A stretch of 64,000 nucleotides of DNA from an uncultured Phycisphaerales bacterium (GCA_963755915.1 CAVWLP010000003.1:128001-192000), one strand, 5' to 3'; counted from the first letter of the stretch, positions 1 to 64,000 are shown. The notes: a model not told the origin generated them from the sequence alone. Numbers and translations: made by a program.

Positions 1-609
1 CCCTCCTTCTCAAAACAAATGGCCGCGGAAGCAACCTCTCGCGGCATCCGTTTCCTAGGCGCTCCCGTCACCGGCTCCAAAGCCGCCGCCGCGGACGCCA
101 AACTAATCTTCTGGGTTGGCGGCGACCCCGCCGACCTCGAAAAATGTCGCCCCCTGCTCCAATCCATGGGCAGCAAAATCGTCCCCTGCGGCGGCCCCAC
201 CATGGGAACCTCTCTTAAAATGGTGATGAACCAGCTCCTCGGAACCCAACTCGCCGCCTTCGCCGAAGGATTAATCCTCGGCCAATCACTGGGCCTTTCC
301 CGCGAAGTTCTCTTCGAAGCCCTCTTCAACGGCCCCGCCGCCGCTCCCTTCGTCGCCATCAAACGCCAACGCATCGAATCCGAAAACTTTGCCCAGGCTG
401 ATTTCGCACTACGCTGGCTCCAAAAGGATTTGCACCTGGCCACCGAGAGCGCCTACGAAGTCGGCGTGGCGATGCCACTGACGAACGTCGCCAAGGAGCT
501 TTACCGCCTGGCAATTCGGGAAGGCCTCGGCGACCAGGACATCTCCGCCATTTATGGCTACCTGGCGAGGAATCGCGACGGTTCCTCTTCGACGGGAAAC
601 AGAATGTAA
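1..609 (+). CDS. NAD(P)-dependent oxidoreductase, 3-hydroxyisobutyrate/6-phosphogluconate dehydrogenase family (5' end outside window)
   Basis: FLGAPVTGSK...L.FWVGG...K.V.N motifs and the C-terminal 'F.LRWLQKDL' helix domain typical of the family. Confidence 0.85.
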   Translation, partial: PSFSKQMAAEATSRGIRFLGAPVTGSKAAAADAKLIFWVGGDPADLEKCRPLLQSMGSKIVPCGGPTMGTSLKMVMNQLLGTQLAAFAEGLILGQSLGLSREVLFEALFNGPAAAPFVAIKRQRIESENFAQADFALRWLQKDLHLATESAYEVGVAMPLTNVAKELYRLAIREGLGDQDISAIYGYLARNRDGSSSTGNRM

Positions 610-772
610 CTTGTTTCATTCACGCATAGTGCTCTTAACCTCGCAATTCTGCGGGCGAATTCCATTTTCTGTTTGCGAAAGAGAAAAGATTTGATACCAT
701 CTGTTTCAGGCTGTTACATATCACTTCCGCAAATCTGAATCGCGTTTTCGGCATCTGGCGCTGGAGGAAATT

Positions 773-1726
773 ATGGCGAAGTCCAGGTCGGGCGAGAAAC
801 ATCCGATCGCCGCCCATGCAGTCCTGTTGCCCCCGGCGTTCACCCTGGTCGAGTTGCTCGTCGTCATTGGAATAATTGCCATTCTTCTCGGCATCCTTCT
901 ACCCGCTCTCGGCAAAGCGAGAGCTCAAGCGAATCTCGTTGCCTGTCAATCTCACTTACGCTCCATCGGCCAGGCAATTCAGTTGTACATCGATGACAAC
1001 CAGGGAACGCTCCCCTATGGCCACTGGAGCGGCCTTTCCCGGGGCCAGGGAGGTTATGGCCCCCTTCAGGGAGATTGGAGCACCCTCCTGGTTAATGAGC
1101 TCAATTCCCACTATGGCACCAGCTATCAACAACAGGCCGTCTACAACGGTGGTATGGATGTCTTCAACCGCGGAATCTTCCGCGATGTCGATACCGTGGA
1201 CGGAGACGCCCCCCTTCACTATTCCTGCCATCCCCGGCTCATGCCCGATATCAGCTCCAAAAATCCCGCCGACAACCTCTACGATCTCTATCCCTACAAA
1301 TTCGGCCGAATCAAACGCTCCACCGAAATGGTCATCGTCATGGATGGAAGCCAGTGGCAAACCTCCGTTGCGGGCGACAACAACTGGTGGGGCGTTCAGT
1401 ATACTGCCTGGGCCTTGGACAATTGGCGATGGGGTGAATTCGCAAACAACTACAGCTCGGCGCCCCTTGACTACCTACAGTCAGCCAGTCCCAACGCGGA
1501 CAACGGCTCGCAGGTCAACATTGGTCCGAATCAGGACACCGCCAATAACATCGGATATCTCTGGTGGAACTGCACGAACGGTCAGGTCCGCTTCCGTCAT
1601 GTGAACAACACCGCCGGCAATTTCCTTTTTTGTGACGGCCACGTGGAGGCGTTCCACGTCGGCAAACAAACTTCGCCCGGATATTTTAGTTGTGATCTTC
1701 TTGGCAAGAACGTGAATGTGGATTAG
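773..1726 (+). CDS. DUF1559 / prepilin-type N-terminal cleavage-methylation protein with H-X9-DG motif
   Basis: [25 protein letters not shown]...C.SHLRSIG N-terminus; C-terminal RFRH...[18 protein letters not shown]. Confidence 0.92.
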
Positions 1727-1746
1727 TAAGGATTCAGGAGGAATAA

Positions 1747-2835
1747 GTGGCCACAATTCGCAAAGTCGCCAGCGACGCAGACGTTTCAATCGCAACCGTT
1801 TCGCGGGTTCTAAACAGCAGCGGCGCGGTCAGCCATGATATACGTCAGCGCGTCCTGCACGCGGCCAATCGTCTGGGCTATGGTATTCCGCGCCGCACGG
1901 CGGGCAGTTTCGTCGCCCTCGCCTACACCGGCCGCAGTTCACTGACGTCCCCTTACGATACGGCACTGCTCGACGGCATGTCGGAGGCCGCCAGCGAATC
2001 CCCTTCTGTCGACCTTGCCATCGTTCGCCTGCAAATCGACCGCCAGACCGGCGAATCCTACGCCCAAATGCTCCGCCGCAAGGGAATCAAAGCTGCCGTG
2101 CTCCGTACGAACGCTGAAACCAGATCCATCTGCGCCGAGCTGACGAAAGACGCGTTTCGGTGCCTCGTAGTCGGCGACCGTTTTTCCGATCAGGCCGTCA
2201 GCTTTATCTGCTCCGATTCTCGTCCCACCAGTTATCAGGCCGTCGAGCATCTGATTTCTCTAGGCCATCGACGCATTGCCATTGCTGTCAGCCACATTCC
2301 CGACAGCGATCACATCGATCGTCTCGCCAGCTACCAGCAGGCCATGCGAGATCACGATCTGGAAATCGATCCAAAGCTCGTCTTGCACGTCTGGGCCATG
2401 CGCCCCAACGGCGCCCAGGTCTTGCGCTCAATCATGAGCACGGCCGCTCGCCCTACCGCCATCTTTGTCGCGGATCCGCTTGTGGCCGTGGGCCTGATTA
2501 ACCAGGCCCATGTCATGGGCGTGCGAATTCCCGAAGATATTTCCGTGATTGGCTTCGACGACGCCGACGCTCGCCACAATGTCTTTCCCGAGATGTCCGC
2601 GGTCTGCCAGGACGCACGACAGATGGGCTACGAAGCGATGACCGCCCTGACACAGATGATTCTCGACGATCGCAGCCAGCAGGTCCAAAAAATGATGCCA
2701 ACCTGGCTCGAATTGCACGGCACCACCGCCCAGCCCCCTTCCGATCCCGTCCGCATTCTCCCCGGCGGAACCCGCATCTCCGCCGCCGGCTCGCTCGTCG
2801 CACACACCGCGCCAAGTGAATCATCCGCGGATTAA
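1747..2835 (+). CDS. LacI-family transcriptional regulator
   Basis: TIRKVASDADVSIATVSRVLN HTH; HLISLGHRRIA and IPEDISVIGFDD effector-domain motifs. Confidence 0.93.
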   Translation: MATIRKVASDADVSIATVSRVLNSSGAVSHDIRQRVLHAANRLGYGIPRRTAGSFVALAYTGRSSLTSPYDTALLDGMSEAASESPSVDLAIVRLQIDRQTGESYAQMLRRKGIKAAVLRTNAETRSICAELTKDAFRCLVVGDRFSDQAVSFICSDSRPTSYQAVEHLISLGHRRIAIAVSHIPDSDHIDRLASYQQAMRDHDLEIDPKLVLHVWAMRPNGAQVLRSIMSTAARPTAIFVADPLVAVGLINQAHVMGVRIPEDISVIGFDDADARHNVFPEMSAVCQDARQMGYEAMTALTQMILDDRSQQVQKMMPTWLELHGTTAQPPSDPVRILPGGTRISAAGSLVAHTAPSESSAD

Positions 2836-3074
2836 AGCTGGAGGACCGCGGTGAAGCCGAAGCGGGGGCCAAGCGGGAGCTTCAGCCTTCCGATTGGGTG
2901 CTTCAGTGCTGCTCCGTCGTCCATGTCAAAGGCGGGACGGCCTCGTCAACAGAACCGATTTCGAGGACCTCGCCGCCAACGTCGATAAAATCGCCGGTGG
3001 CGGCACGCACCCCATCCAGTGGGATATATTGAATCCAACAGTAGCGACTGCGCTGGAGTTGACTTCATCATGCT

Positions 3075-3821
3075 CTAATACTGATCCCGGCGGGCGGAAA
3101 TGGCCGCCGCGACGCGCCCAAACGTGTCGGCGCCGGAAGTGTATCTGCGAAATTTCATGTGACCGATAAAGATCGCGACGCCCATGAGAATGCCAATCCC
3201 CAGAAACAGCCATTTGCCCAGCTCTTGATTGCCCGCCGTGTGGTTGGCCGGAATGAAGTACCCGTCAGGAAAACTGTAGCCCATCGCGGCGTCACCCGGT
3301 TTGGCGACGGCGTAAATGGCGGCGGGTACGTCTTGAACGATTTCATCGCCGGTTGTCCGATAGCAATGCAAATCGGCTGTCGGCGAAGAGACGTCGAACC
3401 GGGCGACCATAAAGGTCTGCGGCAATACCTTATTCTTGGCGATCTGTTTTCGCTTGGCCGCCAGGGCGCGGTTGTCCGCACGCGAGCGCATCGGCGGAGG
3501 ATCTCCCGGAATGAGATAGCCGCTGGGGAATTGATAGGCGGTCACCTCGTCACCGGGCCGGATAGCGGAGAGGAAACTTTCGGCGATGGTGATCGTGACC
3601 GCTGGCCCACTGATCGTCCGATAGACCACGTTGTGAAAGTGGCCGATCGTGTATTTCCGCACGACGAGCAGCGTCTGGCCCGCCACCTGCCCGGTTTGAA
3701 TTTGCCCCATCTTCTCCCGATAAAGACTCTGAGACGCGCTGGCTTTAACGAAGACGAAAACACCCGCTGCCACAAACACGCTTGCCATGGCGAGGCCGGA
3801 GATGAAACGGATGATCGACAT
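3075..3821 (-). CDS. Hypothetical membrane protein with an internal duplicated domain
   Basis: N- and C-terminal hydrophobic segments; repeated PGD...Y.FP.GY.IP motif. Confidence 0.6.
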   Translation of the reverse strand: MSIIRFISGLAMASVFVAAGVFVFVKASASQSLYREKMGQIQTGQVAGQTLLVVRKYTIGHFHNVVYRTISGPAVTITIAESFLSAIRPGDEVTAYQFPSGYLIPGDPPPMRSRADNRALAAKRKQIAKNKVLPQTFMVARFDVSSPTADLHCYRTTGDEIVQDVPAAIYAVAKPGDAAMGYSFPDGYFIPANHTAGNQELGKWLFLGIGILMGVAIFIGHMKFRRYTSGADTFGRVAAAISARRDQY

Positions 3822-3938
3822 ACGGTTGGAATGAAAATATACCCGAACAGATATAGGCAGCGGCGATTACAAAACGTGGGCGGTTTTTGAAACCCCGTGC
3901 CCCAGAGGTTGAGCTTTGGCTCACCGAGAGTACCACGG

Positions 3939-5851
3939 CTACCGGACCGCCGGCGCCGCCGCCTGCGCTTGCTCCGCTCGCGCAAACCCTCCAGCGGAAG
4001 GATTTCCAAATCCCGAATGGCAGGCCAGCACAGGTACTCGGCGTCCGTAACCGTGATGCGCAGATATCGCGCTCCGCGAGCCACAAAATTGTGCAGCGGC
4101 ATGCGCACCGCGGCCGTGCTCTTCGTCATGTCAACCGCCATCGTCCAATGCTCGTCATCCGCGGAAGTCTCGATTTTGTACTGATGATAAAAGCCGGCGG
4201 CGTCCCACAGAATTCGGCACGCTCCGATATCAACCGGTTTTCCCATGTCGACCTTGATCGAATGTCCCGGTGTCGCGTCGTCGATGCTCCACGCCGTGGA
4301 GATATCTCCATCCACCGCCTTGGTGCAGTCGGTATTCGGCTGCCAGCTATCGGCCGAGGCTGGTTTTCCGCGGGCGATATCGACACCGTTGCTGAAGACC
4401 CTGCATTCGGCAAAACCGGGCCAGTCGTAGCCGCTGGGCGTGGCGAGAATGGTCACCCGGACGTAGCGCACGCCGTCGGTGGAGAAAAAGTCATCCGCCG
4501 CCGGAAGCGGTGCATTCCTACCGGAGGCTCCACGTTTGCCCACGGCATTGACCTTTCGCGTCCAGTGCTGACCGTCCGGCGAGACGTCGATGGCGTAATG
4601 ATAAGCCCCGTTTCGCCGATGCCAGATGATCTGCGTGCCGGAGATATGGGTGGGCGCGCCCAGATCGACTTGCCACCAATGCCCCGGGAGATTGTCGCGG
4701 GCGCACCACCAGGTCGTAAGGTCGCCGTCGTTGGCGTTGGACGGCTCGCAGCCAGCGAGATGCGAAAAGTTCGTCTCGTCCATCTCGCCGTTAAAGTTAT
4801 AGTCCGAGCTCACCACCGCGCCGCGGGCAAGGTCGCCCGGCAACCGCGCGAATTCCGCGGGATAAGTGGCTTGCCCGCTCGCTGCATCAATCGACCAACT
4901 GTCCGCCCAACGCATCGGTTTGATCGCCCCGTCGGCCGTGAATTGCAGCGGCAACCAGACGTGGCGCATCGGTTCCACCTGCCATCGATCCCCGCAATAA
5001 ATGTAGGACGTGGTCGCCGTCCCCTGCACCGTCAGGATAAACGCCGCTTGTGAGTCGAACGTCGTGCAGGTGTCCTGACCGCACAGCGGCTTCATTTCCG
5101 ACCACGGCCCGCTCATCGACGTTGCCGTCGAATAGTAGTTGAGGTTCGGGTAAGTCCCCGTACAAAAAGACGTCACCAGATAATAAATCCCCTTCCGTTT
5201 GAAGACGCAGGGCGCTTCCCGATAGCGCCCTCGAAACAGGACGCCGATCTGCGATTTCACTTTGAGATAATCGTCGCTGAGCAGGTAGACCATCATGTCC
5301 GCATTCTCATTGGAGCTGGAGATGAAATAGGCACGGCCGTCGTCGTCCTTGAACAGGGTGGAATCCCGGGACATGTTTCCGTTGGGCCGAAAGCTGCCGT
5401 GCCAGGTGTAGTTTCCATCGACGGTATCGCAGGAAGCGACCGCGCATTGGGCATCCGCGTAGCCCATTAGACTTTCGCGGTGGACCCAGAGCACGAACTG
5501 ATGGGTTTTGTCGTTGTACACGACCTTGGGGCGCTCCAGGTGCGACCGCGCCACCGCCGGATCCGTCCCCGGCGTTATAACATACTTGTCAAACTTCCAG
5601 TGCAGCAAATCTTTCGACGTGTAGCAGGAGATCTTTTGCACTCGGAATCCCAGGCGCGATTCGCCGAACCAGTAGAACGTGTCGCCCACTTTGAGAATGT
5701 CGCCGCAATGGGCGTCGATGTGCTTCCCGTCGGCCGCCGGCCAGATCTGCGCCGGCGTAATCGTCACGGGCTCGGCGTTTGCCCGAGTTCCCAGCACTAC
5801 AACCGCCAAAGCGATGAATAATAATTTCATGGATGTGCACGGTTTAGCCAT
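3939..5851 (-). CDS. Secreted GH43-family glycoside hydrolase with two F5/8 type C (discoidin/CBM32-like) domains
   Basis: Signal peptide; HIDAHCGDILK.GDTFYWFGE, ERPKVVYN, SRDSTLFKDDDG and REAP motifs; WWQVDLG discoidin motif. True stop probably ~3939 after a frameshift near 3990. Confidence 0.85.
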
Positions 5852-5975
5852 TTTACGCGGCGGTTAAAGTTCACGCGTTATGACTGCTCATGGATTACGA
5901 GCTATCCATGCTTCTCGAGGGTTTGGTACGGAACAGAATCATATCCTAACTGCTAAATCTCCGTCATACCAAACA

Positions 5976-6017
5976 TTCCCGGCGGGGCTCGAACCCGCAA
6001 CCTTCGGTTCCGGAGGC
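5976..6017 (-). repeat. Displaced 3' half of tRNA-Arg(CCG) (att site copy 3)
   Basis: 42 bp matching 25317-25358 with 2 substitutions. Confidence 0.9.
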
Positions 6018-6049
6018 GAAGACCGGTAAAACCGGGTAAACCTGCACTT

Positions 6050-6078
6050 TCGACACGAATCCAATGCGATTATATAAT
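6050..6078 (+). promoter_or_regulatory. Sigma70-type promoter (TCGACA-17-TATAAT), probably giving a leaderless vapB transcript
   Basis: -10 hexamer ends 6 nt before ATG 6085; no Shine-Dalgarno present. Confidence 0.55.
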
Positions 6079-6084
6079 CCCGGC

Positions 6085-6351
6085 ATGGGAAAGGTCCTCG
6101 AAAAAGAACGAGCACGCGCTTTATCGAAACGGCGGCTCAATCATCTCGAAAATGAGCGGCGCAAGCTGACGGCACGGATGCAAAAACTCGATGCTCAACT
6201 GGCTAAGCTTGGAAAGTCGCGCCAGTCTGGCCGGCTCCCAACACCGCGGGATCTAGAGCATTGGTTCGATGAATTGGGCCAGGGCATGCCGCCAGTTTCT
6301 CCCCTCCCAGCCGGTTTTTCGCGGGCTGATATCTACGATGATCACGATTGA
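6085..6351 (+). CDS. Putative antitoxin (VapB-like)
   Basis: Small coiled-coil protein ending FSRADIYDDHD; its TGA overlaps the ATG of the PIN toxin. Confidence 0.7.
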   Translation: MGKVLEKERARALSKRRLNHLENERRKLTARMQKLDAQLAKLGKSRQSGRLPTPRDLEHWFDELGQGMPPVSPLPAGFSRADIYDDHD

Positions 6352-6813
6352 TGCGATACTTGCTCGACACCGGCATCCTCATCCGAATTCCGCATCGCTC
6401 CGATCCCTTGAACACGGATATTCGCAATGCGATCCGCCGGCTCGCACTCGACGGAAATACATTTGTCACCACCAGGCAAAAACGTCGCTGAATATTGGAA
6501 TGTTTGCACTCGCCCGGCATCTTCTCGCGGTGGCTATGGGCTAACCACGGACGACACCGCCCGACGCTTGCGAATTCTGGAACGATTCGTCACAGTCCTT
6601 GATGAGCCGAAATCAGCGTACGCGCATTGGAAAGCCCTTGTCCAGAAGCACAAAGTTCTCGGGCGACAAGTCCACGACTGCCGAATTGTTGCAGTCATGA
6701 TTGCCTGCCGAACCAATCACATCCTGACACTAAATGACGCCGACTTCGCAAGGTATTCGCCGCAAGTTATAGCGGTCCCGCCCACCGCGGTTTTATCGGC
6801 GAAACATTCGTAG
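6351..6813 (+). CDS. PIN-domain toxin (VapC family), frameshift at the A-run ~6478-6482
   Basis: MRYLLDTGILIR...(fs)NVAEYWNVCTRP...QVHDCRIVAVM...ILTLNDADF contains the PIN acidic residues. Confidence 0.85.
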
Positions 6814-6850
6814 CAGGCGGCCGCGAGGCAGGAAAAGCCGTGACGCCCAT

Positions 6851-8296
6851 TCACGGCGACACATACGCTTCCGTCTGTGCCACTTTGATTCGCTGGCCCG
6901 GATGCAGCGATGCATTCTCGTCGACCCCGTTCATAACGGCAGTCATCTTCAAATCCCACTGATTGTCCATTCGTCGCGACACGTCTGCGAGGGTTTCGCC
7001 GGGCAGGGCTTCTGCAATTCGCAATCGCGTCACCTTGATCGAGGCTCGCTCCGCGGGCGTGAGATCGTGAAAGCTGTTGACGACGCCGCGGACGGCCGTG
7101 AGATTGCTCGACGTGGCGATGGCGAGAAGTCGATATGTCACGCCGCCATGCTCCAGCCACGTGATCTCCGCGTAGTCGACGGTTCCGCCATCCTCCTCTG
7201 TCAGCGTGACGCGCCGGGCGGGAAGATCGCCGATCGTTACTGATTCCACCGCGGGCGCCGTCACGTTATCGCGAGCCAACTCGGCGACGAACTGCTGGGC
7301 CGCCTGGTCGGGGCTGCTGACGCCAGATGGACGGTCGAGCAACACCGCCGCATCCTGATTCGGCGAGACGGTGACGACTTCGACCGGCATGTTTACGTCC
7401 GACCACCGGGGCGGGGCGCTGAATGCGACGCCCAGTGTCGGGTCCATAAAAACGTCGCCGATAAAGATGCCCGCCGCCGGGTCGTCGCCAAGCACAAGCC
7501 CATCGAGCATCTCCACGTATGCGTCGCGATCGTGCGGCAAAGGCGGCGGTATGATCGTCGCCACAAGCTCATCGGCGCACCATCGGGTGGCGGCCACCCG
7601 CTCCGGCGTCTGAGGATGCGTCTGGAATATGCTCGGAATGCGCTGGTCCCGCGGGTTGCTGATAAGCAATTCGTATTGACCGAGCCGTTCGAGAAGCCAC
7701 GACATCGCATGCGGATCGAATCCGGCCCGGGCCGCCAGCTCCTGCCCGATCCGATCGGCCATGCGCTCCTGATCGCGGCTATATCCTGCCAGAAACAGCC
7801 CGCCCACACCCTGCGCCGGCGCGGCCAGAATATCCCCCGCCAATGGCGAGATCGTCCCAACCAACGCCCCCGGAAGCGCGAAAATCCCCGGCACCTCCGC
7901 CGCTTCCAGCCGCTGCGCCGCGTGCCGCTTGATCACGTGGGTCGTTTCGTGGCCGAGCACGCACGCCAGCTCATCCGGCGACTCCGTCAACGCCAGCAAC
8001 CCGCGCGTCACATAAACGTAACCACCGGGAAGCGAAAAAGCGTTCGGCACCGGCTGGTCGATAATGTGAAACTCAAAATCATACTGCCGATCGGGCACCT
8101 GATTGACGACCTGCTGGCCGATGTCGTTCACGTAGGCGGTAAGTTTCGAATCGTTATAGAGCCCATCCTCTAATTCCAGTTCCTTCGATGCCTCCGCGCC
8201 GACCTTCCGGTCCCACTCGGGCGAATGCGCGCAGCCACAGGTGACGGCCGCGAGCAATGCACAAAAGAACCCCAACCTCAGCAAGGATCGATTCAT
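6851..8296 (-). CDS. M48-family zinc metalloprotease (probable lipoprotein) with C-terminal LysM-like domain
   Basis: PNAFSLPGGYVYVTRGLL, HETTH zinc motif, YSRDQE.AD, THP; C-terminal GETLADVS...LHPGQRIKV. Confidence 0.88.
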   Translation of the reverse strand: MNRSLLRLGFFCALLAAVTCGCAHSPEWDRKVGAEASKELELEDGLYNDSKLTAYVNDIGQQVVNQVPDRQYDFEFHIIDQPVPNAFSLPGGYVYVTRGLLALTESPDELACVLGHETTHVIKRHAAQRLEAAEVPGIFALPGALVGTISPLAGDILAAPAQGVGGLFLAGYSRDQERMADRIGQELAARAGFDPHAMSWLLERLGQYELLISNPRDQRIPSIFQTHPQTPERVAATRWCADELVATIIPPPLPHDRDAYVEMLDGLVLGDDPAAGIFIGDVFMDPTLGVAFSAPPRWSDVNMPVEVVTVSPNQDAAVLLDRPSGVSSPDQAAQQFVAELARDNVTAPAVESVTIGDLPARRVTLTEEDGGTVDYAEITWLEHGGVTYRLLAIATSSNLTAVRGVVNSFHDLTPAERASIKVTRLRIAEALPGETLADVSRRMDNQWDLKMTAVMNGVDENASLHPGQRIKVAQTEAYVSP

Positions 8297-8498
8297 AGTT
8301 TTCACCCGATGGTGAATTTCAATCGACACATCTCTAGCCCGCGATTCGCCAAAAGTTTAAACGAGAATGGCATCGCGGTCACTACTCATGCTTGACCGCG
8401 GCGACTGCCCGTTTGCACAGGCGGAGAATGCTTTGTTAGCTGCGGAATGCCGCACGAAGGGTTCGTTCGTGCTGTGCTAAGACCTTGTCGTACCCAAT

Positions 8499-8540
8499 GT
8501 TCCCGGCGGGGCTCGAACCCGCAACTTCGGCTCCGGAGGC
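8499..8540 (-). repeat. Displaced 3' half of tRNA-Arg(CCG) (att site copy 2)
   Basis: Matches 25316-25358 with 1 substitution and a 1-nt deletion. Confidence 0.9.
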
Positions 8541-8776
8541 GAACGGAGAACATTGCGAGACGTTATTGGAAACGTCGTGAGACGCTCGATTTAGAGGCGA
8601 ACCAGCAAACCAAACATCTGCTTTGACTGTCCCAATTTTAGATGGTTTGCGTTTGTTTTGCCAAACTTAACTGCCGTCCTCTGCCCACGATCTTCCAGAA
8701 TGATCTGCGATTCGAAAAGTGGCCGGCTGCCAACTCAATCGTACTGATATCGGAGGAAAGCGATGGCACATGGTCT

Positions 8777-9868
8777 TTACCCGCCAGGCGGAGGGGCGGT
8801 CGTTTGCCCGAGATCCAGGGTCGGCTCGACTTCAATATGCGGCACAGCACCGGGCCCTGCCGCATTTGCTGTCCGACGTGCTCTGTCGCGTGCAGCGGAA
8901 TCCCACAGCAAGGTCGCTGCCACACTGCCGATTTTCTCTGGATGCTGATTGATCCGGGTGAACTTCGGCCACAGGGCGAAATCAAAGTGAAATTGTCCAA
9001 ATCCCACGATTGAAAGATCATTGGGGATTTGAATTCGCGCATTTTGAGCAACCTGCCAAACGCTTACCGCCAGCTGCTCGGTTGCCGCAACCACCGCCGT
9101 CACTTGCTGAAGATCATGATCCAGCCGAGCGAGCGAGGGACTGTCGCCTTTACCGATTTCCTTCAGGAACATCACCTCCAGTCCGCGCGCGGCCATTCCT
9201 TGCACGAAGGCCTCACGGCGTTCGACGACCCAGTTACCAGGGGTTGCGAAACCAAGGTAGCCCACTCGTTTATGCCCCAGCTGCATGAGATGATCGAGAG
9301 CCGCAGCCATTGCCTTGGGCTCGGGCGTTCGCACGTTGACAGCGTTTGCGGCATCGGGCAACTCGAAATCGAGCGTGACCACCGGCATCTGTTTGGAGCA
9401 GACGCTGGAGAGGTAGTGGATAGCGGCGCGATCAGCGAGCGGCCAGCAGACGATACCTTCAACGCGCAGTCCCATGAGGTTGCGAAGCAGCTCCAGTTCC
9501 GTAACGGTGCTGGCACCGTCGTAGTCGGGTTGCAAAACCAGGGGTAACAGGTCGTGCGCAAGCAGTTGCACTTGCAGACTGATCATAAGCCGTTGCCAGT
9601 GCTCTCCACTGGGAATCATGATCAGGCCAGCCATCCCAGTGCGGCCGGTTTGAATTCCGCGGACGAGGCGATTGGGAGCCCACCCCAATTCATTGGCGAC
9701 TCGAATAATCTTGTCGCGTGTAGCCTGGCTGTAGCGATCCGCCCGCCGTCCCCGGAGTACCTGCGATACCGTTGCCAGCGAGACGTTCCCTCGCTCGGCA
9801 ATATCCTTCATGCGTACGAGGGTCTTTCCACGCGGGTCTAAAGCAGGTTGCGATCGCGCCATTGTCAA
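8777..9868 (-). CDS. LacI-family transcriptional regulator
   Basis: MKDIAERGNVSLATVSQVL HTH; HLMQLGHKRVG and IPNDLSIVGF motifs. Confidence 0.92.
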   Translation of the reverse strand: MTMARSQPALDPRGKTLVRMKDIAERGNVSLATVSQVLRGRRADRYSQATRDKIIRVANELGWAPNRLVRGIQTGRTGMAGLIMIPSGEHWQRLMISLQVQLLAHDLLPLVLQPDYDGASTVTELELLRNLMGLRVEGIVCWPLADRAAIHYLSSVCSKQMPVVTLDFELPDAANAVNVRTPEPKAMAAALDHLMQLGHKRVGYLGFATPGNWVVERREAFVQGMAARGLEVMFLKEIGKGDSPSLARLDHDLQQVTAVVAATEQLAVSVWQVAQNARIQIPNDLSIVGFGQFHFDFALWPKFTRINQHPEKIGSVAATLLWDSAARDRARRTANAAGPGAVPHIEVEPTLDLGQTTAPPPGG

Positions 9869-9919
9869 ACCACCTCATTTATCACGAGCCGACCCCGTCG
9901 GATGGTCAGAATATATAGC

Positions 9920-10018
9920 TGGGCAATCGTAATTGCCAGCCTTTTTATTGCATTCTAAGTACTTAGAATGCCGGTTTTTCCTTGACACATCCCGAGCGAT
10001 CCGGTAACAATATACCGG
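9920..10018. promoter_or_regulatory. Divergent promoter region with candidate operators
   Basis: TTGACA at 9982-9987; inverted repeats GGCAAT-CGTA-ATTGCC (~9922-9938) and CCGGTA-N6-TACCGG (10001-10018). Confidence 0.4.
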
Positions 10019-10162
10019 TTGCTGTGCCGGAGCGCATCAACACCTCCGGCAGCGATCGGGCGGTGAGCTGAAAAACACCTCCGACGGCTTGTCTCCGCGA
10101 GCCGACATCGAAATGCGATTGATTAGCGGTTGGCGGAACCGCTTCAAGCAAAGGGAGATCCG

Positions 10163-11178
10163 ATGTCCAGAAAGCCCCTGCCGCGCGGCTTCACATTGGT
10201 TGAGTTGCTCGTTGTCATCGGTATTATCGCCTTGTTGATCTCCATGCTCCTACCCGCACTGAACCGGGCCAGGGAACAGTCCAGTCTGATTGAATGCGAA
10301 TCGAACCTGAAGCAAATCGGGCAGCTCTGCGCAATTTACGAAACCGAGAATCAGGAATATCTGCCATACAGCTATGGCCAGATTCAGTATAGCACCACCA
10401 GCCCGTACTCTTACGGTTGGTGGAACACAACAACCTGGACTTGGACTGACTCCCTGCAGCTCTTGACCAACAGCCGCACCCAGGACAAGGGCGGAACCTG
10501 GCAAGAAAATGCTTCTTCGTGGGATGGCCCCAACCTGCAAATGATGGCATACGACTTTTCCGGTGTCTTCCACGACACCGACAACAGCATGCCTAAGGAA
10601 GATAGATGCTGTGACTACACCGCTAACATGCGCACCTTTCCTAACGTCACCTACATCGACCTCTATTCGCAATCATCAACCGGCCCGGCTACTGGCTATT
10701 TTCCCCTACGAAAATCAGCTCAATCCAGCGCTCTTCCCAGGTCATGGGAATCTGGTGCGGGAGTCTGAACCTTTCCGATGGCGTTGGCGACCAGGGCGCG
10801 GACATTTGCGACGACCAGCTGGACGATTCGGCCGTCTACAGTTTCGGTTATTGCTCGTGCTACCCCCAATGGCCCATCCATGCCGCCTCTTGGTACAGTC
10901 CTGTTCTCTACACCCAACCCGTAGCGCTCGGCGTTAATGGCAGTTATTGGTCTGGCAACAGCAACGTGACGATGTCGGTTCTCAAATCCGAGAACGTCGA
11001 TTTTGTCAACCCCTCATTAACATACAACCCTTTTTGCAACATGCGGTTTCGCCATATGGGGAATACCACCTGTAATTTTCTGTTTCTGGATGGTCATGTT
11101 GAATCCCGCGCACTCGGTCAGGTTCGGGCAATGGATGTATCCATGAATCCTTCGAACCTGTTTGCCAAGACGCCATAG
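10163..11178 (+). CDS. DUF1559 / prepilin-type protein with H-X9-DG motif (frameshift ~10713)
   Basis: [26 protein letters not shown]...C.SNLKQIG; second frame ends [20 protein letters not shown]. Confidence 0.9.
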
Positions 11179-11206
11179 ACCGTTTTCCATTCGGCGGAGA
11201 TCCATC

Positions 11207-11711
11207 GTGGGCGTGCGCGAAAAATTGAATTCCGACCGAGTGATCGGATTTGTTATTGCCGCCATCTTGTTGGCCGCGGCGACGCTGCAGGCGGCCTATT
11301 TTTTTGGGCGCCGCCCCCAAACACCAGAGCGCCACCGACGCCTTCTACACCGATGATGATGGCCGCACTTATTTTATCGACAGTATCTACAAGTTCCCTC
11401 CCTGGGACCATAACGGCAAAGACGCCGATATCGCGATGGTGTACTCCAGCTCGTCCGGAAATTTTGTCGCCTATCAGGTCCGATACACCGCCGCCGCCCG
11501 AAAGGAATTACTGGATCTTTACGCCAGGGCTGAGGCAGGCCAGTGTCCCCTGGCCGATGTCAATCGCTTGATGACCACCCAGAGAGTTGGTGTCGTCGGA
11601 AAAGAAGTGAAAATGCGTGGGGCGGACAAGTGGGTCCCGATGGCAAGTATGCCACGCCCCATCCCCGTAAAGGCTCCTGATGGCACTGATGTGATGATGC
11701 TGATGCCGTGA
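11207..11711 (+). CDS. Small membrane-anchored hypothetical protein downstream of DUF1559 (frameshifted ~11300-11335)
   Basis: N-terminal TM helix, then AFYTDDDGRTYF...PPWDHNGK...VAYQVRYT in the second frame. Confidence 0.6.
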
Positions 11712-11844
11712 TCAGACAGGTCGGCATTATCCACAATCGACCGCAATCTTCGAGAAGAAGTCACGAAAGGCTGCCTATGTGGGATAATTTTTTCAAAAGA
11801 AATTCAATTCAGGACGCTCGTGCGTCCAATGGACGAGAACTGAA

Positions 11845-13602
11845 GTGCTGTCAGATAAGGAGCGAGTGATGCGTAGAATTTCACGAACCGTGCCGGCGAT
11901 ACTGCCGGTGACCGCAGCCCTAGTCGTTGCCTTTGCGCCATTCACGGCGCGGGCATCATCGGTTTTGATCGAATCCTGGGAAAACACCCTGGATGGTTGG
12001 CAGGCCCCTTCACCAGACGGCAGCAACAGCAGCTATTCGCCGAGCTTCAGCACGACCAACGGCGTCACCGACGGAAACTATAGTCTGGCGATGACCGGGA
12101 CCGCGTCGCCGGATTACAGCATAATGCTGAATTCACCTTCTTCGATGACACTGACCAACACCCTCGCCGATGCAACGTCAGTAAGCCTTGATGTGTTCGC
12201 GCCGTCCGGCTCGTTTGGCGGAGCGTTGGGTATCGACATGGACATTGGCAATAGCGCCACAGGATTTGTATCCCTCGATAACTACGATTACCAGTCCCCA
12301 ACCATAGGAACTGAATCAACGATTACCGTTCCGATTTCCACTTCGCTTGCCTCGGAGTTGGCGGCGTCGGGAGATCCGACCGAGTTTTACATACAAGTAG
12401 GCGGAAGCGATACCCCCGGTAACGAGACAATCTATTTCGACAATCTACGTGCCATCAATAACTCCACCACTCCCCAGCAATGGACTCCCACCTCTTCGGG
12501 TAACTGGAACAGCGTGGCGAACTGGAGCGGCGGCACTATTCCCAATGCCGTGGACGCTGAAGCCGATTTCTATGGCGCCATCACCGCCAACAGCACCGTC
12601 TACACCGACCAGCCAATTACCGTCGGCACCATCAACTTCAACAACGCCAACAAATACGTCATCACCGGAAGCAGTACCCTGACCTTGCAGGCATCTACCG
12701 GTAACGCACAGGTGATCGTTCAGCAGGGAACGCAGGAGCTGAACCTTCCAATCACGTTGGCCAGTAACACGATTTTCAATGTCAGCCCCGGCGCAAATCT
12801 GATCATCGCCAACCCGCTGACCATCGATCCCGGCGACAGCGTCACAACCAGCGGCGGCGGGACCGTCACTTACCAATCCATCATCACCGTTGGCAGCGAG
12901 GCTTCCATCGCTTTCGGGAACTCCACATACGCCAACGCCCTTAACGTCGCCTCCAGCGGAACGGCAACGATCCAGGGAAGTGGAAACCTTGTCGAGGTCG
13001 ACAACCTCTCGGTCGGCGGGACCGTCGACATCACCAAGAACGAGCTGCTGGTGAATTACTCCGGCGGCGGCGATCCGATCAGCACCGTCTACGCGGAGCT
13101 CAAGAGCGGCTATAACAACGGCACGTGGAACGGTAGCGGTATCATTTCATCGTCCGCACAAACGCTGCATAATGGCCTGGGTTATGGCGTTGGGTGGGCC
13201 GATGGGTCGAACCATATTGTGGCCGGGCTTTCGTCGGGTTTCATTGAAGTGAAATATACGCTGCTGGGGGATGCGAACCTGGACGGGACGGTGAACGGGA
13301 GCGACTTCAGCATCCTGGCGGCGAATTTCGGGCTGGGGGTTACCAACTGGGACCAGGGGAATTTCCTGTTTTCCAGTTCGGTGAACGGGTCCGATTTTTC
13401 GGCGCTGGCGGCGAATTTCGGGCAGGGGTCGAATCTTTCGGCGGTGACGCCGGCGGACGTGGCGGCACTGGATGCGTTTGCGGTGGCGAATGGGTTGCCG
13501 TTACCGACGATTGACGCAGTGCCGGAGCCGGCATCGCTTCTGTCCCTCGTCTTCGTCGCAGGGCTGACCACTCATCGCCGCAAAAGGCGGCTGCGATCAT
13601 AA
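11845..13602 (+). CDS. PEP-CTERM sorting-domain surface protein with dockerin-like EF-hand repeats
   Basis: Signal peptide; GDANLDGTVNGSDF and GNFLFSSSVNGSDF repeats; C-terminal VPEPASL-hydrophobic-RRKRR. Confidence 0.9.
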   Translation: MLSDKERVMRRISRTVPAILPVTAALVVAFAPFTARASSVLIESWENTLDGWQAPSPDGSNSSYSPSFSTTNGVTDGNYSLAMTGTASPDYSIMLNSPSSMTLTNTLADATSVSLDVFAPSGSFGGALGIDMDIGNSATGFVSLDNYDYQSPTIGTESTITVPISTSLASELAASGDPTEFYIQVGGSDTPGNETIYFDNLRAINNSTTPQQWTPTSSGNWNSVANWSGGTIPNAVDAEADFYGAITANSTVYTDQPITVGTINFNNANKYVITGSSTLTLQASTGNAQVIVQQGTQELNLPITLASNTIFNVSPGANLIIANPLTIDPGDSVTTSGGGTVTYQSIITVGSEASIAFGNSTYANALNVASSGTATIQGSGNLVEVDNLSVGGTVDITKNELLVNYSGGGDPISTVYAELKSGYNNGTWNGSGIISSSAQTLHNGLGYGVGWADGSNHIVAGLSSGFIEVKYTLLGDANLDGTVNGSDFSILAANFGLGVTNWDQGNFLFSSSVNGSDFSALAANFGQGSNLSAVTPADVAALDAFAVANGLPLPTIDAVPEPASLLSLVFVAGLTTHRRKRRLRS

Positions 13603-13623
13603 GCCAATCTCGCCGATCGTATT

Positions 13624-14559
13624 TTGAGAAACTCCCTGAATGGATTTGCCATGCCGCAAGAACCCGTCTCTGCTTGTTGTGGATTGTTCCCGAGGTATTC
13701 GACGTCCCAAAACACGGCATTTCGGTCGGTCCTATGCGGGTATATCGTTCTAACGCTTATCGGGGCTTCGTCCCGGGCGGAAACACTCCTCTACGATGAC
13801 TTCAATACGCCCGTCCTCAATAGGGACAACTGGTCGGTGGGGACTTGGGCCTTGGGACGGACGCAACTCGGAAATAAACCCGTGTTATTCCCCAAAACAA
13901 GCAACGAGCCAGCCTATGCCCGGCTCGAGTTGGACACGTTCAATCCAACGAATATTCAGCACCAAAATTCCGGTGAATACATGTTTCGCGGAACTGAGAT
14001 TTATTCCAAAAAGACGTTCTCGGTGATCCCGCCCGGCGTCCGCTTCGAGGCTAAGGTGCGTAATGAGGGCATCTTGCCGGCGGGACTGGTAACTTCGTTT
14101 TTTTCCTACACGCAGTATCAGGCTTCCGCCGCAACGCTCGCAGATGAAATTGATTTTGAATTCCTCACTAACCAGCTGGCTGCTGCGCACGGGCCGATCT
14201 TGTGCACCACCTGGCACGATTTCAATACGAGCCACGCGAACCCCGGCAACAACAATACTCGCAATCCCAAATACGCCGTGTGGACCCACCGATCGGCGAC
14301 TAACGACCTGACCAAATGGACGATCTACGATATCGACTGGTATCCGGACCATGTTGAGTGGTTTGTTGATGGTCAACTGGTGCGCACGGCCAGCCAAACA
14401 GTGCCCAATCGACCAATGTCGATTCGTTTAAACTTTTGGGCGACGAGCTCCGACTGGAGCGATGCCTTTAATGCCGATTTACAACCAGCCAAAGATCCCG
14501 GCCATAGCAGGAAATTCTACTACGATATCGGTTACGTCAAGGTATGCACGCTGCGATAA
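13624..14559 (+). CDS. GH16-family glycoside hydrolase
   Basis: DEIDFEF catalytic E-x-D-x-E motif; Y.IDW.PD.V.WFVDG.LVR; PM.IRLNFW. Confidence 0.85.
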   Translation: MRNSLNGFAMPQEPVSACCGLFPRYSTSQNTAFRSVLCGYIVLTLIGASSRAETLLYDDFNTPVLNRDNWSVGTWALGRTQLGNKPVLFPKTSNEPAYARLELDTFNPTNIQHQNSGEYMFRGTEIYSKKTFSVIPPGVRFEAKVRNEGILPAGLVTSFFSYTQYQASAATLADEIDFEFLTNQLAAAHGPILCTTWHDFNTSHANPGNNNTRNPKYAVWTHRSATNDLTKWTIYDIDWYPDHVEWFVDGQLVRTASQTVPNRPMSIRLNFWATSSDWSDAFNADLQPAKDPGHSRKFYYDIGYVKVCTLR

Positions 14560-14724
14560 TGGTTTTCGAAAGCGCGGCATTGAAACCTCCAATGATCTGA
14601 GAGCAGACCTTGAGAGGTTTGCGGGGTGTCAGCGGATTATCCAGTCCGAGACCTTTTTCAAGCACTTCTCTGCCACTAAGGCTAGCGTCGAATTCGATCG
14701 TACGTAACCTCTTAATTGTTCAAA

Positions 14725-14768
14725 CGTTCCCGGCGGGGCTCGAACCTGCAACCTTCGGCTCCGGAGGC
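14725..14768 (-). repeat. attR of the tRNA-Arg island (displaced tRNA 3' half, copy 1)
   Basis: 44 bp identical to 25315-25358. Confidence 0.95.
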
Positions 14769-15614
14769 GGAAGTCCCCGATACCCGAAGCTGCGGAAACC
14801 AGCTTCTTAAGACATGTCAATACCGGTGCTTATCACCGTTACAGCAACACAGGCATCGCCTGCTAAACTTTTTTAATTCTACACGTTTTATGCTGGTTTT
14901 TCAACGTTTTGGTGACAAATCGGTGACGGCAAAACTGAACTTATATAAAATGACCTCCACCATGCTTTCGAATTGCGTGAGTTGCGGTCGCTTGGCTAGT
15001 CCGTCCATCCAGGATACGAAATTATCCCACGCCATTAACTGCTTCGTCGCCATCGCCGTCGGTCGGGGTACTCAGCGGCCAATGCCGCGTAGCGGCTAAA
15101 ATCGCCGCGGCCGACCGATGGTGATGGTGACAGTCTTTTAATCGCTGCTTCAGAGCCTGAGTCAGAGGGAGGGGGTGCCCTCAGGCGGAGAGGCCGGGAT
15201 TCGAAACATCTCAAATCCACGAATTCCTGCTGAATCTCTATTTACGACTTAAGGCCGGCGAATTCCAGGATTTGGCGCGTCTCGAAAATGTACTGAAGCT
15301 GCACGGTTTTTTGCTGTCTTTTGATGCGGGTTGAGGGCAATGGCTCCCATATCCAAGGTGGCGTGGTTCATTATCGCCGAGTCTTGAAGAACACACTTGC
15401 GAGTGTGCATTGAGCAGCGGCCAATCCGTCAGGAGAAAGCGTGCAGCTGGATTTGGCAATTGTGGTTTCTGGATGATCCCACAAATTGGGGAAGAATGTT
15501 TTCCATTTGCTGGCGACCGCAGGATTGCGAACGAGAAGCCCCGAATCAAGAGATCCCCCGCCTTGTTGTGCACCGAAAGGCGCCCATGCAAGATGTGTAG
15601 TACGAAACCAACCA

Positions 15615-16177
15615 TTAAGCATTTTCGCCCGGAACGGAGGGAGGTGGGATGGCTACCGGCCGTTCGGCGGCGTTCGCGGGCTTATGTGACTCTGAACCGC
15701 AGTTCCCTTCCGCGCTTCCAATTGGCGCAATTCCGGCGAAAGGTGCAAGCTCTCTGGTCTTTTGATGGTCAGCGAAGGCAACGCCTTGGTTCGTGAGACC
15801 CCGAAAATAGTGCTTCTGGAATCTTTGCCTTGGCGCAGCTGGATCGTTTATCGCTTGAGCGGCCCAAAATTCCTGCCGTGATTTGACCCAAATATCATAT
15901 CCCTTCGCCAATTCGGAGTTTTCGTTCAGCTGCGCAAAGCGTGGCCGAAATGCCTCCAAATCGAGACGTTTGTGGGGTACCAACATCGCGATTGGCTCGC
16001 CGGCGCGGAACATACATTTTTCGGGCCGCGTGAATTTCCAATTCATTGAAAACGACGCGAAGCTCCAGTCAGTTTCGACCAACCCCTCCAACGGGAACAA
16101 TCCGTCTTTGATAAAATTTGCCGGCCCTCGGCATAGAAGGTTCCATCCGGGAGGCGTGCGAAATACGTAGGGTAGCC
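15615..16177 (-). pseudogene. DUF6065-family protein, 5'-truncated
   Basis: PYVFRTPPGWNLLCRGPANFIKDG..PLEGLVETDW....FSMNWKFTRP...QKHYFRG; N-terminal half missing. Confidence 0.65.
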
Positions 16178-16500
16178 ACCTATTACAAGTTCGCTTTCGT
16201 TCGCAATCCGTGGGACAGAGCCGTTTCTGCTGCGTTGTGGAGGGCAAAGTTTCCGCTTTGTGGGATAAGAGATCTTCGCGATTACGTCGAATGGGCGGAG
16301 CGTGTCAACAGGCTGAACTCGTTCACGGGTCATGAAGTTCATGCTTTGCCGCAATCCGCATTCTTAGTGGACCAAGATGGTCGACAGGCGGTCGACCGAA
16401 TCGGACGTTTTGAGAGTTTTAGCGGCGACCTGCGCCTCATTCTTGGCCGTTTTGAGTCGGATTTGGCAAGTATACCTCATATGAAGAAATCCTTGGGGCG
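16178..16500 (+). pseudogene. Sulfotransferase family 2 fragment
   Basis: YYKFAFVRNPWDRAVS...HALPQ..FL......VDRIGRFE; no N-terminus, and the C-terminus is cut by the IS21 end. Confidence 0.7.
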
Positions 16501-16583
16501 TGTCAGTCATCACTTCAAATGCCACCACCGATCATCGGATCAAATGCCACCACGTCCGATATATCGCAATCGACCGTCCCATT

Positions 16584-17495
16584 TCAAATTGACGCCGAGT
16601 TGTTGACTACCGGCGAGGCCGCTTCGGCAGGCTGAACCCCCACGCCAGAAGACAATGGCTTTCTGGCATCGGTGTCTTCCGGAGGGGAAAGCCCTTCATC
16701 GCCGCCGGTACTCCGGCGTCCTCGCGGTTTGGTGGATTCGATGCTTTCAGCGGTAGGCTTCGCCTCCGCGGCACGGTCTCGCAACCGATAGCTTCTGCCG
16801 GTGATCGCGATCACCTCGGCGTTGTGCAGGAAGCGATCGAGGATTGCCGTGGCGGCCGGTACGTCGCCGATCAATTTGCCCCAGTCTTCGAGCGGCCGGT
16901 TGCTGGTCATCATGGTGGAGCGAACCTGGTAACGCCGCATGATGATCTCGAAGAGATATTCGCCGGAGCGTTTGGGCAATTGCTTCATGCCCATATCGTC
17001 GATGATGAGCAGATCGGGCCGGAGATACCGCTCCATGATTTTGTCCTGCTGGTTGAGGGCCTCATCGTGCAGGAAGTCGCGCACCACGTCGAAGATCGAG
17101 CGGTAAAGCACGACCGATCCGTTCTTGATGGCTTGGTATCCCAGTGCCTGGGCGATGTGACTTTTTCCCAGACCCGGCGGCCCGATCAGCAAGACATCCC
17201 GCGCCTCGCGGATGAACCGGCCGGTTGCCAGCTCGAAGATCTGCTTGCGTTTGACCGACGAGTTGAAGGAAAAGTCGAACTCGTCGAGGGTCTTGAGTTC
17301 CCGAAAGCCCGCGATCTTGACGCGCCGGGCGATCAGGCGTTCATTGCGAATGAGCAATTCATCCTGAAGCACCAGTTCCAAAAACTCGCCGTGGGAAAGC
17401 TGATGGCCGGCGGCTTCCTGCAAGCGCACGTCCAAGGTGGAGGCCAAGCCCGAAAGCCGAAGGCGGGTCAGGGCGGTTCGTAACGATTCGTTCAT
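16584..17495 (-). CDS. istB: IS21 helper ATPase IstB
   Basis: GPPGLGKS Walker A, LLIIDDMG Walker B, TSNRP..DW, AILDRFLH, G.SYRL. Confidence 0.93.
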   Translation of the reverse strand: MNESLRTALTRLRLSGLASTLDVRLQEAAGHQLSHGEFLELVLQDELLIRNERLIARRVKIAGFRELKTLDEFDFSFNSSVKRKQIFELATGRFIREARDVLLIGPPGLGKSHIAQALGYQAIKNGSVVLYRSIFDVVRDFLHDEALNQQDKIMERYLRPDLLIIDDMGMKQLPKRSGEYLFEIIMRRYQVRSTMMTSNRPLEDWGKLIGDVPAATAILDRFLHNAEVIAITGRSYRLRDRAAEAKPTAESIESTKPRGRRSTGGDEGLSPPEDTDARKPLSSGVGVQPAEAASPVVNNSASI

Positions 17496-17505
17496 AAATC
17501 TCCTT

Positions 17506-18326
17506 TCAAAAAAGTGGAGGCTTTGCCTCCACGGGGGTGTTATCGAAAGCGTCATGGACCAGTTGGGAGTAATCCGAAAGCGACCGGATCAGGGGATGCT
17601 CGGCGACGAACTCGAACTGTTGCTGTTGCGCGGCGGATTCCGATCGTTTCAGCAGATTGCGGATGTCGCGCAGCCGATGGGTGCCGTGCCCTTGAGCCAC
17701 CTGACAGGCCTGTTCGATCATTTTGGCGGGATGGCGATGCGTGAGACTGACCAGCCCCATCACCACGCGCAAGGCGTGAATCCCCCGGCAATTCAGGACA
17801 TTTTCAGCCCATTGGCCGGCGTGGGGACCGATGGCGCTGGCCTTGTTCATCCACCAGGCCGCGCCGCGTTCGATCCCGCCGCGCTTCTCGGGAACGATGT
17901 GACGATCATCGGTGGCGAAGCGTCCCGGCTCGTGCTGAACGTGGATGGCAACCTGCCGAAGCTGAGAATCAAAGAGCCGGACGACGTGCCCGTCCCAGCG
18001 CGCCCAGATGGTCCGGCCGAGGAACTCCGGCGGCGCCGAGTAATACGCCTTGGCCACCTCCACGTGGCCATCACGGTTGACGATCCGCTGGGCTTCCTGA
18101 AAACAGGGGAACCGTCCCGGCGGAAGAGGCAATAGCGCCGGCTTCTCCACTTCCGCGAACATCCTCGCCACCTGCTTGCGCGTGGTGCCATGAATGCGCG
18201 TGTCGGCGATGGTCGATTCCCATTCGGCCAGGAATTGGTTCTGCTCGGAAAGGCTCTTGAAGGTTCGGGCCTTGAGAGCATTCCCCTGGGCGTATCCGAC
18301 GCCGCGTTCGATCTTTCCCTTGTGCC
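17506..18326 (-). pseudogene. istA: IS21 transposase IstA, C-terminal half only
   Basis: Begins abruptly at HKGKIERGVGY; RIHGTTR and RIVNRDGHV motifs; truncated by IS21 element B. Confidence 0.88.
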
Positions 18327-18442
18327 TGTCATGGGCGCGCAAAACCGGCCAATTGAGGGCGCGCCAAAACCGGCCATTTTGAGGCACAGGAGATTGGGTT
18401 ATCGACCTTGGCTTTCGGCGGTTGCCGCAAGCCAATGGTGGG

Positions 18443-20197
18443 ATGGCCAATCAACTCAAGATGGCGGAAGTACAAGCAATTTTGGCACTTGCGCAGCGGC
18501 TGGTCCAATCGGAACATCGCCCGCCAACTCGGCGTTCACCGGGAGACCGTTGGACGCCACATCCGGTTGTCGGGCGGCGATCCTGCGGCGCCCGGATCGG
18601 ATTCAAAACCGGCCAGCGCGCCCCTCGGCTCGACGGTGCTCGCCGCAGGCGGCTCGACGGTGCTCGCCGCAGGCGGCTCGACGGTGCTCGCCGCAGGCGG
18701 CTCGACGGTGCTCGCCGCAGGCGGCTCGACGGTGCTCGCCGCAGGCGGCTCGACGGTGCTCGCCGCAGGCGGCTCGGAGAGCGCGCCCACCGGGTTATCC
18801 GGCGCGCCCATCGGGTCGGTCAGTACGGCATCGCCCTGGCGTGAGGTCATTGTTCAGAAGTTGGAAGCCGGGCTGACGGCCCAGCGGATTTATCAAGACA
18901 TCTCCAGCGATCACGGCTATGCCGGCAGCTATTACAGCGTGCGCCGGTTCATCAAGAAGCTCTCGGCTGCCGCGCCGGCGCCCTTTCGCCGGATGGAATG
19001 CGAGCCGGGAGCCGAGGCGCAGGTGGACTTCGGCCGGGGTGCGCCCTGGTCGGTCCTGACGGCAAACGCAAAGCAACCTGGGTCTTCCGCATTGTGCTGA
19101 GCCACAGCCGCAAGGGGTACGCCGAGGCGGTGGAGCGGCAGACGACCGATGATTTTCTGCGTTGTCTGGAAAATGCCTTTACGCACTTCGGCGGGATGCC
19201 GTCAGCGCTGGTGATCGACAATCTTCGCGCGGCGGTGACGCGGGCGGACTGGTTCGAGGCGGAGTTGTGTCCCAAGGTCCGGTCGTTCGCCGAACATTAT
19301 GGAATCGCCATTCTGCCCACCAAGCCGTACACGCCGCGGCACAAGGGGAAGATCGAGCGGGGCATCGGCTATGTGAAGAGCAATGCTCTCAAAGGCCGGC
19401 AATTCGCCTCGCTCTCGGATCAGAACGCGCATCTGCTGACGTGGGAGAAGAGCGTGGCCGACACGCGCATCCACGGCACGACGCGGCGGCAGGTGAAGGA
19501 AGTCTTCGAGCAGGTAGAGAAGCCGGCACTGTTGGCTCTGCCGCCGGTGCGATTCGATCTTTTCACCGAGGCGTTGCGCAGTGTTCACCGCGACGGGCAC
19601 GTGGAGATCAAGGGGGCGTACTATTCGGTCCCGCCGGAGTTTTTGGGCCAGCGGGTCTGGGCGCGGTGGGACGGGCGCACGGTCCGGCTGTTCGATCAGA
19701 AGATGCGTGCGATCGCTCTGCACGCGCAGCGTCCGCCGGGCAGGTTCTCGACGCAAGACGCCCATATCCTGCCGGAGAAGATCAGCGGCATCGAGCGTGG
19801 AACGACCTGGCTTCTCCAGCGGATCGAATGCATCGGGCCGCACGCCACGCAGTGGGCGCAGTCAATGCTTCAGCATCGCGGCATCGAAGGCGTGCGCGTG
19901 TTGATGGGGCTGCTGTCGCTGGCCAATCAGCAGCCGCGACCGGCCGTGGAACGAGCCTGCGAGATTGCTCTGGGGCATGGCGCGTATCACCTGCGCTCCC
20001 TGCGGCAGCTCATCGAACACCAAAACGGCGCGCCGGTTCAACAACACTTCGAGTTTGTTCAGGAACATCCAATCATCCGCGGACTGGCCGATTACGGACA
20101 GTTCGTACGCGACGCAATCACCCAAGCGGAGGCTTTGCCTGCCGCACAACCTTTACAGGCCTGCCCTGAGCAGAGCCGAAGGGAGTCCACCCCATGA
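18443..20197 (+). CDS. istA: IS21 transposase IstA (frameshifts ~18498 and ~19045)
   Basis: N-terminal HTH (IARQLGVHRETVGRH), EAQVDFG, LVIDNLRAAV, PRHKGKIERGIGYVK. Confidence 0.9.
18627..18776 (+). repeat. Perfect 24-bp tandem repeat (6 copies + 6 bp) in istA, encoding (GSTVLAAG)6
   Basis: Unit GGCTCGACGGTGCTCGCCGCAGGC read directly from the sequence. Confidence 0.95.
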
Positions 20198-21084
20198 GAC
20201 CTTCGTTGATGCAGACGCTCAAGCAACTTCGGCTTTCAGGTCTGGCGAGCAGCCTTGAAGTTCGCCTGAGCGAGGCGGCCGGCAATCGGCTCGACCACAG
20301 TGAGTTTTTGGAACTGATCCTTCAGGATGAACTGAACGTCCGATCCAGCCGGCAGATCGGCCGGCGCGTCAAGGCGGCGATGTTCCGCGACACCAAAAAC
20401 CTCGACGAGTTCGACTTCTCCTTCAACACCTCCATCAAACGCAAACAGATTCACGATCTGGCCGCCGGCCAGTTCATTCGTGACAAACGTGACGTGCTCT
20501 TGCTGGGTCCGCCCGGCGTGGGCAAATCGTTTTTGGCCCAGGCCATCGGACACCAGGCGATCAAGAGCGGCTTGGTGGTCCTGTACCGATCCATCTTCGA
20601 CCTGGCCCGCGACTTTTTAGGCGACGAGGATCTGGGAGCCCAGGACAAGACGCTGGCCCGGTATCTCAAGCCTGATCTGCTTATCATCGACGACATGGGA
20701 ATGAAGCAGCTTCCGCGGCGCAGCGGCGAATGCCTGCTGGAGATCGTCATGCGCCGGCACGAGAACCGCTCGACGATGATGACCAGCAACCGTCCACTGG
20801 AGGACTGGGCCAAGCTGATCGGCGACGTGCCGGCGGCCACGGCCATTCTGGATCGGTTCCTGCAGCACGCCACGATCATCAACATCACCGGCAAGAGCTA
20901 CCGCCTTCGGCATGGGGGCCATTCGACTTCGCTCACGGCAGGCCAATCCGGGACACCGGAAAAGACAAATCCAAAAGGACGGCGGAGTACCGCCGGCGAT
21001 GAAGGGTGCTCCCCCCCGGAAGACACCGTGACAGAGCCGCCGTTGTCTTCTGATGTGGGGGTATCCGCCGGCCAGACGGCGTGA
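20194..21084 (+). CDS. istB: IS21 helper ATPase IstB
   Basis: GPPGVGKS, LLIIDDMG, AILDRFL; ATGA overlap with the istA stop. Confidence 0.93.
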   Translation: MRPSLMQTLKQLRLSGLASSLEVRLSEAAGNRLDHSEFLELILQDELNVRSSRQIGRRVKAAMFRDTKNLDEFDFSFNTSIKRKQIHDLAAGQFIRDKRDVLLLGPPGVGKSFLAQAIGHQAIKSGLVVLYRSIFDLARDFLGDEDLGAQDKTLARYLKPDLLIIDDMGMKQLPRRSGECLLEIVMRRHENRSTMMTSNRPLEDWAKLIGDVPAATAILDRFLQHATIINITGKSYRLRHGGHSTSLTAGQSGTPEKTNPKGRRSTAGDEGCSPPEDTVTEPPLSSDVGVSAGQTA

Positions 21085-21206
21085 ACGGGGACCAATAACT
21101 CAAGGAACAGTTGCGTCGGATAGAACGGATGCGGTATAGAATACGTCAGCACATTGGCCGGTTTTGAAGCGCCCCGCCCTGGCTGGTTTTGGCGCGCCCC
21201 GTGACA

Positions 21207-22016
21207 GTCAACGCCCCAGATTCAACAGATTCCATGCAATGCGATCACCTGGCCACAGCAGGAGCGGAAGCATTTTCGGAAGAGGGAATCGCCGAGTTGG
21301 CCGAAACGATGCGAATCCACGGGATTTTAGAGGCGATCGGCGTGGTGCGGGATAAGGATGGATATTCCGGCCTGTGGGGTCAGCGCCGATGGCTGGCGGC
21401 CAAGCGGCTGGGGTTGGAGTACGTACCGGCCGTGGTGCTCGACAACATTGAATCGGACGCGGAGGCGGTGGAAATCAGACTCATCGAGAACACCTCTCGG
21501 GAAAACCTCCGCCCCGGCGAGTTGGCGGACGGCCTGGCACGCCTGATGGATATGCAAAAACTCACCGGTGCCGACGTAGCCAAGCGTGTGGGGATGAATC
21601 CCGCATCAGTAACAAAGACCCTTACACTTCGGCAACTGCCGGACTGGATTCGCGAGAAAATCGATGCCGGCGCGATTAGCGCCGGGGCGGGATATGAACT
21701 GGCTCGCATCAAAGACCCGGAAATTCAGGCGGAATTGGCACGGCAAGTGGCCAACGGCGCGTTATCTCGTGATGGTCTGGTTGCGATGGTCAAAGCCCGA
21801 AAACGCGGAGGGAAGAAAGCCGGAACATCAGGAACAAGAGTCACCGCGATGCTCGATTCGAACCGGAGTATTTCATTAAGCGGCAATGGCATGGATTCGG
21901 TCGAAGTGCTGATTCAGTGGCTGGAAGATCTTCTGACCAAGGCCCGCAAAGTGCGGCCTCAGAACTTAGCCCTGGGCACGTTCATCAACATGCTCCGGGA
22001 CCAGTCCAAAACGTAA
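21207..22016 (+). CDS. ParB/RepB/Spo0J-family protein (start abuts the IS21 end; frameshift ~21273)
   Basis: F.EEGIAELAETMR.HGIL..I.V, GQRRW.AAK, RLIENTSRENL, HTH (GADVAKRVGMNPASV). Confidence 0.8.
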   Translation, partial: VNAPDSTDSMQCDHLATAGAEAFSEEGIAELAETMRIHGILEAIGVVRDKDGYSGLWGQRRWLAAKRLGLEYVPAVVLDNIESDAEAVEIRLIENTSRENLRPGELADGLARLMDMQKLTGADVAKRVGMNPASVTKTLTLRQLPDWIREKIDAGAISAGAGYELARIKDPEIQAELARQVANGALSRDGLVAMVKARKRGGKKAGTSGTRVTAMLDSNRSISLSGNGMDSVEVLIQWLEDLLTKARKVRPQNLALGTFINMLRDQSKT

Positions 22017-22055
22017 ATTGAAAGCGCAGATACCAGCCTTTTGGATGGAGGCAGC

Positions 22056-23310
22056 GTGTGGAGCTTTCTGACGCCATGGAGAAAGCGGCAGCAATCGACA
22101 GAGCCGTGGTCGCTGGACCAAAGGCTTTGGAGCTGGTCGCGGCGTGACCATCACTGCATCGCCGATTCGTTCATGCACATTTGCTGCATGGGAGCCACCG
22201 GGAGCGGCAAGTCGAGCGGTCCATCGGAAATGATCGCGATGGCGCATCTGCGGGCTGGCTTCGGTGGAATCTTCACTTCCTGCAAACCCGACGATTTGGC
22301 AATGCAGTTGGAATGGTGCAAAAGGGCGAACCGACTCAATGATGTCGTCGTCTTCGGCCCTGGACACGACAAATGCTTCAACTTCCTTGATTACGAAATG
22401 ACCCGTCCAGGTGTTGGGGCCGGGTTAGTTGACGACATCGTTAAGAACCTCCTCAATATAGCGGAAATCCGTAGCCGCGAAGCGGCCAAAAATGGTGGCG
22501 GCGGCGGTGACAATTCTGAATATTTTGCCAACGCCAAGAAGCAACTCCTATCGACAATCATCGACGTGCTTGGCATGGCCCGGCAGCGCGTCAGCGTGCC
22601 GAACATCTACATGACGCTCAGTTCCGCGCCCGACACGATAAACGAGTGGAATGACCGCCAATGGAGAGAGAAATCGTTCCTCTGGGCGTGTTTGACGGAA
22701 GCGGAACGTTTGGAACGGGACCCTCGGCGGCTCACGGATTTGGACAACGCCGTGAAGTTTTGGAAGGCCTTTGCAAAGCTCAATGAAAGGACGCGCAGCA
22801 ACATTACCAGTACGGTTACGGGAGCGCTTGATTTGCTAAACCGTTCAGTGCTACGACAGCTTTTTTCTGAAGGCACGAACGTCACGCCGGCGGATATCGC
22901 GGCGCGGAAAATCCTCCTGTTCGACATGTCTGTGAAGCAATGGGGCGAAACCGGGGCGATGGGTCAGGTCGTATTTAAGTATGCCTTTCAGAAGGACATC
23001 GAACGACGCGACGTGCACGTAAATCCGCGCCCGGTATTCCTGCATATCGATGAGTTTCAGCTCCTCGCGACCTCGCATGACAGCGAGTTCGCGACAACGT
23101 GCCGTTCGTCGCGCGTTGCCATGATCATTTTGACGCAATCGCTTCCAACGGTCTGGTCGGCCCTGGGCGGCAACGACAAGGCCAAGGCCGACACTTCAAG
23201 TCTGCTGGGCAACATGAACCTGAAGATTTTCTGCGCGAATTCCGAAACCGAAACGAATCGATGGGCCGCTGAGACCATCGGCAAGAAACGGCAGCACCTG
23301 ATACAGGCCT
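22056..23310 (+). CDS. Type IV coupling-protein-like ATPase (VirD4/TraD/TraG family), probably C-terminally truncated
   Basis: GATGSGKS Walker A, FLHIDEFQ Walker B, R...VAMIILTQS, LLGNMNLKIF; similarity ends at ~23305. Confidence 0.75.
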
Positions 23311-23314
23311 ACCT

Positions 23315-23593
23315 ATGGCGAAGAACAGCAGAACATCACGTAAATGGGGCCAGGGCGCCTTGGGGGCCTATGGCCGGAAGGGCTTGCTGGAAATACAGGC
23401 GGCGGGACCTTTCGGAAATTCCCCAATTGCTGCTCCGACCGACCCTGGAATGCCTGGAATGGCGACGCAGGGGGAGATAGCTCAAGCGCGGCAGGAGGAA
23501 TCGCCGGGGCTGGAAGAAAAGTTTCCCGCGCGCACCGGCATTGGCTTGGACGATCGCGGGCGGGATGACCGTGAAATCGACCCCGATCTTTGA
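23315..23593 (+). CDS. Small hypothetical protein of the mobile element
   Basis: 92-aa ORF with acidic C-terminal tail (DDRGRDDREIDPDL). Confidence 0.45.
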   Translation: MAKNSRTSRKWGQGALGAYGRKGLLEIQAAGPFGNSPIAAPTDPGMPGMATQGEIAQARQEESPGLEEKFPARTGIGLDDRGRDDREIDPDL

Positions 23594-23828
23594 ACTGAAA
23601 GCCATTTGTACAAAGAAGGAGATAGCAATGACGACGCTGCTACTGATTCTTCTCGCGTTTCTGATTTTGATGAAGGGGCTATCGAACAAAATGAGCGAAG
23701 AGCCTGAAAAGGTCAAAGATCATCACAACCATAACGACCCGCCTGGAGCGCAGTGAGTCGAATGCCGCGGGAAAGGCGTTGCCAAGGTCCGCCCGCGGCT
23801 CTGCTCGGAGTTGAACTGGAGACAAGCC

Positions 23829-24050
23829 ATGACCGTCGCGCAGGCCGCCCAGCGAATTGGAATCAGCGCCTCAAAGGTCTATCAATTGGTCGCGTCACGG
23901 CAGATAGGACATTACCGGATAGGCGGTAAGATTGTCTTTTCCGAAGCGGATATCGCGACCTATCTGGAGAACTGCCGCGTCGGCCCGGTCAGCCCCGCAT
24001 CCCCCTCGCCCCGGATGCGCGTGAAACTCAAACATCTCGCCTTCGGATAA
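23829..24050 (+). CDS. Excisionase-family helix-turn-helix protein (HTH_17)
   Basis: MTVAQAAQRIGISASKVYQLV......HYRIGGKIVFSEADI; convergent with the integrase. Confidence 0.85.
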   Translation: MTVAQAAQRIGISASKVYQLVASRQIGHYRIGGKIVFSEADIATYLENCRVGPVSPASPSPRMRVKLKHLAFG

Positions 24051-24157
24051 CCGCCGGCGGACGACGGCAGTCAAGCTACTACTAAATTTCGCAGGCAGCC
24101 GGGAGGTTGCAGAATGCCCCGGCGGGTTGCAGCCCGCCGGGGCATCGTCATCACCGC

Positions 24158-25168
24158 CTACGCCGTTACCCTCCGCAGTTGCTCTTGCAGGAACTCTGGA
24201 TTCTGGGTCAGGTGTTGATAATGGCGGGCCAACATGCTGGTGTCTCTATGCCCCAGCAGCGTTGCCACTGTGATGCTGTCAACGCCGCGCATCAGAGCGT
24301 GCGTCGCGAAAGAATGCCTCAAGGCATATAGGCTATATCTCACGCCCATCCGCTTTTTGAGGCGATCAAAGCGGTTGTTGGTGGCATCGGTGGTCCAGGG
24401 CACGCCATTGACGTTACGGAAAATCGGACCCCGGGGGTTTTTCTCCATCAGCCGCCGCGTAATTTCCAGCGCCTTGGGTGTCAGGTAAACGACGCGCGGA
24501 AGCTGATTGCCCTTTGACTCCGATGCCGGAAAGAACCAGCGGCTCTTAGCCACATCGACGTGACGGGCCTCAACGCGTAGCGACTCCTGTGGGCGACAGC
24601 CGGTCTCCCAAGTAACCGTGAGCAAGTCCTTGAACTGCTGGTCGCGTGTGCGTCCGAGAATTGATTGGTATTCCGCGGGACTAACCACTTGCTCCCTGCG
24701 GCCACCGCCCGGCTTCTTGAAATGGGCCAGGGGTGAGCGGGAGACGTACCCCTGCTCTTCCGCCCAGTTCATCGCACGGATGATGGTGCGGCAGTAATTT
24801 CGCTTGGAGCCGTTCGACAATTCGGGGTAGCCATCGATCCACTTCTGCACGTGGAACGGTTTGAGCTGCCCCAGACGCAGATCGGGTGGAATCGCGTCGA
24901 GAAACAACTGCAAGCGGTCCTTATACCAGCGGTACGTGTGCGGGTTACGGTGCTGGTGGACGAAGTCCAGGAACGAATCGATCACGACAACAACAAGCCG
25001 CGTCGCCTCGGCGGCAGTAACCGACGGCGCCGATGGCTTGCTGGTCAACTCGTGCCATGCGGCAAAGGCCGCACTTTTCTCAGGGCCCAGATTGATCTGT
25101 CTGCCCTCATGCCAAACATACCACAGCCCGCGTGAGGGGCGATAGAAGGGCTTCCGGAAACGCGCCAT
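24158..25168 (-). CDS. Tyrosine recombinase/integrase of the tRNA-Arg island
   Basis: TGCRPQE (Arg), K, YALRHSFAT (H/Y-x-x-R), LLGH, RHY catalytic Tyr; adjacent to the tRNA. Confidence 0.93.
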   Translation of the reverse strand: MARFRKPFYRPSRGLWYVWHEGRQINLGPEKSAAFAAWHELTSKPSAPSVTAAEATRLVVVVIDSFLDFVHQHRNPHTYRWYKDRLQLFLDAIPPDLRLGQLKPFHVQKWIDGYPELSNGSKRNYCRTIIRAMNWAEEQGYVSRSPLAHFKKPGGGRREQVVSPAEYQSILGRTRDQQFKDLLTVTWETGCRPQESLRVEARHVDVAKSRWFFPASESKGNQLPRVVYLTPKALEITRRLMEKNPRGPIFRNVNGVPWTTDATNNRFDRLKKRMGVRYSLYALRHSFATHALMRGVDSITVATLLGHRDTSMLARHYQHLTQNPEFLQEQLRRVTA

Positions 25169-25314
25169 AGCAAACCTCCAGGTAGCGCAGGCGGCCGGAA
25201 GTTGCTGTGGACTTATGGCGAGTTGCAGCTCACCGGAAGTAATTTGGTGACAGAATCGGTGACATTTCAGGTTCGGCGAAAAATATCGCTGCTCTAACCT
25301 GTTGTCTTAAAAAG

Positions 25315-25388
25315 CGTTCCCGGCGGGGCTCGAACCTGCAACCTTCGGCTCCGGAGGCCGACGCTCTGTCCAATTGAGCTACGGGAAC
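25315..25388 (-). tRNA. tRNA-Arg(CCG)
   Basis: Cloverleaf with GTTCCCG/CGGGAAC acceptor, GCTC/GAGC D-stem, TCGGC-CTCCGGA-GCCGA anticodon arm and TTCGAGC T-loop; CCA not encoded. Confidence 0.95.
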
Positions 25389-25615
25389 TCAAAGCCCAAA
25401 GCCTATCCAGCGTCCCCTTATTCATCAAGACAACGCCGCCAAGCGCCTGCAAGTAGAAGCGGCGTCCCACCGCTTGAATTTCCCCGAGCGGCGTGACGCC
25501 GGTTCTACACAATCCACAAAAATCCAGATATGCATACCAGATATGACATTTGGCCCAAAACCCCTACCCCATCTCCCCCAAACCCCCCAGCTTGTTGCGG
25601 AGTGTTACCTTTTGT

Positions 25616-27105
25616 TAATCCCGTTCGGCACGCAGGCTTCATCGGAGCATTCCAAAGCTGTGGAGGACGCGAAACAATTGAAGCTTAGATACTTTTACTT
25701 TCCCCTGCTGCACGCCGGCGTCCGCAAGAGCGCAGCATCAACCGCGAGGTCTCCGCGGCGACGGATTCCCCTTCAGTTTACTCCCAGTTTTTTCAAGGCC
25801 TCCGCTCTTGCCCTCAGCTTAATCCCGGTGTTATCCGGCTTGTTCAGGAATCGAAGCACGTCCTGTTCCTCGGCCAGCCCCAGCAGATACCAGCCGATCA
25901 TGTTCCGCATCGCCTTGTTCGGCTTCCTGCCGCTGATCAGCTGAATCAGCACGCAGACGATCAGCGCGCAGTGGATTTGGATGTCGATCCCCTCCTGGCG
26001 TTGGCTCAGCAGGTGACGCATGCCCAGCAGTTGCTTGAAGATCCGGAAGAACAACTCAACGGTGTAGCGGTACAGATAAATCAGGGCGATCAATTCCGCC
26101 GGCAGGTCCAGCAGGTTCGTGTACAGGATGATCAGGTCCGTCGGCTTGTTGCCGCTGCGCGTGCGGCGCGGATGGGGTTTCACCTGCACTTCCACCCGTC
26201 GCACCACCCTATCCGCCGCCGTCTCCAGGCCGTCGAGTTTCACCAGCGCGTCTCGCACCACGCCGCCGTCCAATGCTTCCTGTGAAAGCAATCGTTCTTC
26301 AAACAGCTCAAACACCGAGTTTTCCGCGGCCCGCATCACAAAGGAGCTTTGCGCCGCGGCGATGTCCGCAAAGAGGCTCCGGTCGGCGTAGCCGCCGTCT
26401 CCTACATAGCACCGTCCTGCTTCCAGGCTGCGCCGCAGGACGTTGTTTTCACGGTTGGCCCCCGCGTTGCGAGCGCCAGTGCGGTCGAGGCGATGGACTT
26501 TGAACGTCTCCAGATCGAATTGAACGTGCAAACGCCAGCCATAGACCGCTTTCCCGTCCCGGGAGGTGTTGTAGTGCGCATCGATGCCGCAAGCGGATTT
26601 GGCCAGCCGACTCAGCGCCGTCAGCACCGTCCCGTCGACCAGCGTGATCGCCTGCCCAAAGTCCGCAAGACGCGGATCGGGCGCCTGGGGCAGTTCCCCC
26701 GCCAATTCCTCAATCAGCGGCGTCAAACGCCCCGGCTCGAACACCCGAACCGATTCAGAGAAACTGCCCACGGAAAAACGCTTAATTCCCAGCGCCTTGG
26801 CCACCTTGGGCATTTCAGCAACCTCCTGAAGATCCCGCAGGGATTGGATCAGCGGATTCCAGGTGTAAAGCAAAACCAGCTTGCAATAATCGTCGAAGTG
26901 AAGCTGGCGGTTCCCGGCTCGATCCCGCTCACAGCCCACATCCCGCAGCGTGGGCAGCAGCGCGAAGACGCGCCGCAGATGTCCGAGGCACAGGATCTCT
27001 TTTTCCTTCAGTCTTGCCTGCACGTCCGGCAGCATGCCATAAAAAGATCAAAGGCGCAATCTCAATATCTTGCTGCTTGCGCGAACCCCGTGCCGAACGG
27101 GATTA
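25616..27105 (-). mobile_element. IS4-family insertion sequence
   Basis: Perfect 17-bp TIRs TAATCCCGTTCGGCACG (25616-25632 / 27089-27105); 9-bp TSD ACCTTTTGT (25607-25615 / 27106-27114). Confidence 0.95.
25773..27035 (-). CDS. IS4-family DDE transposase
   Basis: LVDGT, YVGDGGY, Y.YRYTVELFFRIFKQLL (YREK-type motif). Confidence 0.92.
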   Translation of the reverse strand: MLPDVQARLKEKEILCLGHLRRVFALLPTLRDVGCERDRAGNRQLHFDDYCKLVLLYTWNPLIQSLRDLQEVAEMPKVAKALGIKRFSVGSFSESVRVFEPGRLTPLIEELAGELPQAPDPRLADFGQAITLVDGTVLTALSRLAKSACGIDAHYNTSRDGKAVYGWRLHVQFDLETFKVHRLDRTGARNAGANRENNVLRRSLEAGRCYVGDGGYADRSLFADIAAAQSSFVMRAAENSVFELFEERLLSQEALDGGVVRDALVKLDGLETAADRVVRRVEVQVKPHPRRTRSGNKPTDLIILYTNLLDLPAELIALIYLYRYTVELFFRIFKQLLGMRHLLSQRQEGIDIQIHCALIVCVLIQLISGRKPNKAMRNMIGWYLLGLAEEQDVLRFLNKPDNTGIKLRARAEALKKLGVN

Positions 27106-27229
27106 ACCTTTTGTACCGCATACCTCCCGACCCAAAAAATCATCGCCCCACCCCAACTCGCGCTATTCGGGAGAATTCATGATCATTATTCTCCGCGCTC
27201 TCTGCATACTCCGCGGTAAGTAATCCGGT

Positions 27230-28713
27230 TCAGTTATCCCGCGCCTGTGCCACCGCCAGCGCATGTTCATCGATCGCGCGAACGATCCGTTCCTGCAAAA
27301 TCTTCGCGCTACTATTGGACTTGTCAGGAATCCCGTTGAACATAATGCTGAAGCAGTACGTATTCGCATCCTTCGCGTGCAGATACCCACTCAGGCAGCT
27401 CACCCCATTGACGAACCCCGTCTTGGCAATCACCCGCCCGCGCAGATCCGACCCACGAAACCGCTCCGCGAGAGTGCCGTCTTCCCCGGCCACCGAGAGA
27501 GATTGCATCCACACCGCACTGTTGGCGCTGAAATAATCGTGCGTCAGCACGCTCACCATCACGTGCGGGCTGATCGCGTTGTTGTGTGAGAGGCCGCAGC
27601 CATCAGTCAGCGAGAATTGCGACGATGGAATCTCCAGCGACTTAAGGAACCCCCCTACCGCAGCAGTGCCCGCCGCCCAGGTCCCCTGCCCGAACTTGGC
27701 GAAGCCGAGCCGCTTGCAGAGACACTCGGCGTAAAGGTTCATGCTGTCCTTATTCGCCCGATCGATCACGCTCGTCAGCGGCGTCTCATGCAGCGCCAGC
27801 AGCGTCCACGACGAATCCCCCGCCCGCGCCCGGCAATGCAAGCCGCCCGCATCGTCCGATCTCGCCGCACCTGCCCGCTCAGCGCGATGCCCGCCGATCG
27901 CAGACATTCCGCCAAAACCGCCCCCGCATACATCGGCGGATCATGAACCGTCACCGAAACCGGAACATCATTCGCAAACCGCGCCGTCCCCCGAAGAATC
28001 AGGTTATTCGTCTCCGGCTCCCGCGAAAGCCACACCGAATTGTCCGCCCCGGTCACACAGCTATTCTTGATCGAAACGTACGACGTCACCGGATCAGTCG
28101 TATATTCGATGAGGCGTCCATAACTGGTCGGCCGCGCGTAGATGTCCAGGCAATTCGCATTGAGATTCAGCCCGGCGATTTCGGCCATGTAGCGCTTCTC
28201 GGTCTGATCGGCCGGCCAGTCGGGATGGACGAATTGATCGTCAAAGACGCTGTCATCCACAATCAGGTCTCGCGCCGACCGAAACTGCTTTTGAACCAAT
28301 CCCGCCGCCCATGATTTGAAAACGGTATCGACATCCCACCCATATTTTTTCAGCATCTCCGCATCGCCCAGGGTCGGATCGCCGTCGCCGATGAGTACCA
28401 GGTCGCCATTGTGACCGAGCAGCAGCGTGCGAAACTTGAAACCCGCCCCAAGCTCCTCGAGCGCAGCGGACGTAGTGATCACTTTGAGATTACTCGCGGG
28501 AACCAGCGGCGTAGAAGCATTATGGCGATAAACCGGCGTCACATCGCCGTTGGAATTTCCCAGCCGAACAATGTCGATGCCAACGGTCGCCCGATCGAGC
28601 AGCTTATCGGCGGTAATCTGATCGACCTCGCCGGCAAGATCCGCGCGGGTGTAAGCGGGTATCAACAGGAGTGTGGAAAGGATTGCCAGAGCGGCGAAGA
28701 TCGACGATTTCAT
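27230..28713 (-). CDS. dacB: D-alanyl-D-alanine carboxypeptidase/endopeptidase PBP4 (frameshift ~27810-27830)
   Basis: PASNLK (SxxK), GDGDPTL, S.N (SMN), DGCGLS and KTG motifs. Confidence 0.9.
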
Positions 28714-28939
28714 CCGTGAAACCTCCGGGGACAACGTAAACTCCTTTTGGCAACTACCTTATCGGGAAAGTGATGCGAGACAAGTGAATCGCCGAAGGAA
28801 ATCCTGAATTTGAGATTTTGATAATCTTGCGTCGCCCCCATCCGCTTCTCTCCACAGCGGCTCGGAGCCGCCGGGCCGTTGACATAACCTCAAGCCGCTA
28901 CGTATCGTTATGTCAAACTGTCTCCAGGAGCGTTGGGCT

Positions 28940-29332
28940 ATGGCGGTGCAGATGGAACTTCACAAAATCATCATCAGCGATGTGGGGGATTCGCAGGTGA
29001 TCGTGCTGAAGGAAGTCGACGGCGAGCGCAGCTTTCCGATCCTCATCGGCAGCAAAGAAGCGGAAGCCATCGACCGGCGTCTCAAGGGCCTTTCAACGCC
29101 CCGCCCGATGACCCATGAGCTTCTGGCCAGCGTCATCGAACAGCTTGGCGGAACGATCGAGCGGATCGAAATCAACGACCTGGCCGATCACACGTTCTTC
29201 GCCCTGATTCACATCCGCCAAAATGGCGAGGTCTTCCAGATCGACAGCCGGCCGAGCGACGCGATTGCCCTGGGCATCGCGACGACGGTACCGATTTACG
29301 TCGCGGAACATGTGCTGAATGCGGTGGCGTAA
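28940..29332 (+). CDS. Bifunctional nuclease family protein (DUF151)
   Basis: VLKE.DGER.FPI.IG..EA.AI, PRPMTHEL, IDSRPSDAIAL; TTGACA-18-TATCGT promoter at 28879-28908. Confidence 0.9.
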   Translation: MAVQMELHKIIISDVGDSQVIVLKEVDGERSFPILIGSKEAEAIDRRLKGLSTPRPMTHELLASVIEQLGGTIERIEINDLADHTFFALIHIRQNGEVFQIDSRPSDAIALGIATTVPIYVAEHVLNAVA

Positions 29333-29354
29333 ACGCATCCACGCTTGTCCCATA

Positions 29355-29370
29355 TTAGCAATTTTGCTAA
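29355..29370. promoter_or_regulatory. Palindromic operator upstream of the TA operon
   Basis: TTAGCAA-TT-TTGCTAA ending 9 nt before the toxin ATG. Confidence 0.55.
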
Positions 29371-29379
29371 CCTGTCATT

Positions 29380-29754
29380 ATGCCTCAAACGCCGGTGGTT
29401 TTCTTCAGGGAAACCGACGGCAATGTGCCGTTGCTTGAATGGTTGCATAAAATCCCGAAGAAAGCCTCCGCGAAATGCATCGTTGCCATCGAACGACTCA
29501 GCCAGATGGGATATGAACTGAGACGTCCAGAGGCCGATACCCTGAGAGACGGCATATACGAATTACGGGTCGGCTTGCAAGGAATTCACTATCGCATGCT
29601 GTATTTCTTTGATGGGGCTTCGGTGATCGTGCTATCTCATGGACTAACCAAAGAACGTATCGTTCCCGTGCGTGGGATCGAATTGGCGATTCGGTGCAGA
29701 AACGAATATTTAAAGGACCGGCAAAAGCACACATTTCGACGGGACTTAAAATGA
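29380..29754 (+). CDS. Type II toxin, RelE/ParE (Gp49/HigB-like)
   Basis: G.ELRRPEAD.LRDGIYELRV......YRMLYFF.....VLSHGLTK; toxin-first order. Confidence 0.85.
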   Translation: MPQTPVVFFRETDGNVPLLEWLHKIPKKASAKCIVAIERLSQMGYELRRPEADTLRDGIYELRVGLQGIHYRMLYFFDGASVIVLSHGLTKERIVPVRGIELAIRCRNEYLKDRQKHTFRRDLK

Positions 29755-30071
29755 CGAAGAAAAAGACTTCAACCACGGACGCTATTGCCATCCTTCACCG
29801 AGAGTTCCTGGCGAGTGACAGCGCCATGCGCGCGTTGGTTCAGGAGGCTCGGATGGAGTCCGATATAGCGCGGCAAATTCGGCAGCTTAGAGAAAAAGCA
29901 GGATTAACCCAGCGACAACTTGCGGCGCTTGTGAAGACCACCCCGTCTGTAATCAGCCGATTGGAATCCGCGGATTATCAAGGACACTCCCTGGCAATGC
30001 TGCATCGAATTGCGCTGGCGTTAGGGCGGCAATTGAAGATCGAGTTTATCGCCTCGAGGCGGTCCGCGTGA
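29751..30071 (+). CDS. XRE-family HTH antitoxin (HigA-like)
   Basis: IRQLREKAGLTQRQLA..V.TT.SVISRLES; ATGA overlap with the toxin. Confidence 0.87.
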   Translation: MTKKKTSTTDAIAILHREFLASDSAMRALVQEARMESDIARQIRQLREKAGLTQRQLAALVKTTPSVISRLESADYQGHSLAMLHRIALALGRQLKIEFIASRRSA

Positions 30072-30092
30072 TTTGTCGACGAGCCTTCAGGC

Positions 30093-31014
30093 TTATGCAT
30101 TCCCCAGCAACACCGCCAGCAACCCCTTTTTGAAATGGAGCCGATTGGCGGCCTGCTGGAAGACGACCGACTGTTTCCCCTCCATCACGCCGTCGGTGAT
30201 TTCCATTCCCCGGTAGGCCGGCAGACAGTGCATGACGATCGCATGATCCGGCGCGGCGGCGAGAAGTTTTTCGTCGATCACGAATCCGGAAAACACCTGT
30301 TGGCGGCGCTCTTTTTCCGATTCCTGACCCATGCTCACCCAGGTGTCGGTGTAGATGACGTCCGCTTCTTTAACCGCCTCCGCAGGGCTGTGGGTGGTCT
30401 GGAAATCCATCTCGGGAACCTGCGACATGATTCGGTCCATGTCGGCGGTGGGCAGTTCGTAGCCGGCGGGCGAGGCGAGGATGAAGCGAACGCCCAGCTT
30501 GCCGCAGACGACGGAGAGGGAGCGGGCGACGTTGTTGCCGTCGCCGATGAAGGCCATGGTGCGGCCTTTGAGGTCGCCGAACTTTTCGCGCATGGTCATG
30601 ATGTCGCTCATCGCCTGGCAGGGATGGCTGTAATCGGTCAGGCCGTTGATGACCGGAACGGTGGCGTATTTCGCCAGGTCGAGCATGTTCTGATGGAGGA
30701 AGACTCGGGCGGCAATTCCGTCGCACATGCCGGAGAGAACGCGGGCCACATCTTTGACCGGCTCGCGCTTACCGAGGCCGACTTCATCATCGCGAAGCAT
30801 GACCCCCTGCGCCGCCGAGGTGGGCCATCGCCACGTCGAAAGCGACGTGGGTTCGCAGGCTGGGCTTCTCGAAGATCATCGCCAGGGTTTTGCCCTGGAG
30901 GATGGGATCGTTTTTTCCCGTTTGTTCGTGCTCGAGCTTCAGGTGCGCGGAGACGTCGAGCAAATGCTCAGTTTCAGCAACGCTGCATGACGCGATGGAA
31001 ATGAAATTTTTCAT
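30093..31014 (-). CDS. argF: Ornithine carbamoyltransferase (frameshift ~30805)
   Basis: FEKPSLRT, HPCQ, GDGNNV, YTDTWVSMG, MHCLP. Confidence 0.93.
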
Positions 31015-31045
31015 GGCGAGTTGCGGGTTTTGTCCAACTTGGTCA

Positions 31046-31123
31046 GTTGCGAGTCGCGAGATGCGCGTTGCGAGTGAAGACGATGTCTTTAACTCGCAAC
31101 TGGCGACTCGTCACTCGCAACTC
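31046..31123. repeat. Intergenic imperfect palindrome of GCGAGTT/AACTCGC heptamer units
   Basis: AGTTGCGAGT...GTTGCGAGT / ACTCGCAACT...ACTCGCAACT between argB and argF. Confidence 0.6.
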
Positions 31124-31129
31124 ATCTCA

Positions 31130-32020
31130 TCATCTGACAATTTCTGTTCCGATACCGGCTTCCGTGTAAATTTCCAGGAGGAGCGCGTGGGGAATTTGGC
31201 CGTCGATGATGTGGGTTTTATTAACCCCGCCCTTGAGCGCGGCAAGGCAGGCTTCCACTTTAGGCAGCATGCCGCTGGTGATGACGCCGCTTTTGACCAG
31301 CTCATCGATCTGGCCGGCGTTGAGGTGACGGACGAGGCTTTCGGGGTCGCGGGGGTCGGTGCGAATGCCGTGGGTGTCGGAAACGACGACCAGCTTTTCG
31401 GCCTTCATGGCGGCGGCGACGGCGCCGGCGGCGGTGTCGGCGTTGACGTTGAGCTTGTTCCCGGCCGCGTCGCGGGCGATCGTCGCGATGACGGGGATGG
31501 AGTCGGCCTGCACCAGGAGCTGCAACAGGCGGTTGTTGACGGCGGTGACTTCGCCGACGAGCCCGAGATCGATTCGGCGGCCGTCGGGGCCGGGGAGATA
31601 GGTTTTCTCGGCGAAGAGGACCACGCTGGAAAGGGAATGGAGGCCCATCGCCTCGCAGCCCTGGGTCTGGATGAAATTCACGATGAAGGCGTTGATCTCG
31701 TTGCAGAGCACCTGCTCGGCGATGGCGAGGGTGCGCTCATCGGTGTATCGGCGTCCCATCACCATCTGGGGTTGAAGTCCGGCAGTTTCCATCTTCTGGT
31801 TGATCGCCTTGCCACCGCCGTGGACAAGGATCGGCTGCATGCCGACGTAGTTCATGAAGACGATGTCGTTGAGAAGGTCGGTAAGGGCCTTCTCATCGTC
31901 CATGATTGAACCACCAACTTTGACGACGACGACTTTATTGTGAAATCGCTGGATATATCCGAGCGCCTCCACGAGTGCGGAGGCTTTGTCGATGGCAATT
32001 CTGTCGATCAGGTTTTCCAT
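31130..32020 (-). CDS. argB: Acetylglutamate kinase
   Basis: VVKVGGS, VHGGGK, GRRYTD, NVNADTAA, GMLPKV, HIIDG..PHALLLEI.T..GIGT. Confidence 0.95.
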   Translation of the reverse strand: MENLIDRIAIDKASALVEALGYIQRFHNKVVVVKVGGSIMDDEKALTDLLNDIVFMNYVGMQPILVHGGGKAINQKMETAGLQPQMVMGRRYTDERTLAIAEQVLCNEINAFIVNFIQTQGCEAMGLHSLSSVVLFAEKTYLPGPDGRRIDLGLVGEVTAVNNRLLQLLVQADSIPVIATIARDAAGNKLNVNADTAAGAVAAAMKAEKLVVVSDTHGIRTDPRDPESLVRHLNAGQIDELVKSGVITSGMLPKVEACLAALKGGVNKTHIIDGQIPHALLLEIYTEAGIGTEIVR

Positions 32021-33707
32021 AGGCGGTTCGAGCCAAAACGAAAGCGGATGAGTCTAGAAGTTGGGAATGGAAGTGTCAAAAATGAGATTGGGGTGCCGCG
32101 TTTTACTTTTGCGATTGTCCTGAGATACTGAAGCGAAGAGCTTTTCATCTGGGGAGCATAGCTCAGCGGTAAGAGCAGGGGTCTCATAAACCCTTGGTCC
32201 CTGGTTCGAATCCAGGTGCTCCCATTCAAAGTTTCGCTCGGAACGGTCGAGATTTCCCCGGTGGTTCCGGGCGAATCTTCCTGTTGGCTTTCAGCGCGTT
32301 TGACTCCGCGGGACTCCGCCGAGGTACGCCGAAATTCGCACCCAGGTGACAAGTCAGGTGACAAGCGATTTCCGGCTGTAACAGGCATTCCATCGCTGCC
32401 CGTTTTCTTGGCTTGTTGAACGACCGGCGAAAGGTTCGGCAGCACGTCAAGAGCCGACGCCAACGCACCCCGGTAGACATGCGAATATCGATCCATGGTC
32501 AGGGTGATGGTGGAATGACGGGCGAGGGTCTGGGCGGTCTTGGGATGCACGCCGCCAGCCGCCAAATTGGAAATAAACGTATGGCGCAGGGCATGGAAAT
32601 CGGCCACGCGATTGGCGTGGTCCCGGTATGTGAGAAATAGCGAAGCCTCTCGCTTTAGGCGATTCTCGTCCGTCTCGGCTGATTCGATCCAATCTTGGCG
32701 TGCATTATCCAAATCTCGCCGGAACATTTTGGACACGGCTGTTTCTGATGGCACGTCGAATGCCTTGGCATGCGGCATCTTTCCCGCAAAATGCACCTTG
32801 AGCACAGCCACGGTTGCTGGCCTTAAAGGCAAAACATCCTCCCGGCGGTTCTTCGCATAGGCCGCGGCGATGGTCACGGAAGGCTCGCGATCTTCAAGCC
32901 GAAAGCTTGACGGCGTAAGACTTCGCAGTTCGCCGGCCCGTAGACCTGTTTCGACCGCCAGCCGATAGAGAAGCGATCTCGCCTCACCGGTCATGTCGTA
33001 ATGCTCCGAACCCTTGACTGTAGCATCCAAGAGCCACCGCAGTTCGTCGGCCGACAGTGCTCGGCGGTCGTGGCGCCGATCCGTTCGCACGTTCAAGCCG
33101 CGTAAGTGAGCCAATGGTGACTCCGCCGCGCGGCCATCTTGAACCATCCACCGCGCGAATTGTTTTGCCGCTTGAAGGTAGAAATTTGACGTTTGGGACG
33201 AGATTCCACGCTCGATCACCCCATCGGCGTTGCGCTGATCCTGCCGCATGCCGCTAAGAGCCGCCTGTAGCTTGCTCGCCGACAGGTCCGACCAGAATTG
33301 AAACCCGCATTCCTCAAACATTTTGCGCGCCGACGAGCAGTCTTTTCGGCATGATTCTGCGTGCTCCCCTTGGCCAATAGCGAGGACTTCCAGTCGTCCA
33401 AATGGACTGCGAGCGGATTGCCAGCAGCAACTTTCGCGGCGGAAAGAATTCCCCACTTGGCCAATTTTGCGCGAATAATTCGCGGCATCGCCTCCACGGA
33501 CCGTCCCAAGTCCGGTGTCATTACATCACTGCCGGCATGTATGCTGTTGAGACGATCAATGACCTTGGCCAGGGAATCGCTGGCGCGTCGATCTTCAAAC
33601 AGCGGCAGTCGGCGCAAGGTCTCGGAATAATCGACAAAAACGGCGTACCATTTCTCCGATAACTTGTGCTGTCCATCGGTCCAATATGGCATCTTTCGCA
33701 CTTTCAT
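32008..33707 (-). CDS. Tyrosine integrase reading through attL and the antisense strand of the tRNA (frameshift ~33330)
   Basis: TGLRAGEL, AKN, FHALRHTF, LARHS, DRY catalytic motifs; frame stays open across the tRNA to TGA at 32008. Confidence 0.9.
32152..32224 (+). tRNA. tRNA with CAT anticodon, most likely tRNA-Ile2 (lysidine type); elongator Met not excluded
   Basis: GGGAGCA/TGCTCCC acceptor, GGGGT-CTCATAA-ACCCT anticodon arm, CCTGG-TTCGAAT-CCAGG T-arm; G1-C72 pair argues against initiator Met. Confidence 0.92.
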
Positions 33708-33711
33708 CGCC

Positions 33712-34131
33712 TCATCCCTTCCTGGCGTAATGCGGGCGGCTGGCAACAACATCTAGATTTAGGGCCACCAGCATCGCTTCGATATAGCTCAGGCCAAGCT
33801 GCCGAAATCCCCGGAGAAATTCGTACACCGCCGATTGAGTGAGAGTTGGGCAGTTTTCTTGAGCGGCCTTCCAAAGCTTGTATCGCGTCATTTTTCGGCG
33901 GCCAAGCTCTTGCAGAATTGCCGAACGTATACGGCTCGGCAGCGGTTTTATAATTCGCCCATTCGCATCGCGTCGAATGGGATTAGATCCCATCGTCGGC
34001 TCACGGTCACGCTTGACTCGCGCATCCGATCGGGCCATCGCCTTGCGCAATCGGTCCAAGTCAGCAGGGGTCGTTGGTGGAAGCTCATCGTACTTTTTAT
34101 GAACGATGCCGCCGGCGGATTTGTTCGACAT
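33712..34131 (-). CDS. HTH protein, putative antitoxin partner of BrnT
   Basis: C-terminal XRE-like HTH (MTRYKLWKAA...LTQSAVYEFLRG); overlaps the 3' end of brnT. Confidence 0.6.
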   Translation of the reverse strand: MSNKSAGGIVHKKYDELPPTTPADLDRLRKAMARSDARVKRDREPTMGSNPIRRDANGRIIKPLPSRIRSAILQELGRRKMTRYKLWKAAQENCPTLTQSAVYEFLRGFRQLGLSYIEAMLVALNLDVVASRPHYARKG

Positions 34132-34433
34132 AGGCCCTCTTTTCTTCGGAGTTGGCAGCGCGCTGCGCTGATGATGCGTGTGATCTGCTCTTCTTCGTCT
34201 GTGCGCTCCGTCCATGAGATTCGTGTGATAAGGTCGCGATTTTCAGGGTGCGAGCCGAATGTGCAATATCGGTCTTCTTTATCGCTGTGGTCATCATCAT
34301 AATCCTCGACCAAATAAAGGTCGCCATCCTCCTGCCCCAACACCTTGGCCGCATCGTCAAACGATACGCGATGATGGCGTATATTCGACGCGGCTTTTCT
34401 CGCGTCCCACTCGAACCGCCAATGGAGCCGCAT
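34097..34433 (-). CDS. BrnT-family toxin (frameshift ~34160)
   Basis: FEWD.RKA.SN...H.VSF.DA..V...D..HS..EDRY..FG...RIISA(R).A...EKR.Y. Confidence 0.82.
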
Positions 34434-34506
34434 ATGCCCTTTCCAACGCCGCCATTACAGGCAGCATATTACCTATATCGGTAGCAATCAAGTCAAAATC
34501 GACAAT

Positions 34507-34809
34507 TTATGCCCGCCGGCGATCTTTGCCGTTTGCCAACCACCGATCCCGTGGTGGGCTGCCTGAGTTGAACCAATCAATCAACTCCTGACGTGACCAT
34601 CGCACGGCCCTGCCCATTCGGACGGGCAAGGGCCCAAGCCTGCCAGTCTTGTGCAGAGAGTAAAAGTGCGATTCGGAAACTCCCAGAAGCGCCGCCGCCT
34701 CGGCCGCCGATACGCCAAGCGATTCGGTACGCGTGTGATATCGGAGATGAGTCGGCAGTCCCGTCTCATCGAACAACCTGGCGGGCTGTTTTTGCAGCGT
34801 CGATGCCAT
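34507..34809 (-). CDS. AlpA/excisionase-like HTH protein
   Basis: VSAAEAAALLGVSESHFYSL...G..P.PVRMGRAVRWSRQELIDW. Confidence 0.85.
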   Translation of the reverse strand: MASTLQKQPARLFDETGLPTHLRYHTRTESLGVSAAEAAALLGVSESHFYSLHKTGRLGPLPVRMGRAVRWSRQELIDWFNSGSPPRDRWLANGKDRRRA

Positions 34810-34921
34810 GGCCTTGCCTCTGATTTCCGCCGCACAGCGGAGCCACAGCAGATGTTATTATCGTCATTAACAATGTCAAACAGAATTTGCGGAGTTTCCA
34901 GGATTGCGGTGCGCTCGCTGG

Positions 34922-35149
34922 TCAATCCTCGGTTGGCGTGACGCCGAATCGTTTATGGTGCTTCTCGGCAATTGCAGAGCGGATGGCGGGCTTCGATTCC
35001 AACCAGTGCAGGATCAACGCTTCGAGCACGTGCTTGGGATTCGCAAGATTCCTAGCGCAATCGTACTCAAAGTCGTCAAATAGCTTCTGGTTGAACCGGT
35101 AGGTTCGCTGTACCGTCTGAAGTTCCGGGGAGATGCGGGGGCGTGCCAT
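34922..35149 (-). CDS. Small DNA-binding-like protein (possible ribbon-helix-helix)
   Basis: MARPR start, alternating QRTYRF strand followed by two helices; AGGAG RBS; upstream inverted repeat CATGGTA...TACCATG (35176-35206). Confidence 0.5.
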   Translation of the reverse strand: MARPRISPELQTVQRTYRFNQKLFDDFEYDCARNLANPKHVLEALILHWLESKPAIRSAIAEKHHKRFGVTPTED

Positions 35150-36179
35150 TCTATCTAGCTCCTTCCTGAGATCATCATGGTAACCATCTATTCCAAGCGT
35201 ACCATGTTTTTAACGTTAACAACTTACGCGAGGGTAATCGCCTTTAACGGCATTCGGTGTCCTCCCAGGCACAAAGTTTCTCTTCAACCCCGCAGCCAGA
35301 AGGGGGTTGAAGAGAAACGGCGAATAGCAGAAGGACCGAGCGCAGGCCCTGCCGTCGCGCAGGGATGCAAGACGTGCTGCCACGCGCAGGCGGTACTCCG
35401 TCGAGCATGGCGGCCGGCTTGTCGCCCGGAGCAGGCTGGGCGCAGCGGCGGAACGTCAGCCGAGTTGCGAGAAACAGTCTGACCTCGGCGGATTTCGCGG
35501 GGCACTATATGACATCGATGACGATTGAATCGTTCCGCAGCACAGTCTTTCCCGCAGCCACTCACAGCGGACGGCTTTCGCGCGGACGGGGTGGCGGTCA
35601 ATCTGGATGGCCCGGAGGGAGGGAGATTGTCGGCCGCCCCGGCCGCGTACAAGGGAGCCATGAGGTGGGAGCGGATTTTAGGGATAGGCTTTGCATACGC
35701 ATTGAACGAATTCAGGGTTTCTACATGTTGCGCAAGAAGTCCTGGCCCGACATAGCAAGCCTTTGCATTCTTCACAGGAACTACCCGGAATTGATTCTGG
35801 CCAAACAATAAGCCCATTGGGCGAATCGACAGGTGACTTTGAGCCAACGACTCGTTGCACTAAATCGCCAAACAATTGATCCACAGACCAAGAGGCACCC
35901 AAAGCGGGGGCTCGCAATGCCCGCAGCCGCCGAACTGTTGCCGGTCGGGGGACTAACGTAAGCCGAGAGGGTGTACCCGCCGTTTACCAAAAATCCACTG
36001 GACTGTACCGTTTCGGATTGCGATTCGAAATCGAGTTGACCTGCTTGGATACTTCCCGATGAGCCGCTCAATGTCCAGGTAGTGCCATTCAAAGTGGCAG
36101 GTCCCAAGCTCGCCGTCGCACCGATAGCAGTGTAGACCCAGTTTGGCGCGGCAATATTATCGACCGTAAATGCACCGGT

Positions 36180-37547
36180 GGGAAGCTGAACGCTGGAATT
36201 GGACTGAATCCTAACCAAATATTCGAAACCCCCCAGTGGGACCTAAGCGTCGAGGCAACGCCTCCGCAACTGACCACTTTGGCCGATCAGCCACTTGGTA
36301 ACAATGATTCCCTGACATTTAGCGTTGGGGCGGAAGCGGAAGCTGATATCGGACCGGTATCGGCGGATTGGCAATACACAATCGCAAGCTGGACGCCGTT
36401 CGCGATTCCCTCGGGATCGAGCACGTTCAAGCTCTTGCCCCCTCAAGGGCTTGGGCAATTCACAACAAGCTTTGGTATCGGGAGCGACCAGGTCTTTCCG
36501 TCGTTTCTTCTGTCCGTCTTCGGACAGGCTCAATTATCTGGTCAATTTGAAGTTCCTCTAACAGGCACGACGCGAGCCGTGATTAGCACGTCCTCTGTCG
36601 CCGCCGTCGCCGGCCAACCGTTGCCTCCAATTACCGTGACGCTCGAAGATGCGCTTGGGAATGTGGAAACCGACGACGATTCGAGTGTTACTCTTTCGGT
36701 TGCCCCCGATCCCGTTCTCTACGGCACGACGACGGTTAATGCGGTCGATGGTGTTGCGACCTTCGATAATCTCTACCTCGATACCAGCGGCAACTATAGC
36801 TTTGTCGCGACAGACGCTACCGATGGCATCACGACCATCGTCTATCCAAGCCCTGTTACTGTCGCCGCGTCAAAAGCAACCCATCTCGCGTTCATAGAAG
36901 GGCCAAGCGACACAACGGCCGGAAACGCGATCAGCCCCGCGGTGATGGTGGCTGTCGAAGACCAATACGGCAACATCGTTACGACCAACAATTCCAGGGT
37001 AAATCTAAATCTCGTCGGCGGCCCATGCGAAGCATTCCTGTTGGGCACGGCAAACCTCCAGGTCCAAAATGGCGTGGCCACGTTCAAGGGTTTGTCGATT
37101 CTCAAGGCCGGCGATTATTCGCTCAAGGCAACGGATCGCGGTCTGGCCGGCGCCACATCCGACACCTTTGCTGTGACGCCGGGCCCGGCCGTTCAAATGC
37201 GATTTGTGGATCAATTCCCGTGGCTGGATTCCTCCGGCAAAGATTTCAACGTGCAGGTTGCGCTTTACGACAAATACGGCAACCTGGCAACGAACGACAC
37301 TTCCAGCGTCACGCTGTCACTGGGCGCTCATCCAAAGAGCGGAGTATTGACCGGCAATATAACCGCCGCGGTGGTGAATGGCATTGCCACCTTCGACAAT
37401 CTCTCGCTGAGCGAAGAGGGGTTGTACACATTTGTGGCAACTGACAGCGGCGGAATTCCGGCGATTAACTCGCGGCCCTTCCTGGTAGGCGATTGGAAAT
37501 TTTGGCGGGATTGTGATCGTAATGAATCACTCCTCCAGGATATATGA
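36180..37547 (+). pseudogene. C-terminal fragment of a large surface protein with three Ig-like repeats
   Basis: Repeated V..ED..GN....D.S.VTL......L.G......V.GVATF..L....G.Y...ATD motif; no signal peptide or clear start. Confidence 0.65.
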
Positions 37548-37675
37548 TTGCCGTAACCTCCGCTCGAAATTGCTTCTCTTAATGATATGGCGCGAAGTTC
37601 AACTAATCGGGTTCTTCCGGGCCTCGCGACGGATACGGCCGCATCACATCGGCCGCTTAAGAAAAGGAAAACATC

Positions 37676-38584
37676 ATGATCATGCCTGCCATGAAATGGC
37701 TGCGAAGCGCCGCCTGCGCGGCGGCTTTATTATCCCTCTTCGATGGAACATTCCCGACGGTCGCGGTTGCCAATCCGACCATCAGTTCCGTTCAACTGAC
37801 CGGCAATCCGGGCGACTATACCATTACGATCGACGGCGCTGGATTCGGCGGCTCGCCCGTCTCACCAGGTTATGTCGGAGATACTTCTGATTTCCGGATC
37901 GCTGATGCGGCGCAGTTAGGCTTCGGTGAATGGGGATTCACAGGTGACGCAAAAACACTCACCTATCAAACCTGGTCGGACGGCCAAGTCGTCCTTTCCG
38001 GATTTGGCGGTTCCCCGGCCGATGCTCTTGCGCTTGCGATCTGGAATCCCTCGACGGGTTTGGGCGCAACCTGGGGTGGAAACGTGCCGCCCACCAATTC
38101 CTCCACCCCGCAAATATCCAGCGTGACGTTCTCCGGCTCCGGCGCCAATACCACGATGACGATCACAGGTTCCGGCTTTGGCAGCTCCCCGTTCTCCGGC
38201 CCATTCACCGGCGATTTGAACGATCTCCAGTTCCTCGATTTCCGCACGCCCAGCAATGGAGCTTCGTCTTTATTTGGCGCGGGCGACGAGGGCTTTGGCG
38301 ATATCTCCCCCTACAGCGTCACCCTCAATTACCAGTCCTGGTCGAATAATCAGATCGTCATCACCGGCTTCGGCGGAACCTATGGACAAAACGGCGCGAC
38401 CCTTGACGTCGGCGATCCGGTTACCGTCACGCTGTGGAACTCCGCGGATTCAAACGCTGGCGGCCCGCAAACCGCTTGGGGCGGAATCGTCACCGTGCCG
38501 GAACCCGCATCCGTGGGTTCGCTTATCGGCGGCTTTTGCGTACTGCTCGTTCGTCGCCACCGGTGCAAACAAACCCAGAACTAA
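37676..38584 (+). CDS. PEP-CTERM surface protein with a duplicated IPT/TIG-like domain
   Basis: P.ISSV..G.....TI.G.GFG.SP twice; C-terminal VPEPAS-hydrophobic-RRHR. Confidence 0.85.
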   Translation: MIMPAMKWLRSAACAAALLSLFDGTFPTVAVANPTISSVQLTGNPGDYTITIDGAGFGGSPVSPGYVGDTSDFRIADAAQLGFGEWGFTGDAKTLTYQTWSDGQVVLSGFGGSPADALALAIWNPSTGLGATWGGNVPPTNSSTPQISSVTFSGSGANTTMTITGSGFGSSPFSGPFTGDLNDLQFLDFRTPSNGASSLFGAGDEGFGDISPYSVTLNYQSWSNNQIVITGFGGTYGQNGATLDVGDPVTVTLWNSADSNAGGPQTAWGGIVTVPEPASVGSLIGGFCVLLVRRHRCKQTQN

Positions 38585-38618
38585 CCGCGTCGCGGCACAC
38601 GTTGTCTGGAATTGAGGA
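38581..38618 (+). repeat. 38-bp stop-to-RBS intergenic repeat, copy A
   Basis: 33/38 identical to 39221-39258. Confidence 0.8.
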
Positions 38619-38630
38619 AAGGACTTTGCC

Positions 38631-39224
38631 ATGTTCACGAATACTAATGCCATGTCTTTCTGGTCATCCTTCCTGTGGTGGTGGTCATCAATGCCACTTT
38701 TGTGGGAGGGGTTATTCGTCCTTTGGATTGTTTGTCTCTGGCGGGTTTTCGCCAAAGCTGGCCAGCCCGAATGGGCCGCGCTCATCCCCATCTACAACCT
38801 CGTCGTACTGCTGAAGGTTTGTCGGCGACCGATTCGATGGATCGTCGATCTCTTTTTCGTCCCGTTACTGGGTGTCATTGCCGCAATTGTAGTTATGGTA
38901 ATATTCACTCAACGAGCGGTCAGCGACCAGGACCCAGCCACCGCGGCGATTGGCGGAGTTCTGGCGTTCGTGCTGTATGTCTGCGGATTCGTCTACGGAT
39001 TGGTCTACGGGATTCGTCTTTTGATCTCACTGGGTCGAGTCTTTGGGAAGGGCGCGGCCTTCATCATTGGGCTCATCATTCCATTTACTTCAATTATATT
39101 TTGGGCGATTTTGGCCTTTGATGGCTCCGATTACCGAGGTGAAGGGTCGACTTCGCCTAAGTTGGCTCCGGTGGCTGGGATTCCAGCAGTCTCAAGGCCC
39201 TTACCTTCTGCGAGTCCGAGCTAA
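38631..39224 (+). CDS. DUF5684-family membrane protein
   Basis: WRVFAKAGQPEWAALIPIYN..VLLK...FGKG..F.IGL......F..ILAF. Confidence 0.75.
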   Translation: MFTNTNAMSFWSSFLWWWSSMPLLWEGLFVLWIVCLWRVFAKAGQPEWAALIPIYNLVVLLKVCRRPIRWIVDLFFVPLLGVIAAIVVMVIFTQRAVSDQDPATAAIGGVLAFVLYVCGFVYGLVYGIRLLISLGRVFGKGAAFIIGLIIPFTSIIFWAILAFDGSDYRGEGSTSPKLAPVAGIPAVSRPLPSASPS

Positions 39225-39258
39225 CCGAGTCGCGGCGCGCGTTGTCTGCAATTGCGGA
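39221..39258 (+). repeat. 38-bp stop-to-RBS intergenic repeat, copy B
   Basis: 33/38 identical to 38581-38618. Confidence 0.8.
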
Positions 39259-39267
39259 GGTGCTTTT

Positions 39268-39633
39268 ATGCGGTATAGGATTCTTCCAATCATCATTCTT
39301 GCGATTGTTGGAGCCGGCGGATTCGTGATGCTGAAGGAGTCCAATCGTCCGGCTGTCGTTACTCCGGCAGCCGAGCATATGATTCTACACGGAAGTTACG
39401 TCTCCACCGACCCTAGGCTTGGCTATTTGATTGATTTTGATAAATATCCGGGCACCGCCTGGTTTCTCGCTGGTCAGGGAGGCGCAATGGCCTCTGCGTA
39501 CACCGTGAATGGAAATACGCTTCACCTCGCCATGTGCATACTGGACCTTACGCTGATGCCGGACGGTACGATCCAATGTCCTCCCTGCTTCGGTCCCATG
39601 CAATCAATCGTCATCCTCAAAAAGCGTGGCTAG
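39268..39633 (+). CDS. Hypothetical protein with N-terminal membrane anchor
   Basis: GGAGG RBS; hydrophobic N-terminus. Confidence 0.55.
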   Translation: MRYRILPIIILAIVGAGGFVMLKESNRPAVVTPAAEHMILHGSYVSTDPRLGYLIDFDKYPGTAWFLAGQGGAMASAYTVNGNTLHLAMCILDLTLMPDGTIQCPPCFGPMQSIVILKKRG

Positions 39634-39669
39634 TTGCAATCGCCCGCTGCTCTGTCTCGAGAAGCAACC

Positions 39670-41125
39670 ATGTCAAATATCCAAAAAGCAATTAGCATCA
39701 CCAATGCACTTCTGCTCGCGACGGTTGCGGTTTTGTTTTTCCTGCCGCAGTGCCGGATCGAATCTCAAGCCTATCAATCCACACTCACGGGATTGAATCT
39801 CACCTTGGGCACGACTCCGTATACGCATGTCGAGGGCATGTCCGACGCGGATTACCAAAAGCTTGTTGACATGATCCAGGGCATCCGACAGACAGTGGGT
39901 CAGCCTAAACTTCAAGATTACACCAACCCGGCATTCCTGGGCGTGCTCTTGTTGTCGGCATCGCGGCCATCGCATTCTTCAGTGATGTCAGTAAAGCGCA
40001 AATCAATTCGTTCGGTGTTCGGGTCAGCCGTGATCTTCGGGACTGTGCCGTGGGGGGGGTGCTGATTCTGTTCATCATCTACGGGATAAGCGGCTTCAGT
40101 TCCGAGCAAGCAATGAAAGATCAGAACGCACAGTGGGAAAAGACGATCGCGCAACTCAAGACGGATACCGCAAACAACCAAGCGCAGAATGCCGCAGCTA
40201 TGGGGGCCGATCTTGCGCGAGCTTGGGGAGCGAGCGCCGCGTCGATGCAGGATACGGCGCGAGCCTCGATGGAGCGGATGATCGCCACGATTCAAAAAAC
40301 TGTATGGTTTGACTTGGGCTTCGCGCTATCAGGCACCGCTTTATGCCTGGCGATTGCCGTGCGGTTCACTGGTAAGGTGCCCACGACGTTGGCAGATCGT
40401 CCGATGTCGTCCGCATCCACGGCCGGACAGTTGTCAGAACATTCCGCGAGCGCCGATGCATCTACACATTCCGGTGGGACATGGGATTCGATTAAGACTC
40501 GCACAATGCAATTCGTCGAAACAGCCGAAGCCAAGGCTGCAGAGGCCGTTGAAGCGGGTAAGGTTGAGGTACGACTACATCACGAAAAATCGGCTGTTAG
40601 CGCATGTAATAAGCAGTTGGATCAACTCGCACTTGAATGCGGCGCGTCCGCAGCCGACGTCTCAGCTTTCTCGGATTCGACGCTTCAAGCGCTGCGCCAA
40701 AAAGCTCTGGATGCGCGACAAAAGATGAAAGAAAGCCAATCGCAGCACGATGCGGCGGTGGAGGAGTTGGGCGCATTGACGCGAAGGCAGACCCCACAAA
40801 GGCAGCAGAATTGACCGCCTGGATCAAGGCGACGGATGCCACTTTGCGCCGTCAACAGCACGATTTGGACGCGATTTTGAAAGACTTGGGAACTCGCGTG
40901 CTGGCGGCAAATCTTGCCGAACCCAGGCTTGCCGGATTCTACCGACAGCGGAACGAAATCCAACTGCAAGCCGATGAGCACTCTGCTAACATCGCACGAT
41001 TAGAACAGGAACAGGTTGGACACAAGACATCCCTTGGGTTCAACACGAGAAAAGCAATCATCATCGGCGGCGCAGCCGTTGTCGCGCTTGTGATTTTAAT
41101 ATGGATCGTCACGGAATCGATGTAA
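39670..41125 (+). CDS. Hypothetical membrane/coiled-coil protein (several frameshifts)
   Basis: Consecutive overlapping ORFs 39634-40065, 40050-40814 and 40637-41125 with TM helices and heptad-rich segments. Confidence 0.5.
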
Positions 41126-41200
41126 GGCGCGGTACACACCGGCGAGCAATTTGCCTGCGCTGCCGGGCAAATCGCGAATGTAAAGTGAGGAGATGTTTCC

Positions 41201-42235
41201 ATGCGACAACTGATACTTGCAATGTTGATCGTGACAACTCTTGGCGCGTTGGCGATAGCCCAACGCACCGCCGATTTGTCTTCTCCGCCGCCGCCGCCGC
41301 CGCCTTCTCCTCCTGCTCCTTCTCCCGATTCTCAACCACGTGGACTCGTCCATTTTGACTTTTCCTCGATGAATATGGATCAGGTAAATGTATGCGCGGC
41401 AGCGACATTGTCGTGCATTCCAAACCCTGAATCTCGCGATCGCCAGCAGAAGCTCGCGATGAATCGCATCGCACAGCTCAGCAAGTGGACCTCCAGTTTT
41501 AAGGCTGCAGGTGGCAAAGATATTTTCGCCGTGATTGGAGGCGGGAATGGACAGATTGAATTGGACGAGGTGATTGTTCCGCTTGACGGCGCCAATCCCG
41601 ACGAATTGGAGAAGGCGATCCGTGCATTCAACTCGCTGGAATGGGTGTCGATCCCGCAGCAGAGTAAGCTCGTGGGAAAATCTTTGGTCTTTTCGTGGCC
41701 GGGGTCGGAAAAAACGGACAATCCGTTGGCCCACCCACCGCCCGAATGGGCCGACGCCTTGGGCCCTGGCAGAAGCGCGGCAGTTCGTGCTGCGCTTCCG
41801 GGAAATCTGCTAAATTGGACTCCGTCCGGTTTTATTTATTGCATGATGACCGGCGAATCTCCGCTCGGCGATGCTCCTTCGAACTCGCCTTTGGATTCCA
41901 TATCAGTGACTTCGATTTCTCTCAGTATCTCACCGAGGGGGTCTGTCGCTTGGAGTTTTCAGTGTGCGGATGCCAAGTCAGCCGATACCCTCTCAGATTA
42001 CATGAATGCTGGCTTCGAGAACTGGCGTGAGAAGATCAAGGAGAGCGCCGCGGATGAAAAGGGAGTCAACCCGCAGCAAAACGCCATGATAGCAGCGGTC
42101 AACGATCAATTCAGCAAGCTCCTAGCCATAATGAAGCCTAAAGCGGTTGGCTCACAAGTTACGACCATGTTGGATCAAGATGCCGTCGGCAGCTTCATCC
42201 TTCTCGCGACAGGATCGTTAGCGGGGGTTCAATAA
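41201..42235 (+). CDS. Secreted hypothetical protein with poly-Pro linker
   Basis: GAGGAG RBS, signal peptide, 344 aa. Confidence 0.65.
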   Translation: MRQLILAMLIVTTLGALAIAQRTADLSSPPPPPPPSPPAPSPDSQPRGLVHFDFSSMNMDQVNVCAAATLSCIPNPESRDRQQKLAMNRIAQLSKWTSSFKAAGGKDIFAVIGGGNGQIELDEVIVPLDGANPDELEKAIRAFNSLEWVSIPQQSKLVGKSLVFSWPGSEKTDNPLAHPPPEWADALGPGRSAAVRAALPGNLLNWTPSGFIYCMMTGESPLGDAPSNSPLDSISVTSISLSISPRGSVAWSFQCADAKSADTLSDYMNAGFENWREKIKESAADEKGVNPQQNAMIAAVNDQFSKLLAIMKPKAVGSQVTTMLDQDAVGSFILLATGSLAGVQ

Positions 42236-42248
42236 ACGATGTCTTATA

Positions 42249-42452
42249 TTATTCTACCTTTCGCGTAGCTTGCACCACGCCGACGATCATCTTACGCACG
42301 TCAATTGGCAATGTCGGCCATGCCATGGTCACCGTGGTTAGGTCAGCGTCTTGCTGCGCGGCAGGTGACAAGTCGGGTGACAAGCGATTTTCCTCGGTGG
42401 GCGCAAGTTGTTGATTCTCCTGCTCGTTGCGACCATCATTCAGGGGTCTCAT
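42249..42452 (-). CDS. attR-proximal ORF: predicted C-terminal tail of the integrase in the excised (attP) form
   Basis: Begins MRPL in the same register of the att core as the integrase; contains NRLSPDLSP as the integrase does; ends in an amphipathic DLTTVTMAWPTLPIDVRKMIVGVV segment. Confidence 0.7.
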   Translation of the reverse strand: MRPLNDGRNEQENQQLAPTEENRLSPDLSPAAQQDADLTTVTMAWPTLPIDVRKMIVGVVQATRKVE

Positions 42453-42491
42453 AAACCCTTGGTCCTCGGTTCGAATCCGAGTGCTCCCATT
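42441..42491 (+). repeat. attR: displaced 3' part of tRNA-Ile2/Met
   Basis: 47/51 identical to 32176-32226; all 4 differences are compensatory in the T-stem. Confidence 0.95.
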
Positions 42492-42595
42492 GCGATTGAT
42501 ATTTGCCAGAATTATGTTTTAGTTTTCCCCCTGCGGTATAATTTGGTATTCCCGCCGGGCAAGGAGGCCCGCGATTTTGCCAGGGATGGTGCCGC

Positions 42596-43624
42596 ATGAA
42601 TCGAATCAATTCGGTTACAGTTCTATTTTTTGCCCTCAGTGGAATTCCCATGTTTGCCAGTGCTGGCCCTGTCGCCTCGGCGACGACGCAGCCGGATTTG
42701 ACGGTTCTGGACAAACTGGACGACAGACTGAAGATTGGGCAGACGGCGGGAAATTTCACGGCGCTGGCGGATCTGACCCGTCCGAAATTCATCTGGGGCG
42801 GCCGGGACATGCTGTGGATCATGCACGACGGGGCCGGCAAGCCGATGTTCGCCATGAATCGGGCGTACGATCTGAAAATCGGCACGCAGCAACCGGCCTG
42901 GTTCCTTCTGGAATCGCACGATTACTGGTGGGATGACCCTGACGGCCCAATGCTGATCTACACGCGCTTCGTGGATGCGCATCCGCTGGTGGTAGTGCGC
43001 GATCCGACCCGGGGCGTCATCTACCAGGCCCGCTGGGATTCCGCCCCGCAATCCGGCAGCGGGGCCATCACGCAAACGCGTAATATTTTTCTTCTTTGCG
43101 ATGGGGAACATCGCTGGCACCTGCTCGGCGAGGGACCGATCGGATCCCGCGGCCAATGCGGGGGCGACGAACAAATCAACGATGCCGTGGAAGCCGATGC
43201 GCGATGGGCGGGAAATCCTGCCCATCCCGTTGAATTGTCGTTCACGATGTTGACGACGGACCTGTGGGACTATGACGGCGAGAATTTCCATGAATCGATG
43301 ACGGTTCGGCGAAGAATGGCGCTGGGACCTGTCGATTCCTCGGGATATTCGAATCCTGAGGCGGTCGCGGATACGTCGCCCGGTCCGTTCAAGCGGCAGG
43401 GCGCGTATTACGTGATCGCTTCGAAAAGGGAATCTCTCGACTCGTTTGTCCGGAGGTTCTGCCGGCTGGATCTGCTTGGGATGAAGGATGAATCGCAAAA
43501 GCGCACCTTCGTGGAATCGACCGAGGCGGCGATTCGAAAGACAAATCCCGGGCTGAGCGCTGCGATCGCCAGCGGCCAGGCGATTGTCCTTCCGGAGAAG
43601 ATGTACCGGTTCGGCGATAACTGA
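42596..43624 (+). CDS. Secreted hypothetical protein, possible degenerate LysM-like C-terminus
   Basis: Signal peptide followed by ATTQP; C-terminal IRKTNP.L...I..GQ.I.LP. Confidence 0.6.
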   Translation: MNRINSVTVLFFALSGIPMFASAGPVASATTQPDLTVLDKLDDRLKIGQTAGNFTALADLTRPKFIWGGRDMLWIMHDGAGKPMFAMNRAYDLKIGTQQPAWFLLESHDYWWDDPDGPMLIYTRFVDAHPLVVVRDPTRGVIYQARWDSAPQSGSGAITQTRNIFLLCDGEHRWHLLGEGPIGSRGQCGGDEQINDAVEADARWAGNPAHPVELSFTMLTTDLWDYDGENFHESMTVRRRMALGPVDSSGYSNPEAVADTSPGPFKRQGAYYVIASKRESLDSFVRRFCRLDLLGMKDESQKRTFVESTEAAIRKTNPGLSAAIASGQAIVLPEKMYRFGDN

Positions 43625-43880
43625 ACCGGTGGGCGCGAAAGAGGAGTCGGTTGATCCGGGAATGTTACGTCGGGGCGTAGTGATTTCGGTGCAGGACGGT
43701 GGCAAATACCAAGGCACAAAAGGGCGGTGCAATTTGGGGACATCGAAAGAGGCACCCCGCACGTGGGGGCGGCTATACGGGGGGTGGATAAATCGATATT
43801 GCGGTTGGCAATTTCGGGGGGAAGTTGCGGGGTGCTCTATTTTCCCCGGCCCGGCGGGTTCCCTTGTATAATGCTGTTGC

Positions 43881-45398
43881 GTGGAACCATCGGCCAACGA
43901 GTTCGGATCGTATGCCCGGGTTGCGAGCCGGTATCTGCTGGCGATCGCGCTGGTGATTGTCGCGGCTACGGTTGCTTATTCGATTAAGCCGCCGATGGGG
44001 CAGAACATGGCCTCGCTGTTCTTCGGGGCGGTGGTGATCAGCGCCTGGTGGGGAGGATTGGGGCCTGGTTTGCTGGCCTCCGCGCTGGCGGCGTTTCTGG
44101 CGGGGGATTTTTATCGACTAAACCCCGTCGGTTCGCCGGGATTTGGGTGGGATGACTGGCTTCAGGGGGGCGTTTTTTTTGCCGTGGCGGTGCTGATCAG
44201 CTCACTGACGTCAATGCGGCGGCAGGCGGAACGGGCGGTGCAGAAATCGTTTGAAGAACTGGAGGCGCGCATCGAGCAGCGGACGAGCGAACTGACGCGC
44301 TCCAACGCCCTGCTTCGGGAAAGCGAGGAGCGGTTCCGCCTGATGGTGGAAGGGGTGGCGGACTACGCGATCGTGATGCTCGATTCGATGGGGCGGGTGA
44401 TCAGTTGGAATCCGGGGGCGCACCGCATTTTCGGATTTCCGCACGATGAGGCGATGGGGATGAATTTCTCGGCGTTTTATCCGCCGGAGGACGCCACGCG
44501 CGGAGCACCGGCGGCGGATCTTCTGGAAGCGGCGCACAAGGGGCGGCGCGAGGATGAAGGGTGGCGCGTGCGGCGCGACGGCGGGCGGTTCTGGGCAAAC
44601 GTGATTACGACGGCGCTGCGGGATGAGACGGGGAATTTGCGCGGGTTTGCGCAGATTACGCGGGACGTGACTGAGTTGCGGTCGCTGGAAAAGGAAATAT
44701 TGGAGATCAGCGAGCGCGAGCAGATTCGCATCGGGCATGACCTTCACGACGGCGTGGGGCAGGAGCTGACGGGGGTTGCGCTGCTGACGCAAAATCTACG
44801 GCAGCGTTTGGCGCAGCAGGGGCTGCCGGAGGAGGCGCATGCGGCGCGAATCGCGTCGCTGATCAACCGAGCGCTGGAGCAGACGCGGAAGCTTGCCCGC
44901 GGTTTTTCGCCCGTGGAACTGGGGCCGCAGGGATTGGAAACGGCGCTGCGGGACATGGCGATCAAGGTGCAGACGAGCATGCAGAGGTCTTGCGCGGTTT
45001 CCTGCCGGGGGGCATTGAAACTGGCGGACGATACGGCGTCGATCCATTTGTTTCGGATTGCCCAGGAGGCGGTCAATAATGCGGTACGGCATTCGAAATG
45101 CAGGCAGATTCGGATCGAACTTGTTACACTGGAGGACGGCACGACGTTGTCGGTGCATGACGACGGCGCCGGGCTCCCGGTCGCGGGACCGCGAAGCAAG
45201 GGGATGGGCATCAGCGTCATGCAATATCGAGCGAGGATGATCGGCGGATCGCTGGAGATAAAGAGCACAACCGCCGGGACCTCGGTCATTTGTCGTTGTC
45301 CGAACACGAGCGATCATGAATCACCCACAACCAGCCGACAGCAGGAAACGGCCGCTCTCCTCGGCGCGGCCGCGGTCGCGCGTCCTTCTGGTCGATGA
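43881..45398 (+). CDS. PAS-domain sensor histidine kinase (DUF4118-like TM, PAS, HisKA_3, HATPase)
   Basis: SWNPGAHRIFG, EGWRVRRDG.RFWA, RIGHDLHDGVGQ, RIAQEAVNNAVRH, DDGAG, GMG. Confidence 0.92.
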   Translation: MEPSANEFGSYARVASRYLLAIALVIVAATVAYSIKPPMGQNMASLFFGAVVISAWWGGLGPGLLASALAAFLAGDFYRLNPVGSPGFGWDDWLQGGVFFAVAVLISSLTSMRRQAERAVQKSFEELEARIEQRTSELTRSNALLRESEERFRLMVEGVADYAIVMLDSMGRVISWNPGAHRIFGFPHDEAMGMNFSAFYPPEDATRGAPAADLLEAAHKGRREDEGWRVRRDGGRFWANVITTALRDETGNLRGFAQITRDVTELRSLEKEILEISEREQIRIGHDLHDGVGQELTGVALLTQNLRQRLAQQGLPEEAHAARIASLINRALEQTRKLARGFSPVELGPQGLETALRDMAIKVQTSMQRSCAVSCRGALKLADDTASIHLFRIAQEAVNNAVRHSKCRQIRIELVTLEDGTTLSVHDDGAGLPVAGPRSKGMGISVMQYRARMIGGSLEIKSTTAGTSVICRCPNTSDHESPTTSRQQETAALLGAAAVARPSGR

Positions 45399-46023
45399 CC
45401 ATCCGATCGTGCGCGAAGGACTGGCAACGCGCATCGAGATGGAGGGGGACATGGTCGTGAGCGACATGGCCGAGACGGCTGACCAGGCGATCGAGCGGAT
45501 TCAGAAGGAAGAGCCGGATATTGTGGTGACGGATCTTTCGCTGTCGGGGCGGCCGGGGCTGGAGCTGATCAAGGATATCCGGACGCACTGGGCGAGTCTG
45601 CCGATTCTGGTGCTGTCGATTCATGATGAGGAATTGTGGGCGGAGCGGGTGCTGCGGGCCGGGGCGCAGGGATATGTGATGAAATCGCAGGCGACGGAGA
45701 AAGTGCTGGAGGCGATTCGGCGCGTTCTGGCGGGCGGGCTGTGGCTGAGCGAGCATATGAGCTCGGCGCTGTTGGGGCGGCTGACGAGCCGGCGGCAGAC
45801 GCTGACGCGCGACACGCCGTTGTCCAGATTGAGCGATCGGGAGCTGGAGATTTTTCAGATGATCGGGCTGGGGTTGTCGGTCAAAGAAATTGCGCAGCAG
45901 CTATTTTTGAGCAGCAAAACCGTGGAAGTGCATCGCGAGCATGTGAAGGAAAAGCTGGGGATGCGAAGCAGTGCGGAGCTTCTGCGGTTCGCGGTGATTC
46001 ATACGCTGGAAGAGGCGCAGTAA
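45316..46023 (+). CDS. NarL/LuxR-family response regulator
   Basis: LVDDHPIVREG receiver domain; LSDRELEIF...SKTVEVHR LuxR HTH. Confidence 0.94.
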   Translation: MNHPQPADSRKRPLSSARPRSRVLLVDDHPIVREGLATRIEMEGDMVVSDMAETADQAIERIQKEEPDIVVTDLSLSGRPGLELIKDIRTHWASLPILVLSIHDEELWAERVLRAGAQGYVMKSQATEKVLEAIRRVLAGGLWLSEHMSSALLGRLTSRRQTLTRDTPLSRLSDRELEIFQMIGLGLSVKEIAQQLFLSSKTVEVHREHVKEKLGMRSSAELLRFAVIHTLEEAQ

Positions 46024-46057
46024 CTTTCAATGATTTTTTTGACTTTCTTGGCGCGAT

Positions 46058-46084
46058 TCCGCCGGTGGGGACACCGGCGGCACT
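46058..46084. repeat. REP-like hairpin CCGCCGGTG-GGGA-CACCGGCGG (identical copy at 56650-56676)
   Basis: 27-bp exact match between the two loci; lies between convergent genes, so it may also terminate transcription. Confidence 0.75.
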
Positions 46085-46099
46085 TAATTTCGGGGTTAA

Positions 46100-47557
46100 C
46101 TACAACAATGGGGAGAGCAACGAAACGGCGTTGTCGGCGTATTCGCTGATGGCGGGGCGCTTTTCCCATTCGTTGGAAGTTAGCTGACGGGAGCGGGAGA
46201 GATAGATGTTTTGTATATCGCGGAGGCGCTGGGTGATGGGCTGGCCGTAGAGGAGGACGCTGATCTCGAAATTGAGGGTGAAGCTGCGGACGTCGAGATT
46301 GGCGGAGCCGAAGAGGGCGAAGGCGTCGTCAACCGTCGTCGTTTTGGAATGAAGGAGGCCGCCCTCATAGAGATGGATTTTGACCCCGCCGCGGAGGAGG
46401 GAGCAGTAATGGGATCGTCCGGCGGCGGCGGCGAAGAAATGGTCGGCGACAAAGGGGAGAATGAGCTTTACATCGACGCCGCGATCGGCGGCCATCATGA
46501 GGGAGAGGATGGTTGCCTCATCGGGAACGAAATAGGGGGTGGTTAGGATAAGCTGATGCTGGGCGGACTGGATGGCGGCGAGGAGAAGGCGGCGATAGGT
46601 GAGGTCGCGGTTGGTGGGGCCGGTGGGAACGACCTGGGCGGGGAATTCCTGATCGGCGGGGTTGCTGGAAGGCGAATCCTGGCGCTGGGGATAGGGGATG
46701 TCGATTTCTTCGCCGGTTTCGAATGCCCAGTCTTCGGCAAAGACGGAGGCGACCTCGCCGACGATGGGACCGGTAAAACGGGCGGAGACGTCGACCCAGG
46801 GATTTCCGTGGCGGCCGCCGTAGTCGGGGTTGATGATGTTCTGGCTGCCGACATAGGCGATCTGGCCGTCGATGACGGCGAGCTTGCGATGGTTGCGCAG
46901 GTCCATGCGGGCGAGGCGGCGCCGGATGGGGGTGACGGGGAGAGCGGCGGCGACGTGAACGCCGTCGGAAATCAGCTCGCGGGAAAGGCCGTGAGGCTGG
47001 AAGAATTTTCTGGAGGCGAGGGCATCGACGAGGAGACGGCATTTGACGCCGCGGCCGACGGCGCGTTTGAGCTCGAGGGCGACGGCGCGGGCGGAGGAGT
47101 CGCCGGCGAAGATGTAATAGAGGAGGTTGACGGACTGTTTTGCGGCGGCGATATCGGCGCAGAGGCGGTCGCGGAAGATGCCGGAATCGGGGACGAAATC
47201 GAGACGGTTGCCGGCGAGGACGGGCATGCCGCTGATTTTTTCCGCCTGGCGGATCATGGGCTGGTAAGAGGGGGTGGCGTCGGGGGTAGTCGCGTGGGCG
47301 GCGCGTTCGGCGTGGCGCTGGGGATCGCGGAAGCGGGCGATGATGTCGCGATGGCGCTGGGTTCGGCGCGGGCCGAGACGGCTCTCGCCGAGCAGGAGAT
47401 ATAGAACCACCCCGATATACGGATGCAGAAAGATAATTCCGAGCCAGGCGACTGAAGCCCCCGGCGCGAACTGGCGGCGGAGGACGACGGTGACCATGAT
47501 CGCCCGGATACTCCAGCCGACGATGGCATAAGAGAGATAAAAGAGAAACCAGCCCAT
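46100..47557 (-). CDS. cls: Cardiolipin synthase
   Basis: Two N-terminal TM helices; two HKD motifs (NHRKLAVIDG, LHSKTTTVDD); GSANLD.RS. Confidence 0.92.
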   Translation of the reverse strand: MGWFLFYLSYAIVGWSIRAIMVTVVLRRQFAPGASVAWLGIIFLHPYIGVVLYLLLGESRLGPRRTQRHRDIIARFRDPQRHAERAAHATTPDATPSYQPMIRQAEKISGMPVLAGNRLDFVPDSGIFRDRLCADIAAAKQSVNLLYYIFAGDSSARAVALELKRAVGRGVKCRLLVDALASRKFFQPHGLSRELISDGVHVAAALPVTPIRRRLARMDLRNHRKLAVIDGQIAYVGSQNIINPDYGGRHGNPWVDVSARFTGPIVGEVASVFAEDWAFETGEEIDIPYPQRQDSPSSNPADQEFPAQVVPTGPTNRDLTYRRLLLAAIQSAQHQLILTTPYFVPDEATILSLMMAADRGVDVKLILPFVADHFFAAAAGRSHYCSLLRGGVKIHLYEGGLLHSKTTTVDDAFALFGSANLDVRSFTLNFEISVLLYGQPITQRLRDIQNIYLSRSRQLTSNEWEKRPAISEYADNAVSLLSPLL

Positions 47558-47669
47558 TGAGATGGGTTGATTATTGCGGTGCGGCGGAAGAGTTCAAATT
47601 CTTATGGGTGGGGACATCCGGCGCTTTTCTCTCTGGCGATAAATCGAGGATGAACGTACTCTGCAATCT

Positions 47670-50600
47670 GTGGAAACTGAAAGGCTGCAATTTTTGCGCT
47701 CTGCGCTGGGCCGGTTTCGCGGGGGAGACGGCTCGACCGATGGAAATGGGGGTAAAAACGGGAAGGTTGTGGATGAACAGCCGCTGCGGTCGGAGCTGTT
47801 CAGCGTTGTGCAACTGGAGCGGCATGCCAAGTCGATGGCGGGGTCGCATATCGTATCGGGGGGTGGGAAAGCGTGGGGGCGGCGCGATCGGCTTTTGCCG
47901 CGGCTGGCGGAGAACGAAGTCGTTTTGCGCGACGCGTATGAGGTGATCGCGGACGCGGTGAAGCGCGGGCGGCGGATTACCCCGGCTTCGGAATGGTTTC
48001 TCGATAATTTTCATTTGATTGAAGACCAGGTTCGGACGGCGCGGCGGCATTTGCCGCGGAATTACAGCCGGCAGTTGCGGCAATTGATCAGCGGACCAAG
48101 CGCGGGGTATCCGCGGGTGTATGACATCGCGCTGGAGCTGATTTCGCACGTGGATGGGCGCATCGATGCGGAGAGCGTGCGGGCGTTTATCGCGTCGTAT
48201 GAGTCGGTGAGCCCGCTGATGCTGGGGGAATTGTGGGCCATTCCGATCATGCTGCGGTTGGCGCTGCTGGAAAATCTGCGGCGGGTGGCGATTCGACTGG
48301 CAGCGGGAAGGCGCGACCGGGAACGGGCGCAGTATTGGGTGGAGCAGATGCTCGACACGGCGGCGGGGAATCCGGCGCACGTGGTGCTGGTTTTAGCGGA
48401 CATGGTTCGGGAGGACCCGCCGTTGACGACCGCGTTCGCGGCGGAGTTTGCGACACAGTTGCAGGGGCACAGCTCGACGCTGCTTTTTCCGATCACGTGG
48501 CTGGAGCAGCGGCTGGCGGAGCAGGGGCTGACGATCGAGCAGGTTTATCGCGAGGCGAGCCAGAACCAGGCGGCGGACCAGGTTTCGGTCGGGAACAGCA
48601 TCACCAGTCTGCGATTTCTAGGGACAACCGAGTGGCGCGACTTCGTGGAGGCGATGAGCACCGTCGAGCACACGCTGCTGACGGACCCGGCGGGGGTTTA
48701 TTCGAGGATGGATTTTTCGACGCGCGATAATTATCGCCATGCCGTCGAAGAAATCGCGCGGCACAGCAGGCTTTCGGAGGATGACGTTGCCCGCAAGGCG
48801 ATCGAGCTTGCCAGCGGGCGGGCGGCGCGATCGACGACGGAATCGGACGGGCGCGAGGGGCACGTGGGGTATTTCCTGGTGGATCGGGGAAGGCGGGAAC
48901 TGGAAAAGGCGTCACAGGCGCGGCCGACGATGCGCGAGCATATCAGGCGGGCGGCGGGCGGGATGCCGCTGGCGGTTTATCTGGGGTCGATCGTGGTGGC
49001 GACGGCGCTGGTGAGCGGATTTGTGGTGGGGATGGCGGCGCGTTTTGGGGCAGGGCCGTGGGGAATCGCCGGGCTGGGCGTGCTGATGGTGATCTGCGCG
49101 AGCCATCTTGCGGTTGCGGCGGCGCACTGGGCTTCGGCGCTGCTGGTTCAGCCGCAGGTTTTGCCGCGGCTGGATTTTCGGCGGGGATTCCGAAGGAGTT
49201 CCGGACGATCGTGGTCGTGCCGACTATTTTTGGTGAGCCGGAACATATCGATGAGATGGTGGAGGCGCTGGAGCTGCGGTATCTGGCGAATCGGGATGAG
49301 TCGCTTTATTTCGCACTGCTGACGGATTTTCGGGATGCGCCGAGCGAAAATATGCCGGAGGACGAGGCGCTGCTGAACCGGGCGCGGGATGCGATCAATG
49401 GTCTGAATGCGAAATATACGGCCGTCGCGGCGGAGGGGAATGGGGATGGGAATGGGAATGAAAGCGGGCATGGGCACGACACGTTTTTCCTGCTGCATCG
49501 GTCGCGGAGGTGGAATGAGAAGGAAGGGGTGTGGATGGGGTGGGAGCGGAAACGCGGAAAGCTGGAAGATTTGAACGCGATGCTGCTGGGGGCGGGGGAG
49601 AAATTCGATACGATCGTGGGGAACGTCGACGAGCTTGAGGGGGCGAAATTCGTCATCACTCTGGACAGTGACACGCAGCTTCCGCGCGATTCGGCGCGAC
49701 AACTGGTGGGGACGATGGCGCATCCGCTGATTCGACCCCTGCTGGATGGGGAGCGGGGCGAGGTCGTGGCGGGGTATAGCATTTTGCAGCCGCGGCTGGG
49801 GATAAGCATTCCCAGCGCGAATCGGTCGCGTTTCGCGCGGCTTTTCGCGGGGGAGCCGGGAATCGATCCTTATACCCTGGCGGTTTCAAATGCTTACCAG
49901 GATATTTTTGGGGAAGGCTCATTCACCGGCAAAGGGATTTATGACGTCGATGCGTTCAGCAAGACGGTTGGCGGGCGGTTGCCGGAGAATCGGATTCTGA
50001 GCCACGATCTGCTCGAGAGCGCGTATGCGCGGTCGGGGATTGTGAGCGATGTGACGCTGTTCGAGGATTTTCCGGCGCCTATCCGGTGGACGTGAGCCGG
50101 CGGCACCGGTGGATGCGTGGGGACTGGCAGATTCTGCCGTGGCTGGGGCTTCGCGTGCCGCGCGGTGGGGAGGAGAGCGAAGAGAATCCGATCTCGGCGC
50201 TTTCGCGGTGGAAGATTTTCGACAATCTGCGGCGGAGCGTGGTGCCGCCGGCGCTGCTGCTGGCGCTGCTGGCGGGATGGCTGCTGCCGGGCAGCGCGCT
50301 GTTTTATTGCGGCGTGGTGATCGCGATCCTGGTTTTGCCGCCGCTGCTGAATGGGTTTTCGGATTTCACGCGGCGGCAGCAGGACCTGCCGATCCAGCAG
50401 CACAGCCGATTCGTTCTGCGGGGCGTGGGCCGGCAGCTTTTGCAGGAGCTTTTCGGTCTCGCGTGCCTGCCGTACGAAGCGTATGTCAGTGCCGAGGCGA
50501 TCGCGCGAACGGCGCTGCGAATGCTGATTACCGGGCGGAATTTGCTGGAGTGGCGGACGGCGCTTGATGCGGAGCGATTAACGCGGACGGACCTGGCGGG

Positions 50601-53600
50601 ATTTTTTATCACGATGTGGATTCAGCCGGCGATGGCGCTGGCGGCGCTGGTTGGGGTGCGGCTGTTGCATGCGCCGGCGCTGGCGGTGGCGGCGCCGTTT
50701 GCGGCGCTGTGGCTGGTTTCGCCGGGGATCGCGTGGTGGGTGAGCCTGCCGATGCAGCCGGCGAAGGCGAAGTTCTCGGCGGACGAGCTGGCGTTTCTGC
50801 AGGTTGTGGCGCGACGGACGTGGAGATTTTTCGAGACGTTCGTGGCGGCGCCGGACAATTTTCTTCCGCCAGACAATTTCCAGGAAGACCCGGCGGTGGG
50901 CGTGGCGCATCGAACTTCGCCGACCAACATCGGCTTGGCGCTGCTTTCGAACCTGGCGGCGATGGACCTGGGATTCATTCCGGCCGGCCGGGCTTTGGAA
51001 ATGACGACACAAACATTGGGCACGCTGGATAAACTGCCACGGCACCGGGGACATTTTTACAATTGGTATGACACGAAAACGCTGGAGGCGCTGCGGCCGC
51101 TGTATGTTTCGACCGTCGATAGCGGGAACATGGCGGGGTTTCTGCTTACGGTGGCGGCGGGGTTCTATGAGATGGGGGGCCGGGCGATTTTCAGCTCGGC
51201 CGCGTTCTCGGGGTTGGAGGCGACGCTGAACGTGATCGCGGAAGTGCACCGGGCGACGGCGGGAAAATCTGGGGCGCAATCGACGGAGATTTTCGCGCCC
51301 CTTCGCCTGGCTTTGCAATCGCCCGCGCTGACGCTCTCGGCGATGTATCAGCTTCTTCAGCGGGTCTCGAGGCTGGCGGGTGAATTGGAAACGTCGGTTC
51401 GAGCGCCGGACAATTCGGAGCTGAAGTGGTGGATGCAGTCGTTTTCGCGGCAGTGCCGGCAGTTCATCGACGAATTGACGCTGCTGGTGCCGTGGGTGGA
51501 ACTGCCGCCGCCTTCGGAGCTGATCTGGAAGCAGGAGAAAGGGGAGACGGTCGTTCATCTTTCGGAACTGCGGCAGTTGCTGAATCGGCTGGATGAGATT
51601 CCAACGCTTGGAAAGGCGGCGCAACTGGAGAGCGAGTTGCTGCCGGTGATCGATGCCGTCACGCAGAAGCTGCGGAAAATTGAAGCGGCGGAGCAATGGC
51701 TGACGCAGTTGCGCAAGGCGGTTTTGGAATCGGCGGAACATGCCGCCAAGCGGCTGGCGGATGCCGAGCTTCTGACGGCGCGGTGCCGGGAATTTGCCGA
51801 TCTGGATTATTCGTTTCTCTACGACGAATCGAGGCGGCTGCTGGCGATTGGATTTGACGTCGGCGAGCGGCGACGCGACGCGGGGTATTACGATCTGCTG
51901 GCGTCCGAGGCGCGGTTGACGAGTTATGTGGCGATCGCGCAGGGGAAATTGCCGCAGGAGCATTGGTTTGCGCTGGGCCGGCTGCTGACGAGCGCGGGGG
52001 GCGAACGGCGCTGCTGTCGTGGAGCGGGTCGATGTTTGAGTATCTGATGCCGCTGCTGGTGATGCCGACGTATACGCATACGCTGCTGGATGAGACGTAT
52101 CAGTCGGTGGTGAAGCGGCAGATTGAGTTTGGCCGGGAGCGTGGCGTGCCGTGGGGAATTTCCGAATCGGGATATAACAAGACGGATGTGCAGCTCAACT
52201 ATCAATACCGCGCGTTCGGCGTTCCGGGATTGGGCTTCCGCCGGGGACTGGCGGACGATTTGGTCATCGCGCCGTACGCGGCGGTGATGGCGTGCATGGT
52301 GGCGCCGAAGGCATCGCTGACGGATTTGCGGCGAATGGCGACGGAAGGTTATCTGGGGAATTACGGCTTTTTCGAGGCGGTCGATTTCACCGCCGCACGG
52401 TTGCCGCCGGACAAGACCAGCGCGGTGGTGCGATCGTTCATGGCGCACCACCAGGGGATGGCGTTGAATTCGCTGCTGTATTTGCTGGCGGGGAAACCGA
52501 TGCAGCGGCGGTTCGATTCGGATCCGGAGATGCGGGCGACGGATTTGCTGCTGCACGAGCGGGTTCCGAAGACGCCGTCGATTTATCCGCATCCGGCGGA
52601 GGTTTCGGAGGCGCGCGGCGTGCCGGCGGAGGCGGCGTCGAACATACGGGTGTACAACACACCGGGCACGGCGGTGCCGGAAGTTCACCTGCTTTCCAAC
52701 GGGCAATATCACGTGGCGGTTACCGCGGCCGGCGGAGGGTACAGCCGGTGGCGCGACCTGGCGGTCACCCGCTGGCAGGAGGACACGACGCGCGATTGCT
52801 GGGGAACCTTCTGTTATCTGCGCGATGTCGAGTCGGGGGAATTCTGGTCGATCACGCATCAGCCGACGCTGAAGCGGGCTTCGTCGTACGAAGCGATTTA
52901 TTCGCAGGGGCGGGCGGAATATCGGCGGCGCGACCGGGACATCGACACGCACGTTGAGATCGCAGTTTCGCCGGAGGACAACATCGAGCTTCGGCGGATT
53001 GCGATCACGAACCGGGGGAGCCGGCCGCGGACGATCGAGCTGACGAGTTATGCCGAGGTGGTGATCGCCAACCCGGCGGCGGACGCGGCGCATCCGGCGT
53101 TCAGCAACCTGTTCGTGCAGACGCAGATCATCCGGCACCGGCAGGCGATTTTGTGCACGCGGCGGCCGCGGTCGGCGCCGGAAACGCCGCCCTGGATGCT
53201 GCATCTGGTTACCGTGCAGGGGAATGCGGTGGGGAGCGAATCGTATGAGACGGCGCGGGACGAATTCATCGGCCGGGGGCGGACGCTGGCCGATCCGGCG
53301 GCGATGCACCGGAGCAATCTTTCCGACAGCGAAGGGGCGGTGCTGGATCCGATCGCAGCGATCCGCACGACGGTGATGATCGGGCCGGATGAGACGGTGC
53401 GGGTGAACCTGGTGACCGGGATGGGGGAGACGCAGGAAGCTGCGACAGCACTGATCGAGAAATATCACGATCGACACCTGGCGGACCGCGTGTTCGAGCT
53501 GGCGTGGACGCACAGCCAGGTGACGCTGCGGCAGCTCGACGCGAGCGAGGCGGAGGCGCAGCTTTACAGCCGGATGGCCAGCAGCATTCTCTATATGAAT

Positions 53601-56546
53601 CCGCTGATGCGCGCGCCGGGGAGCGTGATCGCGCGGAATCGGCGCGGGCAATCGGGGTTGTGGGGGTACAGCATTTCGGGGGATCTGCCGATCGTGCTGC
53701 TGCGGGTGAGCGACGTGAATCAGCTTGCGCTGGTGCGGCAGTTGGTGGTGGCGCATGCCTATTGGCGCGTGAAGGGTTTGACAGTGGACCTGGTGATCTG
53801 GAACGAGGACCAATCGGGATATCGGCAGGCGCTTCAGGACGCGATCATGGGCGTCATCGGCTCGGCGCGGAGAGCAGCCTGCTGGATAAGCCGGGGGGGA
53901 TTTTCGTGCGGCGGGTGGAGCAGATGTCGGAAGAGGACAAGGTGCTGATGCAGACGGTGGCGCGGATCATCATCAGCGACACGGCCGGAACGCTTGCGGA
54001 GCAGGTGGACCGGCGTCCGCGGGCGGAGGCGCTGGTGCCGAGGTTTACACCGGTGCGGCCGCGGCAGCGGGAGGTGCCGGTCGGGGTGGAAATCCCGCGG
54101 CGGGATCTCATCGCGTTCAACGGGATCGGAGGATTCACGCAGGATGGGCGGGAATATGTGATCACCACGACCGCCGAGCGGCCCACGCCGGCGCCTTGGG
54201 CGAATGTGATCGCCAATCCGTATTTTGGAATGGTGATGACGGAAAGCGGCGGGGCTTACACGTGGTGCGAGAATGCGCAGTCGTACCGGCTGACGCCGTG
54301 GTACAACGACTGGATTCGCGACGCCAGCGGCGAGGCGTTTTATATCCGCGACGAGGAGAGCGGGCGTTTCTGGTCGCCGACCCCCCTGCCGGCGCGGGGC
54401 GATGCCCTACACGACGCGGCATGGGTTTGGGTACACGATCTTCGAATATTCGGAGGATGGAATCAGCGCGGAGACGAGCACGTTTGTGGCGACGGATGCG
54501 CCGGTGAAGTTTGCGGTGCTGAAGCTGCAAAACAACTCCGGGCGTCCGCGGCGGGTGTCGATCACGGCGTTTTTGGAACTGGTGCTGGGAGAGCGGCGGC
54601 CGGTAAATGCGATGCACGTGGTTACGGAAATGGATGCCAAGACGGGGGCGCTTTTGCGCGAAATTCCTACGGCGGGGAGTTTGCGCAGCGGATCGCGTTC
54701 CTGGAATGCAGCGAAGCGCTGCGGACGGTTACGGGAGACCGGACGGAATTTCTGGGCCGCAACGGCGGACCGGGACGGCCGGCGTGCATGTCGCGGACGC
54801 GGCTGTCGGGGCGGGTGGGGGCGAACTTCGATCCTTGCGCAGCGATGCAGGTGATGATCGATCTGCCCGACGGGCGCGAGCGGGAGGTGGCGTTCATCAT
54901 CGGCTCGGGGCGGGATGCGGCGGATGCGCGGACGCTGATCGGACGGTTTCGCGGGGTTGATCCGGCCCGCGATGCGCAGACGAAGGTGTGGGAATATTGG
55001 AATCACGCGCTGGGAGCGGTGCACGTGGAAACGCCGGATGCGGCGGTCAATTACCTGGCCAACGGGTGGCTGCTGTATCAGACGATGGCGTGCCGTTTTT
55101 TGGGCGCAGCGGGTTTTATCAGTCGGGCGGGGCCTTTGGGTTCCGCGACCAGCTTCAGGACGTGTGCGCGTTTGTGCATGCGGAGCCGGAGATTCTGCGG
55201 GCGCATCTGGTGCGGTGCGCTGCGCGGCAGTTTCGCGAGGGAGACGTGCAGCACTGGTGGCACCCACCAAGCGGACGCGGGGTTCGGACGCGAATCTCGG
55301 ACGATTATCTGTGGCTGCCGTATGCGACGTGCCGGTATATCGCGGCGCTGGGGGATACGGGGGTGCTGGATGAGAAGACGAACTTTTTGGAGGGGCGTCA
55401 GGTTAAGCCGGACGAGGACAGCTACTTTGATTCGCCGGTGCGGTCGGAGGAATCGGCGTCGCTTTATGAGCACTGCGTGCGGGCGATCAAGAATGGGCTT
55501 AAGTTTGGAGATCATGGGCTGCCGCTGATGGGGACGGGAGATTGGAACGACGGGGAGAATCTCGTCGGCGAGCATGGGAAGGGTGAGAGCGTCTGGCTGG
55601 CGTTTTTCCTTTACGACGTGCTGATGAAGTTTGAGCCGATTGCGCGGCTGCGGAATGATGCGGCGTTCGCCGACTTGTGTGCGTCGGAGGCGGCGAGGCT
55701 GAAGGCGAATGTCGAAGAGCACGCGTGGGATGGGGAGTGGTATAAGCGGGCGTATTTTGACGATGGGGAGCCGCTGGGGTCGGCGTCGAACGATGAGTGC
55801 CGGATCGATTCGATCGCGCAGAGCTGGGCCGTTATCTCCAAAGCTGCGCGGCGGAGCGGGCGCGTAAGGCGATGGAGCAGGTGGATCAGCAACTGGTGAA
55901 GCGGGATCTGGGGCTGATCCAGCTTTTCGATCCGCCGTTCGACAAATCGCATTTGAATCCGGGTTACATCAAAGGATATGTGCCGGGGGTGCGCGAGAAT
56001 GGCGGACAATACACGCACGCGGCGGTTTGGGCGGTTATCGCGTTTGCGGAAATGGGGGACGTGGAGCGGGCGTGGGAACTGTTTAATCTGATCAACCCGG
56101 TGCATCACGGAGACAGCGACACGGGGATCGAGAAATACAAAGTTGAGCCGTATGTGATGGCGGCGGATATTTACAAGAATCCGCGGCATGCCGGGCGCGG
56201 GGGATGGACTTGGTACACGGGGTCGGCGGGGTGGAGCTATCGTTTGCTGGTGGAGTCGCTGCTGGGGGTGCAGTTGAAGGTGGACCGGCTGCACCTTTCG
56301 CCGCGGACGCCGAAGGGGTGGGAGTGGTTTAAGATTCATTATCGGTACCGAGAGACGTTTCATCATATTCACGTTCAGAATCGCGGCGGAACGGGTGTGA
56401 GCCGGGTCGTCGCGGACGGCGTCGAGCAGGCGGATAAGACGATCCCGCTGGTGGATGATCGTCGGGAACACCAGATTGAAGTGGAGCTGGGGGGAGCGGG
56501 GGAAATTTTGGGGGTCGGCGAAAGCGGGGATCAGCGAGCCAGATGA
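47670..56546 (+). CDS. Cyclic beta-1,2-glucan synthase (Cgs/NdvB/ChvB type: GT84 + GH94 phosphorylase), split by ~7 frameshifts
   Basis: [124 protein letters not shown]. Confidence 0.9.
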
Positions 56547-56673
56547 GGAATTGGAGTGAGCGGGCGGGGTTTAAGAAGGATGGTTTGGGTTTTTTGGGCA
56601 TGGGTGAGCTCTGTGAGGGGGTTGCGAGAAAATGTTTGGCGAATTGAAATCCGCCGGTGGGGACACCGGCGGC

Positions 56674-56716
56674 ACTGAAGACGCGCCCCGCAAGCGGGGC
56701 CGCTAAACTTGGGGAG
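56674..56716. repeat. GTAG-type REP element (second copy 57811-57853)
   Basis: 43-bp near-identical copies with hairpins GCCCCGCAAGCGGGGC and GCCCAGCAAGCTGGGC (compensatory change), followed by GCTAA/GCTAC. Confidence 0.7.
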
Positions 56717-56786
56717 GACGGTTGTGTCGGGACATTCGGAATATTATCTGGTATTCGGGCCCTCACCCTAACCCTCCCCCGGATTA

Positions 56787-57789
56787 CCCAACATATTTCA
56801 TCTATGCCGTAAGTCCTTTTATTTGGCACTGCCGCAAGGCCAGGATGATCAACTTGGCGATGACCCACCGGGCCACTCGTCGTGGCCGACGGACCCAACT
56901 CGGCAAAGATTGCAGTCCGCCGCCGAAATTGCACAGATGTGCCAGATCCCGCTCGATGTCGCCCCGCAGTCCATAAAGTTCCCGGCCGAACGGGTTGGGA
57001 GCGTCCGCCTCCAGCAGTTCAATGCATCGCAAGCGTGCCGGGCAGTGCTTGCCATGTCCCAAGCCGCTCCCGGGTGCTTTACGTTTGGCCAGCAGTTGGA
57101 AACCGTGGGTCATGGCATGCCAGTGGAGCGGATTGGTCTCATGAGTGGCATCGGCCAGCAGATAGCCGGTGGCATTTGAACCATTTTGAGTCAGTCGATC
57201 GATCAACTCAATGCCGCATTGCTGATCCGAGACGTTCAGGGACGCCAGCAGCAGCGGATCGGGCACCAGTCCGCGTCCCCAGGCGGCGGCCAGTTTGTAA
57301 CCGCGGGCCAGACCTCCGGTGGCGTAGCCCCTCCTGGCATCTCGATCCTTTGAGAATCCGCTGACCACCAGCGGCTTGGTATCGACCCGCCAACAAAGAC
57401 CGAGTCCCGATCCCATCACCGCTGCAACTCGATAATAGAGTTGGGCCAGCAGCGTGCAGCAGGAAAGAGTTTTGAGCCGTCGGCTCATGGTTGCCTCGCT
57501 GGGCAGCGTCATCCATTGCATCGTTGCAGGCCAGTGACCAGGCTGGCAAGCCCAACGAATGGGGCGATCGTGCAACAGCGCCCAAAAGAAAACCAGAAGA
57601 ATGACGGCATCGGTAAACTGCGCGTATTTGGGACGGGGGTGGTGTTTGGCTTCCCGCCCTACGATGGCGTAAAGTGCCTCGAATAGTTCGCCTTCCATGG
57701 CAAATCTCCTTGTTTGAGACCAAGAAGATCAGCATGGAGGCGAACTCTTGTTTTTGCCAGCATTTAGTTCATTGTTGAAAAATGTTGGG
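56787..57789 (-). mobile_element. ~1.0 kb DDE insertion sequence inserted in a REP hairpin loop
   Basis: 14-bp TIRs CCCAACATATTTCA / TGAAAAATGTTGGG (1 mismatch); flanks rebuild CCCTCCCCCGG-AGTA-CCGGGAGAGGG. Confidence 0.85.
56802..57698 (-). CDS. DDE transposase (DDE_Tnp_1-like; IS982/IS5-related, family uncertain)
   Basis: LPSEATMSRRL, RVDTKPL...D.DARRGY...GYKL, YLLADA, R.DIER motifs. Confidence 0.8.
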   Translation of the reverse strand: MEGELFEALYAIVGREAKHHPRPKYAQFTDAVILLVFFWALLHDRPIRWACQPGHWPATMQWMTLPSEATMSRRLKTLSCCTLLAQLYYRVAAVMGSGLGLCWRVDTKPLVVSGFSKDRDARRGYATGGLARGYKLAAAWGRGLVPDPLLLASLNVSDQQCGIELIDRLTQNGSNATGYLLADATHETNPLHWHAMTHGFQLLAKRKAPGSGLGHGKHCPARLRCIELLEADAPNPFGRELYGLRGDIERDLAHLCNFGGGLQSLPSWVRRPRRVARWVIAKLIILALRQCQIKGLTA

Positions 57790-57859
57790 AGTACCGGGAG
57801 AGGGGGGAAGACTGAAGACGCGCCCAGCAAGCTGGGCGGCTACACTTGGGGAGGGACAG

Positions 57860-58369
57860 CTACCCGACTTTGGGACCCAGGATGGGAATGGGCCAGGGTT
57901 CGAAGGGGATCTCCGGTGGTTTTTCTTTTGGGGGGGCTGGGGCTTTGAAGCGGGAGGCGGCGGAGAGAAGGATGTGGGCGGCGCGGAAGCGGTTTTTGTC
58001 GTTTTCGTCGGTGAGGAATTTGGAAAGGACAGTGGCGGCGGTGAGGGCGTAGGTCTGGCAGCGGTCGGTGGCGGCTTGATGGAGCTGAATTCGGGCGTCG
58101 GTGAGAGCCTGGCGGTAGTCGTCGTTTTGGGTTTTCCATCGCCAAAGGGTTTTGGGAGAGAGGGCGAGGGCTTTGGCGATTTGGGAATCGCGGAGTCCCT
58201 GGAGGGCGAGCTCGATGGCTCGGGATTGGACGTTGGAGAGATTGGCGATGGGGGCGATGTCCGAAGATATCCGGAAGTGCCCGGGATTTGAGCGCGAGAT
58301 TTCTTCTCCCTCTTCGGGTTGGGGGTATTCGTGCGGGTGCGGAGGGAGATTAAGGTCGTCGTTGGGCAT
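57860..58369 (-). CDS. Hypothetical HTH protein
   Basis: LS.VQ.RAIEL...G..DSQIAKALALSPKTLWRWK homeodomain-like HTH. Confidence 0.65.
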   Translation of the reverse strand: MPNDDLNLPPHPHEYPQPEEGEEISRSNPGHFRISSDIAPIANLSNVQSRAIELALQGLRDSQIAKALALSPKTLWRWKTQNDDYRQALTDARIQLHQAATDRCQTYALTAATVLSKFLTDENDKNRFRAAHILLSAASRFKAPAPPKEKPPEIPFEPWPIPILGPKVG

Positions 58370-58914
58370 GGTGGTTCCTTTCTGTTTAGAGAATGCAGAG
58401 GAAAAATTGCAGGCGTCTATATACAGGTCCAAAAGGTGTACGTTTTGGACCTATTTTTGAGAAATCCGCAGATTTTTGTGGAGAAGATTTCACGGATTGA
58501 CAAGAATTTGAAATGTGAATGGGGGGTATGGAGGAATTTGTGGTGGATTGAGCGGGTTGCATTTATTGGGGGGCGTTGCTGGGTGCGATGAAAAGAGGAG
58601 GAAGAGTATTTTCGGTTGTGGTTTGTGTGACGAGAAGATGCGGGAGCTCGTATATAATAGGCGGTTCCGCTGCGGGGGCACATGGCTGGACTGGTGACGT
58701 TCGGGGCGACCTAGAGGTGTTGGGCGGGAGAGCGCCGTGCGGTTCGACACAGCTCACCGAAGTCAAGCACGGCGGCTACACGGGGAGAAGTTGGGGAAGG
58801 CATCCAACCTGAGTTTCGCGGACCAGTAGCGGGGTAAGCGTGAATGGACGGCGGGCGGATTCCGTCTATAGTTGTAGAGGCGGGTTTTTCACGTCGGGGC
58901 GGAAAGGATCATTT

Positions 58915-60057
58915 ATGGCGATCAAATCTCTTGTTGTCGGTGCGCTATTTGTCGCGCTGCCGCTGGGCGCGGCGGGACAGACAACGGAGCCATCGGGAGA
59001 CGCGGCTGAAGTCTATTTGCAGGCGGCGCGATTGATTCGCGATGACGATGCCAGAAATATCATGTCTCCGGCTTCGTCGAATGCGGTGTTTCCGCGCGAA
59101 TATCCACCGCTGCCGGACGAGTGGGTGCAGATGGAGAGGCAGGATTACCACCTTCATGCCGAGGTGCGGGAGCTGGCGCACGAAGCGGGGCTGATGCAGC
59201 GGGCGAATTGGCCGGTGTTCAAGAGGTTGGGGCCGAATAATTTCAGCTACTTGAACGAAATGCGGAACCTGGCGAACGAACTTGGCGATGCGGCGAAGTA
59301 CCAGAGCCTGGTTCTGAACCAGCAGCCGGCGGCGTTTGGGACGGCGGGAGATTTGCTGCGTCTGGAATCCATGCTCAAGGATCAACCCGGGGAAATTCTG
59401 GTGCGGTTGCTGGTTGGCGAGGGGATCGATGCGCTGGCGCAATCGCGGTTGATGGTGATGATCGCGAACGCGAAAATCACGGATGATCCATCTGACGCGC
59501 ACGATCTTCCGCTGGCGACGGCGACGCAGTGGATCGGGCGGCTGCTGGACCATCCCGATGCGGAGGCGGAATTGCAGCAGTCGTTGAAGAACGAGCCGGC
59601 GGGAGCTCAGAACGATCCGATCATGAAGCCGTCGCTGGTTCGGATTCTTCAAACGATTCACCGAGCGCAGACGGAACGGGATCTGGCGGCGATGTCGCTG
59701 GCGGCGCATGTTTATGAGTTTAAACAGGGGCGATGGCCGGCGAATCTTGCGGAGCTGGCGACGGAGTTGCCGCGGGTGCCGGTGGATGCGTTTGGGGATG
59801 GAAAACAGACGCTGGGATATGTGCTGATCGCGGGGGGGTTGCCGGATGGATCGGATCGGCCGCTGGTTTATTCGCATGAGCGGATGAAGGATGGATTGTT
59901 TTTCCGGACGGATGAGCCGCAATACGATTATTACAGCTCCGATGGGTCGAACCTGCCGGTGACGCGACAGAAGCACGGGGGGCAGTTCCGGGATGTGGCG
60001 GGCTGGTCGCCGCAGGGGACGCGGGCGGGAGTTGCGACGACGCAGCCGGTGCCGTGA
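58915..60057 (+). CDS. Secreted hypothetical protein
   Basis: Signal peptide, helical body, G.WP..L.EL...LP.VP.D.F motif, ATTQP tail. Confidence 0.65.
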   Translation: MAIKSLVVGALFVALPLGAAGQTTEPSGDAAEVYLQAARLIRDDDARNIMSPASSNAVFPREYPPLPDEWVQMERQDYHLHAEVRELAHEAGLMQRANWPVFKRLGPNNFSYLNEMRNLANELGDAAKYQSLVLNQQPAAFGTAGDLLRLESMLKDQPGEILVRLLVGEGIDALAQSRLMVMIANAKITDDPSDAHDLPLATATQWIGRLLDHPDAEAELQQSLKNEPAGAQNDPIMKPSLVRILQTIHRAQTERDLAAMSLAAHVYEFKQGRWPANLAELATELPRVPVDAFGDGKQTLGYVLIAGGLPDGSDRPLVYSHERMKDGLFFRTDEPQYDYYSSDGSNLPVTRQKHGGQFRDVAGWSPQGTRAGVATTQPVP

Positions 60058-60096
60058 GGCAGGGCAATCGCACATGCCTTGAAAAAATGCGAATGA

Positions 60097-60138
60097 CCCC
60101 CCACCCTAACCCTCCCCCGGAGTACCAGGGGAGGGGGG
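60097..60138. repeat. REP-like hairpin CCCTCACCC(T/C)AACCCTC...CGG-AGTA-CC...GAGGG family (other copies 61296-61336, 62065-62103, and the split copy at 56760-56786 + 57790-57807)
   Basis: Four intergenic copies visible in the window. Confidence 0.75.
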
Positions 60139-60224
60139 AAAAGAAACGCGCACCCCTGCGGGGTTGCGGCTAAACGGCAAAGGGGATATATCGCGATTGC
60201 GGTTTCCGATTTAGAATCTCCCGC

Positions 60225-60737
60225 TTGAGCGACCTGATTCTCAATTCGACGAAGTACGACGGCAGCCTGCATTATCGGTATGGGGTGCGGGAGGTTGATC
60301 GGCGGGAGGACCGGCTGACGACGTTCATCGCGCCGGGATCGCCGATTGAAAGTTATCGGGGGCGCTGGACTGGGAAGAAAAATTTTCTGAGCACGTTTTG
60401 GACGGAAAAGCCGTATGTGCTGCACGTGCGGTGGGATGAGGTCTGGACGCCGGAGTTTTTGTACGTCGATATTGCCACGCGCACGAATTGGGACGATCGG
60501 ACCGTGCGGTATGTCGACCTGGATCTGGATTTGATTCTGCGGCACGACGCGACGGCGATTCATCTGGACGATGAGGATGAATTCGAGCAGCACCGCGTGC
60601 GATTTGCTTATCCCGCGGCGCTGGTGACGCAATGCCATGAGGCGGTGCAGGAGGTTCGGCGGCTGCTGGATGGGGGCGAGCGGCCGTTCACGAAAGCGCT
60701 GTTCGCATGGCGGCCGGGGATGGGGGTCGATTGGTGA
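60225..60737 (+). CDS. DUF402-domain protein
   Basis: STKYDGSLHYRY, YVDIAT, YVDLDLD, LDDEDEFEQH...YP. Confidence 0.85.
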   Translation: MSDLILNSTKYDGSLHYRYGVREVDRREDRLTTFIAPGSPIESYRGRWTGKKNFLSTFWTEKPYVLHVRWDEVWTPEFLYVDIATRTNWDDRTVRYVDLDLDLILRHDATAIHLDDEDEFEQHRVRFAYPAALVTQCHEAVQEVRRLLDGGERPFTKALFAWRPGMGVDW

Positions 60738-60855
60738 GGGGGCGCGAGCGCAGCCTGTCGCAGGCAGGCTCCGAGCTTTACTTTTTCTTGCCTGTTTCAT
60801 AGAACGGACTCTTGCGCATTTCTAAACAGTTCAAACCCAAAAGGAGACCGCGCCA

Positions 60856-61161
60856 ATGAAAATGCTGATGTTGGTCACGTTGCCGAATGAGCCGTTCAAT
60901 ACGGCCGTGCGGGATGGAACGGCGGCGACGAAGATGAAAAAGATTCTGGATGCGTGTAAGCCGGAAGCCGCCTACTTCACGGAGCAGGACGGGGGGCGCG
61001 GGGGAATTTTCGTGGTTGAAGTGACGGATTCGTCGAAGATTCCGGGGCTTGCCGAGCCGTGGTTTCTGACGTTTAACGCGGATGTGAAATTCCGGATTGT
61101 GATGAGCCCGGGGGAATTGAGCCAGTCGGGGTTGGATGAGATTGGGAAGAAGTGGCGGTGA
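60856..61161 (+). CDS. Conserved hypothetical protein (GYD/DUF3303-like)
   Basis: KPEAAYFTEQDG.RG...V.....S.IP.LAEPWFL.F.A.V....VM; AGGAG RBS. Confidence 0.7.
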   Translation: MKMLMLVTLPNEPFNTAVRDGTAATKMKKILDACKPEAAYFTEQDGGRGGIFVVEVTDSSKIPGLAEPWFLTFNADVKFRIVMSPGELSQSGLDEIGKKWR

Positions 61162-61367
61162 TGCGGCGGGTGTGTGGGGAATCCCTGGCGTTGTCTAACC
61201 TTTGACGTGCCGCGCACTATCTGTCTGCTTGTATGTAAGCAGAGGGCAACGGGCGGAAGCGGGTGAGGGCGGTTGGGGGGAGAAATTATTTTAGGCCCTC
61301 ACCCCCAACCCTCTACCGGAGTACCGGGCGAGGGGGTAAATTCGAATGGATCAGCTATGGACGCAAT

Positions 61368-62054
61368 TCAGGCTGGCTTGGCTGGGGGCTCCGGGGCGTC
61401 GACGAGGATTTTGGCGGCGGCGGCGGTTCCGAGGGATACCTCGCCGCGGCGGGTGATGCGGATTTTGACGGCTTCGGCGACGGAGTCGCGGGTGAGGACG
61501 GTTACCACCGAGCCGGGCATCAGGCCGGTGCGCTCGACGAACTGCAGGAATTCCGGCTGCTGGTCGAGCATTCTCGCGATTTTCTGGGGGGAGCCGATGG
61601 GACAGTCGGCCAAGCTCATGAGGGGGCGTTCGTGGAGATGTCCTTTGGGGGTGGGGATGGGGTCGCCGTGGGGATCGACCGTGGGGTGGCCTAACAGCGC
61701 GTCCATACGCTCCAGGACGCGGTCGGAGATGGCGTGCTCGAGGGTGTCGGCTTCGTCGTGGACGACGGACCAGTCGAGGCCAAGCACTTTTACGAGAAAG
61801 AGCTCGACGAGGCGATGGCGGCGGAGGACGTGGAGGGCGAGCTGCTCGCCGCTGCGGGTGAGCTTAACGCCTTCCCGCGGCTCGTAGAGGACGAGGCCGG
61901 AATCGGCGAGGGCTTTTACCATTGAAGTGGCGGTTCCGGGGACTACGCCCATCGCGGCGGCGAGGCGACCCATCGAAACCATCGGCTCGGCACCGGTGGT
62001 GCGCTGCTCGAGGTAAAGCTGCTTCAAGTAGTTTTCGACGGTGCTGGTGGCCAT
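61368..62054 (-). CDS. mntR: DtxR/MntR-family metal-dependent repressor with FeoA domain
   Basis: TVENYLKQLY, RRHRLVELFL, VHDEADTLEH, DPHGDPIP; divergent from mntH. Confidence 0.88.
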   Translation of the reverse strand: MATSTVENYLKQLYLEQRTTGAEPMVSMGRLAAAMGVVPGTATSMVKALADSGLVLYEPREGVKLTRSGEQLALHVLRRHRLVELFLVKVLGLDWSVVHDEADTLEHAISDRVLERMDALLGHPTVDPHGDPIPTPKGHLHERPLMSLADCPIGSPQKIARMLDQQPEFLQFVERTGLMPGSVVTVLTRDSVAEAVKIRITRRGEVSLGTAAAAKILVDAPEPPAKPA

Positions 62055-62138
62055 ATCCTCAGAACCCCCTCCCTAACCCTCCGCGGGAACACCGGGGACG
62101 GGGAGAGAAGGCAAAAATACTACTCCTACAGGCCGCGG

Positions 62139-62168
62139 TTGACAATTACGATATATGATTGTATCGTA
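62139..62168 (+). promoter_or_regulatory. mntH promoter (TTGACA-17-TATCGT) overlapped by palindrome TACGATA-N8-TATCGTA
   Basis: Read directly from the mntR-mntH intergenic region. Confidence 0.6.
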
Positions 62169-62224
62169 TTTTGAGTAATCAAAATTATCAGGCCGAACGT
62201 CCGAATAAATATTTGTTCTGCGCC

Positions 62225-63661
62225 ATGAAAACGCCGTCCGAAAACTCGCTCGATTATGAGGCCGCGGTTCCGCTGGCCAAGCCCGGTCATCTCTCGCTGG
62301 AAGGGATGCACGGCTCGGTCGAGGTGCCGAAACATACGGCCGGGTTCTGGCCGCAGTGGCGAGCGTTCGTCGGGCCGGCGATTCTCATCAGCGTCGGATA
62401 CATGGATCCGGGTAACTGGGGGACCGATCTCTCCGGCGGAGCGGAGTACAAATACCAGCTCCTCTGGGTAGTCGCGGTCGCCAGCATCATGGCCATCTTT
62501 TTGCAGGTGATCTCCTCGCGGCTTGGGGTTGCCACGGGAAAGGATCTGGCGCAGTGCTGCCGGGACTGGTATCCACGCTGGACGCGGTTGCCAAATTGGC
62601 TGCTGTGCGAGATCGCCATTGGGGCGTGCGATCTGGCCGAGGTGCTGGGAAGTGCCGTGGCGCTGAACCTGCTGTTTCACATTCCCCTGCTTTGGTGCGT
62701 CATCATCACCGGCGCGGATGTGCTGCTGCTGCTGGCGCTGCAGCGCTATGGGATGAGAACCATCGAAGCCATCGTGCTGCTGCTGGTTGCCACGATTGCC
62801 CTGTGCTATTTCATCGAAATCTTTGTCCTGCCGCAGACGCAGCCGAGCTTCAGAGAAATGGGATGGGCGCTGATTCATCCCAGCCTCCACGGGGTCGGCT
62901 ATGCAAACGATCCCCAAACCATGGCGTTCCTGGCCATCGGCATCATCGGGGCGACCGTCATGCCTCACAACCTTTATCTCCACTCCGCCCTGGTGCAGAG
63001 CCGACGGCTGCAGCGCGATGATGCATCGATCCGCACCGCGATTCGTTTCAATGCGATCGATTCCACGCTTGCGCTGACCATCGCATTTTTTGTCAACGCC
63101 GCGATTTTGGTGCTGGCCGCCATCGTCTTCTACGGCAAATCCCAGGCCGTCGCCGGCGGGCAGGTTTACACTTTCGACGCCAACACCGATTGGATTCGCG
63201 TGGCTTATCTCACCCTCGCGCCGCTGCTGGGGACGTTTGCCGCCAGCCTTCTGTTTGCCATCGGGCTGCTTGCCAGCGGGCAAAGCAGCACGATCACGGG
63301 GACGCTTGCGGGACAGGTGGTGATGGAAGGATTCATGCACTGGCGGATCACGCCGTGGGTTCGGCGGCTGATCACCCGCTGCCTGGCGATTGCGCCGGCG
63401 ATTTTCATTATCGGCGTGCGCGGAAACAGCAGCGTGAACGATTTGCTGAATCTGAGCCAGGTTGTTCTGGCACTTCAGTTGCCCCTGGCCATGTTCCCGC
63501 TGCTTCATTTCGCGAGCTCTGAAAAACGGATGGGGAAATGGAAGCTGGGATACATCTTGCTTGTGGCCGGCTGGGGGAGTGCGATCCTGATAACGCTGAT
63601 GGATTTTTACGGCTTGCCCGATGCGTTCAAACAGGCATGGCAGGTGATTGTCGGTGGATGA
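62225..63661 (+). CDS. mntH: Nramp-family Mn2+/divalent metal transporter
   Basis: GYMDPGNW, GATVMPHNLYLHS, GQSSTITGTLAGQ.VMEGF. Confidence 0.95.
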   Translation: MKTPSENSLDYEAAVPLAKPGHLSLEGMHGSVEVPKHTAGFWPQWRAFVGPAILISVGYMDPGNWGTDLSGGAEYKYQLLWVVAVASIMAIFLQVISSRLGVATGKDLAQCCRDWYPRWTRLPNWLLCEIAIGACDLAEVLGSAVALNLLFHIPLLWCVIITGADVLLLLALQRYGMRTIEAIVLLLVATIALCYFIEIFVLPQTQPSFREMGWALIHPSLHGVGYANDPQTMAFLAIGIIGATVMPHNLYLHSALVQSRRLQRDDASIRTAIRFNAIDSTLALTIAFFVNAAILVLAAIVFYGKSQAVAGGQVYTFDANTDWIRVAYLTLAPLLGTFAASLLFAIGLLASGQSSTITGTLAGQVVMEGFMHWRITPWVRRLITRCLAIAPAIFIIGVRGNSSVNDLLNLSQVVLALQLPLAMFPLLHFASSEKRMGKWKLGYILLVAGWGSAILITLMDFYGLPDAFKQAWQVIVGG

Positions 63662-63722
63662 GCATTTGATTTCGCGCAGCGGGAAGCGACCGGTTAAGAT
63701 TGTTGGATAGCCAAGTGTTCTG

Positions 63723-64000
63723 ATGTATCAAAAGATTCTCGTCACCCTCGACGCCACACCGACTGATCGAGCGATCATCGATCACATCAAGCAGCTTGCC
63801 AAAGGACTGGGGAGTAACCTGGTGCTGCTGCATGTGGCCACCAGCGTTCCGGCGCAGTTGCTGGGTGCGGATGCGGCGGGAGAGGAGATCGGCGAGGACA
63901 TGGCCTATCTGCGCGAGGTGGAGGAGGAATTTAAATCTGCCGGGATTCCCGTGGAGGCCGAGCTTGCGTATGGCGACCCGGTTCGCGAAATCGTGAAGTG
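63723..64000 (+). CDS. Universal stress protein (3' end outside window)
   Basis: MYQKILVTLD...LVLLHVA...GDPVREIV. Confidence 0.85.
   Translation, partial: MYQKILVTLDATPTDRAIIDHIKQLAKGLGSNLVLLHVATSVPAQLLGADAAGEEIGEDMAYLREVEEEFKSAGIPVEAELAYGDPVREIVK

Follow-up and report, generated by a model that had tools for sequence, protein, structure and literature searches.

Integration at tRNA genes appears to detach a conserved C-terminal module from the tyrosine integrases of planctomycete islands

Introduction

In the Myxococcus phage Mx8, as described in passages of two reports (PMC6070905, PMC4383910), the coding sequence of the tyrosine integrase includes a tRNA-derived attP core beyond the catalytic domain, and integration gives int a new 3' end while leaving the catalytic part intact. 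In archaea, the relevant section of a recombinase review (PMC8371274) describes SSV1-type suicidal integrases, in which the att site lies within the gene and integration partitions it; the same section calls suicidal integrases carrying their own att site exclusive to archaea, and presents an att site inside an integrase gene as a compact exchangeable module. In integration-dependent immunity, as outlined in part of the CyranoPS preprint, the mycobacteriophages BPs and Brujita and the corynephage CyranoPS have attP in the 3' end of a gene, whose product is truncated by integration and changes its behaviour.

The locus described here lies in an uncultured Phycisphaerales bacterium, on a stretch of DNA of 64,000 nt (the window, to which all coordinates refer), and its arrangement follows the IntP/IntX principle of Mx8, although the tail is unrelated and previously undescribed. 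As in Mx8, the attP core sits inside the int reading frame 3' of the catalytic Tyr, host codons replace the C-terminus upon integration, and the total length is similar (Mx8 Int has 533 aa; in its translation an embedded tRNA-like peptide is followed by ~110 more residues). Mx8 is a single phage, whereas here we find a phylum-wide habit of small islands that are not phage-like, in which a short conserved tail is common to several integrase clades and either end of the tRNA gene, 5' or 3', can serve as the core, read in sense or in antisense. The tail itself has no detectable homology to Mx8 Int (hhalign probability 0.2) and no tblastn match in 50,697 phage records, and Mx8 is absent from the 12 integrase matches.

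The SSV1-type integrases share with this locus an att site inside the integrase gene and a gene that is partitioned on integration, but there the cut goes through the enzyme proper, which is presumed to be inactivated, whereas here the catalytic domain with its Tyr stays whole and only a C-terminal module is removed. Integration-dependent immunity likewise places attP inside the 3' end of a gene whose product integration truncates; in those systems, however, attP lies in the repressor, while here it lies in the integrase and the lost piece is a two-helix module, predicted to be structured, without conserved terminal residues. In the work of Broussard from 2013, the split gene was reportedly the repressor and the lost piece a short degradation signal. 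Our literature searches (supplements aside) turned up no description of this tail or of planctomycete integrases that span attP.

Results

An integrative island in a tRNA-Met gene

The island is an integrative element that occupies a tRNA-Met gene, with its insertion point in the anticodon-loop region (Table 1). The repeat copies at its two ends are identical over 25 nt (32176-32200), a block that holds the crossover region (the anticodon stem-loop), and then differ at 4 positions that form 2 compensatory T-stem pairs; these differences indicate that the T arm at attL is derived from the island and the T arm at attR from the host. The regenerated tRNA-Met consists of host DNA in its 5' part and of island-supplied DNA from the T stem onward.

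The cargo consists of surface or membrane proteins, and no phage structural genes were recognised within the island. The HTH_17/AlpA-like gene precedes the integrase and shares its strand. The ORF with the BrnT domain, which comparison with short-read contigs shows to be disrupted by an assembly indel at 34163, probably encodes one partner of a toxin-antitoxin system. Elsewhere in the window, a weak integrase match at 47189-47356 falls in a 485-aa ORF that by eye is unlike a recombinase.

Table 1. Positions of the features of the island and its integrase in the window
Feature	Position	Strand	Evidence
Host-derived read-through, 55 codons and stop, after four shared-core codons	32008..32175	-	Translation, ORF list
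Tyrosine integrase gene, integrated form	32008..33707	-	ORF list; Pfam PF00589 E 5.1e-15
tRNA-Met(CAT) gene, regenerated at attL	32152..32224	+	ARAGORN; anticodon at 32185-32187
attL copy of 51-nt direct repeat	32176..32226	.	Repeat search, family D2, 92%
Linker coding region, catalytic domain to core; also integrase-side arm of attP	32201..32472	-	Sequence
Island body, ~10.2-10.3 kb, G+C below flanks	32201..42440	.	Sequence composition, repeats, Pfam
Candidate arm-type sites, integrase side, two tandem CTTGTCACC-type units	32342..32365	-	DNA search, 0 and 1 mismatch; repeat D10
Catalytic domain, ends just past catalytic Tyr region	32473..33057	-	Pfam match, residues 134-328 of 482-residue frame
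ORF with BrnT toxin domain	33948..34433	-	Pfam PF04365 E 4e-13
HTH_17/AlpA-like small DNA-binding protein, candidate excisionase	34507..34809	-	Pfam PF12728 E 1.1e-8
Detached integrase tail ORF, 67 codons	42249..42452	-	ORF list, translation, in-silico joining, homologues
Conserved two-helix module, tail residues 35-63	42264..42350	-	Alignments A1 and A2
Candidate arm-type sites, tail side, two tandem CTTGTCACC-type units	42361..42384	-	DNA search, repeat search
attR copy of 51-nt repeat, displaced 3' fragment of original host tRNA-Met	42441..42491	.	Repeat search

The integrase frame runs through the att core

In the window the integrase is covered by two frames, an N-terminal one at 33216-33707 and a C-terminal one at 32008-33456, with a shift near 33329 that was overlooked by the initial annotation, which gave one gene running from 33707 to 32008. 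In three runs (X1, X2 and X4) the short-read contigs all have one extra C behind 33329; the frameshift is therefore an assembly indel and the gene is not dead. The PF00589 match scores 56.1 bits against a curated cut-off of 27.1, and by eye the translation contains an H-x-x-R box (...FHALRHTF...) and a downstream Tyr (...DRYSH...), segments that we take to hold the catalytic residues.

From 33456 the minus-strand frame stays open down to its stop at 32008-32010, so that the tRNA is read antisense. That no stop precedes the core, and that an M codon lies opposite the CAT anticodon, had been noticed at the outset, and both ARAGORN and the translation confirm the coordinates. The gene is split ~90 codons beyond the end of the Pfam catalytic domain, and the read-through that follows the core is antisense to the 5' half of the tRNA and the DNA upstream of it, overlapping the start of an amino-acid kinase gene (31130-32020, Pfam AA_kinase). 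Host-derived C-terminal codons number 55 in the window and 5 to about 60 in the nine other integrase-tail pairs described below.

A detached tail at the opposite end of the island

At the other end of the island, the tail ORF directly adjoins the attR core with the register preserved, and its ATG in the window is the tRNA-Met anticodon read backwards. When the island ends are joined in silico, a single open frame leads from the integrase through the core into the tail. The initial annotation had proposed precisely this, namely a 67-codon ORF opening at the attR codon in identical register, a circle encoding the integrase with a 63-aa tail, and an integrated state encoding it with a 55-aa host tail; each of these statements agrees with our ORF list and translations.

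The conserved module spans ~30 residues with the pattern D/E-L-x-x-V-V-x-A-W-P-x-L-P-x-x-V-R-x-x-I-x-x-x-V, in which W45, L48, I56 and V60 are invariant in a 7-sequence alignment. Compared with a 91%-identical relative, the tail has 8 nonsynonymous and 11 synonymous differences (pN 0.053, pS 0.225); the resulting pN/pS of ~0.23 shows purifying selection. We also considered the tail's first helix as a copy of the segment that follows the catalytic Tyr and rejected this origin: 8 of 120 homologues had a post-Tyr match to the tail profile, all with domain E > 1.

Taken alone the window locus is weak evidence, because open frames of such length are common in this G+C-rich DNA: 156 stop-free codons begin at 13% of six-frame window positions, versus 0.2% in shuffles.

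Recurrence of the arrangement in other islands

We examined 16 homologous tails and, for ten of them, found the partner integrase on the far side of a tRNA-derived repeat (five in this genome, window included, and five in other genomes). All ten pairs are in frame, for which the chance, by frame alone, is (1/3)^10. The tRNA, the part of it that forms the core (5' or 3') and the integrase clade vary among them, and this recurrence in frame places the arrangement beyond chance. Conservation of the frame in homologous islands, which had been predicted from the window, holds for every tail that could be paired.

The four further islands of this genome have integrases that are 26-38% identical over the matched stretches, each with a homologous tail in frame: the tRNA-Gly island, with a 29-nt 3' core read in antisense; the tRNA-Cys and tRNA-Val(cac) islands, with 5' cores read in sense; and island A of a tandem array at tRNA-Val(gac). 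In the five other genomes (G322, G238, G389, G247 and G068; 5/5 in frame), tRNA-derived repeats of 36-56 nt bound islands of 4.9-12.2 kb; the G238 integrase went undetected by six integrase queries.

The tail is not obligatory, since the integrase of island B, a member of the same family at tRNA-Val(gac) in this genome, stops ~35 residues past the catalytic Tyr and its partner site has no tail. Six of the 16 tails were unpaired. One is an orphan in this genome; in G397 and G118 the repeat was present and an integrase ORF was not found, in G200 and G190 there was no repeat within 40 kb, and in G001 the stretch of DNA examined was too short. A 468-residue open frame ending in the G001 tail was rejected as a fused integrase, being a long frame of spurious origin. 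None of 7 loci taken from a tighter tail alignment (A4) had an integrase inside the 10-kb flank.

Fused forms and spread of the tail

Fused integrase-tail genes exist in nature. One of them, P0233, sits in the metagenome contig L074, where an island of 7666 nt at tRNA-Gln is repeated exactly in tandem; the gene spans the junction of the two copies, and an orphan tail marks the left end of the array. Such a junction could also have arisen if the assembly had merged a circle with an integrated copy. Terminal overlap, a sign of a circular contig, was seen in none of L074, L121, L131, L133 and L138. A metagenome search with P0233 gave 69 loci, and one with P0165 gave no match.

Among 401 genomes of the phylum, 58 have a match to the tail profile. 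Association with tRNA sites, which the initial annotation had proposed to check, was seen at 17 of 29 tail loci: these have a tRNA or tmRNA gene, or a fragment of one, within about 300 nt upstream. At E <= 1e-3 the profile finds at least 4251 representative protein clusters; among the best 150 of these, 144 are <=150 aa and none is integrase-sized. As to the accompanying question whether free integrases end in the motif, 6 of the 120 listed database homologues of P0003 are fused forms ending in the tail. Of ten tail clusters looked up, eight are named, every name being 'hypothetical protein', and many database tails start inside the tRNA-antisense peptide. We found no family in Pfam or NCBIfam that describes the module.

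A search for the circle in metagenome data, also suggested at the outset, was unsuccessful: no attP or attB joints, and hence neither a circle nor an empty site, occur in the contigs of four soil-metagenome runs mapped on 31700-42900, contigs being assemblies that drop rare forms. Loose contig ends at 32151-32226 and 42448 resemble tRNA-Met genes of other organisms.

Candidate arm-type sites in the linker DNA

A peptide repeated in the linker and the tail (LSPDLSP) had initially been read as a protein feature; it coincides with repeated DNA that resembles arm-type sites. A 29-nt DNA repeat (32343-32371 and 42362-42390, 97%), with two tandem CTTGTCACC-type units per copy, causes the peptide NRLSPDLSP to occur twice. 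The candidate units are situated ~150-165 nt before the core on the integrase side and ~80-95 nt after it on the tail side. Repeats are found on both sides of the core in 4 of 5 attPs of this genome and also in L074, and the positions of the repeated motifs (roughly -150 to -210 on one side of the core, +70 to +95 on the other) follow a pattern common to other islands.

Predicted structure

The model of the P0003 homologue has a confident core, a linker (388-482) that is predicted to be disordered (pLDDT < 50), and tail helices at 486-492 and 499-511 with pLDDT ~92, a value that leaves their docking place undefined. The solved folds nearest the P0003 model are the Brujita, lambda and Tn1549 integrases, with Brujita Int (5vfz) as the best Foldseek match. 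Heterobivalent (lambda-like) integrases combine an arm-binding domain at the N-terminus with repeated arm sites on either side of the core; the alignment of the model with full-length lambda Int (1z1b_B) covers 376 columns, and the model opens with two strands and a helix. Complex prediction for the P0003 core (1-390) and tail (470-518) scored 0.00 in both runs, which lacked controls and count neither way on binding.

Discussion

The in-frame pairs, the fused tandem junction, the fused forms among the listed homologues and the low pN/pS support the initial proposal that the small orphan ORF encodes a C-terminal piece broken off the integrase, and that integration and excision exchange C-termini. 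These observations bear on structure; the further suggestion of the initial annotation, that the exchange may control directionality, oligomerisation or stability, is a hypothesis about function. We regard the split-integrase architecture as very probable. The overall explanation, that the island integrase gene spans its own attP and that integration detaches a C-terminal module with a presumed effect on activity, appears likely to us; that recombination differs measurably once the tail is gone is an evenly balanced proposition.

In this architecture the lambda-like integrase gene continues past its catalytic domain through a poorly conserved linker of ~90-130 codons, predicted to be disordered, whose DNA serves as the attP of the element (a tRNA-derived core with flanking repeated motifs), and ends in the conserved two-helix module of ~30 residues. 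Integration cuts the gene inside the core, so that the catalytic part stays at one island end, fused to the following host codons, while the module is left at the opposite end, where it looks like an orphan ORF; the full gene is restored when the island is excised or when a second copy lies in tandem. We infer that the full-length enzyme made from the circle would be the form tuned for integration, and that the truncated chromosomal form may be altered and probably less active, by analogy with what is reported for Mx8; the gene structure itself would then bias the element towards staying put. The tail may dock either on the body of the integrase or on an adjacent protomer.

A bolder version, which we offer tentatively and with the balance somewhat against it, sees the tail as a directionality device. 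The tail would be needed to build the integrative synapse and dock in trans, on an adjacent protomer, across the long flexible linker, and since integration physically removes it the element would lock itself in, with a competent enzyme restored only by the circle or a tandem copy; the disordered linker would be a coding sleeve, evolved to accommodate attP in full with its arms and core.

It is also conceivable that the architecture is real but neutral, attP overlapping the 3' end of int as a compact travelling int-attP module with a dispensable tail and no regulatory consequence. Island B, which does without read-through and tail, would fit such a reading, as would the exchangeable-module view in the section of the archaeal review mentioned above (PMC8371274). 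A dispensable piece, however, is not expected to be in frame across at least 100 unconserved codons in ten cases out of ten, and this tail is conserved across integrase clades that are ~30% identical or less and across the 4251 clusters, is under purifying selection, and is predicted as a confident structured module after a disordered linker. We therefore consider neutrality unlikely.

Gene callers predict the tail as a separate protein, named 'hypothetical protein', and in the window it has an ATG start, as though it were an independent small gene (e.g. a regulator or an excision helper) beside the att site. But this ATG belongs to the reversed anticodon, and in the tRNA-Gly island the stop-to-stop frame contains no Met from the tRNA fragment up to a point shortly ahead of the conserved motif; with a frame continuous with the integrase in all ten pairs, fused proteins, and many database tails beginning in tRNA-antisense peptide, a separate gene seems highly improbable. 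Still harder to believe is mere coincidence at the window locus, that is, a chance read-through in G+C-rich DNA next to a tail left behind, in decay, by an integrase that used this tRNA earlier. The frequency of long stop-free stretches in the window and the presence of tandem arrays and orphan tails in this genome would allow for it, but there is no gap and no shift of register between the attR core and the tail ORF, its changes relative to the 91%-identical relative are mostly synonymous, and the same geometry occurs nine further times.

On this reading the Mx8 arrangement, hitherto treated as a one-phage curiosity, is what several integrase clades normally have throughout a bacterial phylum, and coding DNA doubles as a complete recombination site. 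It would offer a clean system in which to test directionality control encoded in gene structure, with full and truncated enzymes, attP and attB all readable from sequence. For annotation, a tail ORF that abuts a tRNA or tmRNA fragment would indicate an island end and point towards the integrase, and at least 4251 'hypothetical' clusters could be re-labelled as integrase tails. Should the tail be a directionality device, thousands of 'hypothetical' small ORFs by tRNA fragments would be displaced integrase ends, and as such precise marks of island boundaries.

An integrase gene split at the attachment site of its own island

The island at 32201-42440 (~10.2 kb) is bounded by a 51-nt direct repeat, whose left copy (attL) comprises the end of a tRNA-Met gene and whose right copy is attR. 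The G+C content is 0.53-0.58 between the repeats, compared with 0.59-0.65 outside. The two copies are identical over their first 25 nt, and the 4 positions at which they differ make up two T-stem pairs with compensatory changes. These compensatory differences imply that the T arm of the working tRNA-Met is derived from the element, the host T arm having been displaced to attR; their position after 25 identical nucleotides places the crossover in the anticodon stem-loop region. The cargo ORFs gave weak matches only, to surface proteins or DUFs, with no phage structural families among these matches.

The integrase frame reads the tRNA antisense and is stop-free up to the core, the tRNA-derived repeat common to attL and attR. 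After the core it ends 55 host-derived codons on, where it overlaps the beginning of a gene for an amino-acid kinase. A 67-codon ORF, here called the tail, begins at the anticodon copy in attR. When the island ends were joined in silico, integrase, core and tail ORF formed one open frame, confirming the proposal of the initial annotation that the integrase reads through the att core in register with the tail ORF.

That annotation had the integrase running from 33707 to 32008 with no stop before the core, which stands; it had missed that the window sequence splits the gene between two frames, with a shift near 33329. Four soil-metagenome runs were compared over the region. Contigs from three of them (X1, X2 and X4) all have an additional C behind 33329, so the integrase is in all likelihood intact. 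Further single-base indels relative to the metagenome contigs occur at 34163, 35675, 35732, 39959/39960 and 40768. The indels were seen in two or three runs, except that 39959 and 39960 were each seen in a single run; they suggest errors in the window assembly by which ORFs are broken, among them those of the integrase and the BrnT region. None was reported within 32008-32480 or the tail ORF, and the contig pieces are gapless over 32298-32621 and 41921-42819.

Features of the split-integrase island and of other loci in the window
Feature	Position	Strand	Remarks
tRNA-Met(cat)	32152-32224	+	ARAGORN; anticodon 32185-32187
Direct repeat, 51 nt	32176-32226 / 42441-42491		92% identity
Tyrosine integrase	frame 33456->32008	-	PF00589, E 5.1e-15
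BrnT-domain ORF	33948-34433	-	between HTH_17/AlpA-like gene and integrase
HTH_17/AlpA-like gene	34507-34809	-	first in minus-strand order, before BrnT-domain ORF and integrase
Tail ORF	42249-42452	-	67 codons
422-aa ORF	36279-37547		
tRNA-Pro(tgg) call	37275-37369	-	ARAGORN; 95 nt
Second island	14725-25388		
tRNA-Arg(ccg), left	14725-14799	-	ARAGORN
tRNA-Arg(ccg), right	25314-25388	-	ARAGORN
Integrase, second island	24158-25168	-	tyrosine type, 336 aa
TraG/VirD4-type coupling protein	22041-23480		second island

The second island is a classical arrangement, lying beside the split one in the window: its integrase is oriented away from the tRNA, and the att site lies outside the gene. It also carries the coupling protein and IS21-type genes. 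The resemblance of its two tRNA-Arg(ccg) genes is confined to ~44 nt of their 3' halves, which suggests that the left gene is a displaced fragment. The tRNA-Pro(tgg) called within the 422-aa ORF is probably spurious.

Split genes in the same genome and a fused gene in metagenomic DNA

We found no Pfam or NCBIfam family for the tail. Used as a query on the window's own genome (G000), it returned further copies, and relatives of the integrase, 26-38% identical over the stretches matched, adjoin tRNA genes there. At tRNA-Gly(gcc) the core is a 29-nt 3' end read antisense, and the in-silico circle has a frame of 532 codons with a homologous tail at its end. At tRNA-Cys (core ~18-nt 5' end), tRNA-Val(cac) (22-nt 5' end) and island A of a tandem array at tRNA-Val(gac) (18-nt 5' end) the core is read in sense; the circle frames are 535 and 531 codons for the first two, and the third circle is also in frame. 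Thus 5/5 integrase/tail pairs of this genome, window included, are in frame. In the tandem array (G000:C2:3529165-3566837), a 5' fragment and a tail at 3529165 are followed by island A and its integrase; then come another fragment at 3538784, island B and, last, an intact tRNA. Island B is an exception: its short integrase stops before the core, ~35 residues after the catalytic Tyr, and no tail was found at its partner site.

The integrases at tRNA-Cys (C2 2214726-2214801) and tRNA-Val(cac) (near 3031041) target the 5' end of the tRNA. In Islander, 159 of 3919 islands have 5' fragments (PMC4383910), making such islands an uncommon class. An orphan tail, the second-best match in the genome (G000:C2:3575380-3575574, minus strand), lies 2.4 kb from a tRNA-Leu(caa) on the same strand; no integrase or tRNA repeat was found near it.

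A word-indexed search for longer tail-bearing proteins yielded P0003, a 518-aa PF00589 integrase with the tail at its end and a tRNA-like peptide in between; the tail stands at the end in 6 among the 120 P0003 homologues listed. The gene of P0233, another such integrase, lies on a metagenome contig (locus L074, 3652-18957) where the two copies of an exact tandem repeat (7666 nt, period 7639) meet. The tandem, a duplicated island at tRNA-Gln(ctg), has an orphan tail at its left end and a second integrase copy that reads into the tRNA, and its junction holds a full-length integrase-core-tail gene in frame. Since the tandem junction is attP in sequence, the gene is here observed in DNA, and not only constructed in silico. 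An assembler could have built the tandem by merging a circle with an integrated copy; in either case the sample contained the junction.

Recurrence across the Planctomycetota

A profile of seven tails matched 58 of the 401 genomes sampled across the phylum (E <= 1e-3), and 37 of 243 among those of high quality; the module occurs with several integrase clades and at several tRNA sublocations. For nine tails the DNA examined extended 40 kb downstream; for a tenth (G001) it was a 20-kb stretch around the tail. In five genomes (G322, G238, G389, G247 and G068) an integrase ORF crosses the partner copy of a tRNA-derived repeat (36-56 nt), and the join is in frame; the G238 integrase clade was not detected by the six integrase queries. 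Within 40 kb downstream of the tail, G397 has a 45-nt repeat and no integrase ORF, G118 a 15-nt repeat only and no integrase, and G200 and G190 no repeat. G001, with 20 kb covered, is under-sampled; a long open frame considered there as a fused integrase was rejected as spurious.

Altogether, 10 of the 16 tails examined are paired with an integrase, and all 10 are in frame. These pairs agree with the expectation that homologous islands would keep the frame between the two parts. Using cmscan, a tRNA or tmRNA gene or fragment was found <=~300 nt upstream of the tail in 12/20 loci and 5/9 further loci (17/29, placement being read off the tail-hit coordinates). In four or five of these 17 loci the tRNA or tmRNA is complete and on the tail's strand, which would be a third configuration, with a 3' core read in sense.

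Predicted structure and candidate arm-type sites

In the AlphaFold2 model of P0003 (146-row alignment) the lambda-like body is predicted with confidence; the linker (388-482) stays under pLDDT 50, and two short helices (486-492 and 499-511) reach ~92. The best solved matches in Foldseek were the Brujita, lambda (376 columns, arm-binding domain included) and Tn1549 integrases. Several integrase clades have a motif (A/K)-T-G-(T/S)-(D/N/E) in the linker, ~25-35 residues after the catalytic Tyr (KKTGSDG in the window); linkers are otherwise unconserved.

The five attPs reconstructed from the window's genome have direct repeats around the core in comparable positions, at about -150 to -210 towards the integrase and +70 to +95 towards the tail. 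The Met attP has two tandem CTTGTCACC units on each side of the core, the Gly attP a 16-mer, the Cys attP GTTGGACCA and the Val cac attP GACAGCAGTTG. In the Val gac attP there is a tandem CGACAGCAG, confined to the integrase side. In L074, repeats of 23 nt and 14 nt lie at about -109/-140 and +105/+84. Chance alone would give about one exact 9-mer per 825 nt, so that weight rests only on the longer repeats and the common positions. We read these repeats as candidate arm-type sites. The NRLSPDLSP repeat noted in the initial annotation is indeed in the tail, but what was taken for a protein motif would then be the translation of these sites. The whole attP (~300 bp) appears to lie inside the coding region of a tolerant linker.

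Alternative explanations, family size and selection on the tail

That the window locus arose by chance is scarcely credible in our estimate, with the in-frame pairs elsewhere in view. Stretches of 156 stop-free codons begin at 13% of six-frame window positions versus 0.2% in shuffles, so an open frame alone is weak evidence here. 

An exhaustive profile search with the tail returned 4251 representative clusters at E <= 1e-3 (74 at E <= 1e-10); among the best 150 of the 4251, 144 are <=150 aa and none is integrase-sized, with the motif at the C-terminus. Names were obtained for 8 of 10 clusters looked up, in every case 'hypothetical protein'. The closest ESM Atlas clusters are unnamed ~70-aa proteins, chiefly from Planctomycetota, and MAGs of Tepidisphaeraceae, Tepidisphaerales, Phycisphaerales and Planctomycetota make up the named genome records with close tails. 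The tail ORF might instead be an independent small gene, but since fused forms exist we consider this very improbable.

The split could also be a neutral side effect of packing int and attP into a compact module; this is unlikely, though less so than chance or a separate gene. The right end of the window island aligns over 3.27 kb (89% identity) with locus L067, from one of the named MAG records, and the tails differ by 8 nonsynonymous and 11 synonymous changes. These counts are small, and the resulting pN of 0.053 versus pS of 0.225 points to purifying selection on the tail frame.

Comparison with known systems and proposed function

In phage Mx8 of Myxococcus, integration gives int a new 3' end and changes the behaviour of the enzyme without inactivating it, according to a review (PMC6070905). 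The principle is the same, an int 3' end swapped by integration; however, the tails are unrelated and Mx8 is a single phage. In the archaeal suicidal integrases, by contrast, the enzyme itself is split, and another review calls them exclusive to archaea (PMC8371274). Integration-dependent immunity systems split the repressor rather than the integrase. Literature searches revealed no account of this tail, nor of attP-spanning integrases in planctomycetes. The principle is known, and the conserved tail module is new.

We propose, by analogy with Mx8, that the full-length enzyme encoded by the circle would be the one competent for integration. The tailless enzyme of the chromosomal gene would have lower activity, and stable residence would be favoured. 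Excision or tandem insertion would restore the full gene, and the element would in this way have a memory of its own state.
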